In this document: positions 1-64,000 of the stretch, in pieces
How the letters are laid out: each line of letters begins with the position of its first letter
How positions within the stretch are numbered: the first letter of the stretch is position 1
From: a virus
Lineage: Duplodnaviria; Caudoviricetes
Direction: 5' to 3' (one strand)
Virus record (IMG/VR): IMGVR_UViG_3300014205_000206
Span: 1 to 64,000 of that record
Length of the DNA stretch: 64,000 bases
Notes under the pieces: model-generated
The model's input: the letters and a program-made list of their open reading frames with translations, nothing else
Databases searched by the model: none
What the model was told of the DNA's origin: nothing
Made by a program: the position numbers and the translations under genes

Positions 1-1
1 G

Positions 2-163
2 GGGGTCAAGCTGCCGAAGGTGCGGGAGTTGGTGAAGCGAGCGAGAGACGCAGGCTACCATCTTCGCCCGTCGTTTCCGGAATGGTCCGAGTTGCTTCTA
101 CGAAACGCTGACGCAGCCGAAGCAGAACTCGACGCCCACGAAAAGGGCGAGGGGAGAGGGTGA
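2..163 (+). CDS. hypothetical protein, 5'-truncated
   Basis: Open frame from the window start to TGA 161-163 (...LDAHEKGEGRG*); not in the ORF track. Confidence 0.6.
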   Translation, partial: GVKLPKVRELVKRARDAGYHLRPSFPEWSELLLRNADAAEAELDAHEKGEGRG

Positions 164-164
164 G

Positions 165-380
165 ATGAGCGTTATGAGATTCGAGAAGGACATGGATGGA
201 TCTATGGAGCCGAGCAGCGACGGCCAATGGGTGCGGTGGGATGCTCACCGAGAGAAGCTCGCCCGCTACGATGAGGCGATCCGGTTGATCGAGAAGGCTC
301 ACCACATCCTTGGTGACTGCGTTGCCGGTGACGAGTTCGAGCGGTTTCTTGACGATGAGCCGAAGGAGGGGAGAGGGTGA
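165..380 (+). CDS. small hypothetical protein
   Basis: ATG follows a purine-rich RBS; tightly packed with neighbours. Confidence 0.7.
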   Translation: MSVMRFEKDMDGSMEPSSDGQWVRWDAHREKLARYDEAIRLIEKAHHILGDCVAGDEFERFLDDEPKEGRG

Positions 381-381
381 G

Positions 382-576
382 ATGAGCGAACTGGACAAGT
401 GGGCCGCAATCTGCAAAGAGTTCAACACCACGCTCGAAGCTCTTGATTACCTTGAAAGAAAAGGCTCCGTCCGCTGCGAACACAACTTCAAGGTGCAGCT
501 TTACGCATTCTTCGAGATCGACACGGCGCAGTTGGAACGTGAGCGTCGAGCATTGCTGGAGAGCTTGCAGCCATGA
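382..576 (+). CDS. small hypothetical protein (MSELDKW...)
   Basis: ATG 382 directly after the previous stop, with the same RBS junction as at 165. Confidence 0.7.
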   Translation: MSELDKWAAICKEFNTTLEALDYLERKGSVRCEHNFKVQLYAFFEIDTAQLERERRALLESLQP

Positions 577-1025
577 CCGCGAAGACGCTGGAGGAGGAGG
601 CGAGAGAGGCGGCAGAAGCCTACCGGAAAGACTCCATCACGAACGGGGACAACCCAGTGCTGGCCGGTTGCTATTCCGAGAGCTTCATGGACGGCTACCT
701 CGCCGCCGCCACCGCCCGCGACAAGGAGATTGAGAATCTCCGACACACACTGTCGCACCGCGACTCTGAGTTGTGGGCTATGACCGAAACTGCCAAGTCG
801 TTTGCTGGCAAGTCGAAAGAGCGCGCAGAGGAGATCGAGGAGTTGCGGGCGCGGGATGCCCTATGGAACGAGTACGTCACCCTTCTGGCGACGGAACTTC
901 AGGGGCTTGTCGGCTTGGCCGTAGCTCACGGCTGGCAAGGGAATCAGGCCAGCTTCGAGAAAGGTGTGCAACTTCGCGCTGCCCTCGGTATCGAGCCGAT
1001 CCCGCTGCCGGAGGGGGAGGGGTGA
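573..1025 (+). CDS. hypothetical coiled-coil protein
   Basis: ATGA overlap with upstream gene; 150-aa ORF. Confidence 0.7.
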   Translation: MTAKTLEEEAREAAEAYRKDSITNGDNPVLAGCYSESFMDGYLAAATARDKEIENLRHTLSHRDSELWAMTETAKSFAGKSKERAEEIEELRARDALWNEYVTLLATELQGLVGLAVAHGWQGNQASFEKGVQLRAALGIEPIPLPEGEG

Positions 1026-1321
1026 AGCGCCTATACACAGCCAACGATATACGGCTTTGGATGATGGCTCGCGGTTATCTAACCAACGAGCAGCACAAAG
1101 AATTCGGAAGACACCTTCCAACCTCGAATATGGGGCACTGCATGGGAGAACTTGCCGATGCGCTGGATGAAATTGAAGAGTTGCGCGTAAGGTTGAAAGC
1201 GATACCGGTTGAAGAAATCAAAAAGATGTATGGGCACTTTACAGATTGCGCCAATGACTATTGCAACGCAGACGAAAATGCCATTGACCAATGGATCACT
1301 CTCACGAAAGGAACAGAATGA
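1022..1321 (+). CDS. hypothetical protein
   Basis: GTGA overlap; GTG start after a G-rich RBS. Confidence 0.65.
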   Translation: MKRLYTANDIRLWMMARGYLTNEQHKEFGRHLPTSNMGHCMGELADALDEIEELRVRLKAIPVEEIKKMYGHFTDCANDYCNADENAIDQWITLTKGTE

Positions 1322-1623
1322 CATTCACAAAACTACTTAAAGAAGCGAGGAATTTGGTTCTCGGAACGAAGTATGAAGTCGATTTCGCAGATTACCCTCT
1401 GCCGCTTTACATGCGACAAAGCGCTGGTCTTCCGCCACCCAAGCCGCCACGGGTCAACCAGTGCTCGAAGTGCGAAGTGAAGTATTTCGAGCGAGTAAAG
1501 GGATCGTTCGTGACTGAAGACGGCATGTGTCACGCCTGCTCGACGGGAAAGCAGCGCGGTATTCCGGCGCGGCTGGCGCAAGTGACTCCGTTTCAGCGCC
1601 CACGAAAAGTAAAGCGTGGATAA
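1318..1623 (+). CDS. hypothetical protein with CxxC...CxxC zinc-finger-like motif
   Basis: ATGA overlap; CSKC and CHAC motifs. Confidence 0.6.
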   Translation: MTFTKLLKEARNLVLGTKYEVDFADYPLPLYMRQSAGLPPPKPPRVNQCSKCEVKYFERVKGSFVTEDGMCHACSTGKQRGIPARLAQVTPFQRPRKVKRG

Positions 1624-2207
1624 TGCTTTTTCTTGGAGATATACACGGAGAATACGAGCTCATCCCTAAAAACATGGGGACAGTCGTCCAGGTGGGCGAC
1701 CTTGGGATTGGGTTCGAAACGCCTCCAAAGTTCAACGACGATTTCCGCTTCATTCGCGGAAACCATGACAATCCAGAACTTTGCCGAGAGCATCCTAACT
1801 ACATTGGTGACTGGAAATTGGAAGGCAACGTATTGTATATTTCTGGAGCTTGGTCCATCGATAAAAGGCACAGAACGCCAGATGTCGATTGGTGGGTCGA
1901 CGAGGAACTCAACTTCATGCAGATGAATGGAGTTCTTTCGATTCCAGAAGAGGATGTTCATTTCGTTGTCGCTCACGATTGTCCAGCGTTCTTGTACAGA
2001 CATCTTGGAGTCGAAGGCGTCATCAAACAAAATACTCCGATGTTTTTGAACGAAGTAGTCAAGCGGTTCATGCCCAGAAAGTGGGTTTGCGGCCACCATC
2101 ACCAGTCGGCGCAGTTGAACGGGGTAGGCGGAATCGACTTCACGGTGCTAGGCATCGGAGAAGTGAAAAGGGTGAATTTCGACGACGAAAAGGAGAACGA
2201 ATGCTAG
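1623..2207 (+). CDS. calcineurin-like metallophosphoesterase
   Basis: GDIHG, QVGDLG, RGNHD, VAHD and CGHHH motifs; ATG 1623 overlaps the previous TAA. Confidence 0.9.
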   Translation: MLFLGDIHGEYELIPKNMGTVVQVGDLGIGFETPPKFNDDFRFIRGNHDNPELCREHPNYIGDWKLEGNVLYISGAWSIDKRHRTPDVDWWVDEELNFMQMNGVLSIPEEDVHFVVAHDCPAFLYRHLGVEGVIKQNTPMFLNEVVKRFMPRKWVCGHHHQSAQLNGVGGIDFTVLGIGEVKRVNFDDEKENEC

Positions 2208-3421
2208 TTCTAGGTGAGCACCAACCGAACACGCTGGCACAGATGGACGAGTACGCGAAGAAAGCGAAGCGAGCGGCTCTAATGGCAGATGGCCATTTAG
2301 GTTACATCGCTCCAGTTGGCAGCGTAGCGGCGTTCGATGAAGCCGTCAGCGTTGCAGGCGTCGGATTCGATATCGCGTGCGGGAACTGCGCGATTCGAAC
2401 GGACATCTCAGCGGAAGAGTTCGAAGATGATTGTGCATTAAGTCTGACAGAACTGGCAGACGAGATCCAAAACTCGATCTCATTCGGAATTGGTCGAAAA
2501 AACAGTTCTGACGACGCACCGGTCGATCACCCGCTGTTCGAAGATGACCGGTGGCTGCTCGTTCAGGATATCCATCGCGAAGCGCTTCGACGCAAAGCTC
2601 GCGAGCAGTTGGGTACGGTCGGAAGCGGCAACCACTATGTCGATGTCTTCGCTGGCCATGACGGATGGATCTGGGTAGGCGTTCACTTCGGTTCTCGCGG
2701 CTTTGGTCACGCAGTTGCCTCTGGCTTTTTGGCATTATCTGCTGGAGAGCAATGGGGTGCTCGCGTTTCGGAACACGACGCGCTGTTGAGCCTGCGGACG
2801 GGCATGGGGCGCGACTATTGGAATTTGATGGAGTTGTGTGGTGAGTATGCATACGCTGGTCGCGAGTGGGTAACGCGCAAGGTTGTGAAGTTGATGGGTG
2901 GTCAAGAGACGTACATGGTACACAACCACCACAACTTCGCATGGCGCGAAACTCACTTCGGTGAGAATCTGATCGTCGTTCGCAAGGGCGCGACGCCAGC
3001 ATGGCCGGGTCAGTACGGCTTCGTTGGTGGTTCGATGGGCGACGACGCCGTGATTCTGTGCGGAGCGTTGCCGGAATACGACAAAGAAGGCTACTGGTCT
3101 GAGCAGCAGGAAACGTCACTGTACTCCACCGTACACGGTGCTGGCCGTGTCATGTCGCGCACTCAAGCGGCTGGCAAGCGTAACCGCAAGACGGGAGAGC
3201 AAAAGACCGAAGGAATGGTCAAGCAGTCCGAGATGGACGAGTGGCTCCAGAAGAAGGGCGTCGTTCTCCGTGGCGGCGGTCTGGACGAGTCACCGCAGGC
3301 GTACCGGCGGCTGAGTGATGTGCTCAAGTCGCAGGGCGGCACCGTCAACGTTGTAACTACGCTCAAGCCGCTCATCGTTGTGATGGCGGGAGCGGATGTC
3401 CAAGATCCATATAAGGATTGA
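2201..3421 (+). CDS. rtcB: RtcB family 3'-phosphate/5'-OH RNA ligase
   Basis: GVGFDIACG, LGTVGSGNHY, HFGSRG, HNHHN, VRKGAT, STVHGAGR and DESPQAY motifs; ATG 2201 after an AGGAG RBS. Confidence 0.95.
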   Translation: MLVLGEHQPNTLAQMDEYAKKAKRAALMADGHLGYIAPVGSVAAFDEAVSVAGVGFDIACGNCAIRTDISAEEFEDDCALSLTELADEIQNSISFGIGRKNSSDDAPVDHPLFEDDRWLLVQDIHREALRRKAREQLGTVGSGNHYVDVFAGHDGWIWVGVHFGSRGFGHAVASGFLALSAGEQWGARVSEHDALLSLRTGMGRDYWNLMELCGEYAYAGREWVTRKVVKLMGGQETYMVHNHHNFAWRETHFGENLIVVRKGATPAWPGQYGFVGGSMGDDAVILCGALPEYDKEGYWSEQQETSLYSTVHGAGRVMSRTQAAGKRNRKTGEQKTEGMVKQSEMDEWLQKKGVVLRGGGLDESPQAYRRLSDVLKSQGGTVNVVTTLKPLIVVMAGADVQDPYKD

Positions 3422-3606
3422 TGATGCCACAACTCACCGTCAAGTTCCTTCCGGGAGACAAAATCCGAGTAGGAGACATCACTGGTCATGTCTCGTTGCT
3501 GTACGTTTCGTGGCCAAACAAGTGTAGGTACGAAATAACGTACTGGCACGAAGGGCGCAAAGTCGAAGTGATCTGCGACGAATACGAACTGAAAGGAGAA
3601 GCATGA
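3421..3606 (+). CDS. small hypothetical protein
   Basis: Fills the gap between rtcB and the prs-like gene with overlapping start/stop. Confidence 0.6.
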   Translation: MMPQLTVKFLPGDKIRVGDITGHVSLLYVSWPNKCRYEITYWHEGRKVEVICDEYELKGEA

Positions 3607-4472
3607 ATCCCATCATCGCGCACAAAGGCAAGATCATCGCACGGAACTTTATGACGCAGTACCCGTCCGGTGAACCGGCGTGGAAGCCGGGAATCGAAAT
3701 TCCGGAAGGCAGCGTCATTGGCTTCCAGTGGAACGGAAGTATCAACGACATCGTTGCTTTTTGCTCTTGGATGAGCACCGCAAGTCATACGCCGTTTGGA
3801 TGCACGGCGGTTATCCCGTTCCTGCCATGTTCGCGGCAGGACAAAGACGGGCCGGTTGAAGGCGATCAGTCCAGAGGGGCTGGGTTCATCCTTAACATGC
3901 TTCAGGAGTCGAACGTCGAAAAGGTTGTCTTGCTGGACAACCATTCGACGGCCATCTTGAAGTCTTACGGGAAGTTCATTGAGCACAGATCGCTAGCCAG
4001 CGTGTTGCTGCCTGATATGTTCGATCTTGTAGTCAGCCCTGATGCTGGAAGTCTAATCAGGGCGCACGAAGTAGCTGGATTGTACGGAGTTCCTGTTGTT
4101 TGCGCCTCCAAGACAAGGGAGCAGTCTTCAGGGAAGATAACTTCGTACAACCTGAATGCACTCCCGTCTGATGAACTACTGGAGATATTGGTAGTCGATG
4201 ACATTATTGATGGAGGGTACACGTTCAAGTTGCTCGGTGAGCGGCTAGAATCTATCTTTCCGAATGCTAACTTTACACTGACTTGTACGCATGGTGTGCT
4301 TAGTGGATATCCAAACATACCAGAATGCTTTAACTTGTATGACGAAGTGCTGATGACAAACAGTTGCTCGAACGCATCGCATATGGGTATGCGTTTTGGG
4401 TTTGGCGAAAGAGTAAGAATCATCGAAGTTGTTGAACGAATCACCATCGAAAGGAGCCTAGAGAATGCGTAA
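3603..4472 (+). CDS. prs: ribose-phosphate pyrophosphokinase-like protein (candidate Adps of NARP1)
   Basis: PFLPCSRQDK, LDNHS, VVSPDAG, VVDDIIDGGYT and THG motifs of the PRS fold. Confidence 0.88.
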   Translation: MNPIIAHKGKIIARNFMTQYPSGEPAWKPGIEIPEGSVIGFQWNGSINDIVAFCSWMSTASHTPFGCTAVIPFLPCSRQDKDGPVEGDQSRGAGFILNMLQESNVEKVVLLDNHSTAILKSYGKFIEHRSLASVLLPDMFDLVVSPDAGSLIRAHEVAGLYGVPVVCASKTREQSSGKITSYNLNALPSDELLEILVVDDIIDGGYTFKLLGERLESIFPNANFTLTCTHGVLSGYPNIPECFNLYDEVLMTNSCSNASHMGMRFGFGERVRIIEVVERITIERSLENA

Positions 4473-5934
4473 GAATGCGTTGACACTGATTGATGCTTAC
4501 AAGATCGGGCATGTTTGGCAGTATCCGGAAGGAACCACGAATGTCTACTCCAACTTGACGCCGAGAGGGTCGAGGGTAGCTGGAGCAAACGGGATAATCT
4601 TTTTCGGTCTTCAATACTTCCTCAAGGAGTATCTGACCGACGTTTGGGATGAAACGTTCTTCCATAGGTCGAAGACTAGGGTTGTGGACGAATACAGCAA
4701 GATGATTAAGGATTGCCTTGGCACGGAACCAATCGCGCTGGACCACATCGAAAATCTGCACGACTTGGGTTACCTCCCGCTGCGTTTCTGCGCCTTTCCT
4801 GAAGGTAGCTACGTCCCGTTGCGAGTTCCGGCCCTGACGGTAGAAAACACACACCCGGAGCACGCATGGCTCGTCAACTACATCGAAACGTTGATGAGCA
4901 ACATCCTGTGGAAGCCGTGTACGTCGGCAACCACAGCTCTGCACCTCCGCAGGATCATAGAAGCGGCTGCTTGGAGAACTGGCGGTAGCAAGGAGTTCAT
5001 CCCGTGGCAGGGTCACGACTTCTCGTTCCGAGGGATGTCTGGAACCGAGGACGCCGTGATGTCGGGCGCAGGACACCTGCTGTACTTCACGGGCACCGAC
5101 ACCATTCCGGCTATCGAGTTCCTTCGTGAGTATTACCATGCGACCGGACTCATTGGCGGAAGCGTTGCGGCCACGGAGCACTCGGTCATGTGCGCTGGAG
5201 GAAAGTTCAACGAGATCGGCACCATAAATCGGTTGCTGAGTCTGTACCCGAGCGGTGTGTTGTCGGTAGTCAGCGACACTTGGGATCTTTGGAAGGTGTT
5301 GACGGAGTATCTTCCGATGCTTCGGTCGAGGATTCTTGCTAGAAACGGGAAGCTGGTCATTCGTCCAGACAGCGGCGATCCGGTGAAGATCATCTGCGGT
5401 GATCCTGAAGCTACGGATGACCGAGCGAAGCGTGGTGTCGTGCAATTGCTGTGGGATACGTTCGGTGGAACGACAAAATTGACCGGATACAAGACGCTCG
5501 ATTCCCACATCGGAGCTATCTACGGAGACTCCATCAACAGGGAGCGCATGACGGAGATCCTTGAGCGGTTGCAGGCGAACGGATTCGCGTCGGACAACAT
5601 CGTTTTCGGCGTTGGGTCGTTCACCTACGAATACGTGACTCGAGATACATTCGGCTTCGCCATGAAGGCCACGTACACCGAAAACAAGGACTACGGAACT
5701 ATGTCGCTCTACAAGAGCCCGGTCACGGACGGAGGCGAGAAGTGGTCCGCTCGAGGCAGGTTGGCAGTATTGCTTGGTGACGGCGACCAGCCTGTGCTAG
5801 TTTGCGACGCCACACCGGAACAGGAAGCGGCGTCGCTGCTGACCCCTGTGTGGGAAGACGGTGAATTCATCAGGAGATCGACACTTGCAGAAATTCGAGC
5901 GCTGGCAGAAAAGTCGATTTGGCGGAACGGCTAA
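4465..5934 (+). CDS. nadV: nicotinamide phosphoribosyltransferase-like protein (candidate Namat of NARP1)
   Basis: DAYKIGH, HDFSFRG, ATEHSVM, SVVSDTWD, VIRPDSGDP, IYGDSI and FGVGS motifs. Confidence 0.95.
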   Translation: MRKNALTLIDAYKIGHVWQYPEGTTNVYSNLTPRGSRVAGANGIIFFGLQYFLKEYLTDVWDETFFHRSKTRVVDEYSKMIKDCLGTEPIALDHIENLHDLGYLPLRFCAFPEGSYVPLRVPALTVENTHPEHAWLVNYIETLMSNILWKPCTSATTALHLRRIIEAAAWRTGGSKEFIPWQGHDFSFRGMSGTEDAVMSGAGHLLYFTGTDTIPAIEFLREYYHATGLIGGSVAATEHSVMCAGGKFNEIGTINRLLSLYPSGVLSVVSDTWDLWKVLTEYLPMLRSRILARNGKLVIRPDSGDPVKIICGDPEATDDRAKRGVVQLLWDTFGGTTKLTGYKTLDSHIGAIYGDSINRERMTEILERLQANGFASDNIVFGVGSFTYEYVTRDTFGFAMKATYTENKDYGTMSLYKSPVTDGGEKWSARGRLAVLLGDGDQPVLVCDATPEQEAASLLTPVWEDGEFIRRSTLAEIRALAEKSIWRNG

Positions 5935-7192
5935 GAAGTTCAAGTTCGACTGGCCAAGCATCAGGAGCATCGCCACAAAGGGTGACCGAGAGATCAAGAT
6001 AGCCGCCGTAGCTTCGGCGGCTTTTCTCGGTTTCATCCTGATCTCACCGGCCAGTTGCTACATCGACTGGAAAGACACCCACAGGCGGGTGGACTACACG
6101 CGGTACGACGCCAAACTTCCCGATCCGATGGTTGGATTGGCGTTGTCTTCCTACAACCTTGAAGAGTATCTGAACGATACTTGGAACCGGTATGCAAGGG
6201 ACAAGATATCGGTGAAGTGGGTTGCCGCCGAATTCCACTATTTCATCGAGCGCAACGACTACAACGAACGGAAGCTATCGAACGAAGGCGGATCGGACTG
6301 GACGAGGCCGTACCTTGGAATCTTCGGAAAGTCCATTGATTCGGCAAAAGATAGGCTGTACTCGTTCGCCGGAAGCGTTGCGGCAATCACAAAGTCACGC
6401 AATCACATCGATGCGTCTTGGAGCCATTCCAGCCACGACAACACGCATGTAGAAGTTTACGAATGCGGAACTTCAAAAGCTCCGCAAACTTGTACGCGCA
6501 CCGTTTGTGACTCAACGGACCACAGCTTCAGTCTGAACAAAGCGGCATTGGTTTCATCGCTCGATGAAACGGTAGGCGCTTGGGGGTCGTTTCCTCAAGT
6601 GAAGAAGGAAAACGTAGGGCTTTTCTTCCGGTCGACGAAGAACAGAAAAGAGAAACCCGACGAAATCGACCCATGGCGGCAATCTCCGCTAGTTGACAAT
6701 TACGGTCATTTCCTATCTAATGTAGATTCTAGTCGGGACGGGGCAAAAGAACGCGCTACCGTGCCGATGGTAGCCAGTTTCGACGCTACGTATTCAACGA
6801 GAACGCCGTTTTGCGGACCACCAACTAGCTATCCGAAAGGATGGAAAGAAAAAGAAGCCGTCCTGTTTGTCCTTGACGACACGATTGCGAACTACAGCAA
6901 AGCGCGCTCGGCACTGACGAATTTGATGGCCGTATCGCAATCTTTACGGTCGTCCATCTCCGAAATTGAAAAAGGAAATGGGCACCAAGTTATGCGGGAT
7001 CTTGCTGATTTGGCGTGGGTTATCCACAATCAGAACGCTGGAGACAAGCACTATTCTTACCTCGTTGTGAAAATTCTTTTGTTTGGGGGTTGGATTTTAG
7101 TCGCCGTTGTGCTGTATAGTTTGCTCTCGGTATTTGCAGATCGGTATAGGCACGCTAGCTGGTTGAAGCGGTTCTATTCGAAGTATGACTAG
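5861..7192 (+). CDS. membrane protein with N- and C-terminal hydrophobic segments and a Cys-containing central domain
   Basis: 443-aa ORF; TM-like IAAVASAAFLGFILI and LVVKILLFGGWILVAVVLYSLL; start codon uncertain. Confidence 0.7.
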   Translation: MNSSGDRHLQKFERWQKSRFGGTAKKFKFDWPSIRSIATKGDREIKIAAVASAAFLGFILISPASCYIDWKDTHRRVDYTRYDAKLPDPMVGLALSSYNLEEYLNDTWNRYARDKISVKWVAAEFHYFIERNDYNERKLSNEGGSDWTRPYLGIFGKSIDSAKDRLYSFAGSVAAITKSRNHIDASWSHSSHDNTHVEVYECGTSKAPQTCTRTVCDSTDHSFSLNKAALVSSLDETVGAWGSFPQVKKENVGLFFRSTKNRKEKPDEIDPWRQSPLVDNYGHFLSNVDSSRDGAKERATVPMVASFDATYSTRTPFCGPPTSYPKGWKEKEAVLFVLDDTIANYSKARSALTNLMAVSQSLRSSISEIEKGNGHQVMRDLADLAWVIHNQNAGDKHYSYLVVKILLFGGWILVAVVLYSLLSVFADRYRHASWLKRFYSKYD

Positions 7193-7215
7193 GTTCTTTC
7201 ACAACTGAATGATTT

Positions 7216-7290
7216 ACGGGTGTAGCTCAATGGCAGAGTTCTCGGTTTGGGACCGAGATGTTGGCGGTTCGAGTCCGTCCACCCGTACCA
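7216..7290 (+). tRNA. tRNA-Pro(UGG)
   Basis: Cloverleaf; CTCGG-TTTGGGA-CCGAG; encoded CCA. Confidence 0.92.
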
Positions 7291-7449
7291 ATTTTACATA
7301 GGGCCACCGGAAGTTCCTTTCAATGGGGGCTTGATGACTCCATCTCGAAGATAGCGAGCGGGTTGGCCGGTCAACCGAGTACGTTTATCGCTATCGCCAT
7401 ACGTCGAAGCTTTGCCGAGCTGGCGGAACGAGATCCGCGCAGTGTGTAT

Positions 7450-7524
7450 GTTGGCGGTAGCTCAATGGTAGAGCCCCGGTCTGTGAAGCCGGTTACGCGG
7501 GATCGATACCCGTCCGCCACCCCA
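7450..7524 (+). tRNA. tRNA-His(GUG)
   Basis: G-1:C73; loop CTGTGAA; T-loop ATCGATA; CCA. Confidence 0.88.
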
Positions 7525-7525
7525 T

Positions 7526-7602
7526 GCGCCTATCGTCTAGCGGTCTAGGATGCTGGCTTTTCAAGCCATGCGGCGCCGGTTCGAATCCGGCTAGGTGTAC
7601 CA
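7526..7602 (+). tRNA. tRNA-Glu(UUC)
   Basis: Loop TTTTCAA; GCCGG-TTCGAAT-CCGGC; CCA. Confidence 0.88.
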
Positions 7603-7609
7603 TCGAATT

Positions 7610-7684
7610 GCGCCCATCTTCTAGCGGTTAGGATACTGCCCTCTCAAGGCGGTGACGCGGGTTCGAATCCCGCTAGGTGCTCCA
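7610..7684 (+). tRNA. tRNA-Glu(CUC)
   Basis: Loop CTCTCAA; cloverleaf; CCA. Confidence 0.88.
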
Positions 7685-7692
7685 AATTGCAT

Positions 7693-7794
7693 AGGCGGCT
7701 TCGGGGTGTGATGGATGCGCTAACATCCAGACCGAAGCAACGGATGAGGCCGTGGGGGCCGTTTACCCCGTAGCCGACCTCTCCGAAGCCGCCT
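7693..7794 (+). ncRNA. unassigned structured RNA in the tRNA array
   Basis: 14-bp terminal stem AGGCGGCTTCGGGG/CTCCGAAGCCGCCT enclosing two hairpins. Confidence 0.55.
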
Positions 7795-7803
7795 TTGTGC
7801 TGT

Positions 7804-7946
7804 GCTTTTGGTGTTGTACGAATCGAACGATGAAGGCGAATCTCGTCTAGCGGCAGGACACCGGCCCGTATTGGGAGTGGTCGGAAACGCTGGTTCGAAT
7901 CCAGCCGTTCGTTTAGTAGCCGTTCGATTCGTAAAGCATCAAAAGC
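7804..7946 (+). ncRNA. tRNA-like RNA on an extended stem (YrlA/Y-RNA-like)
   Basis: D, anticodon-like and T arms (GCTGG-TTCGAAT-CCAGC) with no CCA, enclosed by 12-bp and 13-bp helices. Confidence 0.65.
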
Positions 7947-7949
7947 TTT

Positions 7950-8026
7950 GTGGGGATAGCTCAGTCTGGTAGAGCTGCATGTTGAAGCCATGCGAGTCGG
8001 TGGTTCGAATCCATCTTCCCACACCA
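7950..8026 (+). tRNA. tRNA-Phe(GAA)
   Basis: GCATG-TTGAAGC-CATGC; CCA. Confidence 0.88.
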
Positions 8027-8033
8027 AACTTAC

Positions 8034-8109
8034 GCGAAAATAGCTCAACTGGTAGAGCGCCGTCCTTCCAAGTCGGGGGTTGGGGGTTCGACTCCCCTTT
8101 TTCGCTCCA
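8034..8109 (+). tRNA. tRNA-Gly(UCC)
   Basis: Loop CTTCCAA; U73; CCA. Confidence 0.9.
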
Positions 8110-8115
8110 AATTTC

Positions 8116-8189
8116 GAGTCGCAAAGCTAAGGCAGCGGTCCGGCCTCCAAAGCTGTGACGACAAGGTTCAATTCCTTGGCGGCTCGCCA
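8116..8189 (+). tRNA. tRNA-Trp(CCA)
   Basis: Loop CTCCAAA; G73; CCA; divergent D-arm. Confidence 0.8.
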
Positions 8190-8196
8190 TGATTTT

Positions 8197-8270
8197 CGCT
8201 GGTTGGTGTAAAGGTAACACGACAGCCTCATAAGCTGTAGTAGAGGGATCGATACCCTCACCAGCAACCA
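8197..8270 (+). tRNA. tRNA-Met(CAU), initiator-like
   Basis: C1/A72 mismatch; ACAGC-CTCATAA-GCTGT; CCA. Confidence 0.85.
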
Positions 8271-8276
8271 ATCTAT

Positions 8277-8353
8277 TCAGGTATAGCTCAACTGGTCAGA
8301 GCGCGCGGCTGATAACCGTGAGATTGGTGGTTCAAATCCATCTACCTGAACCA
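8277..8353 (+). tRNA. tRNA-Ile(GAU)
   Basis: Loop CTGATAA; CCA. Confidence 0.92.
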
Positions 8354-8359
8354 AACTTC

Positions 8360-8435
8360 GGAAATGTAGCTCAGTCGGTAGAGCTCTCGCCTCTTAAGCG
8401 ATAGGTCGGTGGTTCGAACCCACCCATTTCCACCA
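8360..8435 (+). tRNA. tRNA-Lys(CUU)
   Basis: Loop CTCTTAA; CCA. Confidence 0.92.
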
Positions 8436-8441
8436 AACTTC

Positions 8442-8514
8442 GGGCGATACGCTAAGAGAGCGAGATTCCTTTGCAAGGAATTTGCAGCCGGTTTGATTCC
8501 GGCATCGTCCACCA
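8442..8514 (+). tRNA. tRNA-Ala(UGC), reduced D-arm
   Basis: G3:U70 and A73 (Ala identity); ATTCC-TTTGCAA-GGAAT; T-loop TTTGATT; CCA. Confidence 0.75.
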
Positions 8515-8576
8515 TCATTTCGTCCCGGTTGATGTGAAACCGGAGGGCTCAATCAAGGTTGAGCCGCTTTGCATTC

Positions 8577-8651
8577 GTGGAGTTAACTCAGCGGTAGAGT
8601 GTCTGCCCTACAAGCAGGTCGTCGGCGGTTCGATCCCGTCACTCCACACCA
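8577..8651 (+). tRNA. tRNA-Val(UAC)
   Basis: Loop CCTACAA; CCA. Confidence 0.92.
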
Positions 8652-8656
8652 ACTAT

Positions 8657-8733
8657 GGGTCCGTAGCTCAGTCTGGTAGAGCACTTGCTTGTCAAGCAAG
8701 CCGTCGTGGGTTCAAATCCCATCGGTCCCGCCA
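8657..8733 (+). tRNA. tRNA-Asp(GUC)
   Basis: CTTGC-TTGTCAA-GCAAG; G73; CCA. Confidence 0.92.
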
Positions 8734-8739
8734 AACTTT

Positions 8740-8814
8740 TCAGGTGTAGCTCAATGGCAGAGCTGCGGACTTTTAATCCGCTGGTTGGGGGTTCAAGTCC
8801 CTCCGCCTGAACCA
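8740..8814 (+). tRNA. tRNA-Lys(UUU)
   Basis: GCGGA-CTTTTAA-TCCGC; CCA. Confidence 0.92.
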
Positions 8815-8820
8815 AACTTT

Positions 8821-8895
8821 TCACGGGTAGCTCAATGGTAGAGCGCTCGACTGTTAATCGAGTGGTTGCAGGTTCAATCCCTGCCCTGTGAGCCA
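8821..8895 (+). tRNA. tRNA-Asn(GUU)
   Basis: CTCGA-CTGTTAA-TCGAG; G73; CCA. Confidence 0.92.
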
Positions 8896-8900
8896 AATCT

Positions 8901-9018
8901 GCTAGTCCCGCAATCGAGCTTCATCTGCTAGTCGGTCTTCGGCCAAGGGCGCGTTCCGGAGCGTGTCGCCTCGGCGGGATTGACGCAATAGCAGGTGCAG
9001 CTTGATGGCTGGATTAGC
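8901..9018 (+). ncRNA. unassigned rod-shaped structured RNA
   Basis: Four stacked helices capped by three short hairpins. Confidence 0.55.
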
Positions 9019-9029
9019 GTAAAACTTTT

Positions 9030-9106
9030 GTTCGCCTCGCCTAATGGACATGGCACTTGGCTACGAACCAAGACAAATGTAGGTTCGAATCCTACGGCGA
9101 ACACCA
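9030..9106 (+). tRNA. tRNA-Arg(ACG)
   Basis: CTTGG-CTACGAA-CCAAG; CCA. Confidence 0.92.
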
Positions 9107-9111
9107 AACTT

Positions 9112-9188
9112 GCCGAAATAGCTCAGATGGCCAGAGCGGCTGCCTTGTAAGCAGCGGGTCTTCGGTTCGAATCCGAATTTCGGCCCCA
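9112..9188 (+). tRNA. tRNA-Thr(UGU)
   Basis: GCTGC-CTTGTAA-GCAGC; CCA. Confidence 0.9.
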
Positions 9189-9194
9189 CACTTC

Positions 9195-9271
9195 GTTGAT
9201 GTAGCTCAACCGGACAGAGCGGCGATCTCCTAAGTCGCAGGTTGACGGTTCGATTCCGTCCATCAACTCCA
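9195..9271 (+). tRNA. tRNA-Arg(CCU)
   Basis: GCGAT-CTCCTAA-GTCGC; CCA. Confidence 0.9.
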
Positions 9272-9347
9272 TGGCGCGTAGCTCAGTGGTCAGAGCTTCG
9301 GCCTTATAAGCCGACTGTCGGTGGTTCAATTCCACCCGCGCCGACCA
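9272..9347 (+). tRNA. tRNA-Ile(UAU)
   Basis: TCGGC-CTTATAA-GCCGA; A73; CCA. Confidence 0.88.
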
Positions 9348-9353
9348 CACCTT

Positions 9354-9430
9354 GTCGCTGTAGCTCAACTGGACAGAGCGGCGGGTTTCTACCCCGTCTG
9401 TTGCGGGTTCAAGTCCTGCCAGCGACACCA
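9354..9430 (+). tRNA. tRNA-Arg(UCU)
   Basis: GCGGG-TTTCTAC-CCCGT; CCA. Confidence 0.9.
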
Positions 9431-9446
9431 ACCACAGGAGAACGAA

Positions 9447-9635
9447 ATGAAACTAGTTCACAAGCAGTTCGGAACAAGTTTTCTCAACATCGACCTGTAT
9501 CGAACTCCAAGAAACTGGGGAATCAACTTCACCGTTTTTTGGGACAAAAGGTATGGGTACCATATCTTCATACAAATGGCTTGTTTTGAGTTAGTTTATT
9601 GGTGGGCATGGGAAGACGAGCCGCACGGAAATTAG
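9447..9635 (+). CDS. small hypothetical, aromatic-rich protein (MKLVHKQF...)
   Basis: AGGAG RBS then ATG 9447; lies between the two tRNA blocks. Confidence 0.6.
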   Translation: MKLVHKQFGTSFLNIDLYRTPRNWGINFTVFWDKRYGYHIFIQMACFELVYWWAWEDEPHGN

Positions 9636-9638
9636 CTG

Positions 9639-9667
9639 TTGACAAACCGTGCATCGAAAGGTAGATT
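9639..9667 (+). promoter_or_regulatory. sigma70 promoter for the second tRNA block
   Basis: TTGACA-17 nt-TAGATT. Confidence 0.8.
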
Positions 9668-9673
9668 ACGACT

Positions 9674-9745
9674 GTGAACACGCCGCGCACCAGCCAACTG
9701 AGCCAGTGCTTGCTCTCGTCATCCTATAGGGGTGACTCGCGCTAG
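9674..9745 (+). CDS. putative attenuator leader peptide MNTPRTSQLSQCLLSSSYRGDSR
   Basis: GTG at the predicted TSS (leaderless); 12-codon run limited to Gln/Leu/Ser/Cys/Tyr; overlaps alternative hairpins. Confidence 0.7.
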   Translation: MNTPRTSQLSQCLLSSSYRGDSR

Positions 9746-9769
9746 CTCTAGCATCATCGAGCAACGACG

Positions 9770-9807
9770 AGCCCCTCCGCTAGCGATAGTCGAGGGGCTT
9801 TTGATTT
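9770..9807 (+). terminator. intrinsic terminator of the attenuator (3:4 helix)
   Basis: AGCCCCTC...GAGGGGCT followed by TTTGATTT. Confidence 0.8.
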
Positions 9808-9809
9808 AC

Positions 9810-9897
9810 TGGGGATTGGCAGAGGGGCCAATTGCACTCGACTCTGAATCGAGATCGGGCAACCGATACGAAGGTTCGAATCCTTCATCCCCGGCCA
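9810..9897 (+). tRNA. tRNA-Gln(CUG) with long variable arm
   Basis: CTCGA-CTCTGAA-TCGAG; variable arm ATCGG-GCAA-CCGAT; G73; CCA. Confidence 0.85.
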
Positions 9898-9989
9898 TTT
9901 GATTACTGGTGGCTCCCTTAATGGTCAAGGCCGACCTTGAGCATCAGTAGCGCCAGATACAGGGGGCGAATTGGCGCTGTAGGTTTTGT

Positions 9990-10077
9990 TGGGAGTTGGC
10001 AGAGCGGTCGATTGCGGGGGACTTTGAATCCCCACCGGGCAACCGGCGCGAAGGTTCGAATCCTTCACTCCCGGCCA
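9990..10077 (+). tRNA. tRNA-Gln(UUG) with long variable arm
   Basis: GGGGA-CTTTGAA-TCCCC; variable arm CCGG-GCAA-CCGG; G73; CCA. Confidence 0.85.
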
Positions 10078-10093
10078 TCTATCAGGAGACGCG

Positions 10094-10474
10094 ATGGGAC
10101 ACAATGCTGAATCAAGGAAAAGAGCGGAGGAGAAGCGACGAGCGTTACGGGACGAATGGATCGCGAACTCCGGCGGGTGCCGCGTGTGTGGGACGTACAA
10201 TAAAATCCACCTACACCACAAAGATCCCAATCAAAAAGTCAGTCACAGCATATGGACTTGGGGTAAAGAAAAAAGGGAAGCAGAGATAGCAAAGTGCATA
10301 CCGATGTGCGAAGAACATCATCACGGTCTCCATCGACCGAGAAAAGCGCACGGTACAAGTTGGAGCTATCAACTTGGATGCAGGTGCGAAGAATGCAGAC
10401 GAGCGGTAAATGAAGTTCAGCGTAGATACAGAACGAAGAAATGGGGAACAACTTCCTCTAAACCAAGAAAGTGA
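10094..10474 (+). CDS. HNH endonuclease-like zinc-binding protein
   Basis: CRVC...HLHHKDP...KCIPMCEEHH plus C-terminal HGT...GCRCEEC. Confidence 0.8.
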   Translation: MGHNAESRKRAEEKRRALRDEWIANSGGCRVCGTYNKIHLHHKDPNQKVSHSIWTWGKEKREAEIAKCIPMCEEHHHGLHRPRKAHGTSWSYQLGCRCEECRRAVNEVQRRYRTKKWGTTSSKPRK

Positions 10475-10479
10475 GTTTC

Positions 10480-10565
10480 GACGGATTGGCAGAGAGGCCG
10501 ATTGCATCTGACTGTAGATCAGATCCGTAAAAAGCGCGGTGGTTCGAATCCATCATCCGTCACCA
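10480..10565 (+). tRNA. tRNA-Tyr(GUA)
   Basis: TCTGA-CTGTAGA-TCAGA; long variable loop; CCA. Confidence 0.92.
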
Positions 10566-10587
10566 TAGTTCTTTGACATGACTTAAT

Positions 10588-10662
10588 GTGCGACTGGCCG
10601 AATGGTAAGGCGTCGGATTGCAAACCCGACTTTCGAAGGTTCGATTCCTTCGTCGCACTCCA
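10588..10662 (+). tRNA. tRNA-Cys(GCA)
   Basis: Loop TTGCAAA; U73; CCA. Confidence 0.88.
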
Positions 10663-10667
10663 GATTT

Positions 10668-10756
10668 GGAAGAGTAATTCATGTGGCCATGAACCTAGTC
10701 CTGAAAACTAGTGGTCGTGAAATACCGATGGGGATCGATACCTCACTCTTCCGCCA
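10668..10756 (+). tRNA. tRNA-Ser(UGA)
   Basis: CTAGT-CCTGAAA-ACTAG; long variable arm; G73; CCA. Confidence 0.88.
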
Positions 10757-10761
10757 TATTT

Positions 10762-10839
10762 GCCCGTGTAGCCCAATTGGCAGGAGGCGACTGCCTTAGA
10801 AGCAGTACAGTGCTGGTTCGAATCCAGTCACGGGTACCA
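10762..10839 (+). tRNA. tRNA-Leu(UAG) with short variable loop
   Basis: ACTGC-CTTAGAA-GCAGT; variable region only ACAGT; A73; CCA. Confidence 0.85.
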
Positions 10840-10844
10840 TCTTC

Positions 10845-10921
10845 CCCCTCGTAGCCCAACGGCAGGAGGCGACGCACTCAAAATGCGTACAGTGCTAGTT
10901 CGAATCTAGCCGGGGGGACCA
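10845..10921 (+). tRNA. tRNA-Leu(CAA) with short variable loop
   Basis: ACGCA-CTCAAAA-TGCGT; variable region only ACAGT; A73; CCA. Confidence 0.85.
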
Positions 10922-10928
10922 ACTTTAT

Positions 10929-11019
10929 GGAAGGGCCGACATTCGGTGCGTCAAGCCGGTTGCTAACCGGTGCGGCGGCGAAAGCTGCCGTGAGTGTTCG
11001 AGTCACTCCCCTTCCGCCA
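10929..11019 (+). tRNA. tRNA-Ser(GCU)
   Basis: GCCGG-TTGCTAA-CCGGT; long variable arm; G73; CCA. Confidence 0.88.
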
Positions 11020-11024
11020 TTCAC

Positions 11025-11786
11025 CTACCAACTGACAGACAAGCCGCCGATTGCCGCGCCGTCGCCATCCATCGTGAGCATACCAATGGTACGCGCTTCG
11101 AGCGTGGCATGACTAAGCCTCCACGACTTGTAGGCCAGCCCGAAGCCAAGGCCGGGCGTGGCGTCAGTCTCAGTAGTACCGTCTAGGCTGCGATTGACCA
11201 TGCCGACGTACCCAAGCATGACGAACTTCTCCCACCTAGCTTCATTGGCAAACCAGCCGCCATCCTGCGTGATAGTGATCGGCGGCTTCCACGGATGCCA
11301 TGTCGCCTTCTGCTGAATGCGGCTACCAAACCCATCTACAAAAGCAAGCACATCGACCGATACACCCGACGCTTCGTGAGTGAACGTTGTTTCCGCCATC
11401 GGAATGATTCTAGACATATCCGCTGTGGCTATTTGCAGGTCATCTAGGGCATTTTCTGGCAACGGCGACACCTGAGGCTGGGTTTGCGATGATCGGACGC
11501 CTACGGGCGTCGTATGCTGCTTCATTCTGTACTTCGCAAGCACGGCCAGCTCTTCTTCTTTGGTTAGGTCCGGTCGAGCGAGCGGCAAGCACTCCGTAAC
11601 TGTAGGAGCGGTATTCACAGGAGACGCCGTTGGGACGCCGGTATCCATCTTAGCCGGAACCTCTTTCGGCTTCGACCACTGCTTGCATTGGCCGGCAACC
11701 CAAGACGCGACAAACAGAAACAGAATGAATCCTACCGAGTAGACGGCGATTTTCTTCCAAACCGCGAGCGGTGCAATGTTCATCAT
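11025..11786 (-). CDS. membrane-anchored protein at the end of the lysis module (spanin-like candidate)
   Basis: N-terminal TM helix; C-terminal beta-strand pattern ending in Trp. Confidence 0.55.
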   Translation of the reverse strand: MMNIAPLAVWKKIAVYSVGFILFLFVASWVAGQCKQWSKPKEVPAKMDTGVPTASPVNTAPTVTECLPLARPDLTKEEELAVLAKYRMKQHTTPVGVRSSQTQPQVSPLPENALDDLQIATADMSRIIPMAETTFTHEASGVSVDVLAFVDGFGSRIQQKATWHPWKPPITITQDGGWFANEARWEKFVMLGYVGMVNRSLDGTTETDATPGLGFGLAYKSWRLSHATLEARTIGMLTMDGDGAAIGGLSVSW

Positions 11787-12049
11787 TTCTCCTTCGGCGC
11801 AGCCGGGAGTTTGATCTCCATGCAGGAGATGATCGCTCTGCGAACGATAGTGAACGGCGTGGTGGAGTGCTCGTCGTCCATGGTATGAGCGATCAGGACA
11901 TCACGGCGCGTGAGTTTTACAACGTAACCTACAGAGCGAAGCATAACGGATGGGCTGTCAATCTTGGAGAGCTCATGCCAAGCATGACCGGCGTCCACGC
12001 CATCACGATGGTCTAGCCAGAAAATGACGTACGCTCGTCCGACTCTCAT
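11783..12049 (-). CDS. hypothetical protein
   Basis: Overlapping start/stop with both neighbours. Confidence 0.65.
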   Translation of the reverse strand: MRVGRAYVIFWLDHRDGVDAGHAWHELSKIDSPSVMLRSVGYVVKLTRRDVLIAHTMDDEHSTTPFTIVRRAIISCMEIKLPAAPKEK

Positions 12050-12930
12050 TTGGCTCGCGTTACCTCCACCTCGATTGTCTCACGCATGATCTTGTTAACG
12101 CGGTGCTGGCGCCAAATGAATCGCACCCAGAATGCGCCTTTTGGTTTAGGCGGCATACCTCGCTCAACAGCCCATCCGTTTCCTCCGCTGAACTCATCCT
12201 TGTAACCGGGGATCTTAAGGAACACCATCTCCTCTAGCTTGGTCTGCCCAAGGTGGTCCAATCGCTCGCGCATGATCGGCATTTCCCATGCGTCGTGCGT
12301 GTGGCCTGAGACGACCAGATCCGCACCACCAAGGTAAACGGCTTGACGAGCCGATTGAATAACGTCGCGAGTAACCGGTCCCCCTCCGCCGTATCCATGC
12401 GTGTAGCGCAGCACCTTACGGATGCTGTGACGACCACGCTTGAACTGGAAGCGCACCCACCCGGCATAGCTGCCGACTTCAACGTGCTGCGCTCCGTTCG
12501 CCGTCATGCGCTCACGCAGCCGCTCTGTCAAGTCGGTCTGATGGTGGCGGACGATGCTGGATTCGTGATTTCCGGGGCTCAACAAGACCCAGTTCTTCGC
12601 GTACGGAGCGTAGAACTTCGAGTTGTAGTCCACAAGGCGGTCTAGGTACTTGTTGCCATTCAACTCAGGACGCATCTGATCTTGGTCAGCCCGCTTGTCC
12701 CACTTGCCTTGCATGGCGCAAAACAAGTCACCGAAGTCGAGGATGCCAGCGCCGCGCTCCAGCGCAAGATCAAGATGGCGTTTCTCCATGGCATGATCGC
12801 AGTGTAGGTTGTCGTGGTGAGCGTCCGAACGGAATAGGAATAGTTGCTCCCATCCTTGAGACGTTGGTTCCATCGTCACGGTGACAACGGTCGGCGCCGT
12901 GCGTTCTACGGACAGCTTTGGGACACTCAC
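12046..12930 (-). CDS. calcineurin-like metallophosphoesterase
   Basis: SDAHHD, FGDLF, PGNHE, THG and SGHTH motifs. Confidence 0.88.
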   Translation of the reverse strand: MSVPKLSVERTAPTVVTVTMEPTSQGWEQLFLFRSDAHHDNLHCDHAMEKRHLDLALERGAGILDFGDLFCAMQGKWDKRADQDQMRPELNGNKYLDRLVDYNSKFYAPYAKNWVLLSPGNHESSIVRHHQTDLTERLRERMTANGAQHVEVGSYAGWVRFQFKRGRHSIRKVLRYTHGYGGGGPVTRDVIQSARQAVYLGGADLVVSGHTHDAWEMPIMRERLDHLGQTKLEEMVFLKIPGYKDEFSGGNGWAVERGMPPKPKGAFWVRFIWRQHRVNKIMRETIEVEVTRAK

Positions 12931-13226
12931 TTGACTACATCCATAGCCAATGCGAAGTAGCCAGCTCCATCTATGCAGTTGTCTTCTTTGTGCAAGTTGG
13001 CCTCTCTGGAAAGCTTAACGCATACCATGATGAGTGCGATGCAGTGCGCATCGAGTTCTGCGCCCTCCTTGAGAAGACCCTTTCTGTTCAACACGACCGT
13101 AACCAGTTTGGCGGTTGCGGAAAAGTCGGTTACTGCTTTTCCATAGGTCGCTTGCCTATCAATAGAAATAAGCTCTGCGGCAGTCTTTAGTGCTTCTTCA
13201 CCAGTCATTCCGGGCATCCGGGCCAC
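12927..13226 (-). CDS. conserved phage hypothetical protein (DUF6378-like)
   Basis: DRQATYG...KLSRE...HKEDNCIDGAGY pattern, recognised from memory. Confidence 0.65.
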   Translation of the reverse strand: MARMPGMTGEEALKTAAELISIDRQATYGKAVTDFSATAKLVTVVLNRKGLLKEGAELDAHCIALIMVCVKLSREANLHKEDNCIDGAGYFALAMDVVK

Positions 13227-13720
13227 ATCTCCTTGTATCTAGGTTCGATAATATCTAGCCATGCGCGAGTGAACTGCCCCGGCTGCGTTGCGCCGAGAAT
13301 CGAGTTATAGCATCGCTTGTGAAGTCGCTCCATTCCAGCAACGTCTCCGACTTCAGGAAGCGGATGCGGATCATCTCGATACTTCAGTCTGCACATGGCG
13401 GCTGCGAAGCGTAGGTTCCAGCACATCTCATCCGGAGACACGGTATCGTTGATGTCAGCTACAGACATTCTAAGGATCAAGTTACGTAGTTGTTCTGGAC
13501 AGCGAAGCAGAAGATCGTAGAACGTAGGCGGCTCCATCTGCCACAAACCGCGAGCGGGGCCGCTACCGTGTTGACGCAACCACACGAGGCGCGACTCCAA
13601 AGCGGCTGTCCCCATGACGATCTGCTCACCAGATACAGTGGACCACTTTTCTCCCATCTTGGCGAGCGCTGGACGAACCGCCTCTTGGAGAAGCTGCAAA
13701 GAGTCGATGCCTCGGTTCAT
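13205..13720 (-). CDS. endolysin, lysozyme/transglycosylase-like fold
   Basis: TAALES...GPARGLWQMEPPT; follows a holin-like gene; start reassigned to ATG 13720. Confidence 0.75.
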   Translation of the reverse strand: MNRGIDSLQLLQEAVRPALAKMGEKWSTVSGEQIVMGTAALESRLVWLRQHGSGPARGLWQMEPPTFYDLLLRCPEQLRNLILRMSVADINDTVSPDEMCWNLRFAAAMCRLKYRDDPHPLPEVGDVAGMERLHKRCYNSILGATQPGQFTRAWLDIIEPRYKEMWPGCPE

Positions 13721-14166
13721 TGTTGACCGCCTTGTATTGTGGCTACCGAAGCCTTGCCTGAAGTAATCGTCTGAACGGATTTGTACCCAAGCAATGGAAG
13801 AATCAAGGTTCCGATGATACCAACAATCGCACCCCATCCGTCAACAACCAAATTGAACGCTTGGCCAACATCAAGAATCGCCCACGGAACACACTCAAGA
13901 GCAACTGCAACGGTTACGATAACAATTGCGTGAGTGTTGAATGTTGGCTTTGCTCCAGCCGTACACATGCGCTGTTCTGGCGTCAATAGGCGCCATGTAG
14001 CGAGTTCTTCTCTGAACAGAATCAAGTACCACTTGAACACAACTCCGGCGCCGTAGGCGATACCAAGCGAAGTAAATGCAACCAGGATCGAAAACGTTCT
14101 TGCTAGCCAGATATCAAGGTTTTGAACTGCGATTACAGCAGACGCGGGATCTGGCATAATTGTCAT
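13717..14166 (-). CDS. holin-like membrane protein
   Basis: Three hydrophobic segments; immediately upstream of the endolysin. Confidence 0.6.
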   Translation of the reverse strand: MTIMPDPASAVIAVQNLDIWLARTFSILVAFTSLGIAYGAGVVFKWYLILFREELATWRLLTPEQRMCTAGAKPTFNTHAIVIVTVAVALECVPWAILDVGQAFNLVVDGWGAIVGIIGTLILPLLGYKSVQTITSGKASVATIQGGQQ

Positions 14167-15458
14167 TAAAAGAAGCTCCTAAAGAAATTAATCAAGGAGT
14201 TCCACCATCGCGGAGACCTTGTTGGCTTCGGCTTATTCGGCGTTTCCGGTGGCAGCGGAATGGGCGTGATAGGCGAAACCGGCACCACCTCCACGCCGTT
14301 CCTGTAGGTCCGCAGCTTGATCCCAACGCCGAACTGCGCCTCAAGCACGGCAACGAGCGCCCCCTGCGGCAACGGGAAATGGACGCGAACGATAGGGTCG
14401 CCCTGCTTGCGCTCACACCAGCCGGTCCGAGCCACGAGATCAATCTCGGCGTGACCCGGTTCGATGCCCTGAGCCTTCCCGCCACGCCAGCCCGGATCTG
14501 CGCCAGCTACGCAGGTTGTGCCGTCGCTATCCCACCCGCTGTGATAGACGGAGGCCGTAGAGGACTTAGGTGAATCAAGCAGCGTGTTCGATACCCCAAG
14601 CTCGGCGCGCACGATCACAATAGGCTCAGCGGGCAGCCAGTCGCGAATAAGTTCGGTGACGCACCACGCCAGCGCGTCAATGTCGTTGTGCGTTGCAACC
14701 AACACGCGCGCCCGTTCGTCGCCGCTGATGATGTCGAGCGGGCCACCGGAGAACGATTCGATGGCGTCAAGAAACTGCTTGTGCCCCAACCACACGTCGC
14801 CGCCATGCCGCTCCCCGAGCCCGAGACTCGAAAGAAGGATCGTCGGCCAGAAGCCCTCATACCATCCGGAGCCCAGCCAATCCCAGCTCCGCTTTCCGGA
14901 GAGTACGCAATGCGGCCCGCCGCCAGAGCGACCGCCGAAATCTCCCTTGCCGACAAAGAGCCGGGCTCCAGGCCCGCGCTTACTCTCCGCTTCGATCCAA
15001 CTACGGCCCGGCCCCCAACAACCTGTAACCGCGAGCCAGCCGATAGTTGCGCGCAGCCACTCGCGCAGACCGGCGGCAATCGGCTCCCACGTTGTCTGGT
15101 CGGCATCGGCGAATCGCTGCGCGCACCGCCACTGCAAGATCGTTGGCTCTACGTGGAGTCGGATGTAGACCCACGCCCCAAATTCCTTTTGCATAAAACG
15201 CTTGTTGGCGAGCTTGTCGCGGAGGAACTCAGCGAGAACAGGAAGCGCCACCGTAGCGGGCTGGCGCCGCAGGACGTTGAGCATGTCAATCGCACACGCC
15301 ACCTCATCCCAGTTGTCGCTGGCCCCGCCACCATCGGCGTATCCACCCGCCGCGAGTTGGTCATACGCTGGCGGCGCAATGCGGATCTCTCCGCGAATCG
15401 CCGCCGGTACTAGCGACCACAGCTGGTCTATGCCTTGCTTCGTGTCGATGATCTTCAT
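14166..15458 (-). CDS. hypothetical protein (tail-end/lysis module)
   Basis: Long Trp/Gly-rich ORF in the late operon. Confidence 0.65.
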   Translation of the reverse strand: MKIIDTKQGIDQLWSLVPAAIRGEIRIAPPAYDQLAAGGYADGGGASDNWDEVACAIDMLNVLRRQPATVALPVLAEFLRDKLANKRFMQKEFGAWVYIRLHVEPTILQWRCAQRFADADQTTWEPIAAGLREWLRATIGWLAVTGCWGPGRSWIEAESKRGPGARLFVGKGDFGGRSGGGPHCVLSGKRSWDWLGSGWYEGFWPTILLSSLGLGERHGGDVWLGHKQFLDAIESFSGGPLDIISGDERARVLVATHNDIDALAWCVTELIRDWLPAEPIVIVRAELGVSNTLLDSPKSSTASVYHSGWDSDGTTCVAGADPGWRGGKAQGIEPGHAEIDLVARTGWCERKQGDPIVRVHFPLPQGALVAVLEAQFGVGIKLRTYRNGVEVVPVSPITPIPLPPETPNKPKPTRSPRWWNSLINFFRSFF

Positions 15459-15483
15459 GTCGCAGCTCCACAAGTTAGGTTCG

Positions 15484-15945
15484 TCATCGCTTGTCCTCCA
15501 AGCGCTGAATCATCGCTTTGATCTCGGTCATGTCGTCGCGCAGTTCGATGCGCGTCGGGTAGAGCGAACGCTGCATGGCTACGTCGATCAGGTGGGCGCG
15601 GAACAGTTCCTCGTCTTTATCCAGCCGCTCTCCGACCTGTTTGGCGATAGCGGCAGAGATCATGCGCTCCTGCTGCGGGGCGATGACGTACTTGTAGCAG
15701 CCCCAGATGATCGTCCACAGCATACCGCCGAGGGCGATTAGAAGCCCTATGGCAGCGCGTACCAGGGTGATGCTCCGCACCGCCCCCTGCACGAAGTCGT
15801 TGGCAAAAGCGTGGTTCTTGAACCCCCACAGCCCGAGCTTACGGCGGCGCATCCGCGTGGTTTCGCCAGTCACCTTGTCGGTGACATTCATCACCTCGCT
15901 CTCGTCTACCTTCTCGTCAGGGCCGATGGGCGTCATGTCGGTCAT
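15484..15945 (-). CDS. single-TM protein with C-terminal coiled coil
   Basis: Hydrophobic AAIGLLIALGGMLWTIIWG segment; GTGA/ATGA overlap. Confidence 0.65.
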   Translation of the reverse strand: MTDMTPIGPDEKVDESEVMNVTDKVTGETTRMRRRKLGLWGFKNHAFANDFVQGAVRSITLVRAAIGLLIALGGMLWTIIWGCYKYVIAPQQERMISAAIAKQVGERLDKDEELFRAHLIDVAMQRSLYPTRIELRDDMTEIKAMIQRLEDKR

Positions 15946-16973
15946 TCTCCGGCGCTGTTCTTGCTGGCATCTGTGCGGGCTCGCGCCCAGTCAAATACAC
16001 AGGTCGGATCGTCGCGCATCATCAGCCCCCACTTAGTCGGGTCGGCACTCGCGGTGGTCGCGCTCGCACCGATCTGGAAGAAATGCGTCCCCGTGATTGA
16101 GAACCAGCCTGTGATTGCGCGAGTCGCGTCGATGTAGCGCGCCTGCAGGTAGAACACTGTTGTGTTTACCGATGCCGTCGTAAACCTGAACGTGTCACTG
16201 CTCGCAGCAGATGGGGATGCGGTGTAGGAAGTCGCATTACCGACGACGAGCCCAGCGCCGGTCCCGGTTTGCACGAAGACAAGGCGCATGTCAGTGGGGG
16301 AGGCGGTCGTGCCAGCCGCGAGGAATGCGATCCCGCAGCCGTCGTTGGTGGCAGAGCCAAACTGGCTCAGCTTGACCGTCACGGTGAAATCAGTGTTCCC
16401 CGACGAGGGGGAGTCGGTCCACGCCACCATCGTCTCGTCGGTGCCAGAGTGGTTGATGGTGTAGCCGTCGAACTCTGCGACAGCGCCGCCGCCATCGAGG
16501 CCGTCCGTCGTGTTCCAGGTGAGCGTCGTCCCGCCAGTGAACTCGTCGCAGGCCGCGCACGACGAGGGCGGACGGTTAGGGTCGTACTGCTGGTAGGGCG
16601 GGATCTTGGCGAAGTCGATGAGAGCTTTGTCGGCAGCTGACTCAGCGACCGCGCCGTAGTCGTCGCGGATCGTGGCGATCTCGGCAAGTGCGGTTGAGTC
16701 GTTGCCGCCATCGTCGCCGATGTCCAAGATAATCGACGTTCCGCCACCGAGCGACGAGCAGCTCCCCCACGAACCGTTAATGCAGCAGCAACGCGACTCG
16801 CCGGTACCGGTACTGGAAGTACAGGATGTGCTGTTGACGACGAAGTACATGCGCGGGTTGCCGGATGTGCAAGTCCCCATGCCTGAGTACGCTCCGCTGT
16901 CCTGCGCCGCGAGTGGGGAACACAGCAAAGCGGCCAGAAGTAGCAGTTCGACTATGTGACCTCGAAGCTTCAC
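15942..16973 (-). CDS. signal-peptide-bearing, Cys-rich, beta-rich protein at the tail-fibre position
   Basis: MKLRGHIVELLLLAALLCSPLAA-Q Sec-type signal; Gly/Ser/Thr-rich beta domain. Confidence 0.65.
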   Translation of the reverse strand: MKLRGHIVELLLLAALLCSPLAAQDSGAYSGMGTCTSGNPRMYFVVNSTSCTSSTGTGESRCCCINGSWGSCSSLGGGTSIILDIGDDGGNDSTALAEIATIRDDYGAVAESAADKALIDFAKIPPYQQYDPNRPPSSCAACDEFTGGTTLTWNTTDGLDGGGAVAEFDGYTINHSGTDETMVAWTDSPSSGNTDFTVTVKLSQFGSATNDGCGIAFLAAGTTASPTDMRLVFVQTGTGAGLVVGNATSYTASPSAASSDTFRFTTASVNTTVFYLQARYIDATRAITGWFSITGTHFFQIGASATTASADPTKWGLMMRDDPTCVFDWARARTDASKNSAGE

Positions 16974-18343
16974 AGTACCTCCTCAAACTCAAGTTCGAAC
17001 GAGTTCTCGTAGCCCTCATCTGGCTGGATGTTGATCCAGTTTTCAGGGTTGCGAATATGACCAAACAAGGTTGTCGCTTTGGCCTGAGTAGCGTCTCCAA
17101 CCATTGTAGAAACGACGAAAGGCTTCATCAAACCGTGGCGCCACAACATTCTGTCAAGAATCGTGTGCGCTTCAACAGTTGTAGCATGTCCGAGCGAAAG
17201 CGACACAACTCTACGAGTTGGGCGACGCGAGCCGAATATGCCGCCGCCGTATGTGCGCTTGCGCGGCGACGAATCGACGACGCCGGCGAGCTTTCCGTAG
17301 GACATGTTGATCGTCGGTCGCCATGACTCGCCAATCACGAAGCACCCGATCTGCACGTAGTTGTGCGTCAGCGGGTGTACCTCCCGCGTGTTGACGTAGT
17401 CGGTGGGCGAGCGGCTGGAGCGGATATGCAGGTGGACCCAGTACGGATTGTAGGTAATCGGGAACTCGTAGAGGATCACGTTACCTGGGCCATCGACCTC
17501 TGGCCTGTATGTGATGCCGCTGCCGTCATACGGATTGTAGGTAAGCCACCCGGAGTCGGCTTCGCGCGCATCGCGGTCGGTCGCGAGAACGACAGAGTAA
17601 ACCTTGACGTAGGAGAGGTTACTACGTGGCATCGAGGAGATCTTGACCTCGATATTTGCGCCGCTCGACACGCTCAGGTTTGCCGCGTCGAACGGAAAGC
17701 ACATCACCTGCCCGCCCTCGGTGTCCGCTGCGCGGATCGTCCGCGTGCCGAGCGACTGTCTGAACACGCCGCTCTCGTAGAGGTCGACCGTGATGGTTGG
17801 CATCTTTCCTGGCCACGGATAGGTCGTCGCCGCGAGAATCCAGAACGCCTGCAGGTCGGTTCCGTTGATGATGCCGGCCGGAGTCGGGAAGCTCAGGCCG
17901 ATAGACCACGGAGAACTCTCTGTGCCGGCGGAAGGCCCGGCGAACGTGCCGAGTGTAAGCGTCTCGCCGTTGTCAACGTCGGCGTAAGTGCTGGTCGTGT
18001 TCGTCGTCAGCCCGGCGACGGTTCCGGTCGGATTGTCCAGCGTCACGCCAGTCGGTCTGGTGGCCTGCCCGCCCGACTCCTTCACCCAAATCCTGTACTG
18101 GTCGCCGCGCTTTAGGTTGTGGCCGACGATGGCGATGGAGTTCACTGAAAATGCGGTGTCGGCCTGTGTGTAGAAAGTCACGGCACACTTTGTCGGCCAG
18201 TTGCTCTCTGAGCGCCAGAACTTCGACGGCGCCTCACTCGTCATGTTCGCGCCGGCCATCGACGCGGAGGCGTCGCTGGAGCCCTCAATGACCGCCTGCG
18301 ACAAGGCCGCGATGTTTTCTGGAATGATGACAGCGTTGCTCAC
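16970..18343 (-). CDS. tail tip / distal tail protein
   Basis: Position after the tape measure and hub genes; YGK...VVDSSPRKRTYGG pattern. Confidence 0.6.
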   Translation of the reverse strand: MSNAVIIPENIAALSQAVIEGSSDASASMAGANMTSEAPSKFWRSESNWPTKCAVTFYTQADTAFSVNSIAIVGHNLKRGDQYRIWVKESGGQATRPTGVTLDNPTGTVAGLTTNTTSTYADVDNGETLTLGTFAGPSAGTESSPWSIGLSFPTPAGIINGTDLQAFWILAATTYPWPGKMPTITVDLYESGVFRQSLGTRTIRAADTEGGQVMCFPFDAANLSVSSGANIEVKISSMPRSNLSYVKVYSVVLATDRDAREADSGWLTYNPYDGSGITYRPEVDGPGNVILYEFPITYNPYWVHLHIRSSRSPTDYVNTREVHPLTHNYVQIGCFVIGESWRPTINMSYGKLAGVVDSSPRKRTYGGGIFGSRRPTRRVVSLSLGHATTVEAHTILDRMLWRHGLMKPFVVSTMVGDATQAKATTLFGHIRNPENWINIQPDEGYENSFELEFEEVL

Positions 18344-20667
18344 GAGATTACCTCTCTATACAGCGTAAGCCACGTTCCGCCGGCTTCCGAGTCGTCTTCG
18401 ACGGCAAGCACAACAAAGACAGTTGTGGGCGAAGTTCCGACGCGATACTGTTGTTCATTGTACCTGTCGCCGTCTACAAGCGATAGTGTAACGAAGTCCA
18501 TTCTGTCGATTTGTAGCGCTCCTTGCGCGAAGAATGCACGGAATGCTTGACCCTGTTGATCGTAGAGATCGAGCAAACGGGAAGATTCAATAGCTGCGTC
18601 TGCATAAGTCTGCAAAGCAGTGTCAATGGCTAGGACTGGTGCGCCTTTGTAAGCATGGCGTGTTGCCACGTTGCGCGGGCTCGACGTTCTCCACTCAGTC
18701 ATCAGGAAACGCCAGTTTCCAGTAGCCGGTGGAGGGTTGGCCGTTACCACGGCTACGGCGATGTCGGTGGACGAGTGGACTAGGTCGTTCTTGCGGAAGT
18801 GCAGATCAATTCCCCACACCGGAGAACCGGTATTCAGCGGTTCGATGGTTCCTTCTTCGATGTCTCCTTCTGTAAAGTCAGAAACGGTCGTCTCTCCAAC
18901 CGTACCGGTAAATACTAGCGCGGTGAAAGCTCCTGACGACCGTTTGAACCAGCCCACTGCTCCGATGCTTTTCAGTAGGAACGAGACGACTTCAGCAACG
19001 GTTACTTCGTCATAGCATGCAGCTCCGCATACTGCGCTATTCGCTGTGTCGAGCGCAGTAAAAGCTGCTGTATCAAGATCAGTCGGATCTGTAAGTGGTT
19101 GCGGCCCTCGATTGCAGATCAGATACCGAATGATTTCACCAGCCGTCGTTCGATAAGTAGACGCATCGCCGTAGCCTGTTCCGCCAGTATTGTCGCCCTT
19201 GACTGTCATGGTCACTGGCATGTTTGGCGCAGTTCTTAGGCGAAACCACGTTCCATACTGCGTCACCAACCGCTCGTAGAATCCTGCTGCTGTCGTCGCA
19301 GCAAGGAACGTAACCATAGAAGTATATGTCGTTCCGGGCGCTGCGTCGTAAGCGATGACAGTGCCGCCAACTAGCACCTGAGTTGTCTCATAGACCGAAC
19401 CGCTGTGGACTTGATAGATCAAATGTGGTTCGTCAACAAGCACTGGCACGAAACCCTCGCGCTGCCCAAAAACGTCCGGCAGCGGCATGCCTTCCATGTC
19501 CTCTCCGCCTTGCAACGACGGATACCATGTTGCCCCCGTGATCGTGCAAGTTACTCCGCTTGCACTTGAGTCAGTCAGTGTCGCCCCTATCCCATCGTCG
19601 AATTTCGCATAGAACTTCACAGCAGCGGTGATCTCCGCTGGTTGAAGCTGACGAGTCATGTAAGCGCAAATCTGGCCGCGAGATCGTGCGACGTTCCAGA
19701 TGCGTAGTTCGTCAAGAAAACCTGCGTAGATGTTGCCGAGTGCGTCGTTGCACCCGATATAAAAGAGCCTAGAAGCAGTAAGCGGTGCAGTGTGGATTCC
19801 ATAAGTTGTCGTAACGTTAACGCCATCGAAGTAGATCGCGCAGGAGGTGCCAGAAAGGACAACGGCGACATGGACACGCTTGTTAAGCGTGATGGCCGAC
19901 GATATCGTGGTTTGGCTAGCCCCAGCCTGACAAGTAACAAGCGCGACGTAACCGCCAGTGTTCATTCGAACGAACCAGCCATCAGTGGCGGCTAGACCGC
20001 GTCCGCAGATGAACAAGTTCGACGCCGGAGCTGTCTCAAGATATGTGTAAAATTCGACGGTAAAAATACCAGTTGTGAAATCAAGGTGACTTGTATCAGC
20101 AGCGACGGCTCCGCATGTAACGCGGTCACCAGCGCCATCGAAGTATAGTTGATACGTTCCTCCGCTGTACTTGCGATCTTGAATCGGGTACTCAAGTCTC
20201 GCGTCTTTGTTGCGTAGAGCGATAGTCACTTCATCAATTCCAACGAGCGCTGGGCCGTCTCCCTCCCCAGAGAACACAGTGAGGAAGTCAGCGTGGGCAA
20301 CAAACCCGTAGACAGGCGAGTAACCACCGTGTTTGATCGTTACCGTTCGGCCATCAAATGCATAAAGTCGAAGGTAGTCTAGATCGCCAATATCTTGCAA
20401 TAGGACAATCGATCCTCCGTCGCGTGGAGGAAGAAGGCCGCCGAGCGATCCAAGCTCATCGATGGTGGCGGAGAAATTGTAACCATTGGCCATACGAGCT
20501 TCATACTGCTGCGAATCCGGAGTATCTCCAATCTCAGTTCCGTAGGTTGATGTTGAGAAGTAGAGCGTTCCGGTCGTCTCGCCAACTGTGTCGTAGTAAT
20601 CTACCTCAGCAAGCCAAATACTTACGCGCATTGGGTCTGACAAGAATTGTTCGTAGGTGGCGCCCAT
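18340..20667 (-). CDS. tail hub protein with LamG/ConA-like insertion
   Basis: FTVEFY...HVAVV...YFDG...GFLDELRIWNVAR LamG motif; directly after the tape measure gene. Confidence 0.75.
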   Translation of the reverse strand: MGATYEQFLSDPMRVSIWLAEVDYYDTVGETTGTLYFSTSTYGTEIGDTPDSQQYEARMANGYNFSATIDELGSLGGLLPPRDGGSIVLLQDIGDLDYLRLYAFDGRTVTIKHGGYSPVYGFVAHADFLTVFSGEGDGPALVGIDEVTIALRNKDARLEYPIQDRKYSGGTYQLYFDGAGDRVTCGAVAADTSHLDFTTGIFTVEFYTYLETAPASNLFICGRGLAATDGWFVRMNTGGYVALVTCQAGASQTTISSAITLNKRVHVAVVLSGTSCAIYFDGVNVTTTYGIHTAPLTASRLFYIGCNDALGNIYAGFLDELRIWNVARSRGQICAYMTRQLQPAEITAAVKFYAKFDDGIGATLTDSSASGVTCTITGATWYPSLQGGEDMEGMPLPDVFGQREGFVPVLVDEPHLIYQVHSGSVYETTQVLVGGTVIAYDAAPGTTYTSMVTFLAATTAAGFYERLVTQYGTWFRLRTAPNMPVTMTVKGDNTGGTGYGDASTYRTTAGEIIRYLICNRGPQPLTDPTDLDTAAFTALDTANSAVCGAACYDEVTVAEVVSFLLKSIGAVGWFKRSSGAFTALVFTGTVGETTVSDFTEGDIEEGTIEPLNTGSPVWGIDLHFRKNDLVHSSTDIAVAVVTANPPPATGNWRFLMTEWRTSSPRNVATRHAYKGAPVLAIDTALQTYADAAIESSRLLDLYDQQGQAFRAFFAQGALQIDRMDFVTLSLVDGDRYNEQQYRVGTSPTTVFVVLAVEDDSEAGGTWLTLYREVIS

Positions 20668-20668
20668 G

Positions 20669-23600
20669 TTATGAACCCCTCACCGAACTGTTGCGTCCGC
20701 CCGTGTAACCAGCGTATGAAAGCTTCGGCTTTCGGTTTCTGTCCGATGACGATTCTCTTAGTCCCTTTGCAGTAAGCTCTGCAATCAATTCTAGATTGCG
20801 GTTCATACGAGCAGCATGGTTGTTTGTCGAAATACTTGGAGTTCCACCAACAGCAGAAGACTGAGAAGCTTGATTATTTGCCGCTGCACCTTGATTTTCT
20901 GGTCCGTTAGCATTGTTTCCTACCTGCTGGAATAGCCAAGTTCGAAGTGCAGCGATCTGGGCTGCGGTCATAGATCCCGGAGTCATTCCGAGCATATTCT
21001 CCATGGTCGAAACGAAGTCGGACATTTCTGATATAGACACCTGACTATCTTCGAGTATCGATTGAACAATCGAAGTCAAGTCTCCAAGTTCTGTCCCATT
21101 AAGTTGCGACCAATCAAGGTTATAAGCTTCGAAAACCTCCTGCAAAGTACGAGGAGTCTGCGTCGGTGTTCCCGGAGGAGTGAATCCGCCGCCACCACCT
21201 GTACCACTACCAGTTGTGTCGAAATTCATCCACAGCAAATACATGTTGTCTAGGATCTCGGCAATCGTATCTAGCCTCTGCTCAATTGGTTGGTACTGGC
21301 TTGGGACTTGATCCAGAATGTCCTGAATGGACCCCATGATTGCCGTCATGTCTTCATTAATGGTATTGAAAATGTCGCTGTATCCAGCGCTAGCTGTTCC
21401 GAACATCTGCGAAGCCAAATCCAGGTACGATTGGGCTGCGGCTGGAAGTTGCTCCATCGCGTTCAAATCGCCAGCTTGAGCTAGTGCAAGAAGACGCTCG
21501 TATTCAGCCTGAGCCATGTCGTACTGGTCAGAAATGCTGTACGGAGACAGTTCAGATGTTTGCAGATCCTTTAGGAAGTCAGTGTACGTCTGCAAGATGT
21601 TACGAAGGCGATCTAGTGCACGGAGCAACGCCTGCAACGTGTCTTCAAGCGGATTAGATCCGCTAGTGTCTCCTCCACCACCAGTATCGCCAGTTGGAAC
21701 GGTGAAGTCTGGAGGATTTCTACGAGCCTCGTTAAGAATGTCGAGTAGATACTCGTACAACTCTTGGTTGATCCAGTGCTGAGCGTAAGCTGTTTCAAGT
21801 GTTAGTTCGAATTCGGCCAACTTCATGTTGTATTCGAATTCGGCCAAACGTGCTCTAATCTCTGCACTCTTTTCAGAGTCGCCAAGCGCATCTGTGAAGT
21901 ACACAGCCATATTCAGCAGGTTGACGGCCATTTGGTCGTTGAATTCCCGCTGAACCTGCTCTGAGTGTGCTAGGGCATCAGCGTACTCTTCGGCGGTGAT
22001 TGTACCGTTCCTGAAGTCTTCACCCAATTGAGAATTAGCCTTATCAAGATCGATGAATCTCTTAATCAATCCTGTCAGGTTATCTCGCACGCTTTCCATT
22101 GGAGATCCGAACGAATCCAACAAGTCTTCGCGCAAACGAGCCATCGCTTCGTGACGAACACGGGCCAGTTCTTCCTCTTGACCAATGTATTCGTCCAGCA
22201 ATGCTTGATCGTCAAATGCAGCGTTCAGCTCCTCGACGGCGCGCTGGTAGTCGGTCAGGTTCTCACTTCTGTAGCTCTCCAAGAAGTCAGCACGCAGACG
22301 AGCAAGCTCTGCAAGACGAGCAGCTTCAAGCTCTTCTTCCATGCCGAGGCGACGAGCAGCCTTGACTTGAGCATCGTAGGCTTCGTTGATGTCGTAAATC
22401 GCGCCAGCCACTTCGCTCATGGCATCGCGCTGCTTCTGCTTCCAGAACGACCAGAACTCATCGATGATGTTAGGTCCAGTGTTGCCGCCACGGCCACCGT
22501 TGGGGTTAGGCAAGTGGATCTCAGCCATATCGATCGGCTTGATGGCGTCGAGCGCTGCCATTGCCTGATTGATCGCGTCGAGCTGGATCTGTAGCGCAGC
22601 CAGTGAAGCGCCACCTGCGGCGCGACGCACCTCGAACTCGTTACGCGCGATCTCCATGTCTTGGCTGGCGAGTTCGTTGCGTGCGCCGATTCGCCAAGAG
22701 GCGATGTCGACCTCTGTGTTCGACATGCTCATGTCCGCGTCGATCAGGTCGCGGCGCATCCGCATTTTGATTAGGTCGAACTCATACTTACGGTTAACCC
22801 ACTCGACCTCAGTTCCAAATATGGCGATTTTGTGCTCAAGCTCCGCCTTGGCCAGCTCCATGTTTGCCTTCGACATCGCCAGTTGAGCATTGAACATCGC
22901 GGCCTGACGTTGACGCTCTGCCATCTGCTCCGCAGCGCTCGCTTCGTGGCCGGTGATCTGGTCGCGAATGGAGGCAAACTGCTGAACCGTCCACTGCTCG
23001 GCGACCACCGCAGCGTCGCCCATCGACACACCCATTGCGTGTAGCTGACTAGCTAGTTGGCTAGCTTGAGCCGGAAGATCGCGAAGTTGAATCTCGATAT
23101 CAGTCAGCCCAGACAGGTCGTTCATAATCTGCGTGACAGCCTTGATGGCTGCGGCAAATTCGTCCGGACCCTTGCTGGCGTCGAAGTTGTCAATCACCTG
23201 CTGCACGATTGGATTTAGGCTGTTCTTCAAGTTCTCTGCGCTGAACAACTTCTTCATAGCAGCTACGATGGCTTCATCCATCGTCTTGAATGTGCCAATT
23301 ACAACCCCATCAACGAGAGCTCGGAATCCCTTTTTATCGTTTCGAACAGCAATGGCAGCCCTGTGAGCACCATCAAGCAACGCACCAGTTGCAGACTGAA
23401 CTTCGTCTAGAAGTGACTTGAAAGCATCAGCAATCTTTGCTCCGGTTTCGTTCAATTTTCCACTACTGAACATTGTGTCGGAGCCGCTGTTATAGCTAAC
23501 TGTCGTTTGGTAACGAACAGCGTTGGCTCGATCAACCTGATGCTTCAATATAGCCACAGCGGCGGCGGCAACTGCCACCCACGCACCAAGAGCCATTGCT

Positions 23601-26600
23601 CCGCTTGAAATTCCAGCTCCCCCGCCAGCTCCTCCACCTCCGAACAATCCCTTCAACGCACCCATAAATCCGCCGCCACCGCTGGATGAACTCCCGCCAC
23701 TAATAGCCTTGGATGCGAGTGCAGCTTTGGCAATAGCCACAAGCATGGCAGACAGCCACTTAGCTACAGCTTCAAGCATCGAGGCTTGCAGGTTCTTGCC
23801 TAGATTCTTGACGGCGTCTTTGTTACCTTCGCCAAGTTCAGTCAGGAACGTCTTTAGTCCACCCTCAAGCGCGCTCCACATGTCCTCCTTGAAGTCATGC
23901 GTGATCTTGGCCAAATCGACCTTAATCTTGGCAAGCGAGCTAGCCTTCAACTGCGCTTCGAACTCGATGACATCGTCTTTGCCAATCTGACCACTTCTTA
24001 GGGCATCGGCAATCTGCTTCTGGATGTTGAACGCCTCTAGAGCGCCCTGCCCACCCTTTAGGGCTACGGCGTACTTCTCCATCCACTCGGTTTCGTACTT
24101 CAAGTCATCGATAAGCTTGGTTGCAGATACATCCTGTTGCGACTTGGCCAATTCCTTGTTAGCGTCAGCTAGCTTCATAATGGCAAGCCACATCTCTGCG
24201 GTGATCTTCGCTCCAGGCTTGACGATGGCATTGTATGCTGCCTGATACGCAGCCACATCCATCAACGCTTCAGACCCAGCATTCAGCGCGATGACGTATT
24301 GCTCGTTCTGGTCGATAGCGTTTTGGATAGCCGACGTATCTTCGTACAGCTTATTGGCTAGTTCAGTTTCGATGTTCGAATCGTACACAGCGGCGGCTTT
24401 GCGCTTCGTGGACTCGATATATCCGTCGTCAATTGTTACGCTGTTAGCCTTCGCCTTCGTAAGTATATCTTCGGTGATTGCAGCAATGCCGATGGCGCGA
24501 GTTTGCTCGTCTACGGCGTCTGCGCCGCTCTTGTACGCGCTTAGCATCTTGCTATTAGATGCAAGTTGGTTGTCCATCTGGATGTTCAGCTTCGCCATCT
24601 CTTCGTTCGCTTGACGAAGACCGGGAGATAGCTCATCCATCAGGATGTTGGCACCGTTCTGTTTGATCTCGTTTAGGCGTTCTTGCGCTTCGGCTGAACC
24701 TTTGGCACCAAACTTACCAGCCTCATACAACTCGTTCGCCAGCGCCATGGCGTCGTCGAAGTTCTTTTGAGCCGTGTTGAACTCATCGTACTTCTTAAGC
24801 ATCCTATCGATTTCTTTTTGATAGGCGTTGGCTGCGCTGGCGGATTCGCGCAACTCTTTTGCATCGCTTTTTGCAAGACCCGGAGTTGTCGCGTTCTGAC
24901 GAGCTTTCAACGCATCAGCTTTTTGCCTTTCAACTTCAGCTAGCTGCTCTTTCAATCCACCTAGTCGCTTAAACTCCCCCTTTTCAAAGTCTTGCTGGAT
25001 CTGCTTAAGCGTTTCTTGATATGTCTTTTCCGCTTCAATAGCTCGCTTTGAAGAGGTAACGACATCGTCCATCTCGCTCGTCATCCAATGGAATCGAGCG
25101 TTCGCTTTTTCCACCACCACAGCAAGTACACCAGCTTCTACTCGCAAGTCAGCTAGAGACTTAGATCCGGTTTTCGAAACAGCCTCGATCTTTTCTAGGT
25201 TTGTAACGTCTAGTTCGATGCTTTCATCAACCTTGCCAGGCAACCTAGCCTTGCTTTTTTCTAGTTCTTTGATTAGATCGAGAACGTTTTTTAGGTCTTC
25301 TTTTGCTTTATCAAGCCCAAGCTTCGGAGCCAATCGTTCTTCTGGCGTTATCGGTTGGTCATTCCTTCCGGCCAATTTGTCTTGCAATGAACGAAGGATG
25401 TCGAATTGGGTCTTTACCTGATTCGTGTTTGCGATGATTCTGAGGATCGCTTCGTCACTTTCCTTTTCTGACTTCTTGATTTGATCGTAAAGCAAGTGCG
25501 TTCCTTCAGCGATCAATGCAATGCCGATGGTGACGAGTCCTCCGATTGAACTCCAAAACACTTTCGCAGCGGAAGCGGCATCCAACAATGCCACCTTGAA
25601 TAGCTTCAGTTTGGCGATTGCTGACTCAAACCACAACACTACAGCCAACGCCAGCAGCGTCTTGATAGTTTCGATCAAAGCACCAAAGCTTGCAGTAACG
25701 GCAGCAACAAGCTGCGGCAAATGAATTGTTTGAGACGTGCTAACTAGAAAATCAAACCATTCATTCTTTAGTCGGTTAAGCTCGGCGGATAGCAACTTCG
25801 CACCAGAAATAGAACCTGGACCGAACACTTCATGCAGCTTGGCAGCGAGCTTCGGTAGCAAGTCTTCCGAGAGAACTCTACCTTGCTCAAGGTTCTTTGC
25901 AAGTTCCAACTGTGTCCATCCCATCGCTTCAGCAGCTAGACGGAAAGCTCCGGGGATACGCTCGGCAAACTGACCACGCAACTCTTCGCTTTGTACTGTA
26001 CCCTTAGAAATCATCTGCTGCAAAGCTAGGATAGCTCCCTCGGCAACTTCCGAGGATAGACCCATAGCTGTCGTGGCTTCGGAAACGGACACGAAAATGT
26101 CGCGTACCTGCGCAGACGACAAAGAAGTATTCTGAGCAGCCACATCGAACTTAGCAAACGAAACACCGACGCTCTGGATATCAAGACCAAGCTTTTGTGC
26201 GTTGTCTCGAAGGAACGCCATCTTGTCTGCGGCCTCGCCTGCACTTCCAGACGAAATAGCAAACGTGTTAGTCATACGGTCGAACGACTGACGAGCGCCA
26301 ACCATCTCGTTCTTCAACTTGTTCAGTGCAACAGTAGCCAGCGTTCCGATGGCAGTTTGGAACGCAGTAAGGCTATACGTAGCCTTGTCTGTCGATGGCT
26401 TAATATTTTGCGTAGCCTTTTCCTGCGCCTTGAGTTCCTTTTCTAGCTTGTTGACAGCATCGCGTGCCGCATACTCTTGGCGAGTGAACTGATCGATAGC
26501 CTGACCAGCCTTGCTGGTCGCGTCTGTACCGGCACGCATCTGGCGCGTCTCGATTTCGTGGGCAAGATTGAACGCAGCAATGCCGGATCGACCGCCATTG

Positions 26601-27358
26601 TATGCAGCGGCGAGCCCTTGAAGTCTAGCGACTTCGGCTTGAATGCTGGCCACGAATGCATCGGTCTTCTGCTTCGCGAGATCCATCGCCGCGTTGTCGG
26701 CTAGGGCTGCGGCGTGGGCGGCTTCGAATGCAGCCGACTTCTGCCTTATAGACTTTTCTGCGGCTGAAATGGCGGCGGTCAAATCCCAATGCTTAGCGGC
26801 GTCGGCAGCTACAGCTTGTCCTTCTTGGCTTTGCAGGGTTCTGCCAGCTTCAAGAAGCGCGTTCTTGACGAACATCTTCTTATTGTAGGCATCTACGGCA
26901 CCTTCACCACCTTGATAGGCGGCATATAGACCCTTAAGCGCCTGAACCTCTTGATACAAAGCTACTGCTGACTGGTCCTGAACCGTTCTCTTTGCGATCT
27001 TCGCAGACAAGGCGGAACGCTCAGCAGCTTCCTGTGCCCTGAGCGCCTGTTCGCTTGCTTTTACTGCCGCTACTAGAGCGATGTTTTGGCGAACCGATTC
27101 GGCAAGCTCTTTGCCTAGTTTGTTCTTAGTATCTAGGTTGTGCCTTTCGAGCGCATCCAAAACCGCCATTTCGGTGTTGTACTTATCGACTGCGGCTCTT
27201 CCGACTGCATAAGCGGAGTTTAGATTACCAAGGCTTACGTTGATTTTCTTGATCGCTTCTGTGGCCTCGGCTGCCCCACCAGCGACAGCCTTGGCCCCCG
27301 AGACGGCACCAGAAGGATCGATGTTTACCTTGAGGGTAATCTCTTTGGCTGCTGCCAT
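20669..27358 (-). CDS. tape measure protein (about 2230 aa)
   Basis: Very long helical Ala-rich ORF; [26 protein letters not shown] motif; follows the tail chaperones. Confidence 0.95.
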   Translation of the reverse strand: [2229 protein letters not shown]

Positions 27359-27735
27359 CACTTACCCCCTTCGGGAATCTTAGGAAGCTTAGCTGAAAGC
27401 TTCTTGTTTAGATGCTCAAGCTCTGTGTAGTCAAGCCGCGTGCAATACAACTTTGCTTCGTGCCATAGGTGACTTGGCATTCCACACTGGTCGAAGTACG
27501 TCCTCATCATCGTGACCGGGATTGGCGCGTAGCCTGACATCCCGATTGGACGACACGATCTTAGGTCCCTGAACAAGTCCATCGCCCATGCCAAATGATA
27601 CGGAACTGTTGGCGCGTCGTCCAGCACCGGAACCGGCATGCCGTCCTCGTACAACTTTAGCAACTGCGTACGTTGCTTGTCGTCGAATTTGGCATGCCAG
27701 TCCAGTTCCCATAGCAGGGCTTCTGTCAGTTTCCC
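27358..27735 (-). CDS. tail assembly chaperone, -1 frame (GT-like) extension
   Basis: Open -1 frame GKLTEALLWELDWHAKF... continuing into the 27358-27663 ORF. Confidence 0.8.
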   Translation of the reverse strand, partial: GKLTEALLWELDWHAKFDDKQRTQLLKLYEDGMPVPVLDDAPTVPYHLAWAMDLFRDLRSCRPIGMSGYAPIPVTMMRTYFDQCGMPSHLWHEAKLYCTRLDYTELEHLNKKLSAKLPKIPEGGK

Positions 27736-28160
27736 GCGTTGTCCTCGATCTGTTCGCGATGGAAGTTCTCGCGCTCGGAAGAGAACTCTAGCAGCGCATT
27801 CCCAAGGCCACGGACGGCCTTCAGAACGGTGACGAAGTTCACCTCAGTGAACTCGCTGTAGGCGGGGTCGATGTTGTCCCAGTCGAGAATCAGCGTTCCG
27901 TACATCGCCTTGAACCCGATCTCTTCGGACATCTCGGGCGGCAACTTCTTGACGTAGTTCTGGCGACCGTCCTTCTTCTTCAGGTCCGGACGCGACTGGC
28001 GGATCGAGTCTTCGAGGCGGTTCAACTTCTTGGCGAAGTCTTCGCGACCGATAAACGCGACGAGGAACTTACCACCCTCGTCATACGTGTACCACTCGCC
28101 TGAGTCTTCCTTCTCCTGCTTCGCCTTCATGTCGCTGATACTGAGGATCTTTGCGGTCAT
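27726..28160 (-). CDS. tail assembly chaperone (G-like)
   Basis: Between tail tube and tape measure genes; ends in slippery G GGA AAC TGA. Confidence 0.85.
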   Translation of the reverse strand: MTAKILSISDMKAKQEKEDSGEWYTYDEGGKFLVAFIGREDFAKKLNRLEDSIRQSRPDLKKKDGRQNYVKKLPPEMSEEIGFKAMYGTLILDWDNIDPAYSEFTEVNFVTVLKAVRGLGNALLEFSSERENFHREQIEDNAGN

Positions 28161-28202
28161 TTCATTACCTCCAAAAGAGTGCTACAAGTTAATAGGTACT
28201 GC

Positions 28203-28244
28203 AAAAAGACCGGCGGGAGAGAGAGGGGAGCCCCCTCCCGCCGG
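28203..28244 (-). terminator. intrinsic terminator after the tail tube gene
   Basis: CCGGCGGGAG...CTCCCGCCGG then TCTTTTT on the minus strand. Confidence 0.75.
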
Positions 28245-28259
28245 TTGCGTGCCGCAGGC

Positions 28260-29459
28260 TTATGTTGTGCTGATCTTGTCGATCTGGATCTGGTAGTCGT
28301 CAGCTCCCTTGTAGCAGCTAAACGGAAGCTTGCACATCGACTGGCCGGATAGAGCGCCAGCTTCAGGCGTTCCTCCGCCGTACTTGTACGCAGGCAGCGT
28401 GATGATGTAGTACACCGGGCTGGCGCCGTTACGGACGACGAACGAAAGCTCCGTCTCGGTGAAGGCAATGTACTTGTCGATGAACGTTCCGGCATTTGCG
28501 GAGAAGTAAATGTTCAACTCTCCGGTAATGTCCATGACTCCATAGGTGATGTCAGGAGGAGTCAGGTTGCCGACAGCGTCGATCATCGACAGGTTGTTCT
28601 TCGCGCTCAGCGTAAGCGAAGAGATGTACTCGGCAAACGAAGCGTTTCCTTCGTTCAAACCGATGATGTCTTCAGTGGTGTTAAAGGCATCGTTGCTATT
28701 CACAGCAGTTGGGGTTCCCGATGTTGCCGTTGCGCCAGTACGAGTGAACGACTTACCCATCCAAGAGAACGTCGCTGTAACCAGAGCCTTCGCGCTGATG
28801 TTCAGGCTCCAGTCGTTTAGACGCATACCACGGAACTGGAAGAACTGGTTCACATCGGTATGAGCCTGCTCGATGGTGAACGAACGTCCAGTGATCCCGT
28901 TACGCAGCATGCCTGCATTCTTGATGGTAACTGTTGCGCCAGCCGCTTCGACTGTCAATCCAGGAGTTGCCGAGAACAGGCCAGTAGTTACGTCTACTTT
29001 GCCATCAAAAGTCACGGTGCCGGCAACAACAGCCGAAACGCGGAACAAGTGGTTGTTGGCGGCTGCTACGAATCCTCCGACTTTGACCCACATTCCCGCT
29101 TGGACGCCATCTACGATGAGCTGGCTTCCGGAGTCAGTGATCGTGGTAGCTGTTGCGGCATAGGTTGTTCCGGAAATAGCAACTGCGGTTGACCATGTTC
29201 CGCAAAGCGCGGCTTCCATGAGGTCATCGAATTGACCATAGGCCAGTTCGAATTCCATGGACCCCTCGGCATGCTGACCGGTACGGTAGAAACCCTGAAC
29301 CATTCGGTCAGAGCGAACCGCCTTCGAAGTCACGGTGTCGGTCTTGCCGTCCAGTGATCCGCCGGTACGGGCCAGTTCAACCCAGGTTGATGTTCCCGGA
29401 GTTGTTCCGAATGTAACTTCCTCGATGTAGCGCCATGCGACGCTATTGCTTGCAGACAT
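28260..29459 (-). CDS. major tail tube protein
   Basis: EEVTFGTTP...SKAVRSDR...EGSMEFEL...ITGELNIYF pattern; position. Confidence 0.85.
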   Translation of the reverse strand: MSASNSVAWRYIEEVTFGTTPGTSTWVELARTGGSLDGKTDTVTSKAVRSDRMVQGFYRTGQHAEGSMEFELAYGQFDDLMEAALCGTWSTAVAISGTTYAATATTITDSGSQLIVDGVQAGMWVKVGGFVAAANNHLFRVSAVVAGTVTFDGKVDVTTGLFSATPGLTVEAAGATVTIKNAGMLRNGITGRSFTIEQAHTDVNQFFQFRGMRLNDWSLNISAKALVTATFSWMGKSFTRTGATATSGTPTAVNSNDAFNTTEDIIGLNEGNASFAEYISSLTLSAKNNLSMIDAVGNLTPPDITYGVMDITGELNIYFSANAGTFIDKYIAFTETELSFVVRNGASPVYYIITLPAYKYGGGTPEAGALSGQSMCKLPFSCYKGADDYQIQIDKISTT

Positions 29460-29462
29460 GTT

Positions 29463-29756
29463 TTACTCCTTCGCCGGTTCGGCGTCGTTGAAATGCTTCA
29501 GCTTCTTGGATCGCTTAATCGCTTCATCGGCGGCAGGAATAGCAGTCTCCATGGTAGCTTCATCGGCGGCAGGAATAGCAGTCTTCATAGCAGCTTCAGT
29601 GCGCACTTCTGCTAGGGTAGCCTTGACGGCTGTTCCTTGAGAAATGGCTTCATTGGCGACTTCTGCACGCAGGTCGGCGTACGAGCCAACTTCCACTTCG
29701 AATCCGTCTTCCCCTAGATCGTCAACCTTGAATGTTGCAGTCGCCTTAATGAGCAT
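29463..29756 (-). CDS. hypothetical protein with duplicated TAIPAADEA
   Basis: 27-bp repeat at 29521-29547 and 29557-29583. Confidence 0.55.
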   Translation of the reverse strand: MLIKATATFKVDDLGEDGFEVEVGSYADLRAEVANEAISQGTAVKATLAEVRTEAAMKTAIPAADEATMETAIPAADEAIKRSKKLKHFNDAEPAKE

Positions 29757-29803
29757 TGAATCTCCTCACTCAGTTGCGTATATAGTAACAGGTAGTTGCG
29801 ACA

Positions 29804-30220
29804 TCAGATAGTCACAACTGTTTCCCTGTAGTATGGCAGAAACACTTGCCAAGTATGGAACAAGCCGTCCGTTCCGCTGTCTCTGGCAAAACCGCGACGG
29901 TCAAACCGAACTCCGTTGCTTGTGTAGGGCGAGAAATCTTCGATCAGCAGGTCACAAAGCTGGTTACCACGCTCATCTCCACTACCGATAGGCGTGAACA
30001 CTTCAACGACAAGCGTCCCGTACTTGCGTTCTTTCTGGACGCTGGCGGCGATGCTTACCCACTCAGAAATACCATCTTCGATCCTTGGACGGATGTATTC
30101 GACACCCTCCTTTTGTATGTATGGTCCAAGGTTGAAACCTTCCCAAGAGATCTCTGTTGTCGATCCCCAGTTGGTGCTCAATCGGACGCGGATAACGTCA
30201 CGCTCTGCTTCCATTCCCAT
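29804..30220 (-). CDS. tail terminator-like protein
   Basis: Position; GTLVVEVFTPIGSG motif. Confidence 0.65.
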   Translation of the reverse strand: MGMEAERDVIRVRLSTNWGSTTEISWEGFNLGPYIQKEGVEYIRPRIEDGISEWVSIAASVQKERKYGTLVVEVFTPIGSGDERGNQLCDLLIEDFSPYTSNGVRFDRRGFARDSGTDGLFHTWQVFLPYYRETVVTI

Positions 30221-30657
30221 TACAAGAACCTCGAATAAGCGTTTTCGACAGCAGCTTCGATGAAACCGGCTTTAGTTGGGTGGCGGTCGTTAACGTGGTT
30301 GACGTAGCGGACGTTATTGACCACGTAGGAGCGAGTTCCGAATCTTGCGTTTTTCAATTCGGCTGCGATATTTCGGGCTAGACCCAAGTTCTCGCGGCCT
30401 TCTGCTCCGTGGATTCCGGCCCGGTCGCCCTTCTTGCGGGCACGTTCTTCTGGAACGAAGTCGGACGGTTCTCCTATGGACGGAACCCATCCAGCGCGAA
30501 GCATGCCGGTATCAACCGGAGTAGCCAGCAACAAGTTCCTAAGTACCTCTACGGTCAGATCGCCTTGAATCTTCTTGCACTCATCCTTGACCATGTCGTC
30601 AAACAAACCAAGTTCTTTGGTTAGAACCTTTGTATTGATCTCGTATGTTCTGTCCAT
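30220..30657 (-). CDS. HK97 gp10-like neck protein
   Basis: TPVDTGMLRAGW...NNVRY motif. Confidence 0.8.
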   Translation of the reverse strand: MDRTYEINTKVLTKELGLFDDMVKDECKKIQGDLTVEVLRNLLLATPVDTGMLRAGWVPSIGEPSDFVPEERARKKGDRAGIHGAEGRENLGLARNIAAELKNARFGTRSYVVNNVRYVNHVNDRHPTKAGFIEAAVENAYSRFL

Positions 30658-31031
30658 CACTCCACCTCAACGATGTAAATGATGTCAGAACCTTGCGTGC
30701 TGACGAAATCAACAATCGCAACACGCCGACGAGCGGTGGATGTGTCTGAGGAAGCTAGAATGACAATGTCGCCAACCTTGGGCGGAGTCGCTAGATCAAG
30801 CGAAGAAATCAGAATGCGTTCGCCGGGGACCTGTACCAGCGTGCCGTTCTTGAACTGCGCTTTTCTGCTTCCAACGCAGGCCATCAGGGCGGTGTCTGTA
30901 TTGACTGTCGTTGTCGAACCTGTAGCCACTACATTAGTAACTGTGACTTGACGATAGATGATCGCCTTGCCCTCGCCGTTGATGAGGTTTTTGGCCAGCG
31001 ACTTCATCGTAGACAACGGGATGATGGACAT
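30657..31031 (-). CDS. head-closure protein
   Basis: Position and size in the head-tail module. Confidence 0.6.
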   Translation of the reverse strand: MSIIPLSTMKSLAKNLINGEGKAIIYRQVTVTNVVATGSTTTVNTDTALMACVGSRKAQFKNGTLVQVPGERILISSLDLATPPKVGDIVILASSDTSTARRRVAIVDFVSTQGSDIIYIVEVE

Positions 31032-31033
31032 GA

Positions 31034-31534
31034 TTATCTATAAGTCGTCAAAATTCCGCTAGAAAACGGGATAGCGATTTTGTAAAGGAGCGAATCAATG
31101 TACGGGAACGTCCTACCAGCAGCGGCTCCCCTGAAGTACGAGACTTCAAGTACGTCCACCTTGGCGTAGGCTAGACCGCCACCACGCTCACGGACGGCGT
31201 TCAGTACTTCAGTTACATGCGACAAAGCAGCTTCACACTCGGCATCGATTAGGGCTTGAGGGATAGTCGTTGACGCAATGCTTCGAAGGTCAACGTCATA
31301 TGCCCCCAATCTGGGCCAAGAAAGGGCTTGTGAGTCGTCAACGATGATACCCGGCCATGAGTACCTGCTATCGATCCACGAGGTCGCATACAGCAACGCA
31401 GCCTCTTTGTTGGCTGTAGTCAAAGCTGACCAAGTAGTGTTGTTTCTGGCAGAAAAGTAAGCATCAGCATCAACTACACTAATGTATGAATTAGCGCCAG
31501 CGACGATGGCTCCGGTCTCGACTACGATTGACAT
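31034..31534 (-). CDS. head-tail adaptor (DnaT-like phage family)
   Basis: GANSYISVVDADAYF...QALSWPR...IPQALIDAECEAA motif. Confidence 0.8.
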   Translation of the reverse strand: MSIVVETGAIVAGANSYISVVDADAYFSARNNTTWSALTTANKEAALLYATSWIDSRYSWPGIIVDDSQALSWPRLGAYDVDLRSIASTTIPQALIDAECEAALSHVTEVLNAVRERGGGLAYAKVDVLEVSYFRGAAAGRTFPYIDSLLYKIAIPFSSGILTTYR

Positions 31535-31537
31535 TGC

Positions 31538-32161
31538 TTAAACGTCACCGAAGTAGTGCCAGAAAATCGTTACCGTACCGGTGACCTCGATTGTGTCGCT
31601 CGCGCTTGAGTCGGCGTCGGGAACGGCAAAGTTCAGGTAAGCGTCCTTCGCCGTTGCATGTCCGTCGAACACGGCTGGGGTGGTGGAGACACCAACGGGT
31701 GCACCAATACCAGCAGTAAGAGTTCCAGCGGTCGATGGAATGATGTCAGCTTCGGTAGAGGTAAGCGTTGCGTTGTCGGTGCCAACAGCGGCGGTACCAA
31801 CGGACTGCACAACCGCCGCTCCAGCGACGATGCCGCCGGCCCCTGCGGTCGTCGCCAGAGACATCGTGGACCCGATGATCTGGATAAGCCCAACCGGGAA
31901 GTCACAGAGCTGCACAGAACCGTGGCAGCCAGCGACCCCAGCATCGGTCATGGCGACCGAGTGCGCGGCGATGGTGAAGACGCTCTTGCGTAGGATCTGG
32001 CTGCCGCTTTCAGACACAGACAACGTTGCTGTGTTGGCCGCAGGTACTTGGGCTGAGCTACCAGAGATTGTCAGCGAGTCTAGGTTGAACTCAACATCCT
32101 TCTTCCAGTTTGGCCGTTCTGTGTCCGTAACGTATCCCTGCACCTTGCGCGCCGTGGTCAT
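31538..32161 (-). CDS. putative virion structural protein
   Basis: Ala/Thr/Gly-rich beta protein in the head module. Confidence 0.6.
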   Translation of the reverse strand: MTTARKVQGYVTDTERPNWKKDVEFNLDSLTISGSSAQVPAANTATLSVSESGSQILRKSVFTIAAHSVAMTDAGVAGCHGSVQLCDFPVGLIQIIGSTMSLATTAGAGGIVAGAAVVQSVGTAAVGTDNATLTSTEADIIPSTAGTLTAGIGAPVGVSTTPAVFDGHATAKDAYLNFAVPDADSSASDTIEVTGTVTIFWHYFGDV

Positions 32162-32170
32162 CGAATCTCC

Positions 32171-32425
32171 TTACGCCTCCTTGCGGACGACGAGACGGTT
32201 TCCGTTTTTTCGAAAGTTCTTGCAATAGTTAACCCAGGATGCGCCCAACGAGTGCCAACCAAGTTTGTTGGCTACCACAACTAGCTGCGTAACAGGCCAA
32301 GCCCACAGCCGAAAGACCCACTTCCTCGCATACCACTTCGGCTCGATCACTACGTTCTCGCGGAACACCTGCTCAGCATTCTGGCGAGCAACCCTTCGAA
32401 GTTTCTTAGCTACTGTGGCCCTCAT
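32171..32425 (-). CDS. small basic hypothetical protein
   Basis: GAGG RBS; KKLRR N-terminus. Confidence 0.55.
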   Translation of the reverse strand: MRATVAKKLRRVARQNAEQVFRENVVIEPKWYARKWVFRLWAWPVTQLVVVANKLGWHSLGASWVNYCKNFRKNGNRLVVRKEA

Positions 32426-32519
32426 CTTGGCCTCGGAGGTGTACTGTTTGGGGCAGAACCGGGACGGTTAGGTCTTGGTCGTGGAGGTTGTGGAAGCGGA
32501 GGCTTTCCCTTGTAGACGA

Positions 32520-32894
32520 TCATTCAGCATTCTCCGCCTTCTCGGCCTTGTCCGCCTTAGCCTTCTGCTTCGCTGCCCACATCGCTGACACCGACGTTTG
32601 CCGAGTAGATAGTGGCTTTGCAGCGGCTTCGACTTCAGGAGTAATTGCTGGCGGACCTACTTCAACAACCACTTCCAACGGAAGCGGAATACCAGCTCCA
32701 TCAGGAATCGATGGGATCTCGACGGGTCCAGTGTTTTCCAACTCGAATTCAGCCCAAATGTACTTTCCGGTCTGGACCATTTCTCGCCCATCTACCGGAG
32801 CACAAGGATAGTGCTTTCCTGTCACTACATCGATAACTTCCGAAGGAACGCGACGGCCACCAGCAACGATACGAGTCATGTGATTCATGTCCAT
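32520..32894 (-). CDS. hypothetical head-module protein
   Basis: GGGGAG RBS; 124-aa ORF. Confidence 0.6.
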   Translation of the reverse strand: MDMNHMTRIVAGGRRVPSEVIDVVTGKHYPCAPVDGREMVQTGKYIWAEFELENTGPVEIPSIPDGAGIPLPLEVVVEVGPPAITPEVEAAAKPLSTRQTSVSAMWAAKQKAKADKAEKAENAE

Positions 32895-32993
32895 ATAAGA
32901 ACTCCCCTAAAGAAATGAGGCCGAGCGCCTCCGCTTCAATCTGTTCCTTTACAAGGCGGACAGAAGAAGCGGAGGTCGCTCGGTCCTGTGGAC

Positions 32994-33431
32994 TTAGTCG
33001 GCGCAGGCGAACGCCGAATAGTTGATTCCGGTAGCGATGGTGCCGGCAACTCGGGTGTACAGACGAGCGTAACGGTACAGAGTGCCGTTGAACTCGTTGT
33101 GTACGCACTGGACGTAGCGGCCAGTCGTGCTGTCAGCACTACCAAAAGCGGTAGTAGTGTCGCCAAGGCGAAGCACGGTTGGGACTACGATGCCAGAAGC
33201 GAACGTCGCAGAGCTAGAAAGCTGCCACTCTACGTCGTACTCTTCGTCGCCAGTCGCCACTTCGATTGCGGTCACATCGACCACAACCTTGCCTTCCCAG
33301 AATGACTGGCCAAGGTCGAGGATCTTGTCAACCGAATCTACCTGAGCTGCCGCGGATGCGGCGATAAGGCCCGCATCCTTCAGCTCCAATTCGGAGTCGA
33401 AAACAACTGCATGGTACGGAGTTGAAGACAT
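32994..33431 (-). CDS. capsid decoration/cement protein
   Basis: Directly after MCP; beta-rich; ILDLG...RYARLY pattern. Confidence 0.65.
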   Translation of the reverse strand: MSSTPYHAVVFDSELELKDAGLIAASAAAQVDSVDKILDLGQSFWEGKVVVDVTAIEVATGDEEYDVEWQLSSSATFASGIVVPTVLRLGDTTTAFGSADSTTGRYVQCVHNEFNGTLYRYARLYTRVAGTIATGINYSAFACAD

Positions 33432-33466
33432 GTGTTTTCTCCTAGTTAGCTATTCTGAGTGGATGG

Positions 33467-34390
33467 TTACGCTACGACCGCAGCGTCGGAAATACCGTAG
33501 ACGCGGGCAGCAGAACGTCCGTGGTAAAGGGCGAGTCCGGCATACCACTCAGTACGCAGGCGGAGAACCGGCTTGGTGTTTAGCTCACCAAGGTCACGAA
33601 CATCCATGTCACCGTTCTGAATGCCGCACAGACGGCCAGCACCGAACGAAACGACATAGATAGAAGTGGCTGTGGCAGTTGCACCACCAGCACCAACTTC
33701 GGTGAACGGAAGGGCTTCTGTCGAACCGTTGTTCGTGGTCAAGATAGGCAGATCGTTGTAAGTCATCACGGTCTGGCCAATCTCGTTCTTGGTGTAGTTC
33801 ACGTAACCGGTGACGCTGGTTGCGCGACCAGCCGCACTCATACGACGGCGCATGGCCTTCGACATGATGATGTGCGTCGGGCTGTCAACGGCGTCGATGG
33901 CCTGATCTAGCTTGGCCAGCGAAAGTGGATCTCCACCGTTGGTTGAACCGGCGCTGATCTTCTGGTTGCCGGTCAGGCGAACCTGAAGTCCGTCGAACTC
34001 GCGAGGATCAGAAGTATTGTCGCCCTTGATGAACTTCTGAGCCCAAGCATCAGCGATAGCCTTGATCTTCATCGAAATCTGGGCCGCACGGATGCTCGGA
34101 CCACGAGTTGCGATGAGGAACTTGTCAACGTCGATGTCTCCACCGACGATATAGATGGCATCAATCAACGGATTGATGACACCAGTCGACTCGGTGTAGG
34201 ACTCGTTGATGCCTCGGAAGGCGACACCAGGAAGAACACCTTCCTGATCGTACTTCACCGCTCCACCCGGAATGCTTTCGAATGGAAGGGCCGAGAGGAT
34301 ATCGCTCTGACGAGCGAACATCTCGATTGTGGTAGCGCGGACGACGTTCCCGCTGTACTTCTTGGATGCCTCGACAAGCGTCAAAGCCAT
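33467..34390 (-). CDS. major capsid protein (HK97 fold)
   Basis: MALTLVEASK...LPGVAFRGINESY...GGDIDVDKF...FDGLQVRL; follows the scaffold gene. Confidence 0.9.
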   Translation of the reverse strand: MALTLVEASKKYSGNVVRATTIEMFARQSDILSALPFESIPGGAVKYDQEGVLPGVAFRGINESYTESTGVINPLIDAIYIVGGDIDVDKFLIATRGPSIRAAQISMKIKAIADAWAQKFIKGDNTSDPREFDGLQVRLTGNQKISAGSTNGGDPLSLAKLDQAIDAVDSPTHIIMSKAMRRRMSAAGRATSVTGYVNYTKNEIGQTVMTYNDLPILTTNNGSTEALPFTEVGAGGATATATSIYVVSFGAGRLCGIQNGDMDVRDLGELNTKPVLRLRTEWYAGLALYHGRSAARVYGISDAAVVA

Positions 34391-34406
34391 GGCGTGTTTC
34401 TCCTAG

Positions 34407-35171
34407 TTACTGTGTCGCCCTCGTAGCGGCGAGGCCGCGTGATAGTCGCTCTTCGAGCGAGAGCGAAAGGTCAGCGTCGCCGCTAGCAACGACTCCCTCA
34501 CCGCCAACGGCTGATCCGCCGGTAGCGTTACTCGCTCGTCTCCACTGCTTATAATTCGGGTCCCCAGCAACAAGAATGCTTAGTGCTTCTTCGAAATCTG
34601 CCACCTTGCTGGGATCGGACTTGCTGTAGACTTTTTCCTTCTTCGTGCTCGGATCTCTGTAGGCTACTACGGCTTCTCCTTCAACTTCGAAGTGACGACC
34701 GAATTTAGCTTCAGCAAGGTCTGGAGTCAGGTACGTATCGGCAATGGCCTTGGCGGACATGAAACGGCTAGATACCAAAACGGTTCGGAGCTTCGTTTCA
34801 AGTTCGTGGGTCTTAGCTTCAAGCGTCTTCTTCTCCTGCTCGGCTGCGTCTGTGTACGGCTTCAGTCGCTTGGTGACTTCCTCTTCGAGTTTAGCAATAT
34901 CCAACTCCTTCGTGGATGACTGCTTTCCTGCCTGCTTGATCTTCTCAAGCGCAAGATCCCACTCGTCTTCGTTGGCACCGAACTTCTTGACCACCTTCTC
35001 CAGCTCCTTCACTCGGTCGTGAGCTGCATCGCGCTCAACACGAGTTGCGCCAACTGAAGCGAATAGCTTCGGCGCATCGTAGCTGACTTCTTGGTCGTCA
35101 TCGGTAATCCACACTGGTAGTCCGTTCTCCAAGACAACGTGACCGTCACCGTCAAGCTTAATCTTCGCCAT
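34407..35171 (-). CDS. capsid scaffolding protein
   Basis: KLDGDGHVV...GLPVW N-terminus; coiled coil; between portal and MCP. Confidence 0.8.
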   Translation of the reverse strand: MAKIKLDGDGHVVLENGLPVWITDDDQEVSYDAPKLFASVGATRVERDAAHDRVKELEKVVKKFGANEDEWDLALEKIKQAGKQSSTKELDIAKLEEEVTKRLKPYTDAAEQEKKTLEAKTHELETKLRTVLVSSRFMSAKAIADTYLTPDLAEAKFGRHFEVEGEAVVAYRDPSTKKEKVYSKSDPSKVADFEEALSILVAGDPNYKQWRRASNATGGSAVGGEGVVASGDADLSLSLEERLSRGLAATRATQ

Positions 35172-35261
35172 CGTCAACCCTCTCTTCGGCATCGCGCCGG
35201 GTGGCATCGCGCCACACTTGTTGTTGTTTTATGAAGTACATCGCGCACTTCATATATGCAA

Positions 35262-35289
35262 ATTGTACGCTGTCTTGCGTTTACGTCAA
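35262..35289 (-). promoter_or_regulatory. putative promoter for scaffold/capsid genes
   Basis: TTGACG-16 nt-TACAAT on the minus strand. Confidence 0.5.
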
Positions 35290-35428
35290 CATTTCTTTTT
35301 TAAGACCTAGACTTTACGCAATATCTAGGCGACTCGGAAAACACTCTCCAGTGTCTACATCGATGAGAATGACGGGATGACCTTCTTCTTCCCCACCAAG
35401 CGTATCGATCTGGAAGTGGGTTCATGTG

Positions 35429-37060
35429 TTACTTAGATGCCTTGTTAGAAGGCTGTTTGTTGTGGTCTACCTTGTTCACTTTGCCCTTTTGGCCACTGTC
35501 TACCTGATTTGCAGCCGTGTCTTTTGCTTTAGCATTAGCTTGCACAAGCTCCAGCGCAGCCTTGCGTTCCACTTCAACCTGAGTAGGTTGGCTGCTGGCG
35601 ATACGGCTTTCTTCCTCAGCGAAGTCGATGCTTTCTGGCTCGATTTCGGAAGCCTGCGCGACTTCGAACAACGTCTCATCGGACATTCTCTTGGCAGCGT
35701 GCATTTCAAGCGCAGCCTTGAATCCTTCGATATTGCGGCTGACAGGTACGAACCTTCTATTAAGCTCTACTCCGCCCCATCCAGAATCGGCTCCGTATTC
35801 AACAAGCCCCATGTACTGCGCGGTGTAGTAGAACAACTTGTTGAACGAATCCTGCCACCCAAGAACAGCCGCTTCCAGCCTAGATGATGCCTTAGCGGCT
35901 CGAATCGATTCTCCGGTTGCCGTCAGGTTACCGGGAGCGGATGAAGAAATAGGCTCAGAAGCCAACTCGCGAGCGTCAGCTTCCATGGCGCTAAGTTCAG
36001 TTCTGAGCGAATCCCAAGACTTTCCGTTGGGTTCCACGAACTGCACGCTAGCTGCGCTGTCCGGAGAAACGAACATTCTCGATTGGCCGACCGGAACCGG
36101 ACGCTTCGTTTCGGGGTCAATCGGACCACCCGCCCAGTGAAGGATCGGGAAACCGCTGACATGCTGCGCGTTGTCGAGATCGCTCATCTTCTGATAATGG
36201 GCAATAGTCAGGTGGGCTAGGTCCAAGAACGCCGGATAGGCTTCGAACTGCGCCGCAAGCAGGAACGGGAAATCAACAAACGGGATGTCTACCTGCGGCT
36301 TCATGCTTCCAAATCCAACGACGCCCCATTCTCCGTCTACCTTGCCATCCTCGATTGGTCGCCAAACCTGCCAAGTTGCGTATCTGGATGGATCGCTAGG
36401 CGGTGCCAACGGATTGCCGGAGCGGAGTACCCGCACCTGATCGATTGCCTTCTTGGTCCAAGGGCCACTCTGAACGTAGGCGCGCTCGCGCAGTCTTACC
36501 ATTGTAAGTCGTTGTTCTTTTCCGAACGGTTCGTGCTGCCAGTCGATGACCGTCTTAGCTGGATACCTGCGCCAGAACGGAGCCCGCTTCAGCTTCTCCC
36601 ATTCCGCTTGAGTGAGTTCTTCGGCTCCAGATACGGTTGGATAGTCCACCAGAACGTAGTCTTCACCTTCGGCGGTAGATGACTGAGCTACGTTCATGCC
36701 GAATACGTGGAAGTTCGTTCCTCGACCATCTACATCGTCCATCATCCGTACGATCTCTTCAGGAGTGTCGGATCTGAACTTGGCATTCTTCGCGAACGCT
36801 CTGCCAACGCAGTCCTCGACGGCCTCCTTGAACATGTTCTTCAATCTGGACATGTTCACTCGGTTTTGCCACGGGTCTACGATTCCTACTCCGGGGACTG
36901 TTTCGATAGCCTCGGTTGGGTTCCTTGGAAGATAGATCGCCGCTGCATCCGGCTCCCTAAGACGAGTGATTCCTTCGTTCAGGTCGCGAGTAATGACGCG
37001 GATCTTTTCCAGCTTTTCAAACTGTAGGGACGGAGTATTTACGTTCGCAATGCCAGCCAT
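35429..37060 (-). CDS. portal protein (DUF4055-type)
   Basis: 543 aa directly after TerL; FLDLAHLTIAHYQKMSDLDNAQHVSGFP. Confidence 0.85.
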   Translation of the reverse strand: MAGIANVNTPSLQFEKLEKIRVITRDLNEGITRLREPDAAAIYLPRNPTEAIETVPGVGIVDPWQNRVNMSRLKNMFKEAVEDCVGRAFAKNAKFRSDTPEEIVRMMDDVDGRGTNFHVFGMNVAQSSTAEGEDYVLVDYPTVSGAEELTQAEWEKLKRAPFWRRYPAKTVIDWQHEPFGKEQRLTMVRLRERAYVQSGPWTKKAIDQVRVLRSGNPLAPPSDPSRYATWQVWRPIEDGKVDGEWGVVGFGSMKPQVDIPFVDFPFLLAAQFEAYPAFLDLAHLTIAHYQKMSDLDNAQHVSGFPILHWAGGPIDPETKRPVPVGQSRMFVSPDSAASVQFVEPNGKSWDSLRTELSAMEADARELASEPISSSAPGNLTATGESIRAAKASSRLEAAVLGWQDSFNKLFYYTAQYMGLVEYGADSGWGGVELNRRFVPVSRNIEGFKAALEMHAAKRMSDETLFEVAQASEIEPESIDFAEEESRIASSQPTQVEVERKAALELVQANAKAKDTAANQVDSGQKGKVNKVDHNKQPSNKASK

Positions 37061-37069
37061 ATTTGCTCC

Positions 37070-38392
37070 TTAGACTCCGAGCATTCCTACAGTTGAACCG
37101 GTCGTTCCCATAGGCTTTCCAAGTGGGAACATTTCGTGAACCATGTAGCCAAGTGCGTCCGTAACGTGATCGAGTCCGGTCGTTTTGTCAGGCTGACTCG
37201 TTCCTTCTTTGTAGGTCAACCCTTCAAGTCCTTTGAGTAGATTGACGCATCTTGGATGCAAAAACAGCCTGCTTCTGCCAGCCGCGTTCATGCAGAGTGT
37301 ATTCACTTCGTTGATTCTGTCAACGACCGCAGGGTGCGTTTTCCCGGCAACTACCGAAAATCCAGCCGCCCTAAGCAACGAAAAGTCAGTTTGACCAACA
37401 ACGGCGGATGTCTTTCTTTGGTTTCCGCTTGGGTCTGGATAGACGATAATCGGACGACGCTCAGCCCTGCCGTCGCCACGAGTTGCTGCCCTACCAAGCT
37501 TCCACCTGCGCAAGAACACATTGATCGCTTCGATCATCTCGGAAGTAGACGAGTTTTCTAGCACGATTTCGTCGTGGATGTGCAGTTCATCGCCAGCCCT
37601 AGACGCCAGCACGGCGGTCATCGGGTCGACGTTGAAGTCCATTCCAATGTGCAGAGTAGATCCAAGATCAGCAATGTCGTGGGACGAGTTGCGCTGGCGT
37701 TCGAACCCAGTGTAGACGCGGCCTTCTGGGGCTTCGAAACAAGCTTCGTATTCTTGTCGAAACTTCGCTGGCGTCATATCTCGACGCGCAGCCGCGATCT
37801 CAGCATCAGGAACTAGACCACCCTGCAACGTGGTGAATTGGAACGTTGCCCACCCTTCGTGTCTACGTGCTTGCGCTGTCGTAAAAAGGTCGTAGAAGTG
37901 GCCTAGACCCTTCGGTGTACCCGTGAACAAAGCTTCGCCTTGTCGATCCGACAGCGCAGGTCGGATGACTTCGTTCCAAGTTGCCGGGTCAATGTCTTTG
38001 TATTCGTCGAAAACGACGAAATCTAGACCGGGTCCTCGCAACGAGTCGGGGTTGTCTGCACCTCGAAGCGAGATTCTAGAATTGTAGGGTTTAATGGTGA
38101 GCGTGAGGCTGGTTTCGTCCTTCTTGGCGATCATGTCCCGAGGGACAGTTCTCATCAAGTCTCGCCAGATAACGTCCTTAGCCTGTCGATACGTGGGCGC
38201 GATGAACCACACGTTCTTGTCTATGCCAGTTTGCGCGGCTCGGCACAGCTCGGCAATGTCCAAGTACGTCTTTCCGAATCGACGGCCAGCTACAAGGATT
38301 CTGAAACGAGAAGGATCTCGCCATACTTGAAACTGCGGAGCGGAAAGTGGGGTATTGTTTACCTCCACTTTTTCATCAAGAGGCTGGCTCAC
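37070..38392 (-). CDS. terL: terminase large subunit
   Basis: AGRRFGKT Walker A, FVVFDEY Walker B, TGTPKG, GMDFNVDP and DHVTDALGY; start uncertain (GTG 38392). Confidence 0.95.
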   Translation of the reverse strand: MSQPLDEKVEVNNTPLSAPQFQVWRDPSRFRILVAGRRFGKTYLDIAELCRAAQTGIDKNVWFIAPTYRQAKDVIWRDLMRTVPRDMIAKKDETSLTLTIKPYNSRISLRGADNPDSLRGPGLDFVVFDEYKDIDPATWNEVIRPALSDRQGEALFTGTPKGLGHFYDLFTTAQARRHEGWATFQFTTLQGGLVPDAEIAAARRDMTPAKFRQEYEACFEAPEGRVYTGFERQRNSSHDIADLGSTLHIGMDFNVDPMTAVLASRAGDELHIHDEIVLENSSTSEMIEAINVFLRRWKLGRAATRGDGRAERRPIIVYPDPSGNQRKTSAVVGQTDFSLLRAAGFSVVAGKTHPAVVDRINEVNTLCMNAAGRSRLFLHPRCVNLLKGLEGLTYKEGTSQPDKTTGLDHVTDALGYMVHEMFPLGKPMGTTGSTVGMLGV

Positions 38393-38765
38393 CGGGTCCC
38401 AATAGCGCGGGCTCGTTCGGCACAATGACCGCCAAGTCCCCGCGCTTCGGCATGAACGGAATCGTGATCGATCCATTCAGGATGATGTCAGACTTGTCTC
38501 CGTACCCACGGTCGCGCATCTGGCGCTCTGCGAAGAACTTCAGCGCCCACGGTTCCCCTTTTTGGAGAGCCTCGATGATTTTCAGTTCAACGAAGTCTTT
38601 GGTTGCTTCTTTTTCGTTGAAAGCTGCATCTTTCAGGGTGGGAACTGCCTTAATCCTGTTCTGCAATTCCTTCGGATCGCACCCAAGCTTCTTGGACGCG
38701 ATGTAAATCATTCCTTTCGAAGCCTTGATGGCATCAAGGATCTCTTTGTCAGAAATCAAAAGCAT
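38376..38765 (-). CDS. terS: terminase small subunit
   Basis: N-terminal HTH-like segment; overlaps the TerL start. Confidence 0.75.
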   Translation of the reverse strand: MLLISDKEILDAIKASKGMIYIASKKLGCDPKELQNRIKAVPTLKDAAFNEKEATKDFVELKIIEALQKGEPWALKFFAERQMRDRGYGDKSDIILNGSITIPFMPKRGDLAVIVPNEPALLGPGEPAS

Positions 38766-38838
38766 TCAAAATCTCCTAGCGGGATTACTATGCCAACTTC
38801 GGCATACCCGCTAGTATCTCACACGACTTCTGCTTTGG

Positions 38839-39309
38839 CTACTTCAGCTTGGCGTCGTTCTCGTCGCCTGGGTCGCCATGAACGGCCGAGTCGCACTTGA
38901 CACCGCCGATGACATCATCGCCCGAGTCAACATGAACGATCTTTGGCTCCCTATGCATGATGGACCAATTTGTAGCCAAAACGGACTCGTTCAGTTTCTT
39001 GGAAGCGAAGTTCTCGATGGATTCGAGCACGCCCAACGACAACTCGCCTTCGTTGGTTCCGCATTCGAATGCCATAGCCGACGAAGCGCCTTCCTTGTTG
39101 ACGAAAACGAACCTAACCAAACTAATCTCGTTTTCTGTCGATTCTGGAGTAGACAGTTCTCTTGAATAGAGCAGCGACTCGATCAAAAACTCAACCGCTT
39201 CAGCCTTGCCTACGAGATTGACGTTCCCTTTGTCGCACGAAACGTTCGCCATCACAACCTTCGAACCTACCGAACCGACTGGCTCGGTTTCAACTTTCCA
39301 TGTCTTCAT
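38839..39309 (-). CDS. hypothetical protein (MKTWKVET...)
   Basis: GGAGG RBS before ATG 39309. Confidence 0.55.
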   Translation of the reverse strand: MKTWKVETEPVGSVGSKVVMANVSCDKGNVNLVGKAEAVEFLIESLLYSRELSTPESTENEISLVRFVFVNKEGASSAMAFECGTNEGELSLGVLESIENFASKKLNESVLATNWSIMHREPKIVHVDSGDDVIGGVKCDSAVHGDPGDENDAKLK

Positions 39310-39317
39310 GTTGCCTC

Positions 39318-40442
39318 CTATGCTGCGTGGATGAGTACGTTGTCTCGGATAGCCGACGCCACAGCATGCATCATCAGCGGCGGTACGGCGTTTCCGAGGC
39401 GAGTCCAGCGCTCCGCGAATGTCCCGGTCATCTTGAAGTCGTCTGGGAACGAGCAAATACGCTTTACTTCGAGAATCGTGAACCTTCTTGGCTCGTATGG
39501 ATGAGCAATACCATGCATTGTGGTGCATCCATGAGCTGCGTTGATGGTCGGGCAAGGGAACCGTTCGTCTACTCGCGTGCAGTTGAAGTTGATCGGGTGG
39601 TTGCTGCCAATCGGGCATTCGCGCCATGCGATCTTGCCGCTAACGCCCAATTCCATCTCCGCATGCTCGATTGGGTCTTCGCAGATAGGATGCTGTGTAT
39701 CAATTCTTCGCTCTCCGTCTTTTCTTCCAATCCACGGGCATGCGTCGGAAACTGAGTAATACCAGTCGTTTGGCGTCGGGTAACGGTTTATCTTGCCAAC
39801 CTTCTGTATCACTTTTTTGGCAATGTCATTTCGAATTCCAACAAAAATGACCCGTTGACGAGCTTGTGGAACACCCAACCACCTCGAATCGATGACAGCC
39901 GCTTGGGTGTCGTATCCAGCTTCCTTCATCCAAGCCAGAACCATCTTGAAGTAGCCTTTTGCGGCCCCTTTGATGAGTCCTGTGACGTTTTCGGCTACGA
40001 ACGTTTTCGGCTGGAGTTCTTTGATGAGCCGGATGTACTCTTCAAATAGGTCATCTGACCTTTGGTTAGTCCCGTCACCGTGCGCGAAGGTTTTACCCCA
40101 ACCTTTTTCGCGTAGTCCCGTACTTGAAAACGATTGACAAGGAGGACTACCATCAAACAGGTCCAATTCACCGTGCTTGATGCCAGTTGCTTCAAGGACG
40201 CTAGTCCCTTTGACAGTGCGGATGTCTCGGCCATCGGCAACGCACCCCTCTTGACAGTTCATTTTATAGGTTTTCAGGGCAGTTGGTTCAAATTCGTTTG
40301 CCCACCTAACATTGAACCCCGCAAGCCTATAGCCAGTGCAGGAACCGCCAGCGCCGGAAAACGTAGATGCAACGTTGAAACCCGTTGAACCTTCGTGCTC
40401 CAAAACGTCTTTCATCAAGAGAGGTACGTACTTTGGCTTCAC
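39318..40442 (-). CDS. C5-cytosine DNA methyltransferase
   Basis: FSGAGG (motif I), GSPPCQSF (IV), ENV (VI), QARQRV (VIII) and GNAVPP (X). Confidence 0.95.
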   Translation of the reverse strand: MKPKYVPLLMKDVLEHEGSTGFNVASTFSGAGGSCTGYRLAGFNVRWANEFEPTALKTYKMNCQEGCVADGRDIRTVKGTSVLEATGIKHGELDLFDGSPPCQSFSSTGLREKGWGKTFAHGDGTNQRSDDLFEEYIRLIKELQPKTFVAENVTGLIKGAAKGYFKMVLAWMKEAGYDTQAAVIDSRWLGVPQARQRVIFVGIRNDIAKKVIQKVGKINRYPTPNDWYYSVSDACPWIGRKDGERRIDTQHPICEDPIEHAEMELGVSGKIAWRECPIGSNHPINFNCTRVDERFPCPTINAAHGCTTMHGIAHPYEPRRFTILEVKRICSFPDDFKMTGTFAERWTRLGNAVPPLMMHAVASAIRDNVLIHAA

Positions 40443-40966
40443 GACTGATTGGCCTTTCCTGACCACTGGAAGCCACACTTGGGGCATTCAAAGTCGGTCT
40501 TGATGCTTTCATCGACCGTTCCAAACTCCGCTGGCGGCTCAGGAGGCTCGATGGAGTCTACCAGGCGCTCGAATTCCTTGTCGGTCCATCCAACCAACTC
40601 TACACCGTCTGCTTGCAGCTGCGCCAAAAGCTCATTGAGCGCATGGGCATCCCAGGCGGACAGGTCGCTAGTCCTGTTGTCCGCGATAGCGAAAGCAATC
40701 GCGTCGTTGCCCGTCAACTCGGTCCTAACAATGTCAATGTACTCCCAACCGAGCTTGCGAGCTGCTTCTAGGGCACCGTTTCCGGCGATGACAACGTCAT
40801 CCTTACCAACGACAATCGGCTTTTGCTGCCCGAATCGCTCTAGCGATTGGCAAATAGCAGCGAGGTTTCGTTCCGGATGGATACGTGCGTTTTTGGGGTC
40901 GTACTTCAGCGAATCCACATGGACTCGCTCGACAATCAAGGCTGTTTTGGATGTTTGTTCTGTCAC
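40439..40966 (-). CDS. ParB/sulfiredoxin N-terminal domain protein
   Basis: LKYDPKNARIH...FGQQKPIVV...IAGNG...IADNRTSDLS...FECPKCG. Confidence 0.9.
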   Translation of the reverse strand: MTEQTSKTALIVERVHVDSLKYDPKNARIHPERNLAAICQSLERFGQQKPIVVGKDDVVIAGNGALEAARKLGWEYIDIVRTELTGNDAIAFAIADNRTSDLSAWDAHALNELLAQLQADGVELVGWTDKEFERLVDSIEPPEPPAEFGTVDESIKTDFECPKCGFQWSGKANQS

Positions 40967-41676
40967 TTTACCTCCTCGTCGTTGGGTTCTAGGGCTTCCG
41001 AAAGCATGTCGAAGTAATACTCAGAATACTTACTAACAGTGGCGGATTCTATCGCTTTTACAACGCTGATCGGAACAACTCCTTTTGCCGCATTCCCAAG
41101 CGGCTTGATCGCGATGGCGAACTCATGCGGGTGCATGTTCGCATTTTTCGCGCTTGCAAGAATGTTGTCATATGCCTCTTTAACCTTAGCCAAGGACGTT
41201 ACTGGACCAATGATTTTTCCAGGTTTGGTCTTTGTGTCGAAAATGCCAATGTTGGGGTATTTAAGCGAATCTTTCAACTTCAACATCGGCATCGGCTGGA
41301 ATGATTTCTCAGCCGTATCTTTTTTTGTTTGATCCGTGGCCAAACCATCTGGAACGTCAGAATCCCCGCGCCTAACTACCATTCCATCAGCAACCAATTT
41401 ACCGTCTTTTCTTGTCGGCATCCACTTCCCTGCGACGGACTTCTTTTTTGGCATATCCCCCCATCCTTCCGCAACTTCATCGAAGGACACAGTTTTTATT
41501 TTAACACCGCTAAATGGGACGTAATCTAGTGCATTTACCCAATTCTCCATCATCTTCTTTTTCAGTTCGTCTTGTTCAAAAGCCCAATAAAACTTGTTAG
41601 CACCAGGATTTGGGGTTGGGCTGTAGATCGGTGTCGCGAAAATCGAGCTTGTAAGTTTTTTGGTGTCGTCATCCAT
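40963..41676 (-). CDS. hypothetical protein, first gene of the late operon
   Basis: Long ORF with GGGAGG RBS; overlaps the ParB-N start. Confidence 0.6.
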   Translation of the reverse strand: MDDDTKKLTSSIFATPIYSPTPNPGANKFYWAFEQDELKKKMMENWVNALDYVPFSGVKIKTVSFDEVAEGWGDMPKKKSVAGKWMPTRKDGKLVADGMVVRRGDSDVPDGLATDQTKKDTAEKSFQPMPMLKLKDSLKYPNIGIFDTKTKPGKIIGPVTSLAKVKEAYDNILASAKNANMHPHEFAIAIKPLGNAAKGVVPISVVKAIESATVSKYSEYYFDMLSEALEPNDEEVK

Positions 41677-41801
41677 GGCATTCCTCCCCTTGTACGCCAC
41701 CCATTATATCTAGTAAATTGCCGAATGCAACATGTTTTTTCAATAGAAGGCATGGCTATAAACAGCCTATTTTCAACGGTTTATCCAAACTAAAATAAAT
41801 G

Positions 41802-41830
41802 TTTACATTCTGGAGGCATTTATTTATACT
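41802..41830 (+). promoter_or_regulatory. sigma70 promoter in the divergent intergenic region
   Basis: TTTACA-17 nt-TATACT. Confidence 0.65.
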
Positions 41831-41851
41831 AGCAAAACGGAGGATTTCTGA

Positions 41852-42253
41852 ATGGGTAATAGCACCGTACAGGTCAAAAGATCAATCAAAAAGGGTCGCC
41901 CGGCGACCATCGATACCACCAAACCACAAAAACTAACGCTCTACCACTGCACGGCGGAGTTGAAGCTACAGCTCATCCACGAAGCGGACGAGATGGACTT
42001 GCCTCTATCCACGTACGTCTGCATGGCGTTGCAGGGTGCTGGCCGCGAAGTGCGAAAAGCAGCCGCCATGGAACTGGCCATCGAGATGGAACAAAAGCAA
42101 GACCCGACAGTGTCTTACAAGGTCACTCCGGATCAGATCAATGCGTTCGAAGCAGCATTGCTGGCCAGCCGCGATGATGACGAAAGTAAGATAGAACAAG
42201 ACAAGAAAGAAGCCGAAGAGTTGCTGTCGAAAATCGCAGATTACGACATCTAA
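41852..42253 (+). CDS. hypothetical, possibly ribbon-helix-helix DNA-binding protein
   Basis: KLTLYHCTAELKLQLIHEADEMDLPLSTYVCMALQ strand-helix-helix pattern. Confidence 0.5.
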   Translation: MGNSTVQVKRSIKKGRPATIDTTKPQKLTLYHCTAELKLQLIHEADEMDLPLSTYVCMALQGAGREVRKAAAMELAIEMEQKQDPTVSYKVTPDQINAFEAALLASRDDDESKIEQDKKEAEELLSKIADYDI

Positions 42254-42262
42254 GGAGCCTAT

Positions 42263-42691
42263 GTGGGAAAAAGCGAATATCCAAGGGTCGAAGACCTGCT
42301 GAACAGAATCGAAGAACGGGAACAAATCCATGGGCTGGTCGAGCCCAAACAACGTTCTGTTGCCAAGTACAAAAAAGAACCGAAAAGCAGGATTGAACGA
42401 CCGGCGCTCAAGGTGGGTAAGAGGATCGTCTATGCCGTAGGTTTGCATCGATGGAGTCGCGGCGAGGTAAAGGGCTATGCTCTAGGCATAATTCTAGACT
42501 GGAACACCGACAATTCTTGGTGGTATCGAACCCAGCTTATCGTGCAAACGATCAAGGTATCCAATCCATCGCTTGAGCATTTGGTTGGTCATCTCAGCGC
42601 CGTAGACATTGGCGAATGGGGAGATAGTCCGCAATCGCACATGCCGTTTCTTGTACCTGAAGAGGGGAATCCAAGTGACTACAAGCTATAA
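42263..42691 (+). CDS. hypothetical protein
   Basis: AAGGAG RBS; 142 aa. Confidence 0.65.
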   Translation: MGKSEYPRVEDLLNRIEEREQIHGLVEPKQRSVAKYKKEPKSRIERPALKVGKRIVYAVGLHRWSRGEVKGYALGIILDWNTDNSWWYRTQLIVQTIKVSNPSLEHLVGHLSAVDIGEWGDSPQSHMPFLVPEEGNPSDYKL

Positions 42692-43249
42692 AGCAAACGA
42701 CGACTGGAACAAGCCGGAGAAAAGACCTGCCACACCCATCAGCACCCGCCGGTTGCGTACCGAGAAATCGAAAGTAGCTAGAGCATGCGTCGAATGTGGT
42801 GAGCCGTTCTATCCATGGAAGTGCGGACCCGGAATCTGCTGCTCGCGTCGATGCCGGTCGCGTCATAACCTGAAAAAGCGAAGCGCGGACGAGATGGGGA
42901 CGCTTTACAGACAAGAAAAGCTGGATACGAATGGAGCTAAGCCATGAAACTGACAGTTGGTGACATCTACAAGCACGAAGTAATCGGAGAGATCGTCCTT
43001 ATCGGACACGCCAACGAACAGGGAGGGGTCTGCGATGACTGCACACACGAATTCCTTCGCCACAGTGGTCATGGCCTCGCAGAAGGATGGACGCTCATCG
43101 ACAACGTCCGAGCCGAGCTTGAAACCGTCAAAAAGCGAGCCTACATCGTCTGCCCAAACTGCAATAAACTCGTAAAGACTAAGTTCGAACACGAAGAAGT
43201 CAGCCACCATAACGGTGACTACTACTGGGGATGCACACGCGCAAAATGA
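42675..43249 (+). CDS. two small zinc-ribbon hypothetical proteins (42675-42947 and 42944-43249)
   Basis: CVEC/CSRRC and CPNC motifs; ATGA overlap. Confidence 0.55.
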
Positions 43250-44952
43250 ACGAACCGACGACAGTACGAGTTGAACAACCGGTCTACGGAGCGCAACAAC
43301 TCGTCGCTCGAGCTCCGTACGAATTCCGGTTCAAGCTGGCGGACATACCTGGGGCCAAATGGAGCGGCACAAAAAAGGCTTGGACGTATCCTGTCTCACC
43401 TACAACCGCCGTCTATCTGGCCGGATTGCTGGGAGACGCGGCATTTCAGGCGGATGCAGCCGCTATGGCTCTTTTGAATTCAGGGCGATCCAACCATCAG
43501 GTCAGCGCGTCCAAGGTGGCGGCGTCCGCCAAGGCTGGTGACCTTGAACCGCTACCGTTTGAAGTCGTCACGCAGCCATGGGCTCACCAACTCGGCATGG
43601 TCCGTTTCACTGAGCCCCTACCAGCCGCGCTATGGAACGTCGGACTTGGCGCAGGCAAGTCCAGAGCCGCATTGGACTTGATCCGACTTCGAAAGCACGC
43701 CAAAACGCTCATTGTAGCTCCACTTTCTGTCGTTCCGTCGTGGGCCGAGCAAGTACGACGCCATGCTCCGGGTGCAGTTCGCATCGTTACCCTCAACGAG
43801 GGGTCAACCGCATCTAGGGCCAAGAAAGCAGCCGAAGCGTGGGCTCGTGGAACACCCGAAATGCCGTCAATCGTCGTTACGAACTACGCTTGTGCGTACA
43901 CACTGGTTTTCTTGCACGCCATGTCGGCGGCGAAACTTGATTTTATGGTCTGCGATGAGGTGCATGCTATTAAAGCACCTCAAGGGAAGCAGAGCATCGC
44001 TCTTTCACGCGCTGCGGTAGGAATTCCGTACCGTTTGGGGCTTTCTGGCACTCCGTTGCCGAACAGCCCGATGGATGGATACGGCGTATTCCGATTCCTA
44101 GACCCCGGAGTGTTTGGAAAGTCGTACGTTGCATTTAGAACCCGTTTCGCCAGAATGGGAGGTTTTCAGGGCAAACAAGTGATGGGATACCAAAATATCG
44201 ACGAATTTTCTCGTCGAATCGCCCCATTTACCTATGAAGTGGACCGTTCTGTGCTTGATTTGCCTCCATTTACGCATATCGAACGAGTTTTTACGCTCAA
44301 TCCGGAGGCTGCTGCGTTCTACAATGAACTCAAGAACGATCTAATCTCCACCGTCAATGAAGGTGTCGTCACAGCGACCAACGCACTCACCAAACTGCTC
44401 CGATTGTCGCAAGTAGCGTCCGGACATGTCGGAATGGACATCGACCCGGCTGATTTTGACGAAAACGGCACCGCTCCAGAGCGCAAAATCACCGAAATCC
44501 ACACCCAGAAGCAGCAACTACTACGTGAAGTGCTAGAAGAGATCGATCCAAAAGAGCCGGTCGTGATCTTCACTCGCTTTAAGCACGACATGACCCAAGT
44601 TCGAACCGCATGTGAAGGGCTAGGCGAAGTTGCCGAGCTTTCCGGATCGGTCAAAGAGCTTGAAAAGTGGCAAAAACCTGATGGACCGAGGTTCCTTGCT
44701 GTACAAATTCAATCTGGAGCCGAAGGAATCGACCTTACTAGGTCGGCGTACTCGGTGTATTTTTCGAAAGATTTTTCTAGGAGCCGCTACATACAATCCT
44801 TGGCGCGTTCACACCGTCCGGGGCAACACAAAGCGGTCACCTACGTCCATCTAATCGCAGAAAACACCGTTGACAGGTCAATTATGAAAGCGATGGAGAA
44901 AAAAGGTAAGCTAGTCGATGAAGTTCTAGATGAAATCAGAAAATGGTCCTGA
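43246..44952 (+). CDS. SNF2-family helicase
   Basis: VGLGAGKS, CDEVH, LSGTP, VIFTRF, EGIDLT and QSLARSHRPGQ motifs. Confidence 0.92.
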   Translation: MNEPTTVRVEQPVYGAQQLVARAPYEFRFKLADIPGAKWSGTKKAWTYPVSPTTAVYLAGLLGDAAFQADAAAMALLNSGRSNHQVSASKVAASAKAGDLEPLPFEVVTQPWAHQLGMVRFTEPLPAALWNVGLGAGKSRAALDLIRLRKHAKTLIVAPLSVVPSWAEQVRRHAPGAVRIVTLNEGSTASRAKKAAEAWARGTPEMPSIVVTNYACAYTLVFLHAMSAAKLDFMVCDEVHAIKAPQGKQSIALSRAAVGIPYRLGLSGTPLPNSPMDGYGVFRFLDPGVFGKSYVAFRTRFARMGGFQGKQVMGYQNIDEFSRRIAPFTYEVDRSVLDLPPFTHIERVFTLNPEAAAFYNELKNDLISTVNEGVVTATNALTKLLRLSQVASGHVGMDIDPADFDENGTAPERKITEIHTQKQQLLREVLEEIDPKEPVVIFTRFKHDMTQVRTACEGLGEVAELSGSVKELEKWQKPDGPRFLAVQIQSGAEGIDLTRSAYSVYFSKDFSRSRYIQSLARSHRPGQHKAVTYVHLIAENTVDRSIMKAMEKKGKLVDEVLDEIRKWS

Positions 44953-45734
44953 AATCAGGCATCTACACGATTCGTAACGTCGTCAACGGGAAGCGATACG
45001 TTGGATCAGCCAAAAATCTGACTAGTAGATGGAATGCACACAGAAACGGACTCAAACTAGGGAAGCACGAAAACTCGCATTTGCAAAAATCATGGAACAA
45101 ACACGGAGAACCGGCTTTTTTATTTGAAGTTATACTTTTTTGCCAACCCGAACACCTGATTTTCTACGAGCAAATATGCATCGATACGTTAAAACCTAAG
45201 TACAACATATGCATGACCGCTGGATCTTTGCTTGGTTATAAGCAAACAGAAGAAGTTAAGGCCAAGATGAGCGAGGCGAGAAAAGGCTGGAATCCAAGCG
45301 AATCGGTTAGAGCTAACATGAGTATCGCAGCAAAAGGGAGAAAATTTAGCAACGAAACGAAAGCAAAAATAAAAGCTTCTTTGGTCAATTATTGGTCAAA
45401 TCAACCGGACAGGAGGAAGCAAGTAAGTCAAATGTTTAAGGGTAAAAATCAAAGCGAGGAAGCTAAAGCAAAAAGGAGTGCGGCAATGAAAGGAAAGAAG
45501 CTTAGCGAAGAAACAAAATCTAAGATTAGCGCAGCAAACATGGGAAAGAAGCCAAGCGAAGAAACTAGAGCTAAGATGAGTGCAGCAAAGAATGGCCATA
45601 ATCCTAGTAAAGAAACTAGGGCTAAGCTTAGCGCAGCAGGCCGAAAACGCAAGTTTAGTGAAGAAAGCAGGTCTAAAATAAGCGCAGCAATGTTCGCCAG
45701 GTGGGCAAAAAAGAAAGAACTAGCAGCCCAATGA
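44943..45734 (+). CDS. GIY-YIG homing endonuclease with NUMOD3 repeats
   Basis: GIYTIRN...YVGSA...RWNAH; repeated SEETKAKMS units. Confidence 0.92.
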   Translation: MVLKSGIYTIRNVVNGKRYVGSAKNLTSRWNAHRNGLKLGKHENSHLQKSWNKHGEPAFLFEVILFCQPEHLIFYEQICIDTLKPKYNICMTAGSLLGYKQTEEVKAKMSEARKGWNPSESVRANMSIAAKGRKFSNETKAKIKASLVNYWSNQPDRRKQVSQMFKGKNQSEEAKAKRSAAMKGKKLSEETKSKISAANMGKKPSEETRAKMSAAKNGHNPSKETRAKLSAAGRKRKFSEESRSKISAAMFARWAKKKELAAQ

Positions 45735-45946
45735 CCATCGTCCACAAGTACGACATCGCCGTCAAGGACGCGCTGGAACCGAGGTTGTGTAAGCGCCGCG
45801 AGGCCAGTGAACCGCTACCAACAGACGAAGAACTTGAAAAACGCCTAGAAAGCTGCTCGACACACTGGCGCAGGGTGACTTGCAAAGAATGCAAGCGCAT
45901 CGGGGCCAGCCGTGGTGTCAACTTTATCTGGGACCCGTACTCTTAA
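45731..45946 (+). CDS. small hypothetical protein
   Basis: ATGA overlap; CKEC motif. Confidence 0.55.
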   Translation: MTIVHKYDIAVKDALEPRLCKRREASEPLPTDEELEKRLESCSTHWRRVTCKECKRIGASRGVNFIWDPYS

Positions 45947-45970
45947 CCGCTTCACAACTAGGGGAAAACA

Positions 45971-46501
45971 ATGGAAAGCGTAATCGGAAACTGGTTTCTC
46001 ACCTACACCGGAAAGAAAGTAGACCCTTTTCGGATGACAGCGGACGATGTGTGCATCGAGGATATCGCCCACTCATTGTCCCAAATATGCCGTTTCAACG
46101 GCCACTGCTGCGCGTTTTACAGCGTAGCGCAGCATAGTATCTACGTTGCATCCATCCTGCCGCCCGAGTTGAAATTCGTCGGATTGATGCACGATGCCAC
46201 GGAGGCTTACTGTGGCGACATGATCCGACCCATCAAAGTGTCCATGCCTACCTACAAAAGTCTTGAATACGTCATCTGGCTAGCTATCGCGCAAAAGTAT
46301 GACCTGCCAACCGAGCTTCCCAAGGAAGTCAAAGCCGCAGATAACTCCATGCTGATGACCGAGCGCCGCGACCTGCTCAAGTGGACACCCGATGACTGGA
46401 ACGTTCCGGAGCAACCGCAGGATTTTTTCGTCTACCCGAAACCGTCAAGGCAAGCAGAAGCCAACTTCTTGTCGTTCTTCCATAGGTTGCACAAGCCATG
46501 A
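45971..46501 (+). CDS. HD-domain phosphohydrolase (YfdR/YfbR-like)
   Basis: EDIAHSLSQICRFNGH...YSVAQHS...LMHDATEAYCGD. Confidence 0.9.
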   Translation: MESVIGNWFLTYTGKKVDPFRMTADDVCIEDIAHSLSQICRFNGHCCAFYSVAQHSIYVASILPPELKFVGLMHDATEAYCGDMIRPIKVSMPTYKSLEYVIWLAIAQKYDLPTELPKEVKAADNSMLMTERRDLLKWTPDDWNVPEQPQDFFVYPKPSRQAEANFLSFFHRLHKP

Positions 46502-46974
46502 TCTCCGAATTCCAAGGTAAGTACCGATGGTTGTCTAATTTCTGGACGCTCAAAGTCCCTGTTGAATTCAATGGGGCCAAGTTCTACACGGTGGAGGTGG
46601 CTTACCAATCGGCGAAATGCTTACAGATAGAAGATTTCCGATGGATACAGCAGCTATCTCCCGGACAAGCAAAGCGCTACGCCAGAACCATGGTAGTGCG
46701 CGACGACTGGAACGATAGCCGAAAGCTTGAAGTCATGCGAATCCTTGTCTGCCAGAAGTTCTACAAAAACCGCGAGCTAGCTGAGTTGCTCGTTGAAACT
46801 GGCGATCAAAAGCTAGTAGAAGGAAATACTTGGGGAGACCGATTTTGGGGTGTCTGCAACGGCGCAGGGGAAAATAACCTCGGCAAAATCCTGATGGAAG
46901 CGCGCTATTCACTGATTGAAGACCTTAACCGTGAGTGTGGCAACTTCGCTTTCGCTGACTATGGTGACGAATGA
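46498..46974 (+). CDS. NADAR family protein
   Basis: WLSNFW...EVAYQSAK...KFYKN...LVEGNTWGDRFWG...GENNLGKILMEAR. Confidence 0.92.
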   Translation: MISEFQGKYRWLSNFWTLKVPVEFNGAKFYTVEVAYQSAKCLQIEDFRWIQQLSPGQAKRYARTMVVRDDWNDSRKLEVMRILVCQKFYKNRELAELLVETGDQKLVEGNTWGDRFWGVCNGAGENNLGKILMEARYSLIEDLNRECGNFAFADYGDE

Positions 46975-47341
46975 CAGACTACCTAAAGAAATTCGGCCTT
47001 TTCATTCTCAAGGCAGCGCTCAAGGCGACCATACTAACACTGCTGTTCAACCTAGTTAATTTGATGTTCGAAACGCCGAGTTACCATCTATTCACAGCCT
47101 GGGTCGCATCGTTTGCGACACTTGTAGCCCACAACAAGGAGCGACCATGAGCAATGACCGATTCACCCTAGCTGCCATCGACAACCTTCTTGAAAACGGA
47201 GCGAAATTCCATTTCGAAGACCCCGTCGTGCAAAAAGAAGACGGAATGGTCGTCGTCAAAGACAAAGGGAAAATCATGCTGCTTATGTCCGAAACGGCGT
47301 GGCAAAAGCTGATTATGGTCCGACGCGATGGCAAAGAATGA
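46971..47341 (+). CDS. two small genes: membrane peptide 46971-47150 and hypothetical 47147-47341
   Basis: Consecutive ATGA overlaps; first ORF (59 aa, hydrophobic) is below the track cutoff. Confidence 0.55.
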
Positions 47342-47697
47342 AAGTCATCGTCTGCGGCAGTCGCCACATCTCTCCATGGCTGTGGGTGCAAACCGTGAAG
47401 CACGAGCTGGTGAAGATGAAGGCGACAGAGGTGGTTTCCGGTGCCCAGCGGGGCGGCGATCAGGCTGGTGAAATGGCTGCGAAGCATCTCGGACTCCCGG
47501 TCAAGCTGTTCCCCGCCGATTGGGACAAATACGGCTATGCCGCCGGTCCCATCCGCAATAAGCAAATGGCGCTCTACGCCGATGCCTGCATCGCTCTACC
47601 AGGAGGAGTTGGAACCAATGGTATGGTGCGACTAGCCAAGGAGCACGGGCTCATCGTTGTTGAATTCGCGAAACTACCTACAGCGGACATCATTTGA
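47338..47697 (+). CDS. YspA/SLOG family protein
   Basis: VIVCGSR...VVSGAQRGGD...PADWDKYGYAAGPIRNKQM...GGVGTNGM. Confidence 0.9.
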   Translation: MKVIVCGSRHISPWLWVQTVKHELVKMKATEVVSGAQRGGDQAGEMAAKHLGLPVKLFPADWDKYGYAAGPIRNKQMALYADACIALPGGVGTNGMVRLAKEHGLIVVEFAKLPTADII

Positions 47698-47704
47698 GGA
47701 ATCT

Positions 47705-48145
47705 ATGAACGAACTGGAATTTTACAGAGCCGTATTCAACCTTCTAGACGAACAAAAAGAGTGCATCTCCAGTGAAGATATCTACGTCATTGCCCCCAAT
47801 AATGGAAAGCAAGTTCGCATTTTCATTATGTGCAGCGATGTTTTCGATTGGGGCACTGCCGATTCCGACGAGCTAACTCCGGACGATATCGAGCCAATCA
47901 AGCAAGCTTGTCGCGACTGCGAAGCTGCTCACCCCGTATTCGGACACATTTGGGGAGGTATGCTTTGGGCCTCGCGCAAACGCTGTGTCCGACCGCAAGG
48001 AGCCATGTGGTCCAGCATCCCAACACCACTCTGGCCACTATTCGAAGCAGCAGCGCCGGAGCGTCCGGTGAATCTACTCAATCCACTTACGCCGCAACAG
48101 GCTGTCGAGCGTAAAGAATCGAAGATGAAGGATAACCAGCGATGA
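47705..48145 (+). CDS. hypothetical protein
   Basis: GAGG RBS; CSDVFDWGTAD...RPQG motif. Confidence 0.65.
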   Translation: MNELEFYRAVFNLLDEQKECISSEDIYVIAPNNGKQVRIFIMCSDVFDWGTADSDELTPDDIEPIKQACRDCEAAHPVFGHIWGGMLWASRKRCVRPQGAMWSSIPTPLWPLFEAAAPERPVNLLNPLTPQQAVERKESKMKDNQR

Positions 48146-48468
48146 CCAACGAAAGAACCGTACCGAACAGTCCACATCACTACCACACCTACGTGCTCGC
48201 ATTCGATGAGTTCCGAAACATGTGGCGCTTGAGCGCCAACGGAGTCATCGTGCCGCTCAACATCCTGTCGCAAGATCACGAAGAACGCTACGTGAAGCTC
48301 GGGCAAATCCGAGGCAAGGAAGCCCGCGAGCTGGCGATCCATGTGGCGCGTACTATGCTAGAGCACACCTACCAGAGCTTCGATCAGGCATCCAAACTAG
48401 TTGTGCTAGACGAAAACGGAGAAGTCAACTATACTTTCATTGTGCCGACAACTGCGGAACAATACTAA
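48142..48468 (+). CDS. hypothetical protein
   Basis: ATGA overlap; 108 aa. Confidence 0.6.
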   Translation: MTNERTVPNSPHHYHTYVLAFDEFRNMWRLSANGVIVPLNILSQDHEERYVKLGQIRGKEARELAIHVARTMLEHTYQSFDQASKLVVLDENGEVNYTFIVPTTAEQY

Positions 48469-48506
48469 GGTCATTTGGCTTTCCAGTTTTACGGAGAAAT
48501 CGACTC

Positions 48507-49082
48507 TTGACCGGCGTTTACGCGATCCTGAACAAAAAAACGGGCCAGCAATATATTGGCTCAGCCGTGAGCATTAAACGACGATGGCACGCTCACAAAT
48601 GCACGCTCCGCAAGGGCAAACATAAGAACCGCCAGCTTCAAGCTGCTTGGAATCTGGACGGCGAGGCTGCGTTCGAATTCAGGATCATCACGCTTTGTAG
48701 CAAGTGGGAAGCGCTGGTGTGGGAGCAGCAAGCCATGGAGACACAGGACTGCTCCTACAACATCGCTCCTACTGCCGGGACCACGGCTGGGGTGTCCCTA
48801 ACTACCGAGACTATCGCCAAGATGAAGGCTGCAAAGGCTAACGTCAGCGATGTCACACGGGAGCGAATCAGTCAGTCGATGATGGGGCACGTTACTAGTG
48901 AAGAAACCAAGCGCAAGATTAGCCAAGCTACCAAGGGTCGGAAACTGAGCCCAGAGCAAGTTGCCAAGCGACGCGGGAAGAAAGCTTCTATTGCAACTCG
49001 CGAGAAAATACGTCAAGCTCGGCACAAGACGTATCTAACCAAAAACAGACTGTTCGTATCACCTACCAAGGAGAGCACATGA
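48507..49082 (+). CDS. GIY-YIG homing endonuclease with NUMOD3 repeats
   Basis: GVYAILN...YIGSA...RRWHAH; TTG start after GGAGA. Confidence 0.88.
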   Translation: MTGVYAILNKKTGQQYIGSAVSIKRRWHAHKCTLRKGKHKNRQLQAAWNLDGEAAFEFRIITLCSKWEALVWEQQAMETQDCSYNIAPTAGTTAGVSLTTETIAKMKAAKANVSDVTRERISQSMMGHVTSEETKRKISQATKGRKLSPEQVAKRRGKKASIATREKIRQARHKTYLTKNRLFVSPTKEST

Positions 49083-49474
49083 CCACGAAGCGGAATCTAA
49101 GCGACGAAGCACGCAAGCGCATGGGCGATGCCCGCAGGGGCAAAACGTTGTCGGCGGAAACAAAGCAGAAGATTAGCGAGGCTATGAAGGGCCATCCAGT
49201 GAGCGAGGAAACAAAGCTCAAAATCAGCGTCGGGAACACCGGCAAGATCGTAACCGAGGAAACCCGGCTCAAGATGTCGTTGGCGCTTGCTGGCAAAAAG
49301 CGGACCCCCATGAGCGAGGAGACGAAGGCAAGGATCAAGGAAACAAAGGCTGCTGCGGCAAAGCTCAAGGAGGCTTCGAAGGGGGATGCCACACAGGCAG
49401 AGCCAAGCAAGACTACGGAAGCTGCCGCTGACGCGATCATCGAGAAGCTGAAGGCTGAGGTAATGGGCGAGTAA
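49079..49474 (+). CDS. stand-alone NUMOD3-repeat protein
   Basis: Repeated SEETK/RxKMS units without a nuclease domain. Confidence 0.75.
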   Translation: MTTKRNLSDEARKRMGDARRGKTLSAETKQKISEAMKGHPVSEETKLKISVGNTGKIVTEETRLKMSLALAGKKRTPMSEETKARIKETKAAAAKLKEASKGDATQAEPSKTTEAAADAIIEKLKAEVMGE

Positions 49475-49737
49475 GTAAGGTTGCAGGGTGGGAGAGAACG
49501 GGGTTGGGCACTCCCACAGTACAAAGCTCAAACTTGGTCGCCGCACGGGAGAGTGGGACCCCCTGCCGGGTCACACCCGAAAAAAATCATCGGTCCCCAC
49601 CCCCACCTCCGGGGGGATAGTTAGCATAATGGTGCGCGTTTTAGCGCCTAATGTGGCGTCAACTAGTGTAAATACCGCGACGCTAACTATATAACCGAAT
49701 GGTTATGCAACCTGGTGCATGGCATTGTAAATAGTTG

Positions 49738-49766
49738 TTGACATACCGGCGGCACCGTTCTAATAT
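49738..49766 (+). promoter_or_regulatory. sigma70 early promoter
   Basis: TTGACA-17 nt-TAATAT. Confidence 0.8.
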
Positions 49767-49818
49767 CTACATGTCGGACGGAACGAACCGCCCGCCATGC
49801 CGCATAGGATTCTAGACC

Positions 49819-50433
49819 ATGACCGCCACCCGCACCGCCCGCCGCACCGCCACCCCGCCCGCCGCCGATATCACCGTTCCGCCCGCCGCCGATATCACCG
49901 TTCCGCCCGCCGTTCCGCCCGTGTGCGACGTGTGCGCGCGGTACGCTAGCATTGCGGGAAACGTCACCCGCGACGGACACGTCTACGTCAACCGCGCGAC
50001 CGTTCCGGAATGCAACGCCGACGTCGCGCGCGATCGCATCGCGAACGATACCGCGCGCGCCGCGCGTAACGTCGCGACGTCGGACCACGATCGCGCGGCC
50101 GCGAACGTCGCCGTGAAACGGACCGGTGACCGCGTATGGCGCACGCGCAACCCGCACGGTTTGGGCGGCACGGTCACCGCGACCCGCGCGACCCGGACCG
50201 CGCCCACCGTCACCGCGCCACCCGCGTACTATGCCGCGTGTGTCGCGACGGCGAACCGTTTCACGGCGGCGGGAATGGCGACGACGCCGGAACACGTCGC
50301 GGCCGAAATCGCCGCACACGTTGACGCGTTCATCGCGGGAATCAACGTTGACGCGGTCTACATGGACGCGTTCAACGCGAAAATTGCCGCGACGTTGGAC
50401 GCGATCGCGACGTTGACGAACGCGACCGCGTAA
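49819..50433 (+). CDS. Ala/Thr/Arg-rich hypothetical protein, first gene of the early region
   Basis: AGGA RBS; 204 aa; 24-bp duplication (PPAADITV x2); downstream hairpin. Confidence 0.7.
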   Translation: MTATRTARRTATPPAADITVPPAADITVPPAVPPVCDVCARYASIAGNVTRDGHVYVNRATVPECNADVARDRIANDTARAARNVATSDHDRAAANVAVKRTGDRVWRTRNPHGLGGTVTATRATRTAPTVTAPPAYYAACVATANRFTAAGMATTPEHVAAEIAAHVDAFIAGINVDAVYMDAFNAKIAATLDAIATLTNATA

Positions 50434-50441
50434 CACAATCG

Positions 50442-50470
50442 GACGCGGGCCGCGCGTTGCGGCCCGCGTC
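50442..50470 (+). terminator. 12-bp hairpin, probable terminator or stabiliser
   Basis: GACGCGGGCCGC-GCGTT-GCGGCCCGCGTC; weak U tail. Confidence 0.55.
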
Positions 50471-50505
50471 TATTCCACCCCACCCCTACTAGAACGGAGA
50501 ACACA

Positions 50506-50700
50506 ATGCGGCCCGACATGACGATGCAGAAAGCGGAAGCCCTAGTTGCCAAAGCGGTGAGCGAAGTAGAGGCGGATGAGGCGTTTGCCCGATACGATGG
50601 GTTCGACGTTCGCGAATGGCGTATCGCGCGGCGTGAACGCGCCCGGCATGAACGCGCCATGATCGAAACCGCGGACGGGATCGCGTTCCGCATGTCGTGA
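50506..50700 (+). CDS. small hypothetical protein
   Basis: GGAGA RBS. Confidence 0.65.
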   Translation: MRPDMTMQKAEALVAKAVSEVEADEAFARYDGFDVREWRIARRERARHERAMIETADGIAFRMS

Positions 50701-50712
50701 TCGGGTAGTAGT

Positions 50713-50742
50713 GCATCCCACGATCCGGTGATCGTGGGATGC
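50713..50742. repeat. 13-bp perfect inverted repeat
   Basis: GCATCCCACGATC-CGGT-GATCGTGGGATGC. Confidence 0.85.
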
Positions 50743-50792
50743 GACGTTACCCGAAGCGATAGCAAGTAAACCGCAGAGCAAAGGAGCAGACC

Positions 50793-51199
50793 ATGAAAGC
50801 ACAGGCGTACGGAGTGAAGGCGGTCACGGTGGATGGCGCAAGGCGGCAAGAGCGGCTGGCCAGCATCAAGGCTGAGATCGCGGCGAGCCACAACGAAGTC
50901 ATCAAGGGGGAACAGTCCATCGCCTTCGCCAAGGCGGACCGCAGGGCGGCAGTAAAGCGCCTCGACAGGGCGCGCAAGGAACTCGGAGCGTTCGTCGAAG
51001 TGAACATGGACTGCATCGAGGTGAAGTGGTGACCGCCCAAGTCCAGCAGATGCTCGCGGAACACTTCTTCGGCGGCGCAGCGCTCGGATTCCTGCTCGGC
51101 GTCACGCTCGTGCTGGTCTGCGTGTTCAAGTACCGCGAGTGGGACGAGAAGCGATTCGAACAGAAGTGGCACGTTCGGCGGTACGGACGGCGAATCTAG
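50793..51199 (+). CDS. two small genes: coiled-coil 50793-51032 and membrane peptide 51029-51199
   Basis: AAGGAG RBS; GTGA overlap. Confidence 0.65.
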
Positions 51200-51220
51200 G
51201 CGCGACGCGATCCGCACGAT

Positions 51221-51255
51221 GGCCCAGGTCGAAGTTGACCTGGGCCTTTACTTTT
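51221..51255 (+). terminator. intrinsic terminator
   Basis: GGCCCAGGTC-GAAGTT-GACCTGGGCC-TTTACTTTT. Confidence 0.8.
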
Positions 51256-51443
51256 GTGTCTCCTCGCTTTACTTACTTAACTCTCTTTTCCTATCTAACT
51301 TAGGCGTCTCCCGGCTTTACTTGGCTTGACTTGAAAGCGGCGAAGTGGCACACAAGTTGAATAGAGGCAATGCGGCAAGTAAAGCGGGGCGAGCGGTTGT
51401 GTGCAAAGTAAAGCGGGCGGCGGCAATCAAGCTAAAATAAGTG

Positions 51444-51472
51444 TTGACAAAGCGGATGGACGTTGCTATTCT
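51444..51472 (+). promoter_or_regulatory. sigma70 early promoter
   Basis: TTGACA-17 nt-TATTCT. Confidence 0.8.
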
Positions 51473-51551
51473 ACCTATGGTTCATTGAGAGTTGGCTTGG
51501 GGCGGTCGGTTGGCAATCACGCCATCGACCGGAAGTAAAGGAGTAACGAAC

Positions 51552-51983
51552 ATGAAGGCTTCTGGTTTCGACTACGCAAACGCGCAATCCGACGACTTGG
51601 TGGTCCACATGATGTCTCACTTCGTTGAACACGAAGACTTCGACCGGATCACCGATGCGGCGCACGAAGTCATCCTCAACTTGATCGTGTCCCTCACTTG
51701 CGCCGTGGACAATTCGGAACGCGGCTGGAAGCCTGTCACCGACAACTTCGCGGTCCCGGTCGCCGTTCCGGAAGCCGTTCCCGAAACCGCAAACCCCTTC
51801 CACGCCTTCTGCCGCAACCGATACGAAAAGCTCAAGTCCGACCTGAACTGGGCGAACGACCAAGTGCGCTCGGCGGACTTGGCCGGGAACAAGGCTCGGC
51901 GGTTCCGCACCACCGCCAAGCGTCAACTGGCCAAGTTCTTCGTCGAGAACGTCGGAATGTTCGTCTACCACGGCTCGAAGTAG
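51552..51983 (+). CDS. hypothetical protein (MKASGFDY...)
   Basis: AAGGAG RBS; own promoter and terminator. Confidence 0.75.
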   Translation: MKASGFDYANAQSDDLVVHMMSHFVEHEDFDRITDAAHEVILNLIVSLTCAVDNSERGWKPVTDNFAVPVAVPEAVPETANPFHAFCRNRYEKLKSDLNWANDQVRSADLAGNKARRFRTTAKRQLAKFFVENVGMFVYHGSK

Positions 51984-51993
51984 CCCGAAAGCC

Positions 51994-52028
51994 AAAAACG
52001 GCCCGCAGAAGCCTTGCGGGCCGTTTTT
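51994..52028. terminator. bidirectional intrinsic terminator
   Basis: AAAAACGGCCCGCA...TGCGGGCCGTTTTT. Confidence 0.85.
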
Positions 52029-52294
52029 GCGCGTGTGGGCCACTTTTTCGAGCCTAGAGCGAGCCCGGCGGCGAGCAAGCCGCACGGCTTGCTCGCGACT
52101 TTGCGGGCGCTCGGCTAAAAGGCGCAAAAGCGGCATAAAAGCGCACCTGGGCGTCTAGTTCGCAAAAGCAGCATTTCCCGTAACTTAGCGATTTTCGGCT
52201 TTACTTGGCTTGACTTCAAAAACGCCAAGTGGCATGGGAGCTGCATGCTAATAAGCAAAGTTAAGCGCGCAGTAAAAATAAGTTCGCTTACCTA

Positions 52295-52323
52295 TTGACA
52301 CAAGCATGGTAGGTTGGTATTCT
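52295..52323 (+). promoter_or_regulatory. sigma70 early promoter
   Basis: TTGACA-17 nt-TATTCT. Confidence 0.8.
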
Positions 52324-52416
52324 ATGCATGTGGTGATTGATAAGTTGCTTTAGTTGGTCCGGTAGTACCGGACGCGGCAATCATGCCGCTTCCGCGAAGT
52401 CCGATAGGAGTAAGTA

Positions 52417-52998
52417 ATGTCCAAGAACAACCAGCAGCCGAAGCAGACCGCCGAAGTCGCCGCCACCGAGCAGACCGCTCCCGCCACCGAGCAGACCGCT
52501 CCCGCCACCGAGCAGACCGCTCCCGCCGCTCCGCGCCAGCCCATCGTGCTCGACATGGAGGCCATCGCGGCGCAGGAAGTCATCGTCGCGGATCTCACCG
52601 CCAAGCTCGAAGCGGCCAAGGCCGGCGGAAACGACCACGCCATCGCCGAAGCGAAGAAGATCCGCAAGGGCGCCACCGACAAGTTGTGGCGCTTGCAGAA
52701 CCCCGGCGGCAAGGGTGGCACGCGCTCGCCCAACTCGCCCAAGGCCGCGAGCAACCCCAACACGCTCCACATCGCGCTTCCCGAAGCGACCGTCACGGCG
52801 CTCGACGCGGCCGTCGCCAAGTTCGCCCCGGTCGGGCTCGACCGCTCCGCCGCTCTGAACATGGTCATCGAGAGCGCCACCGAGTCGATCCTCAAGTTCG
52901 ACTCCGTCGAGTCCTTCGCCACCGGGCTGAAGGCTCTGCTCGACGCCAAGATCGCGGCCATGGTCGCGCTCCAGAGCGACCTCCTCGCCTCCAAGTAG
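52417..52998 (+). CDS. hypothetical protein with ATEQTAP x3 repeat and C-terminal RHH-like motif
   Basis: 21-bp tandem repeat at 52461-52527; strong C/G-ending codon bias; LHIALPEATVTALDAAV...DRSAALNMVIE. Confidence 0.75.
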   Translation: MSKNNQQPKQTAEVAATEQTAPATEQTAPATEQTAPAAPRQPIVLDMEAIAAQEVIVADLTAKLEAAKAGGNDHAIAEAKKIRKGATDKLWRLQNPGGKGGTRSPNSPKAASNPNTLHIALPEATVTALDAAVAKFAPVGLDRSAALNMVIESATESILKFDSVESFATGLKALLDAKIAAMVALQSDLLASK

Positions 52999-53004
52999 TT
53001 CTCC

Positions 53005-53044
53005 AGCCCCGCAGCGGTCCCCAAGCCGCTGCGGGGCTTTTTTG
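53005..53044 (+). terminator. intrinsic terminator
   Basis: AGCCCCGCAGCGG...CCGCTGCGGGGCT-TTTTTG. Confidence 0.85.
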
Positions 53045-53284
53045 TGCCCGCCGCCTACTTCGCTTCGCCCAGGTCCGTCCGCAGCCTCGGTTTCTTAGCT
53101 TTTGTGGTTTTCCGCTTTACTTGGCTTAACTTCAAAGGCGGGAAAAGCGGCAAAAGCGGCTAAGCAAGGCGTCCAAGGCGAATTCTAGTAAAACGGCGCC
53201 GCTTTACTTCAGAGCGCCATGCTGGGCGCGGCTTTGCTCGTAAAGCGTCGAGCCAACAAAAGCTAAAATAAGTGACCTTACCTA

Positions 53285-53313
53285 TTGACTCAAGTGCGCT
53301 TAGATGGTATTAT
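53285..53313 (+). promoter_or_regulatory. sigma70 early promoter
   Basis: TTGACT-17 nt-TATTAT. Confidence 0.8.
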
Positions 53314-53800
53314 AGGCATGTAATAAGGAATATGTACTTGGTTGGCTGCTGGCGGCGGGTGGGCGGATCGAGCAACTTGGAGTGCCGATCAAGCCCGATA
53401 TGGTGGCCGAAAGTCACCCCCGTTTGTAGGGCGAGGTAAAAGCTAGGCGCGGCACCGGAGCCCGGTGAGCCAAGCGAAACGCCTCGGGGTCCTTGACAGG
53501 TTTGTGTAGAGCACTTCAAGCCGTCCACACCAATGGATCGCTCTGGGAGTATCTTGGCCAGCGGAGCGTGAAGTTTATCAATGTGTGGCTCGTGTGCTTG
53601 CAAGATCACGGCTCGTAAATCACGATAGAAGGCCGCAAGCGCTTGGTTGCGACTTGCGGGGGACCGCATTACTCAGAAATCAAAACATTTAGCTTAAAGT
53701 GGGCCTTCCGGCCCATGACGAGCGCTCCGAAAGCGTTGCTGGACGAGCGTTCATCAAGTGCCGGAATTCACCGAGCGCTTACAGTAAAAAAGGAGTATGT

Positions 53801-55286
53801 ATGACACTTTTCGACTTGCTGATGGCGATTGGCTTGATGCTCGCTTCGGGAGCCGTCATGGTCCGGCTCGACAAAGGCATGAGCGAGCGCGAGTTGCTCG
53901 CCTACCACCTCAAGCAGAACCGCAAGCGTCGGGCGCTGCGGGCGGTGGCCAAGTGAGCGATCTCAAGGCGGCAGAGTGGACTTCGCTGAGCGTGGACGAG
54001 GCGTTCAAGCGCCGGGACGAGGCAAAGGAGGCGCTTGAAGCCAACGACGCCAAACTTGCAGAACTCACGACCCAGATTTCGGCGCTGTACGACTCGCGAA
54101 GCTACCTCCACGCTAACTACGACTTCGCTGACAAGATGCTCGGACTCGCGATCCAAGCGGAGGAGGCCAAGTGAGTAAGGAAGCGCTCCAGTTCATCTAC
54201 GACGCGCTTATCGTCGGCGCTGTTGGCGAGCAGAGCGACGGACTTCCTTGGGGAGTCCAGATCGAAGTGTGGAAGTTCATCGAGGAACTCGAAGCCAAGA
54301 TCAAGGAGGCAAAGTGACCAGCACCGACTACCGAGCGAAGTACAAGGAGTGGGACGAGCATGTGAAGGCGGCTGAGCAACTTTTGGCGGAGGCGAAAGCA
54401 AGCGTCGAGCGCTCCAAGCGTGTGCTTTTGGACGCCGAAGGGCTGCTCTGGAAAGCCAAGTTCGAGCGCCGGGAGTGCGAGGACATGTTCTTTCTTCAGG
54501 TCCAGTACGAAGAGGCGCTCGAATCGGCTGGCAACACGGCAAGCCCAAATTCGGGCGAAAGGGGCTTCGAACCTGGCTGCGGTTGCTGTTCGGGTCCGGA
54601 AGCGGATCGTTGCTGCTGCTCCATACACCAAGACGTGTCGCGAGGACTTCTCCCGCACAAGTGTTCGCTCCACATGTAGGTCGGCTACTAAGTAGAGCCT
54701 GAAGCCTATGCCGGGAGCCTAAATACTCCCCGGCATTGCTTGAGGCCCGGACTTACCCGAGCCCAAAGGAGGAAGTATGGCCCGTCAAGACATGACGCAG
54801 CAGGAAGCCGAACGCTTGGTTCACCAGCAGTACGGCCAGCTTCAAACCGCCACTCTCACGCTGGTCGAGCTGTACGAAGCTCGCATGATCTCCAAGCAAG
54901 CTCGCGAGATGCGTCGAGAGCAGCGGCAGCTCCACAGCTCGGGTCTGGAGTACATCGGGAACTATGACGAAGTGGACGAAGGCGGCTTGCTGTGGGACGG
55001 CGGGATCGCGGAGGGCTGAGTCATGTGGATGCCAGTAGAAGCGCCTGATGGGTACGTCGCTGAACTTGTTCAGTGTGAATCCAAGTGGTTGTGGATGCTT
55101 TGGACCAAGCGCGAGGCCGATGAGTTTTGGGTCTACTGCGATGAGTTCAAGTCCACGCATGTAGGGCTCGAAGCTATGGTTGAACTTGCAGAATGCACCT
55201 TGCTTGATCCTATTTACGGCGCTGTTTCACTCTGCAACCGGGTGTCCGGCTGGAAAGAACGCGACTGGGAATTCGAGAAACCTTGA
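53801..55286 (+). CDS. run of six small hypothetical genes (53801-53956, 53953-54174, 54171-54317, 54314-54679, 54777-55019, 55023-55286)
   Basis: RBSs and GTGA overlaps. Confidence 0.65.
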
Positions 55287-55360
55287 AGATTGAAAGGTTG
55301 GGGTGCTCCACAGGCGGGGCGCCTCCCTTTGAGCCTTCAACGCCCGTTTAGTATATGTCC

Positions 55361-55660
55361 ACTTTTTTTTGTTCACACAAAACCAAACCAAAGTGGTCTA
55401 CGCGCTGCAGAAGATGGTCCGGAGGAGTGCACAGAGAAACTGTGAACTACTTCACTGAGTCTTTGTGAACATGGTATTCAAGAGCTTGTGGAAAAGCTGT
55501 GGAAAAAAAGACGTTTTATTTAGGAAGTCGTTTTTATTTACTCTAAATTAGCAATCCTAAGCCATGTAACATGAGAAAACAAAGGACTTAGGTAGTGAAT
55601 TTAGGGATTTAAGACTGGGAAATGCCTTTCATGTTTGTAGGTTTTGATTTTTTTCTCCTA
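55361..55660. other. candidate replication origin: DnaA-box-like 9-mers plus AT-rich tract
   Basis: TGTGGAAAA at 55487 and 55498; TGTGAAC variants at 55441 and 55464; TTGTTCACA at 55369; (G)CGTTTT(T)ATTTA repeats. Confidence 0.5.
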
Positions 55661-55758
55661 TATACAGGATGGCCTTTTTCGTTTTGCTGCCATTTTGGCA
55701 CCCCCACCTTGCTTTCCAATCTAACAGCCTTTTGACCACGAAACGGAGGGTAAAGCTA

Positions 55759-57180
55759 ATGTGCCTTTGTTCGATTGGCTACGTTTGCTCTTCGTGCGCC
55801 GAGCGAGACCATCTGCTCCGCCAGCACGAAGCCAACCAGGTCGCCCGAGACTTCGCACTGGAGTACGTCGGCTGGTACAGCCCTGAGCCCAATGTGGACG
55901 CGGCTTCCGAGGAGATCAAGAGCTATGAATGACATCCTTGTGTGGGCGTTCTTTTCCGCGCTGGTCGTTGGCATCCTGCTCTTCGCGGGATGGCTGGAAC
56001 GCAACTCTTGACCCCGCCCAAGGGCATCACCTCCTACCTCCAACGCCACAAGTTGAACCCTGGTGACCTTCGTATCGAAGTCCACCACCGTGGTCGAGGC
56101 AAGAAAATCGTATTTAAGATCTTCCACAGAGACGTATTCGTGAAGCAGTGCGCTGACCGCACCGAGACTTTACAATGGATGCGAGGCGACGAGCCTCAAT
56201 CCTCCCTCTTCTAGAAAGGAGCTTCCATGATGAGCTACGAGCAGTACATGCGTTGGCTGCGGCTGAGCGGGCGAGTATGAGCGACACCAAACTCGTCCAG
56301 ATCGACACCGAGACGCTCGAAACGCTGAAGAGCGCAGCATGGCTGTGGAAGTGCGAAGGCCATGGGTATGACGAAGACAACACGCGCATCGGGGTGGCTT
56401 GCTACGAGGCCCAAAGGATCCTTGTGGAAGCATCCATCAACTCTGATTCGAACATCAAGCCGATCTTGGGCTGCCCGTGCGTCTTCTGCCGGAAAGCCCG
56501 CGAGATCGCTGAGCGGGCCGAGCAGGTAGGTTGACATGCTCAAGTTCAGCCCTTCGAATCATCGCAGTGTTGGCCGAGCAGTCCACAGCCTTGAAATCCA
56601 CGAGCCAGTCACCTTGGCCTGCGCCGAGTGTGGCAACGACTTCACACAGTTCCGCAAGCGTCCGCTTCCGTGCTGTCCGCACTGTGAAGCGACGGTTCTG
56701 TCCGCGTGGGAGCGCAACTACGTTGCTCCTGCTCCGAAGAAAGCCTACGGAGCGCCGTCACCTCGAACGAAGTCGCCTTACGCGAGGATGATCCCCAAGA
56801 AGCCGTCGCTCGCCACGGCCACCTCGGCCAAGGGCGTTTCGGCCCCGAAAGCGCCCGTTGCCGACCCGGCAACTCAACTCCGGGATCTACTGGCAGCCCA
56901 GAAGGCGCTGGAAACCATGCTGGCAGCCTCCAGGACCGACGAACGAGCCGGAGCCTGACCCATGACCCTCGCGCAGTGGAAAAACGCCTACAAGACCCCT
57001 TGTAGCGCGGATGGCTTGTCCATCCACAGTGCTGACGTTTCCAAAGAAGCTTTGCGGAACCTTTTCCACCTCGAAGACTACTATGTATCCACGGCTTTGA
57101 GCGGGCCGTCTTACCGCCTTTGCTTGCGGGTTGGCCCACCGCTTGTGGATCTCGCCTACTACCCGGAAGACTGGCAGTAA
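55759..57180 (+). CDS. run of small hypothetical genes (55759-55932, 55925-56011, 56008-56214, 56278-56534, 56536-56958, 56962-57180)
   Basis: Tight packing and overlaps; 56536-56958 has CAEC/CPHC zinc ribbon. Confidence 0.6.
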
Positions 57181-57216
57181 GCAATTAACCAAGCACGCAA
57201 CATAAAGGAGCGCAGT

Positions 57217-57663
57217 ATGCAGCAGTCCGTGGTGCAGCCGATCAACTCGCAGCGAGGCATGGCAGCGCGAGGTAGCCGTGGCCAGTCCGAGTTCTGGACT
57301 CGTCGCAATTCTGGCAAGTTCACTGGCTACCACTGCACCGCAGCGAACAAAGCGCTCAGTCATCGCCACGAGCGCCGTGTGGCTCAGAAGCAGGAGATCC
57401 GCTTCTGGGAGGAAGACGAGCGCATCGCCTTCGAGGCGGACATGAAGGAAATGAACGACTTCTTCGATGACATGGAAGCGGACGAGTACGATCCGGATTA
57501 CGACGACTTGTACTTCGCGACGTTCAAGTACGGCGACTTGGACAGCGATTACTTCACGCGCGAGCAACTGAAGGCGCAGTTGGAAGACGAGTTCAACTAC
57601 CACAACGAGCCCTACTACTCCGGCTGCCCGATCTGCGGCCCGCTCGGCTGCATCCTCGACTGA
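57217..57663 (+). CDS. hypothetical protein with highly acidic C-terminal half
   Basis: AAAGGAG RBS; D/E/Y-rich tract; terminal CPIC..GC. Confidence 0.7.
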   Translation: MQQSVVQPINSQRGMAARGSRGQSEFWTRRNSGKFTGYHCTAANKALSHRHERRVAQKQEIRFWEEDERIAFEADMKEMNDFFDDMEADEYDPDYDDLYFATFKYGDLDSDYFTREQLKAQLEDEFNYHNEPYYSGCPICGPLGCILD

Positions 57664-57668
57664 AAGGA

Positions 57669-58112
57669 GTGAACATGGACGAACTCTACGACGAAGCTGA
57701 GTACCCCACGCGCACGGCGATCATTAAGGCGCTGAAGCGCATGGGCGCCTGCACGGACTCTATGGAGTACATGAAAGGCATGAACGACTGGCAGGAAGCA
57801 TGGGACAAGTGCCAGATGGGAAGCTGGATGGACTGGTATCTTCGCGCGAAGCTGCGCGTCGAGATCGCAAGTGTGAGCGAGCGGGCGGAGGCGGTCAGCA
57901 AGGTGTTGGAGATCGTTGACTCCATCGAGAAAGACGCTCCGTGTGGCTGCGGTTGCGGTTTGAACCTGTACTTCGGGCCGGGAGCGGAGAAGGAACTTGC
58001 AGCCTTGTTCCGCGAGCACTACCCGGTTGCTCCCATCAGCCCGGCGGAGCTCGCACTGAACAAGCGCTTCGACATTTACCACTCCGGCTGCATCGACTAC
58101 ACTTCTACTTAA
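57669..58112 (+). CDS. hypothetical protein
   Basis: AAGGAG RBS; GAC...EAWDKC..GSWMDW motif. Confidence 0.7.
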   Translation: MNMDELYDEAEYPTRTAIIKALKRMGACTDSMEYMKGMNDWQEAWDKCQMGSWMDWYLRAKLRVEIASVSERAEAVSKVLEIVDSIEKDAPCGCGCGLNLYFGPGAEKELAALFREHYPVAPISPAELALNKRFDIYHSGCIDYTST

Positions 58113-58229
58113 GTGACCAAGCACTGACCAAGTTCAACCTTGAGGGTCGAGCTAGACAACCTCCTTAACCTTACGTCTAGCTCCTCCTTGAGGGTCGGAA
58201 CTTACCGGCTCTTTACAGGAGGTGCATTT

Positions 58230-60750
58230 ATGTTCAACAGCGCAAAGCAGCGAGAAGCGCAGCTTGGGGCGGATCTAGCCCGCATCAACAAGCAGTTGGG
58301 CGAGCAGTCGGAGGCGATGGAGGCGTACGCGGACCAGTGCTGGGATCGCTTCGAGCGTGGAGAGATCACCGCTTACCAGCGCGACTCCTACATCATGGAC
58401 GCGGAGGTCGAAGCGGACAGCGCGTTCGATCAGGAATTCAACTTCGACGCTGTGATCGAAAAGGCGGCGAGGCGCTGATGCTCTACTACAAAAGTGGAAG
58501 ATCGCGAGGGAGCATCACCACCATTTGGTGCTTACTGCTGGCCGTCATGTTCGCATGGCGAGGTCAGTGGGCGCTGCACCTTGCAGCCATCGCCGTCGGG
58601 ACAGCGGACGTTGCCTACTCATCATTTCTGACGCTCGCGGCGAGAATCAACAAGATGGAGATCAAGTGAGCATCGCCTCGGAGATCTACTCACTCTCCAT
58701 GGCGAAGTACATCGACAAAGTGGTCGATTTCGAGCTTCAGCGATGGAACATCAAGATTGGAGAAGTTTCGGATCGTATCTTCGAACTATCCATGAAGGCC
58801 GAGGACGACTTCAACAAATTCTCGATGCGGCGCGCTGACGAGAAGTTGAGGCGCTGACATGAGCAATCGCCACCCTTATGCGCTGCGCGACAAGCAGGGT
58901 AGGTTCACGGCCTACGCGCTTGCGTGCGGATACGTCGAGTTTGTTGGCGACTTTGTTGAAATCACTCGCGACCCGCTACTTGGTTTCTACCGCATCGTCC
59001 GAAGTGACCTGCATCGCCTCGGAGAAAAGACGGAAGTCCGTCACCTCTTGAACGAAGCACGAGCTGTCGCTAACAAGTGGGAGAGAGCAAAATGAGACGC
59101 CAGCTCCTCATCAAGAATCTCGGCTCGATTACGAGTGAGTCGCAGAGCAACGCGACGAAAGCGCACATCAAGATCGGCGGGCCGTACTTGAAGACGAAGT
59201 ACGGCAGTAAGTACAGAGTGACTGCGACGCTCACTTTTCGCCCTTGGCCCGTGAAGTATCCAGACAGCGGATGGAGCAGTACGTATACTTTCGATTGCAG
59301 GACGCTGAATGGCGCTCGAACAGCAATGGATGAAATCTGCGCTGTACTTCCGATTCACTGCGACGTGACTTCGGAAGGTTGGTAAGAAGCATCGACAGGA
59401 GGATGAGTATGTACTGCACTCACGGCTACAACATGGACGGCAACGAGAACTTCCGGATGTACGGAAGCAAGTGGCCGCGCAGGAAGCAGCCGCAGTTGTC
59501 GGCGCGTGCGCTGAAGCGGCTGTACCTCTGGCACTGGGACCACATGCAGTGTGTGATGGCTCGGCCTCACCACTACATCACCTACTGGGGCGCTTGGTAT
59601 ACGTCGCTCTGCCTTTTGTGCGACGACTACGGCCTTCAGCACCCAGCAACGCCACTCGAAGTGGCACATGGAGGGAGTAAGTAATGAAGAAGCCTGTGTT
59701 CACGCGAAAGCGGCCAGTGCTAACCCCTGAAAAGGAGATGAAGAACAAAAAAGACTACTACTTCCGCTGGCACACGTACGGCTGTGGCGGAGGATACGAG
59801 TCGAACACTTGGAACGAGCATCAGGATTTTCAGGACTTCGAAGACGCGCTGAACGCCATGACAGACGGAGGCAAGATGGCCCCGTTTTGTGGCGACTGGA
59901 TCGAGTCAATCAAGATCAACAACGAGGAGGAGTAATGCCGATCAAGGACTTCTACACGAAGAAAGACCCGCTGGTTGTCTTCAAGTGGGTCCGCAGTGAC
60001 GGAGGCGCTCCGTGGGGGGGCGGCAAGTGGAATTTGCCGAAAAATGGCAAGCGCGGAGCGATCAAGAGTATCGGTAAGGACTATCCGGTCATGTGCGGTT
60101 ACGGCATCCACGGCTATGCTTGCTTCGAAAGTATGCTCGTTGGACTGCGTTCGGATCGACTGTTCGTGGCCGAGCTGTGGGGCAAAGTTGTTTACTGGGA
60201 AGACGAGAAGGTCGTGGCGCAGAGCGGCAGGCTGTGCTACGAGCTGGCGCTGACGAACGAAGATGGGACGTACGACTCGATGGACAAGATCAAGTCGTCT
60301 TACTGGAACGACGGTCGGAGGTTTCGCACGGGTGCAATTCGGATTCATCTGCTCAACGAGCTGTACGCTCGCTTCGTGAGGATCCAAGAAAATCCGTACG
60401 CTCGCTTCGTGAGGATCCAAGAAAATCCGTACTTTCCAGCGAGATGAAGTTCAACCCGAACGCCTTCATCCCAAGGTTGAGCGTCGCGGATCAAGGACCC
60501 AAGCGCACCGTTTGGTTTGGGTTCCTCGAAGTCACTTCGCAGTCCGTTCCGTACGCCGGGAACTTCTGGCGTTGGTTTTGGACTGGCGAATTGAGCGGAC
60601 GGGAAACGAAGTACAAACTCATAAGGAGAGTAACATGGATGAAGTATTCAACTGGTTTATTCTGATTGGCGGAGCTGCGGTAGTGGCAATGCTTTGGCTT
60701 GTAGTCATCATGATTGCCTTGGTGCTCTACGAAGATCACTTCCAGCGATG
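58230..60750 (+). CDS. run of small hypothetical genes (58230-58478, 58478-58669, 58666-58857, 58860-59095, 59092-59385, 59404-59684, 59684-59935, 59935-60447, 60444-60665 and one further short ORF)
   Basis: Consecutive RBS and overlap architecture. Confidence 0.6.
60363..60432. repeat. 33-bp perfect tandem duplication (YARFVRIQENP x2)
   Basis: GTACGCTCGCTTCGTGAGGATCCAAGAAAATCC twice, plus GTAC. Confidence 0.9.
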
Positions 60751-61374
60751 AGCGAAAATAACGGACTGGAATTGCAAGCAAGACCGAGCGGAGAAACGCA
60801 CTGTCCTCGACCGCAAGTGGGTGACCTGACAGCGGCGGCGATGGCTTATGGATCGTATCGAGGAATCAGCTTCGATATCCGTTGCTCGTCATTTGCAGCC
60901 ATCAACGATTTGAGCAGTGACAAAGAACGCTGGACGTTCTACCTCTACCTTCGTCAGCAGCAGTTCAACGCAGGCGTGTGGGACGACTTCTGGCTGACGC
61001 CTGAGCCGAGCCGCTATGGATCGCTTCGGTACTCCTATCCGTACATGGAGTCTGAGATGATCGGTCGGATCGACTTCCACGGCGGCTGCACGTACTACGA
61101 GAAAGTTGCCGGTGTCGATGACGAGTGGGGAGTCATCAAGGTCGGCTGCGACTACTCGCACTACATGGACGAAGATCAGAAGTACCAGATCCAAGACATC
61201 CTGCACGACGTCTTCATCGCTATCGACTCACTGTACGAGGCGGTGCCGGACATCAAGGTTTTTTGCTGCGGAAACGGCGGCTGGTACTTGGCTCGGGAAG
61301 GATCGTTCAACGAAAGCGGGCGGTCGTTCTACTCGTTCCAGTATCAAGCGACGATGGAGGATCGCAAGCGATGA
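60748..61374 (+). CDS. hypothetical protein
   Basis: FHGGCTYYEK...KVGCDYSHY motif. Confidence 0.7.
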   Translation: MSENNGLELQARPSGETHCPRPQVGDLTAAAMAYGSYRGISFDIRCSSFAAINDLSSDKERWTFYLYLRQQQFNAGVWDDFWLTPEPSRYGSLRYSYPYMESEMIGRIDFHGGCTYYEKVAGVDDEWGVIKVGCDYSHYMDEDQKYQIQDILHDVFIAIDSLYEAVPDIKVFCCGNGGWYLAREGSFNESGRSFYSFQYQATMEDRKR

Positions 61375-61691
61375 CCCGCGAGAACAAGGTGTTCTTTTCG
61401 TCCTTGGTTGCTGGAGCGGTTGCTTTTAGTGCGATGTTCGCTGTTGTTGCGTGCGGAACCCACAAGCCCGAGCAGTCGAAGCCAGCAGCGTCGGGCGGCG
61501 ACGAGTTGATGGAGTACGATGGCCTTCCATCCACCTCTGTGCACTTGTGGAAAGATCCCGACACCGGCTGCGAGTACCTGTACGCCTCGGGCGGCTACGT
61601 CCTGCATCCTCGCATCGCGAGCGATGGCATGACTCACCGAGGATGCCTCAATCCTCATTCACCGGCTCAGTACGTTTCGGAGGGCAAATGA
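61371..61691 (+). CDS. putative lipoprotein
   Basis: Hydrophobic N-terminus ending VVAC; DPDTGCEYL motif. Confidence 0.65.
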   Translation: MTRENKVFFSSLVAGAVAFSAMFAVVACGTHKPEQSKPAASGGDELMEYDGLPSTSVHLWKDPDTGCEYLYASGGYVLHPRIASDGMTHRGCLNPHSPAQYVSEGK

Positions 61692-61758
61692 AAAAGATCG
61701 AGCAGTTCAGTGACTTGATCGGGGAAACGATCAAGTCGATCATTCTTTCTATTAAATA

Positions 61759-61815
61759 GCCCGAAACGAGCCCAGCGAGGCTCGTCGCTGCGTCAAGCGC
61801 AGCCTGACGATGGGC
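61759..61815 (+). ncRNA. type II hammerhead ribozyme
   Basis: GCCC-GAAA-CGAGCC/GGCTCG-TC-GCTGCG/CGCAGC-CTGACGA-T-GGGC; GUC cleavage triplet ending at 61786. Confidence 0.85.
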
Positions 61816-61842
61816 GTCAGTAACAGAAAGGAGTGTGAAGCT

Positions 61843-62819
61843 GTGACCAAAGAAAGCGCACGGTACGTGGTCGTAGTCAATCCGACCGGCTTGGGCAAGG
61901 AAGAACTGCTCATGTTTCAGAACTACCGCTTCGCTCGTCGCACCGCAAGGCAGCGGTGCAGCGACGGACAGGAATTCAACTCCGTCCATGTCTTCAAGGT
62001 GATAGACGGCTCGATGTTCAGGGAGTTCGTTTCCGGGTACACGAAGGAAAGCGGCAAAGTACGGGTGACTTGGTGACCCGCGACGACGCCGAGTACCTCG
62101 AAAGCATGTTCAACGATCTTGGCCGAACCGATTCGAAGTACGGCCACCCGGACAATCAGAAGCGTATTCGGGAGTTCTATCCCGGCAGCAACTACGCCTC
62201 GACAGCTCGACTTGTCGATGAGGCGATGGCGAACCCCGAAAAATTCGGAGTACAGGAGGAGGGATGAGAGTAATCGAAATTCGGCTTTGCGTCACGGTTG
62301 AAGGCGAGAATGCAAGCGAGCTTTTCGAAAATCTAGCCGAAACCGCAAGGAACATCGAAGACACGGTGATTCAGTACGGATCGCTCAAGGAGTTCACGAT
62401 CAAGGAAATCGAACAGGAGGAGGGATGACCAAAGAAGAAATGAAGCAAGAAGACCTATTTCGGTTCGTAATGAACGGACCGCAAGACTTCCAAATTGAGT
62501 TCTGGCGCCATTTCGGGAAGAGCGCCGAGGGGAAAGAGTACAAAGACTTCGCGGATTTCGTCGGCGCGGATCTGGACTTGGCCTTGTCGTACGTCAAGGG
62601 AGCCATGGCCATGTCGAGGATTGCGAGGAAAGGACTGGCAGGATGAGCAAAAAATGGTACATCAGAGTACTGTTCGCCTGCATTGCGTTCCAGCTTGCCG
62701 TCATGGCGTTTCTGCCGGAGTGCAACGAAGCGGCGATGGTTAACCTTGCTGTATTCCTCGTCGCGGCGGGTTGCTGTGCGCTCAACTGGATTCACGAAAA
62801 CAGGAAGAGCGCAAAGTGA
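61843..62819 (+). CDS. run of five small hypothetical genes (61843-62076, 62073-62267, 62264-62428, 62425-62646, 62643-62819)
   Basis: RBSs and ATGA/GTGA overlaps. Confidence 0.6.
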
Positions 62820-64000
62820 GCCGCATCAGCATCCCACACACGCTTGCATCCATCCTGTCCGTTCCGAAGCTTCGGAATAGCTACCTCGTCGGCGGCTGCG
62901 TCCGCGACGCAGTGATGGGGCTCACTCCGAAGGACTTCGACGTTGAAGTCTTCGGCTTGGAGTACGACGAGCTGGCAGCGATCCTCGACAACTTTGGTCG
63001 AGTGGACATTGTCGGCAAGAGCTTCGGAGTCCTGAAGCTGACCAAGAACGGCGAGACGTACGACTTCAACCTACCGCGCATCGACTCGAAAGTTGGCGAC
63101 ACGCATCGCGACTTCAAAGTGCGCGTCGATCACGGGCTGACGCTTCGGCAGGCGGCTTCGAGGCGTGACTTCACTATCAACGCGCTGGCGTATGATCCGA
63201 GGACCGAGGAAGTCATCGACAACTTCGGCGGACTCCACGACATCGAGCACAAGAATCTTCGCCACATTGGTGAGTCGTTCGCGGACGATCCGCTTCGCGT
63301 CATGCGAGGGATGCAGTTCTGCGGGCGCTTCGGACTGAACGTTACCTTCGATACGATGCTTTTGTGTCGCAAGATCAAAGGGACGTTCGACGCGATCTCA
63401 GGAGAGCGCCTGTGGATGGAGTGGTACAAATGGGCAGCAATGTCCACGAAGCCGTCAGACGGGCTGTGGTTTCTGGAAGCAGTCGAGTGGATCGAGCATT
63501 TCCCGATCTTGAAAAACATGGTCGGGTGTGAGCAAGATCCGGAGTGGCACCCAGAAGGTGATGTGATGACGCACACTCATCATTGCTGTGACTCGCTTGT
63601 TGAGTCGGGCGAATGGTTCGTCCGCGACAAGGACGAACGAGCTGTGCTGATGATGGCTGTGCTTCTTCACGACTGCGGCAAGCATCTGGTTACGGAGTGG
63701 GTGATGCGAGACGGAGTCAATCGGATCGTTTCTCCTAATCACGACATGATAGGAGGATCGCTGGCTGGCAACTTCCTTAGCAAGATGAAAGCGCCGGAAG
63801 AGCTACGAAAGCAAGTGAAGGCGCTGGTTTCCTGCCACATGGCGCACTTGAACCAGCCGTCGAAGCGTACGGTAAGGCGGCTGGCCGAGCGGCTGCATCC
63901 GGCGACCATCGAGCAGCTCATGGTGGTGATCCAGGCGGACCACGCGGGTCGGCCTCCGCTGCCGAAGGATATGCCAGCGAACGCGCTGGAAATCAAGCGG
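62816..64000 (+). CDS. cca: CCA-adding enzyme / tRNA nucleotidyltransferase with HD domain, 3'-truncated by the window end
   Basis: Absent from the ORF track (no stop). Manual translation gives LVGGCVRD, KDFDVEV, RRDFTINA, DDPLRVMR, QDPEWHPEGDV and LLHDCGK. Confidence 0.93.
   Translation, partial: MSRISIPHTLASILSVPKLRNSYLVGGCVRDAVMGLTPKDFDVEVFGLEYDELAAILDNFGRVDIVGKSFGVLKLTKNGETYDFNLPRIDSKVGDTHRDFKVRVDHGLTLRQAASRRDFTINALAYDPRTEEVIDNFGGLHDIEHKNLRHIGESFADDPLRVMRGMQFCGRFGLNVTFDTMLLCRKIKGTFDAISGERLWMEWYKWAAMSTKPSDGLWFLEAVEWIEHFPILKNMVGCEQDPEWHPEGDVMTHTHHCCDSLVESGEWFVRDKDERAVLMMAVLLHDCGKHLVTEWVMRDGVNRIVSPNHDMIGGSLAGNFLSKMKAPEELRKQVKALVSCHMAHLNQPSKRTVRRLAERLHPATIEQLMVVIQADHAGRPPLPKDMPANALEIKR

Follow-up and report, generated by a model that had tools for sequence, protein, structure and literature searches.

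Why phages carry tRNA genes is a question that is, to our knowledge, ~50 years old, and we know of almost nothing on how these genes are regulated. The locus described here raises the matter in a concrete form: what does a short unit made up of a predicted promoter, a small ORF and a hairpin with a U-tract do inside a phage tRNA array? We analyzed a 64,000-nucleotide stretch of DNA (the window), corresponding to the initial 64 kb of a phage-like contig of 84,058 bp with 54% G+C. The capsid, portal, terminase and tail-tube genes are on the minus strand of this contig; a plus-strand block contains RtcB, a PRS-like gene, NAMPT and a tRNA array at positions 7216–11019. RtcB and RNA-ligase repair genes are encoded next to the array. 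The unit is located within the array, between tRNA-Arg(UCU) plus a 62-aa ORF (positions 9447–9635, with an AGGAGA ribosome-binding site) on its 5' side and tRNA-Gln(CUG), which starts at position 9810, on its 3' side.

Eight tRNA genes, all on the plus strand, follow the unit. ARAGORN called seven of them: tRNA-Gln(CUG) (9810–9897), the first gene of the putatively gated block, tRNA-Gln(UUG) (9990–10077), tRNA-Tyr(GUA) (10480–10565), tRNA-Cys(GCA) (10588–10662), tRNA-Leu(UAG) (10762–10839), tRNA-Leu(CAA) (10845–10921) and tRNA-Ser(GCU) (10928–11019), the last of the block. The eighth, a tRNA-Ser(UGA)-like gene at ~10668–10757, was called by neither ARAGORN nor Rfam. It is homologous to a gene that ARAGORN does call as tRNA-Ser(UGA) in a related contig (L001:11324–11410), and its anticodon stem has compensatory changes across relatives. 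A first-pass annotation, made by a model from the DNA letters and a list of ORFs, had counted eight downstream tRNAs; the count stands, with seven supported by ARAGORN and the eighth by homology. Two of the tRNA types in the block have odd builds, the Gln tRNAs being class-II-like and the window copy of the Ser(UGA) tRNA carrying C rather than U at position 33. No comparable combination of promoter, ORF and terminator was found in the array gaps at 7291–7450, 7685–7949, 8110–8196, 8515–8576, 8896–9029 and 9898–9989. Only the last eight tRNAs are preceded by such a candidate gate; the other 19 have no second leader.

The unit begins with a -35 hexamer, TTGACA (9639–9644), and a -10 hexamer, TAGATT (9662–9667), separated by 17 nt. 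In a scan for sigma-70-like sites, this was the sole match between positions 6500 and 12500, scoring 10 out of 12, where shuffled sequences average 3.2 matches. A GTG at position 9674, 6 nt 3' of the -10 hexamer, coincides with the predicted transcription start and opens an ORF of 23 codons that ends with TAG (9743–9745; whole ORF, 9674–9745). The ORF would be leaderless and has no Shine-Dalgarno sequence. Codons 7–18 (9692–9727) form a run of 12 codons that specify only Ser, Gln, Leu, Cys and Tyr. The statements of the first-pass annotation on the promoter, the GTG and this codon run are all correct at the positions it gave. E. coli-like hosts make poor use of leaderless GTG starts. For mycobacteria, both sensory ORFs of the leaderless kind and leaderless starts at AUG and GUG have been documented (10.1101/834739). 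We found no convincing case of another leaderless gene behind a TTGAC(A/G)...TAnnnT promoter in this genome.

Downstream of the codon run, the RNA can be drawn in alternative folds. The predicted minimum-energy fold has four helices: P1, in which TTGCTC (9710–9715) pairs with GAGCAA (9759–9764), a pairing also seen in the alignment described below; a 1:2 hairpin (9718–9736), formed by strand 1 (GTCATCCT; 9718–9725) and strand 2; P3, a GCTA/TAGC mini-hairpin (9741–9752) that encloses the TAG stop codon; and a hairpin at 9765–9803 followed by TTTTGATTT. The last of these is GC-rich, has a predicted energy of -21.6 kcal/mol when folded alone, and comprises strand 3 (9768–9777) and strand 4 (9792–9800), with a U-tract (TTTTGATTTA) at 9799–9808. 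The long inner loop and the four-T run caused a simple terminator scan to skip this hairpin. Strand 2 (9728–9739) is purine-rich and has two alternative partners, strand 1 and the 5' arm of the terminator. The three helices 1:2, 2:3 and 3:4 that the first-pass annotation had drawn are present as it described them. An additional helix, H0, would join positions 9700–9709, which overlap the sensor codons, to positions 9739–9748, which span the stop codon. The end of the hairpin with its U-tract is 6 nt 5' of tRNA-Gln and the U-tract ends immediately before that gene, leaving no room for another promoter, so that the eight tRNAs can be expressed only by transcription across the hairpin. From its sequence and its relatives, we consider it probable that this element is a transcription attenuator of the ribosome-mediated (leader-peptide) type and that it gates the phage's last eight tRNA genes.

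Relatives of the leader were reached by three routes: through the neighbouring proteins, through the contigs that encode those proteins, and through a leader-peptide profile run against 1.84 billion representatives and followed by look-ups. The outcome was ten leader versions from uncultured relatives, of which eight are DNA sequences and the other two called peptides. The DNA versions are window:9674–9742 (plus strand; the same variant as L002), L001:10777–10860 (plus), L004:7581–7682 (minus; the same as L005), L006:3122–3190 (minus; the same as L015), L007:9559–9675 (minus; the same as L008), L017:1041–1109 (plus), L023:2254–2367 (plus) and L020:334–462 (plus; also L021 and L022), the last being the most divergent. 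P0022 and P0025 are the peptide-only versions. A pattern scan of JGI metagenomes gave one true match (L015, the L006 variant) and two chance matches (L014 and L016). Among cultured-phage records (INPHARED), all matches were generic ones to tRNAs and NAMPT and none was a relative of the leader region, and neither protein-based nor DNA-pattern scans of IMG/VR found a related contig. GTDB genomes gave no match and hence no clue to the host; Pfam searches with ten phage proteins gave no host clue either. Five contigs found as distant relatives of the neighbouring 253-aa protein (L009–L013) have no adjoining tRNA array and are uninformative. Two further contigs, L018 and L019, were left out on account of their shortness.

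In every relative, the leader lies directly 5' of tRNA-Gln(CUG). Its upstream neighbour varies, being a small ORF in the window, L001, L004, L007 and L017, tRNA-Arg(UCU) in L006 and L015, and tRNA-Ile(UAU) in L020. Mean column identity over the 3' 118 nt of the leader is 90% (eight sequences), and its loop nucleotides are nearly invariant; protein identity for the adjacent, fast-evolving 62-aa ORF is only 30–36%. The -35 hexamer is retained in seven of the eight DNA variants, being absent from L020, and the -10 hexamer is TAGGAT or TACACT among the relatives. As judged from gene order, the leader unit travels with the tRNA block.

We asked how unusual the codon run is. Across six frames of the 84,058-bp genome, the 12-codon run in the window is the longest that uses only these five amino acids, with a runner-up of nine codons. 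The expected number of such runs is ~0.03 per genome, and one of 100 first-order Markov genomes reached a length of 12. The run sits in the ~130 nt preceding tRNAs for exactly those five amino acids. All ten variants have 11–12 consecutive Ser, Gln, Leu, Cys and Tyr codons, ending in LLSSSY, and wherever a contig is long enough, the downstream tRNAs are for Gln, Tyr, Cys, Ser and Leu only. L020 differs in detail, having four Leu tRNAs (CAG, GAG, CAA and UAA) where the window has UAG and CAA. The correspondence between leader codons and tRNAs, which the first-pass annotation had proposed from one sequence, thus holds in ten variants, with tRNA identities in agreement as far as the contigs reach. 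The hypothesis was framed post hoc, and Ser and Leu have six codons each, which leaves some opening for the view that the match is a coincidence laid over an ordinary promoter and terminator. Against this stand the rarity of such runs, the occurrence of the longest one exactly here, and its retention in all ten variants, including those in which the codons have been re-ordered; we regard coincidence as very improbable.

The re-ordering itself is informative about what is conserved. The first five codons of the core occur in three orders (CAA CTG AGC CAG TGC, CTG CAA AGC CAG TGC, and CAG CAA TGC CTG AGC), which are permutations of a single set of five codons. Under random substitution, the probability of retaining the same codon set is ~5e-5 after four changes and 1e-5 after six; the corresponding probabilities for retaining only the same set of amino acids are 0.024 and 0.007. 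Under standard wobble rules, which we take to apply, each of the window's eight anticodons can read a codon among these five plus TTG, TCA/TCG and TAY. By the same presumed rules, none of the window's own tRNAs is a standard reader of CTC or TCC. L017 and L023 have CTG where the other variants have TTG, and their contigs stop before the Leu genes. RNA structure was considered as a cause of the re-ordering and rejected as the sole one. The consensus fold has no helix in the re-ordered block; H0 covers AGC CAG TGC in six of the eight variants and is broken in L007 and L023, where the codon set is still kept. A minus-strand tRNA pseudogene under the run, suggested by a D-arm resemblance in the reverse complement, was also rejected, there being no Rfam tRNA match at this location. 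The pattern across variants indicates that the core is defined by its codons and not by their order or by a fixed sequence.

Multiple features of the leader ORF point to translation. An ATG (seven variants) or GTG (the window) is positioned exactly 6 nt 3' of TAnnnT in all eight DNA variants, and the intervening 6 nt are variable. Note that the AGGA inside the TAGGAT versions of the -10 hexamer could double as a weak Shine-Dalgarno site. The eight DNA ORFs have lengths of 23, 23, 23, 28, 34, 38, 39 and 43 codons, and all run in frame to the same TAG, with stops in the remaining frames. The peptide-only versions are 35 and 51 residues long (P0025 being the 51-residue version), such that the ten variants range from 23 to 51. 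Gene callers independently called the leader ORF in five metagenomes (L004, P0020, P0021, P0022 and P0025). Nucleotide differences relative to L020 are concentrated at the third codon position, with counts for positions one, two and three of 7, 5 and 17 for L023, 9, 5 and 19 for L007, and 4, 4 and 13 for L001. The L023–L020 pair has 13 synonymous and seven amino-acid-changing codon differences, and the L020 version of the otherwise invariant core has exactly three changes, all of them synonymous and at third positions. N-terminal to the core, peptide modules recur in differing combinations and are kept through synonymous changes. By these evolutionary signs of translation, the leader ORF is under coding selection. 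The first-pass annotation had proposed a translated leader from the window alone, a proposal that the comparison supports, as the start position is kept in the eight DNA variants and the frame and stop are kept in all ten.

These signs of translation bear on whether the terminator could be switched by something other than a ribosome, such as an RNA-binding protein of phage or host, a small molecule, or a tRNA bound directly as in a T-box, with the ORF being secondary. The very high nucleotide conservation of the leader, loops included, its richness in GCTAGC and CTAG palindromes, and the possibility of several alternative helices would all suit such a switch. By contrast, the conservation of start codon, frame and synonymous-site pattern points to selection on translation, and the core is set by codons rather than by a fixed sequence. 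Moreover, at E values of up to 1, Rfam matched no family at 9639–9808 (T-box, riboswitches and the Thr, His, Leu, Trp and Phe leaders included) and no T-box anywhere between 6500 and 12500. We therefore consider a non-ribosomal switch to be quite unlikely.

We next assessed conservation of the predicted RNA pairings that the attenuator would use. In an alignment of the eight DNA sequences, the terminated fold (P1, 1:2, P3 and terminator) has 94.5% of its cells paired. Two-sided changes occur in three pairs, one each in P1, 1:2 and the inner stem of the terminator, the last being a C-G to G-C flip in L020. Covariation is modest, being equaled by 27 of 500 shuffles; slid controls pair only 38–52% of cells. 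In P1, the TTG to CTG change of L023 is compensated; in the 1:2 hairpin, the altered strand 1 of L020 gives seven perfect base pairs with strand 2. The terminator helix has 98% of its cells paired and consists of an invariant 9-bp GC-rich stem followed by TTTT(T)GATTT, for which termination is predicted. For H0, 92% of cells are paired and a single pair covaries, from G-C to A-U. Across all eight copies, 1:2 has a predicted energy of -5 to -10 kcal/mol, 2:3 one of -17 to -25 kcal/mol and 3:4 one of ~ -22 kcal/mol, proportions that resemble those of the trp leader. Strand 2 is the most variable part of this region and occurs as three different heptamers, all of which retain both pairings. Relative to random heptamers, these rank in the top 0.6–4% for 2:3 and the top 0.7–5% for 1:2; both demands together are satisfied by just 1.7% of random heptamers. 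The attenuator architecture that the first-pass annotation had outlined is thus predicted to be available throughout, the terminator and both alternative pairings being possible in each of the eight DNA copies.

The dual pairing of strand 2 also bears on whether the unit could instead be a small gene in its own right, or a small RNA with two functions, that has a promoter and terminator of its own and acts in trans through its peptide or its ~130-nt RNA; the tRNAs would then be expressed only because the terminator leaks constitutively. Action in trans is known for attenuator-derived RNAs and for leader peptides, with rnTrpL and peTrpL as precedents (PMC6614838, PMC7298713). Retention of the N-terminal peptide modules at the amino-acid level and the near invariance of the loop nucleotides are in keeping with a product of this kind. 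Left unexplained would be a core limited to the five amino acids of the adjacent tRNAs, the changing order of codons within a constant codon set, the constant abutment on tRNA-Gln despite a changing upstream neighbour, and the maintenance of both pairings by strand 2. We consider this alternative to be unlikely as the whole explanation; a role in trans could coexist with attenuation. Conservation of the loops and of the N-terminal modules exceeds what the attenuator model needs, which hints at an additional function.

We modeled the effect of ribosome position on the attenuator fold by masking a ribosome footprint codon by codon and folding the transcript up to just before strand 4. In five variants (L006, L017, L001, L007 and L023), strand 2 was predicted to hold the 5' arm of the terminator when the A site was on core codons up to TCA, and to release it once the ribosome was at TCC or TAY and beyond. 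In the window, the antiterminator was predicted only with TTG, CTC and TCG, and L004 and L020 departed from this simple pattern. Strand 2 was covered when the ribosome was at the leader stop codon. With no ribosome, 2:3 was the predicted default fold in L006, L001, L007 and L023. The first-pass annotation had cautioned that a stall at the run's final codons may cover strand 2 and not free it, and in the model this is the case for TCC and TAY. Because a stall at these codons would cover strand 2, a shortage of Tyr would probably not register as an inducing signal.

The masking results allow for a related arrangement in which the leader is translated and senses codons, with an output at the level of tRNA-precursor processing or stability, or with reversed polarity, such that a stall lowers tRNA output. 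The unevenness of the masking predictions across variants, the antiterminator being the default fold in four of them, and the location of the hairpin only 6 nt from the tRNA 5' end, the site of RNase P action, are all consistent with this. By contrast, the invariant 9-bp GC-rich stem with its TTTT/TTTTT is a textbook intrinsic terminator, and the placement of the stop codon lets a terminating ribosome cover strand 2, as expected for classical polarity. We find a processing output or a reversed response improbable. Under the attenuator reading, we infer termination itself, ribosome–polymerase coupling and the direction of the response; the polarity would be the classical one, with fast decoding leading to termination and a stall on the core leading to read-through.

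The mechanism that we propose for the leader-peptide attenuator is as follows. RNA polymerase would begin with the leader ORF's first base, and ribosome loading would take place on the leaderless start codon. When the core is decoded fast, the ribosome would reach the stop codon and cover strand 2 (9728–9739), allowing 3:4 to form with the U-tract and transcription to terminate 6 nt before tRNA-Gln. When decoding of the core is slow, the ribosome would stall on it, leaving strand 2 free while covering strand 1 as well as the 5' strand of H0 and that of P1; a ribosome on the sensor codons would melt H0 too. Freed strand 2 would then pair with the 5' arm of the terminator (2:3), and polymerase would continue into the tRNA genes. 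The tRNAs so produced would decode the very codons that caused the stall, giving negative feedback on decoding capacity. In transcripts that arrive from upstream, the start of the ORF would not be 5'-terminal, and these transcripts would probably terminate, insulating the tRNA block.

Leader-peptide attenuators that sense more than one amino acid are established in enterobacteria, where they include thrL (Thr/Ile), ilvGMEDA (Ile/Val/Leu) and ilvBN (Val/Leu); trp and his are the prototypes of the class. The phage element resembles all of these in that a short ORF rich in regulatory codons lies close to the promoter, that the 1:2, 2:3 and 3:4 pairings overlap, that the stop codon is placed such that the terminating ribosome covers strand 2, and that an intrinsic terminator lies just before the regulated genes; with thrL and the ilv leaders, it shares the apparent sensing of several amino acids by a single leader. 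It differs in that the known attenuators control biosynthetic enzymes, whereas the phage leader would target tRNAs, whose products act directly on the sensor codons. It differs also in being phage-borne, in having a leaderless ORF, and in lacking sequence similarity to Rfam leader families. In E. coli, pheST is an aminoacyl-tRNA synthetase operon controlled by leader-peptide attenuation, with one amino acid being sensed. It is alike in that attenuation acts on a component of the translation machinery and not on amino-acid synthesis; it controls a synthetase in response to one amino acid, whereas the phage leader would control tRNAs in response to five amino acids or eight anticodons.

The leaderless start has parallels in actinobacteria, in which leaderless short-ORF attenuators have been described for mycobacterial polycysteine sORFs (bioRxiv 10.1101/834739) and for the Corynebacterium trp, leu, ilv and aroF leaders (PMC3890552). 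As proposed for the phage element, the sensory short ORF begins at the transcription start with AUG or GUG, and a stall on a codon tract remodels the downstream RNA. The mycobacterial sORFs unmask the next gene's ribosome-binding site and so act on translation, whereas the output of the phage leader is a predicted terminator before non-coding genes. T-box elements are a functional analogue, being conditional terminators that read the state of specific tRNAs; they bind uncharged tRNA directly through a specifier codon, without translation, whereas the phage leader ORF shows coding constraint. Full-text literature searches found no description of attenuators on tRNA operons, though the coverage of these searches is incomplete and their outcome is not proof of absence. 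What appears to be new here is the target, tRNA genes, and the closed loop in which the products decode the sensor; the logic is that of thr, ilv and pheST combined with an actinobacterial type of leaderless start.

What would cause decoding of the core to slow in an infected cell? One idea, which we regard as possible and rather doubtful, is that the leader serves the phage in counter-defence, as a gauge of decoding capacity for the eight anticodons. Once Gln, Tyr, Cys, Ser or Leu tRNAs were removed by host anticodon nucleases or by other immunity that depletes tRNAs, the ribosome would stall on the leader, and replacement tRNAs would be made; the RtcB and RNA-ligase repair genes would work together with the leader unit. 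To the trigger suggested by the first-pass annotation, the cleavage of host tRNAs, simple feedback on decoding capacity is an equally good alternative.

Overall, the case for the attenuator rests on ten natural variants of one element and not on a single sequence. If it is correct, sensor codons read by the very tRNAs that they control would provide direct, self-correcting feedback on decoding capacity. This would lead to two testable ideas: that phage tRNAs answer a shortage of tRNA, and that this shortage may come from host defence. It would also supply a simple annotation signature with which regulated tRNA operons could be recognized in phage genomes.

We compared the peptides encoded by six versions of the candidate attenuator leader, four on DNA contigs of uncultured relatives (L007 9559-9675, minus strand; L020 334-462, plus strand; L023 2254-2367, plus strand; L004 7581-7682, minus strand) and two known as called peptides only (P0022 and P0025). 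The variable N-terminal halves are made up of a few short modules, such as DRQRGR, TDEGLGV, GKGI and DVIVT, whose combinations differ from one leader peptide to the next and which are preserved despite synonymous changes. This recurrence of modules in varied combinations, preserved through synonymous changes, suggests recombination and a possible function for the leader peptide itself. A stretch of ~50 nt (window 9739-9791) holds four CTAG sites together with two palindromes of the GCTAGC type, and a further alternative helix could form between CGCTAGC (9740-9746) and GCTAGCG in the terminator loop (9779-9785). Three other promoter-like sites of the form TTGACA-17-TAnnnT are clustered at 49.7-52.3 kb on the plus strand of the window (49738, 51444 and 52295), and may be early promoters; none of the three is followed by a leaderless ORF.

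Behind the leader, both tRNA-Gln genes (window 9810-9897 and 9990-10077) are 88 nt long and have a long variable arm. Such a class-II-like build is usual in Leu, Ser and Tyr tRNAs and unusual in Gln tRNAs; it is kept in all the relatives found (L001, L004, L006, L007, L020 and L023). The tRNA-Gln(CUG) gene is directly followed by a 92-nt spacer (9898-9989), as compared with only 6-9 nt in the relatives. At its start, the spacer nearly repeats the final bases of the leader (TTTGATTACTGG), and it also contains a hairpin, GCGCCA/TGGCGC, followed by a T-run; it looks like a duplication remnant. A tRNA-Ser(UGA) homologue at 10668-10757, recognized by homology to a tRNA-Ser(UGA) called in L001, was called by neither ARAGORN nor Rfam. 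U33 is universal in tRNAs; the window copy has C at this position, whereas the relatives have U. Sequence comparison between relatives revealed compensatory changes in its anticodon stem. In L020, a more distant relative, four tRNA-Leu genes (CAG, GAG, CAA and UAA; 1207-1563) lie behind the same leader, instead of the UAG and CAA pair, and the tRNA block is followed by an antisense tRNA-Met.

The tRNA block proposed to be gated by the leader also contains a Cys/His-rich ORF of 126 aa (window 10094-10474; L006 2435-2818), flanked by tRNA-Gln(UUG) and tRNA-Tyr and preceded by a strong ribosome-binding site. Its sole Pfam match is a weak one to a zinc-ribbon. Both the window lineage and that of L006 carry this ORF; L001, L004 and L007 lack it. 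The tRNA array as a whole is flanked or interrupted by RtcB with one or two PF09414 RNA-ligase genes, and likewise by a NAMPT and PRS-like pair, with an EcoRI-like methylase among the neighbouring genes in L001 (window 1889-5934; L001 2021-3283, 6762-7280 and 8823-9377; L004 8986-9540). Jointly, these neighbours look like a toolkit for tRNA repair and NAD salvage.

Follow-up and report, generated by a model that had tools for sequence, protein, structure and literature searches.

A tailed-phage transcription unit held free of a three-letter word on both DNA strands

Why should one transcription unit of a phage be devoid, on both strands, of a three-letter word that occurs at normal density in the rest of the genome? 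The question is raised by IMGVR_UViG_3300014205_000206, a record of 84,058 bp from an uncultured tailed phage (Caudoviricetes) that is a linear fragment and 84% complete; the window analyzed here is its first 64,000 nt. VAG denotes AAG, CAG or GAG, and CTB denotes the reverse-complement word CTT, CTG or CTC.

Extent and composition of the void

The + strand is free of VAG over 49552–50496, a 946-bp gap where the next-longest in the record is 176 bp, and free of CTB over 49713–50855, a gap of 1144 bp against a next-longest of 211 bp. The original prediction had placed these two gaps at 49554–50496 and 49715–50855, in agreement within 2 nt. For each of the six trinucleotides (AAG, CAG, GAG, CTT, CTG and CTC), the longest gap genome-wide lies here, and when all 3-letter IUPAC words were scanned without bias, the VAG/CTB void came out as the top desert of the genome. 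Both words are missing from a core that runs from 25 bp upstream of promoter P1 to the ribosome-binding site (RBS) of gene 2. The locus comprises the following features.

49552–49712, + strand: left extension, conserved non-coding DNA with 0 VAG on the + strand
49713–50496, both strands: two-strand core, 0 VAG and 0 CTB
49738–49766, + strand: promoter P1, sigma-70-type (TTGACA-17-TAATAT), with a -35 hexamer invariant among relatives
49803–49809, + strand: RBS of gene 1, (CA)TAGGA, TGGGA in relatives, a Shine-Dalgarno sequence spelt without VAG
49819–50433, + strand: gene 1, encoding a 204-aa basic protein
50441–50470, + strand: GC-rich hairpin 3' of gene 1, 12 pairs with a weak U-tract
50497–50578, + strand: VAG-rich patch, 9 sites at the same positions in all relatives, no CTB
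50497–50855, + strand: right extension, no CTB on the + strand (equivalent to no VAG on the - strand), VAG abundant on the + strand
50506–50700, + strand: gene 2, encoding a 64-aa protein, wholly CTB-free, with Leu as CTA or TTG
52416–52994: second cassette with a 193-aa gene-1 paralogue, promoter at 52295 and terminator at 53005–53038

The core contains no VAG/CTB site where ~82 are expected from the genome frequency. Mononucleotide shuffles of the core (20,000) gave a mean of 70.9 sites and a minimum of 39, and gene 1 recoded with the codon usage of the genome gave a mean of 40.6 VAG/CTB sites and a minimum of 23. Even permutation of gene 1's own synonymous codons (20,000) left 8.8 boundary sites, with a minimum of 2 against the 0 observed. 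Chance and composition are ruled out as causes of the void by these four nulls; a composition-matched null, which the original prediction had named as something that might account for the gap, does not explain it. Codon bias is likewise ruled out, since the ban crosses codon boundaries, promoter, RBS, terminator and antisense strand, upholding the earlier claim that promoter, gene and terminator are all covered. A mutational footprint of A-to-I or C-to-U editing was rejected because GG/CC is depleted and GC raised, the opposite of either.

Within the core, AG occurs five times and CT ten times, and each of these dinucleotides sits in TAG or CTA, as had been read from the sequence beforehand. 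TAG and CTA are present at their genome frequency; that they are untouched indicates a clean three-letter specificity. The core has a GC content of 67%, a CpG O/E of 1.82 and a density of 6-bp palindromes five times that of the genome. Genome-wide, AG and CT each have an O/E of 0.99, and VAG/CTB density is normal outside the gene-1 unit, so the shielding is restricted to this unit. We found no published description of such a void.

At the left edge, the extension holds 3 CTB where ~7.5 are expected, all three at positions kept in relatives. To the right, in 50497–50855, VAG returns with 23 sites and CTB remains at 0, which is the predicted return on one strand only, and this CTB-free stretch stops 63 nt inside gene 3. 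The VAG-rich patch spans the RBS (GGAGA) and the first 24 codons of gene 2, with nucleotide conservation of 0.90–0.97; the 3' two-thirds of gene 2 and the next hairpin (50578–50754, 176 bp) again contain no VAG/CTB on either strand. The hairpin after gene 1, retained in relatives with differing sequence, is probably a partial terminator. A structured RNA in the conserved upstream spacer was considered and rejected, with just 3 covarying pairs and no Rfam match. A model in which the void of each strand extends towards its own 5' side, tolerating at the edges of the unit just those sites that point away from it, fits the window but is not reproduced in the contig L017 described below.

Ala, Thr, Arg and Pro are abundant in the gene 1 product, Gln is absent, and Glu, Lys, Leu and Ser are scarce. 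The protein's conserved core is CxxC..DGHVY..ECNADV..KRTGDRVWRTRNPHGLGGTV. Its dN/dS of 0.19–0.44 marks gene 1 as a real protein gene. Family searches of PHROGs, Pfam, PADLOC and Atlas returned no match, and the AF2 model is poor (pLDDT 61), with no significant Foldseek/PDB match. A reading of CxxC..DGH..N..N as an HNH/His-Me finger was unsupported.

Relatives, a remote homologue and a paralogue

The original prediction had proposed looking at relatives, and the void proved to be present in 11 of 11 related metagenomic contigs from many samples, with one exception site. Gene 1 dS among these contigs is 0.6–1.3. Compared with the relative L011, gene 1 (dS 0.98) has diverged more than its flanks, gene 2 (0.32) and gene 3 (0.14), and in L011 the void is longer along with gene 1. 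Six assemblies break within gene 1; the high divergence and these breaks fit an arms-race locus. A foreign origin of the GC-rich island is ruled out by the residence of the void in all relatives at dS ~1. A DNA search of phage collections, pattern and protein scans of IMG/VR, and metagenome scans gave no matches. The gene-1 unit, comprising P1, RBS, ORF and hairpin, is held VAG-free on both strands by ongoing purifying selection against single sites, so strong that the RBS is respelt and the amino-acid composition of the gene 1 product reshaped.

A remote homologue of gene 1 (43% identity, E = 2e-12) was found on another phage contig, L017, where it is syntenic with a homologue of gene 2. It sits in a different two-strand void, that of AGB/VCT. 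Within-gene permutation (20,000) gave 8.3 expected sites and a minimum of 1, against 0 observed; the unequal strand extents seen in the gene-1 lineage are not reproduced in L017. In P0010, which has an AGB void, the CxxC/DGH part is absent and the void is present all the same.

The paralogue of the second cassette, 2 kb downstream of gene 1, has no TA across exactly its ORF, a void that we tentatively regard as real (within-gene permutation, p = 0.018). The paralogous cassette holds 40 VAG and 28 CTB (68), and the gene-1 unit holds 23 TA. Different members of the gene-1 family would face readers with different words: VAG here, AGB in L017 and possibly TA for the paralogue.

Candidate readers of the word

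Reverse complementation leaves the banned set unchanged, and the ban extends to untranslated DNA; this indicates that the putative reader works on DNA rather than on codons or a single RNA. The reading that fits best is the first of the two offered in the original prediction, namely that an AG-containing defence motif is avoided until an antidote is made. We tentatively propose, as a plausible rather than a probable account, that a self-contained early gene is kept clear of the recognition word of an enzyme that nicks or modifies DNA, and that this enzyme is probably the one countered by the gene's product. Such a reader would damage or block DNA at VAG in either orientation, as might a frequent-cutting nickase or a base-modifying toxin, and would most likely belong to host defence. 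Gene 1 would then be "armoured", an immediate-early gene whose transcription must remain possible as long as the enzyme is active. Its fast-evolving product would probably neutralize the enzyme, upon which the rest of the genome, with its normal VAG density, would be repaired or spared.

Supporting this proposal, the two-strand core is one promoter-to-next-RBS unit. The phage also carries other counter-defence genes, encoding NADAR, a SLOG protein, NAMPT, RtcB and a CCA-adding enzyme, and 26 tRNAs. Because gene 1 has no recognizable fold or family, its antidote role is something that we purely infer. A host enzyme reading 3 bp would need to spare host DNA, by massive methylation, infection-only activation or single-strand specificity. 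Counting against the proposal, it must also explain how the rest of the genome survives before the antidote acts, and the unequal strand extents of this lineage do not recur in L017. Going further, it is possible, if somewhat unlikely, that the immediate-early family with the motif D-x-[LV]-W-R-x-x-N-P-x-G-x-G-G-T consists of antidotes to DNA-targeting immune enzymes reading 2–3 bases, each gene purged of the word of its enemy.

Readers of this kind have a precedent in Nt.CviQII (R^AG), a virus-encoded strand-specific nickase; the only characterized readers of degenerate strand-specific 3-letter words are the chlorovirus enzymes Nt.CviQII/M.CviQII and Nt.CviPII (^CCD) (PMC3017599). The likeness to Nt.CviQII is in the type of word, AG-core, degenerate, strand-specific and three letters long (VAG here, AGB in L017), and not in the enzyme. 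In contrast to our phage, Nt.CviQII and Nt.CviPII are encoded by algal viruses, whose protection comes from genome-wide methylation; moreover, the word here includes CAG, and no N6-adenine methylase was found in the 84%-complete record. DarT/NADAR/DarG systems are similar in that infection activates them and that they damage single-stranded DNA reversibly at short words; a NADAR gene (PF08719, 46498–46974, E = 1e-22) is present in the phage. The words known for DarT toxins are TNTC (DarT2) or TTTW. E. coli DarT1, a guanine ADP-ribosylating toxin reversed by NADAR, shows no consensus motif (PMC11543638), a point against the proposal.

A rather unlikely alternative is that the gene-1 family proteins are themselves the readers, acting as small basic sequence-specific DNA binders, nickers or modifiers in host takeover, with each gene lacking the word of its own product and thereby escaping shut-off of its expression. 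Banned words do differ from one family protein to the next (gene 1, VAG; P0010, AGB; possibly TA in the case of the paralogue), and the void is the gene's own transcription unit. The family proteins are basic, and the predicted model of gene 1 suggests a CxxC and a beta-beta-alpha element; yet gene 1 matches no nuclease or DNA-binding family or fold, and P0010 has the void without the CxxC/DGH part. Each cassette is, moreover, full of the other's word; if destructive and expressed together, the paralogues would attack one another as well as the entire phage genome.

It is doubtful that position rather than gene identity determines the void, such that ~1.3 kb enters first, is alone exposed and so lacks the word, as in the first-step transfer of T5 or the leading end of T7. 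T5 first-step-transfer DNA lacks EcoRI sites. Four consensus sigma-70 promoters (49738, 51444, 52295 and 53285) lie in a cluster that begins with the gene-1 unit, P1 being the first, and conserved hairpin-rich non-coding DNA borders the unit. However, the record is a linear fragment beyond whose end a Logan contig continues, and none of the relatives' contigs stops at a set position around 49.5 kb. No end repeats were found in the record. A physical terminus at a shared assembly end was considered and rejected; two assemblies stop at the same base and a third contig continues, pointing to an assembly break. Nor is the length of the void fixed: it grows with the gene in L011, and in L017 a void accompanies the gene family in another phage. 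Across T5 positions 1–50,000, a range that takes in the 10.2-kb terminal repeat, the highest score of any 3-letter void is 24, compared with 82 here. The resemblance to T5 and T7 (gene 0.3/ocr) lies in first-expressed lytic genes free of nuclease sites present elsewhere and in early products that disarm the host. The sites missing in T5 and T7 are 6-bp sites of known enzymes and follow an entry-order logic, whereas in the present phage one gene unit lacks a degenerate 3-letter word completely, on either strand, and its protein is reshaped.

The second reading in the original prediction, in which VAG/CTB is covalently marked across the phage genome and the gene-1 unit must enter the cell as plain DNA, is improbable. 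Global short-motif modification of phage DNA is known from CmoX (5-carboxymethyl-C at GC), dPreQ0 (at GA) and Mom. The phage resembles such systems in encoding, beside a ParB_N protein, a C5 cytosine methyltransferase close to CmoX enzymes (E = 8e-59); a PPDK-like/phosphatase pair lies downstream, and the record is just 84% complete. CmoX modifies phage DNA globally at a 2-letter motif, and its ParB_N gene context has been described (PMC12783734). The phage methyltransferase aligns with DGSPPCQSF to the SPPC catalytic motif of 8YF3, but it has GNAVPP (Asn) where SpCmoX has GRMVPP, with Arg350, which binds the carboxymethyl group of Cx-SAM (PMC12783734). CmoX-type carboxymethylation is ruled out by the missing Arg350, and the sole DNA methyltransferase found is, judged by its motifs, an ordinary C5 enzyme; TGT/DpdA, N6_N4 and D12 methylases were not found in the 84%-complete record. 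Nor are sites holding VAG/CTB exempt from palindrome avoidance: the O/E is 0.12 for CTGCAG, 0.13 for CTCGAG, 0.14 for CAGCTG and 0.35 for GAGCTC, and pooled palindromes have an O/E of 0.41 with the word versus 0.63 without it. The word does not look shielded, because palindromes containing it are avoided at least as strongly as others. There is no genome-wide CT/AG footprint. The palindromes, the ordinary C5 enzyme and the paralogous early cassette of the same genome, full of VAG/CTB, together disfavor genome-wide modification.

CRISPR PAM avoidance is very improbable. On this account a type I system, for instance I-E with its AAG/GAG-like PAMs, would use VAG as its PAM set, which would make the unit impossible to target or to sample for spacers; the unit might then be an anti-CRISPR operon. 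PAMs are 2–3 nt long, read on duplex DNA in either orientation and system-specific. Cas3 degrades towards the PAM-proximal side; VAG to the right of the unit and CTB to its left would point Cas3 inward, and exactly those sites are present, nor does shielding 1 kb from CRISPR save the genome. Published PAM depletion in phages is genome-wide and partial (PMC12174588), unlike the normal genome-wide VAG/CTB frequency here. As in PAM depletion and in ACA-poor genes facing MazF, the word of 2–3 letters lost under selection is one that an immune effector recognizes; depletion there is incomplete and spread over the genome, or affects a single RNA strand, whereas the present void is total, local and two-stranded.

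Avoidance in single-stranded nucleic acid, by exclusion of sites for an mRNA endonuclease at VAG or of primase starts (template 5'-CTB-3', primer pppAG...), is very improbable: MazF-type RNases and DnaG/T7-type primases do typically recognize three letters on one strand, and the discriminating letter stands at the primase's cryptic nucleotide position, but an RNA reader fails to explain the ban on the complementary word or on DNA upstream of the promoter, excluding primers over 1 kb has no known benefit, and there is no sign of antisense transcription.

Implications for phage defence biology

To our knowledge, phages have so far been seen to avoid motifs only in part and genome-wide, the motifs being 4–8 bp sites or PAMs. 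In the present case one promoter-to-terminator unit has lost a 3-letter word entirely from both strands, at a cost to protein composition; the void is held through saturating synonymous divergence, and a different word is banned once the gene family enters another phage. The AGB/VCT void of the remote homologue and, tentatively, the TA-free ORF of the paralogue are newly seen in this work. The void implies a class of DNA-acting agents with 2–3 bp specificity that are active in the first minutes of infection, and we know of no agent of that kind and specificity described for bacteria. Such agents could be sought through the banned word and the protein family, with the help of a simple genetic test. 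If the gene-1 family does consist of antidotes, the specificity of a defence enzyme would be readable directly from phage genomes, and one phage may carry several differently armoured paralogues.

Extent and anatomy of the VAG/CTB void

The predicted two-strand desert of about 1 kb was confirmed in the linear 84,058-bp record (84% complete by CheckV; the window is its first 64 kb). Along the + strand, [ACG]AG (VAG) does not occur between 49552 and 50496; this gap of 946 bp compares with 176 bp for the next-longest in the record. CT[CGT] (CTB, the reverse complement of VAG) is missing between 49713 and 50855, leaving 1144 bp where the runner-up measures 211 bp. For each of the six trinucleotides, the longest genome-wide gap falls in the desert, whose edges are sharp (immediately outside, the densities are ~11 and ~9 per 200 bp). 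When all IUPAC 3-letter words were scanned over the whole genome with both strands counted, CTB/VAG was the top-ranked void (785 bp, where 81.8 sites would be expected), and the best unrelated one scored 36.6.

Chance is excluded by four nulls. Composition does not explain the gap, as mononucleotide shuffles of the core retained a mean of 70.9 sites (minimum 39). Gene 1 recoded by genome codon usage carried a mean of 40.6 sites (minimum 23), and permuting its own synonymous codons gave 8.8 codon-boundary sites (minimum 2 in 20,000; observed 0). The view that codon bias is not responsible therefore holds, the more so as untranslated DNA is also covered. TAG and CTA occur at normal genome frequency, which narrows the ban to precisely V-A-G.

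The two-strand core corresponds in extent to one transcription unit, and promoter, ribosome-binding site (RBS), ORF and hairpin all lie within it, bearing out the claim that the gap spans promoter, gene and terminator.

Features of the desert
49552–49712: left extension, conserved and non-coding, VAG-free and with only three CTB, each at a conserved position
49713–50496: core, without VAG or CTB on either strand, beginning 25 bp upstream of the promoter
49738 (+): promoter TTGACA-17-TAATAT, the first of four of this type (49738, 51444, 52295, 53285)
In the core: gene 1 RBS, TAGGA (TGGGA in relatives)
49819–50433 (+): gene 1, ORF of 204 aa
In the core: GC hairpin of 12 bp
Right end of the core: GGAGA of the next gene, gene 2
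50497–50855: right extension, comprising gene 2 and 63 nt at the start of gene 3, with zero CTB and Leu codons CTA or TTG

To the right of the core the motif returns on one strand only, as originally described: CTB is still absent, and VAG reappears in two nucleotide-conserved patches, located where translation of genes 2 and 3 begins. The gene 2 RBS and first ~40 codons (50480–50630) are nearly invariant (nucleotide conservation 0.88–0.97) among relatives that differ by ~20% elsewhere, and all nine VAG sites keep the same positions; this stretch may hold an overlapping DNA or RNA element. Directly upstream of the desert, a GIY-YIG/NUMOD3 homing-endonuclease gene (48222–49474) is divided between two ORFs, of 191 and 131 aa, likewise in relatives.

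Besides a 2230-aa tape-measure protein, portal and TerL, this siphovirus encodes two GIY-YIG endonucleases, a C5 cytosine methyltransferase, and UvrD-like and SNF2 helicases. Its tRNA genes number 26, with both isoacceptors for Lys, Glu and Gln among them; along with an RtcB ligase and a CCA-adding enzyme (7216–11019, 1889–3421 and, in record coordinates, 62771–64213), they look like a tRNA repair/replacement kit. NAMPT, a phosphoribosyltransferase, a YfbR-like 5'-deoxynucleotidase, NADAR and a YAcAr/SLOG protein form a set of NAD/ADP-ribose genes (3603–5934 and 45971–47697). At 84058, where an ENA contig stops at the same base as the record, a Logan contig continues with a T4_Y16D-family gene missing from the record, which is therefore truncated or variable there.

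Conservation and composition of gene 1

Eleven loci from many samples, comprising gene 1 homologues (identities of 96%, 62%, 62%, 55% and ~52%) and contigs found via gene 2, cover the region. Void and layout are kept in all eleven, the sole exception being one AAG in L002. In L011 the gene encodes 258 aa and the void is longer to match (1124 and 1302 bp).

Sequence comparison shows gene 1 to be truly protein-coding (dN/dS 0.19–0.44). With dS at 0.57–1.28, synonymous sites have turned over, yet no VAG or CTB has been fixed. Under the ban the protein has taken on an altered composition: Gln is absent (0%), Glu (1.5% vs 6.3% in the proteome), Lys (1.0% vs 5.4%), Leu (1.5% vs 8.1%) and Ser (1.0% vs 7.1%) are depleted, and Ala and Thr make up 24.5% and 13.7%. 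By dS against L011 (0.98 for gene 1, 0.32 for gene 2, 0.14 for gene 3), gene 1 is older than its flanking genes, and six assembly breaks also fall within it; the two features together suggest a hypervariable locus. A 24-bp tandem duplication (49856–49903; PPAADITV twice) is absent from the 99.7% identical contig L001, and the N-terminal third of the protein is repeat-rich and variable in length across all relatives (196–258 aa).

Other banned words in the gene 1 family

Among 1.84 billion representatives, a profile search recovered a single remote homologue, P0010 (profile E = 1e-8; BLASTP 2e-12, 43% identical over 105 aa), carried by a JGI contig of 1.2 kb from another phage (L017), where a gene 2 homologue comes next. 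The P0010 gene is rich in AAG, CAG and GAG and lies inside its own two-strand AGB/VCT void (AGB missing from 260–728, VCT from 221–725), a region with 20 occurrences of AGA. Within-gene permutation predicts 8.3 sites (minimum 1 in 20,000; observed 0), and the RBS, GGGAGAA, is permitted under this ban. The void travels with the gene family, and the word differs.

The third promoter cassette (52295–53038: promoter 52295, ORF 52417–52998, terminator 53005–53038) encodes a gene 1 paralogue (BLASTP 5e-16 to P0010, 4e-6 to gene 1); the family shares the motif D-x-[LV]-W-R-x-x-N-P-x-G-x-G-G-T. Zero TA occurs across exactly the paralogue ORF (GC 69%), a void kept in L002, L011 and L012; in L007 and L008 a Tyr codon is all that breaks it. 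Since permutation with a GC3 of 0.92 gives only p = 0.018, this TA ban is tentative. The gene 1 cassette is rich in TA, and the paralogue cassette in VAG/CTB.

Candidate readers of the banned word

In two independent cases the banned set equals its own reverse complement, and it extends over untranslated DNA; its reader therefore acts on DNA, and the purging of single sites suggests that one hit matters. The gene 1 unit is immediate-early and self-contained, with a fast-evolving product, and the word varies among family members. The most coherent account, which we advance tentatively, is an armoured early gene: an enzyme that nicks or modifies DNA would read the banned word, the gene 1 unit would have to stay transcribable while that enzyme is active, and the product would probably counter it. 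On this account, relatives of gene 1 in other phages, and perhaps its paralogue in this one, would face readers of other words. The chlorovirus nickase Nt.CviQII (R^AG), paired with M.CviQII, sets a published precedent for a reader of this type (PMC3017599). DarT-type toxins with NADAR erasers form a second candidate class, with no motif tying them to VAG. Full-text searches of the literature turned up no account of comparable local voids of short words.

That the family proteins are themselves the readers is possible but unlikely. A phage-made mark, the original prediction's alternative of phage-wide VAG/CTB modification, is improbable. Palindromes of 6 bp are strongly avoided in the genome (pooled O/E 0.63), and for those that include the word avoidance is no weaker (CTGCAG 0.12, CTCGAG 0.13, CAGCTG 0.14, GAGCTC 0.35; pooled O/E 0.41); were the word shielded, palindromes holding it would need no avoidance. 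No TGT/DpdA, N6_N4 or D12 methylase was found in the record (84% complete). The C5 methyltransferase (within 39318–41700, − strand) is a close homologue of CmoX (8YF3, E = 8e-59) with the ParB_N neighbour described for that family. CmoX needs Arg350, where the phage enzyme has Asn; a CmoX-type carboxymethyltransferase is thereby rejected, and the enzyme is an ordinary C5 methylase. After it come the ParB_N protein and an unassigned 245-aa ORF.

Such 6-bp palindromes are five times denser in the core than in the genome (44.6 vs 9.1 per kb), and the core holds three of the four CGATCG, both ACGCGT and two of the three GACGTC, so the word ban overrides ordinary site avoidance in the gene 1 unit. 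AGGCCT, CACGTG, CCTAGG, GGGCCC and TGATCA are absent from the whole record.

Position-based stealth is as improbable as a phage-made mark, as the void tracks a gene and not a position, and T5 shows no comparable void in its first 50 kb, first-step-transfer repeat included (top score 24); T5 is a conceptual analogue only. PAM avoidance is very unlikely, as is a ban on RNA or primase words.

Follow-up and report, generated by a model that had tools for sequence, protein, structure and literature searches.

Type II hammerhead ribozymes that flank prophage genes were described in 2011, and it was proposed that they process long phage transcripts (Perreault et al. 2011, PMC3088659). The same study reported that a tertiary contact between helices I and II is important for fast cleavage at low Mg2+, and it discussed insertions at other core positions (A6a, U13a, and 2a/2b) with reference to viroid variants. 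The literature has yet to settle on a biological role for the phage hammerheads (PMC6765202). In Rfam, they are represented by Hammerhead_II (RF02276, clan CL00010), the model of which encodes a pseudoknot of the UGGU/AGCCA type between loop I and the 3' tail; helix II in the known type II elements has about 2 bp.

A variation of the hammerhead core that matters for the present work comes from a viroid. The (+) hammerhead of CChMVd is a type III ribozyme that processes the multimers formed when its circular RNA replicon is copied, and it contains a one-nucleotide insertion between A9 and G10.1. The inserted base is an A, and something other than cleavage accounts for its retention. As far as the work of De la Pena & Flores (2001) is covered in PMC3705267 and PMC1636495, the natural A10 slightly lowers the rate and a U10 raises it 3-4 fold, while the account in PMC3705267 adds that C and G at position 10 are strongly detrimental.

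Here, we analyze a hammerhead motif in the genome of an uncultured phage and compare it with these systems. By sequence and predicted structure, the element belongs to the known phage type II hammerheads, with which it shares the topology, the catalytic core, and the location on the coding strand between phage genes. It differs from the RF02276-type elements in that a U separates A9 from G10.1, the partner of the tail is the catalytic strand and not loop I, helix II has 4 bp, and the genome contains a single copy; moreover, we found no counterpart of the pseudoknot encoded in the RF02276 model. The extra nucleotide is located at the same place as in the CChMVd ribozyme; however, the phage element is of type II, is encoded by DNA in an mRNA leader, and has a U instead of an A. 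The subclass to which it belongs is compact, has a U10, shows no recognized pseudoknot, is missed by the Rfam threshold, and has a competing helix that covaries with N7.

RESULTS

A hammerhead core and three helices in an intercistronic phage leader

The analyzed stretch of DNA, referred to here as the window, comprises 64,000 nucleotides (positions 1 to 64,000) of the IMG/VR virus record IMGVR_UViG_3300014205_000206, which has a total length of 84,058 nt and is estimated to be 84% complete. The record contains an RtcB gene at 2261-3382 (219 bits) and 26 tRNA genes at 7.2-11 kb. Using blastn, we found no GenBank phage match to 61400-62300, and the matches to the CCA-adding enzyme reach at most 36% identity, arguing that this phage has no cultured close relative. 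A search of IMG/VR with the two flanking proteins gave no matches. Among the sequencing runs on record, none listed as RNA contains the hammerhead stretch; the only run that contains it in full is a DNA run of a landfill metagenome, which may be the source sample. Three relatives of the upstream protein were found in a large protein database, and the contigs encoding these relatives were used for comparison. The hammerhead is located in an intercistronic leader within a rightward array of small genes, the last of which, cca, begins at 62771 and encodes the CCA-adding enzyme.

Based on direct reading of the sequence, 61759-61815 on the + strand contains the full set of hammerhead core nucleotides and three helices (Table 1). 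A first-pass annotation, made from the sequence alone, had claimed a complete hammerhead core, one extra U between A9 and helix II, and an adjoining ORF whose stop codon overlaps helix II by one base; we found every one of these elements in place. In addition to the catalytic strand and the GAA, helix III opens with the A15.1-U16.1 pair (A61766-U61785), residue 17 is not a G (C61786), and the three helices are supported by covariation as described below. The junction of A9 and G10.1 is interrupted by U61811. We do not count this insertion against hammerhead membership because an insertion at this place is tolerated, U is favorable in the published kinetics, and U is the commonest state in the subclass. 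As in RF02276, helix II is open and helices I and III are closed.

Table 1. Features of the hammerhead locus (positions refer to the window)
Feature	Position	Strand	Basis
23-codon ORF, DUF7448 remnant; ATG at 61688, TAG at 61757-61759	61688..61759	+	tblastn vs L002/L004 proteins
Conserved block: hammerhead, tail hairpin, and RBS	61751..61840	+	common to L004 and L003
Type II hammerhead ribozyme; helix II open, helices I and III capped	61759..61815	+	sequence, descriptor, RF02276, model R1
Helix II, 5' strand GCCC, partner 61812-61815	61759..61762	+	sequence reading
GAAA: G12, A13, A14 (61763-61765) and A15.1	61763..61766	+	sequence reading
Helix III hairpin, 7 bp (61766-61772 with 61779-61785), loop CAGCGA	61766..61785	+	sequence reading
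Predicted cleavage site, after C17 (61786); GUC triplet 61784-61786	61786..61787	+	hammerhead consensus
Helix I hairpin, 6 bp (61787-61792 with 61798-61803) and a possible U.G, loop UCAAG	61787..61803	+	fold
Catalytic strand C3-U4-G5-A6-C7-G8-A9, CUGACGA	61804..61810	+	sequence reading
Alternative hairpin, CUGACG (C3-G8) with CGUCAG (61815-61820)	61804..61820	+	MFE fold and covariation with N7
Extra U between A9 and G10.1	61811	+	sequence reading
Helix II, 3' strand GGGC	61812..61815	+	sequence reading
Shine-Dalgarno AAAGGAG (61827-61833) and GTG start (61843) of the downstream 77-aa gene (61843-62076)	61827..61845	+	

A descriptor of a type II hammerhead with an optional one-base insertion after A9 matched exactly once in the 84-kb genome when both strands were scanned. 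In 300 shuffles of the genome that preserved the dinucleotides, the descriptor matched 0.013 times per genome at modest helix lengths (loose-strict settings), and none of the 300 shuffled genomes reached the observed helix lengths. Rfam recognized no hammerhead at the gathering threshold or in a scan of 351 nt at E<=10, and no other ribozyme in the genome at the gathering threshold. This silence of Rfam would fit a chance likeness to a hammerhead in a GC-rich intergenic region, a reading to which we assign next to no probability and to which we return below. With lax filters, a scan of 91 nt aligned RF02276 at full length over 61759-61822 (24.8 bits, E 0.0016), taking the "ug" after A9 as an insertion. 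Because the gathering cut-off of RF02276 is 37 bits, the motif is a subthreshold, atypical member by Rfam's measure.

The hammerhead block precedes different genes in related contigs

In blastn comparisons, the identity is 94% between 61751-61838 and L004:1012-1097 and 93% between 61758-61840 and L003:1475-1555. The 85-nt block is 92-94% identical in these two related contigs, and both of its flanks are unrelated. In the alignment, the block extends from a few bases 5' of helix II to just past the Shine-Dalgarno sequence. Helix III contains a compensatory change, with G:C in the window and C:G in both L003 and L004, and the loop of helix III in L003 is GCAA instead of CAGCGA. The leader GAAAGGAGTGTGA, together with the start codon, precedes the 77-aa gene in the window and a different 56-aa gene in L004; in L003, the same leader lies directly before the gene corresponding to the window gene that starts at 62073. 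Judged from these arrangements, the block behaves as a constant leader to which different genes have been joined. L002, which by its flanks is the closest relative (95% identity over 1.2 kb), is without the hammerhead block. The existence of this very close relative without the element, together with the single copy in the phage, argues that the element is dispensable.

The same contigs show that the 23-codon ORF is not an independent gene. Behind the shared upstream gene, L002 and L004 contain an intact DUF7448 gene of 127-128 aa (L002:5470-5856 and L004:629-1012), and the encoded proteins begin with MKKIEQFSDLIGETL(K/R)S. In tblastn analyses, these intact proteins match codons 1-18 of the ORF only (61688-61741), which are homologous to the DUF7448 start, and the last five codons are filler. 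Using the L002 and L004 proteins as queries, we found that the remainder of the DUF7448 gene is absent from the whole 84-kb genome. From this comparison, the ORF is best described as the 5' remnant of a deleted gene, joined via a short AT-rich filler to the hammerhead block. Accordingly, the relatives conserve a gene of 127-128 aa and not a small gene, and what the window has in its place is just a stump. A simple microhomology deletion via the GATCAAGT repeat was considered as the origin of the stump and ruled out because ~8-18 nt of unrelated AT-rich filler lie at the junction. The ORF retains an ATGA overlap with the upstream gene, and the stump may, therefore, still be translated. We suggest that short ORFs beside such elements be compared with relatives before they are called as genes.

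Covarying helices define a family of intercistronic phage hammerheads

To search IMG/VR, we used a pattern made of the invariant parts, i.e., CCCGAAAC, GTC, and CUGANGA-U-GGG, with two variable gaps. The pattern matches 58 loci, often 2-3 times per locus, and nearly all of the matches fold as type II hammerheads. Sister copies are present in other phage contigs in numbers of 2-8 per locus, in agreement with the 2011 description. We then used a covariance model (R1), which was built from six sequences of the window's subgroup and which identified 83 sites in the retrieved loci, of which 71 are distinct. The window element scores 90.7 bits with R1 and is the sole match in its genome; neither R1 nor the descriptor, applied to both strands, detects a second hammerhead in the 84 kb.

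In the family alignment, which was fitted to the structure, 98.2% of the 1162 helix cells are standard pairs, and this fraction decreases to 34-43% when the partners are slid by 1-3 columns. All six pairs of helix I covary (99.8% of cells paired), and in helix III, changes on both sides are seen at five of seven pairs. Because pairing in these two helices was not demanded by the search, it constitutes independent evidence, whereas the core and helix II were fixed by the search pattern. The outermost pair of helix II also covaries in the family (GC 42, UA 12, and AU 2). GAAA, which the search pattern required, is invariant in 71 of the 71 distinct members.

A scan of 596 Gb of bacterial genomes gave 51 pattern matches, of which nine fold, and we estimate that about 40 would be expected by chance. 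Since the bacterial matches are near the chance expectation, the variant is strongly enriched in viral contigs; for the same reason, the bacterial scan is unusable for inferring a host beyond showing several phyla. That the same loose pattern yields mostly chance matches in bacteria might be taken to extend to the window. However, the chance reading is effectively refuted by the shuffled genomes, none of which attains the observed quality, by the conservation of the block in L003 and L004 with a compensatory change, and by the covarying helices in the 71 distinct relatives.

The family is intercistronic and sense-oriented. Of 75 distinct sites, 65 are followed on the same strand, within 90 nt, by an SD-like motif, a start codon, and an ORF of 35 or more codons (median distance, 33 nt); in 69, a long open frame stops no more than 45 nt upstream (median, 5 nt). 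Counted from the list, both apply to 60 of 75 sites, compared with 6% of random windows of the same loci and 0% on the opposite strand.

The Rfam threshold recognizes only those family members that have a pseudoknot of the UGGU/AGCCA type and not the window-like ones: sister copies in L014, L042, and L006 have the same U after A9 and exceed the cut-off. The single case described here adds little to the catalogue of phage hammerheads; rather, it points to a coherent subclass that is missed by standard annotation at the Rfam gathering threshold, suggesting that counts of phage ribozymes based on Rfam are too low.

U is the commonest state after A9

Three scans of IMG/VR that varied solely at the position after A9, and in which helix II was kept the same, gave clearly different outcomes. 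With a U after A9, there are 54 distinct matches, of which 44 pass the strict fold test; with no insertion, there are 24 matches, of which 22 fold; and with an A or C inserted, there are three matches, none of which folds. The extra U is, therefore, the commonest state in this phage subclass, occurring about twice as often as the textbook junction, and is neither a defect nor an anomaly. The folding examples number 44 with the U vs 22 with no insertion. The statement of the first-pass annotation that a one-base insertion at this place is known from CChMVd agrees with PMC3705267 and PMC1636495. The states found in the phages fit the CChMVd kinetics, in that the favorable U is used and A and C are not. 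In the literature examined, we found no statement on the frequency of U after A9 in phage hammerheads.

A predicted processing site upstream of the cca-containing gene array

Based on the sequence and its comparison with relatives, we consider it likely, with a probability of roughly 0.7, that 61759-61815 is a functional-looking type II hammerhead that serves as a natural processing site or insulator and uncouples the downstream genes from the upstream ones. According to this model, the polycistronic RNA would fold as a three-way junction and cut itself after C61786. The upstream RNA would retain its stop codon, located 27 nt 5' of the cut, and would have the helix III hairpin and a 2',3'-cyclic phosphate at its 3' end, and the downstream RNA would begin with a 5'-OH at G61787. 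Once the RNA is cut, the products should separate readily because the 4-bp helix II would be the sole link between them. The downstream RNA would refold such that helix I and the CUGACG/CGUCAG hairpin are located at its 5' end, and the Shine-Dalgarno sequence and the GTG would remain unpaired. In this way, a context-independent 5' end would be defined for the downstream genes up to cca. Consistent with the original proposal that a cut after C61786 would part the upstream message from the downstream genes through cca (62771 onwards), the positions of the genes place all of these genes downstream of the predicted site. If cleavage occurs in vivo, it may affect both the stability and the translation of the mRNA.

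The presence of an RtcB gene in the same phage raises the question of whether the cleavage products could be rejoined or circularized by RtcB, such that the ribozyme and RtcB would form a single RNA cut-and-rejoin system, as the first-pass annotation had proposed. The chemistry of the ends generated by hammerheads (2',3'-cyclic phosphate and 5'-OH) matches the substrates of RtcB and would suit such a system. Also, Perreault et al. raised the possibility of spliced or circular products, although none were detected (PMC3088659). However, none of 10 other phage records with the hammerhead family encodes RtcB, even though eight of the 10 records are at least 90% complete. Moreover, because the hammerhead is the sole one in its genome, there is no excisable or circularizable segment that is bounded by two sites. 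Finally, the RtcB gene is located 59 kb away beside the array of 26 tRNA genes, for which tRNA repair is the ordinary reading. While the RtcB gene itself was correctly identified, the proposed religation or circularization finds no support in the comparison with other phages, and we consider it very unlikely.

The location of the stop codon on the first base of helix II could also be read as a translation-coupled switch. According to this idea, a terminating ribosome would unfold the ribozyme, and cleavage would occur only when the upstream cistron is not translated, i.e., it would be regulated and not constitutive. The median distance of 5 nt between stop codon and hammerhead in the family, which we take to be within the ribosome footprint, is compatible with this mechanism. 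However, the tight packing of phage genes alone could yield such distances, and the upstream ORF is here a stump of 23 codons that does not obviously need to be regulated. We give such a switch little credence.

A competing helix that covaries with N7

The MFE fold of 61755-61820 is not the hammerhead but three consecutive hairpins, of which the third is formed by CUGACG and CGUCAG; this fold excludes helix II and sequesters the core. At -30.5 kcal/mol for the three hairpins and -29.0 kcal/mol for the hammerhead secondary structure, the two are nearly isoenergetic. By this prediction, the three hairpins are favored by 1.5 kcal/mol, and the active fraction could, therefore, be small.

Importantly, the competing helix is not restricted to the window. 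Across the retrieved loci, 27 of 135 distinct type II folds (20%) have N-UCAG in the 3' tail, compared with 8% of shuffled tails. The N is complementary to N7, which is the only core position free to vary, in all 27 of these tails (C:G 10, U:A 8, U:G 6, A:U 2, and G:C 1), and none of 20000 permutations reaches this complementarity. These cases comprise at least 19 different helix I sequences, and in L014, paralogous copies differ in both N7 and the tail base. The covariation between N7 and the tail in 27 of 27 cases argues that the alternative helix is under selection in part of the family. We found no description of a competing N-UCAG hairpin in the literature examined.

These observations are relevant for an alternative according to which the block is kept mainly as a noncatalytic, structured leader, i.e., as mRNA-stabilizing hairpins or as a patch of homology for cassette swaps, and the core is slow or held inactive. 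The sequestered core in the MFE fold is in line with this idea, and so is the finding that in the window, L003, and L004, the block coincides exactly with mosaic junctions, the genes on either side of it being different. Also, by inspection of the window and its subgroup, we found no complementarity between loop I (UCAAG) and the flanks and no other recognized tertiary contact between helices I and II, although a non-Watson-Crick contact may exist. However, 71 of 71 relatives keep the hammerhead consensus between the helices while the helices vary freely, and a plain array of hairpins would need no such consensus; in this argument, only the pairing of the helices counts as independent evidence because the consensus between them was required or favored by the pattern and the model. 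In addition, the only base found inserted after A9 is U, i.e., the kinetically favorable one, and the two folds differ by just 1.5 kcal/mol, which argues that the active fold is accessible. Altogether, we consider a mainly structural role improbable and prefer that of a processing site or insulator.

A natural processing site with a competing hairpin invites comparison with synthetic insulators. In insulators of the RiboJ type, the sTRSV hammerhead and a downstream hairpin are reportedly placed before the RBS. The order of the parts in the window is the same (hammerhead, hairpin, and free RBS), and the block is reused before different genes. There are, however, two differences. RiboJ is synthetic, while the window element is natural and any insulating effect of it is putative. 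Also, unlike in RiboJ, the hairpin in the window is made from the catalytic strand itself and, therefore, competes with the ribozyme fold. In the latter respect, the element resembles the Avsunviroidae, in which the hammerhead sequences are sequestered in the native fold of the genome: in both cases, a competing helix can trap the catalytic strand, giving a two-state RNA. In contrast to the genome fold of the Avsunviroidae, the competitor here is local, a 6-bp hairpin that directly follows the ribozyme.

Based on these comparisons, we tentatively speculate that the phage type II subclass, including the window element, might be a two-state RNA that alternates between ribozyme and hairpin, with the hairpin protecting the 5' end before a free RBS after cleavage, and that it might represent a counterpart of the insulators in the form of a mobile cassette; we regard this extended model as possible but doubtful. 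If true, the subclass would be a natural counterpart of synthetic ribozyme insulators that has been moved before different genes. The subclass is marked by its compact geometry, the U after A9, the position between stop codon and RBS, and the N7-covarying helix, making the insulator idea testable with simple reporters.

As a separate observation on the compact class, in which the helix I hairpin has 17 nt and helix II has 4 bp, 28 of 29 elements have a U as the first base of loop I together with an A before helix II.

Remodeling of the hammerhead region among related phages

The ribozyme lies in a region in which close relatives differ by several independent deletions and insertions within 1 kb (around the L002 counterpart; see the table). 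In the window, the DUF7448 gene, which is intact in the related contigs L002 and L004, is reduced to a 23-codon stump, and an AT-rich filler of ~8 to 18 nt that has no counterpart in either contig separates codon 18 from the conserved hammerhead block. This filler leaves the junction unexplained by a simple deletion between microhomologies. In L002, the equivalent of the window gene starting at 62073 is cut to 45 aa; its N-terminal part is gone, and the remainder directly adjoins DUF7448. The shared leader, together with the start codon and ACC, is repeated ahead of differing genes in the window and in the related contigs L003 and L004, and L004 carries an additional leader copy without a hammerhead, ahead of the equivalent of the 62073 gene. 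The RBS/start junction seems to be the exact point at which gene cassettes are exchanged.

Just 5' of the hammerhead, a perfect hairpin was scored as terminator-like by a terminator scan. Its L004 counterpart, with one mismatch, lies within the intact DUF7448 gene, and terminator-like matches in the surrounding region were not enriched (6 versus 5.3 in shuffles).

Locations of the features discussed
Feature	Location	Remark
RtcB-family RNA ligase gene	window 2261-3382	219 bits
CCA-adding enzyme gene	window 62771 onwards	
Perfect 11-bp hairpin, loop GGGAAA, then U-rich stretch (AUCAUUCUUUCU)	window 61711-61738	inside DUF7448 stump
Deletion junction of DUF7448 gene	window 61743-61756	comparison with L002 and L004
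Leader GGAGTGTGAA, then start codon and ACC	window 61827-61845, 62060-62076; L004:1263-1278; L003:1541-1556	
Hammerhead-free counterpart region	L002:5853-5990	closest relative
Type II hammerhead array	L042:8260-10767 (IMGVR_UViG_3300028840_005153)	at least 8 in 2.5 kb

RNA ligase and tRNA genes

The RtcB gene is located ~4 kb upstream of an array of 26 tRNAs (7216-11019). Together with the CCA-adding enzyme gene, these genes look like a phage toolkit for tRNA repair and maturation.

A compact hammerhead class and its distribution

Identical geometry, with a helix I hairpin of 17 nt (6 bp and a 5-nt loop) and a helix II of 4 bp, was found in 29 distinct hammerheads (e.g., those of the window, L009, L016, L047, L054, L060, L117, L124, and L134). 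Loop I begins with U in 28 of the 29, and an A directly precedes helix II in equally many (28/29). These two bases may form a tertiary contact in place of the pseudoknot between loop I and the 3' tail; alternatively, the pattern may in part reflect stop codons that lie next to the ribozymes.

The L042 array mixes hammerheads that carry the U insertion with others that lack it, and further type II arrays are present in L014, L054 (four copies), and L006 (three copies). Among the pattern matches in bacterial genomes, only 9 of 51, from several phyla, fold as hammerheads (L070, L072, L081, L084, L086, L087, L092, L113, and L114), and these nine are presumably prophage borne. The sources of L070, L087, and L092 are an uncultured alphaproteobacterial MAG plus a second one, and the GUCAG tail that can pair with the core also occurs in L087 and L092.
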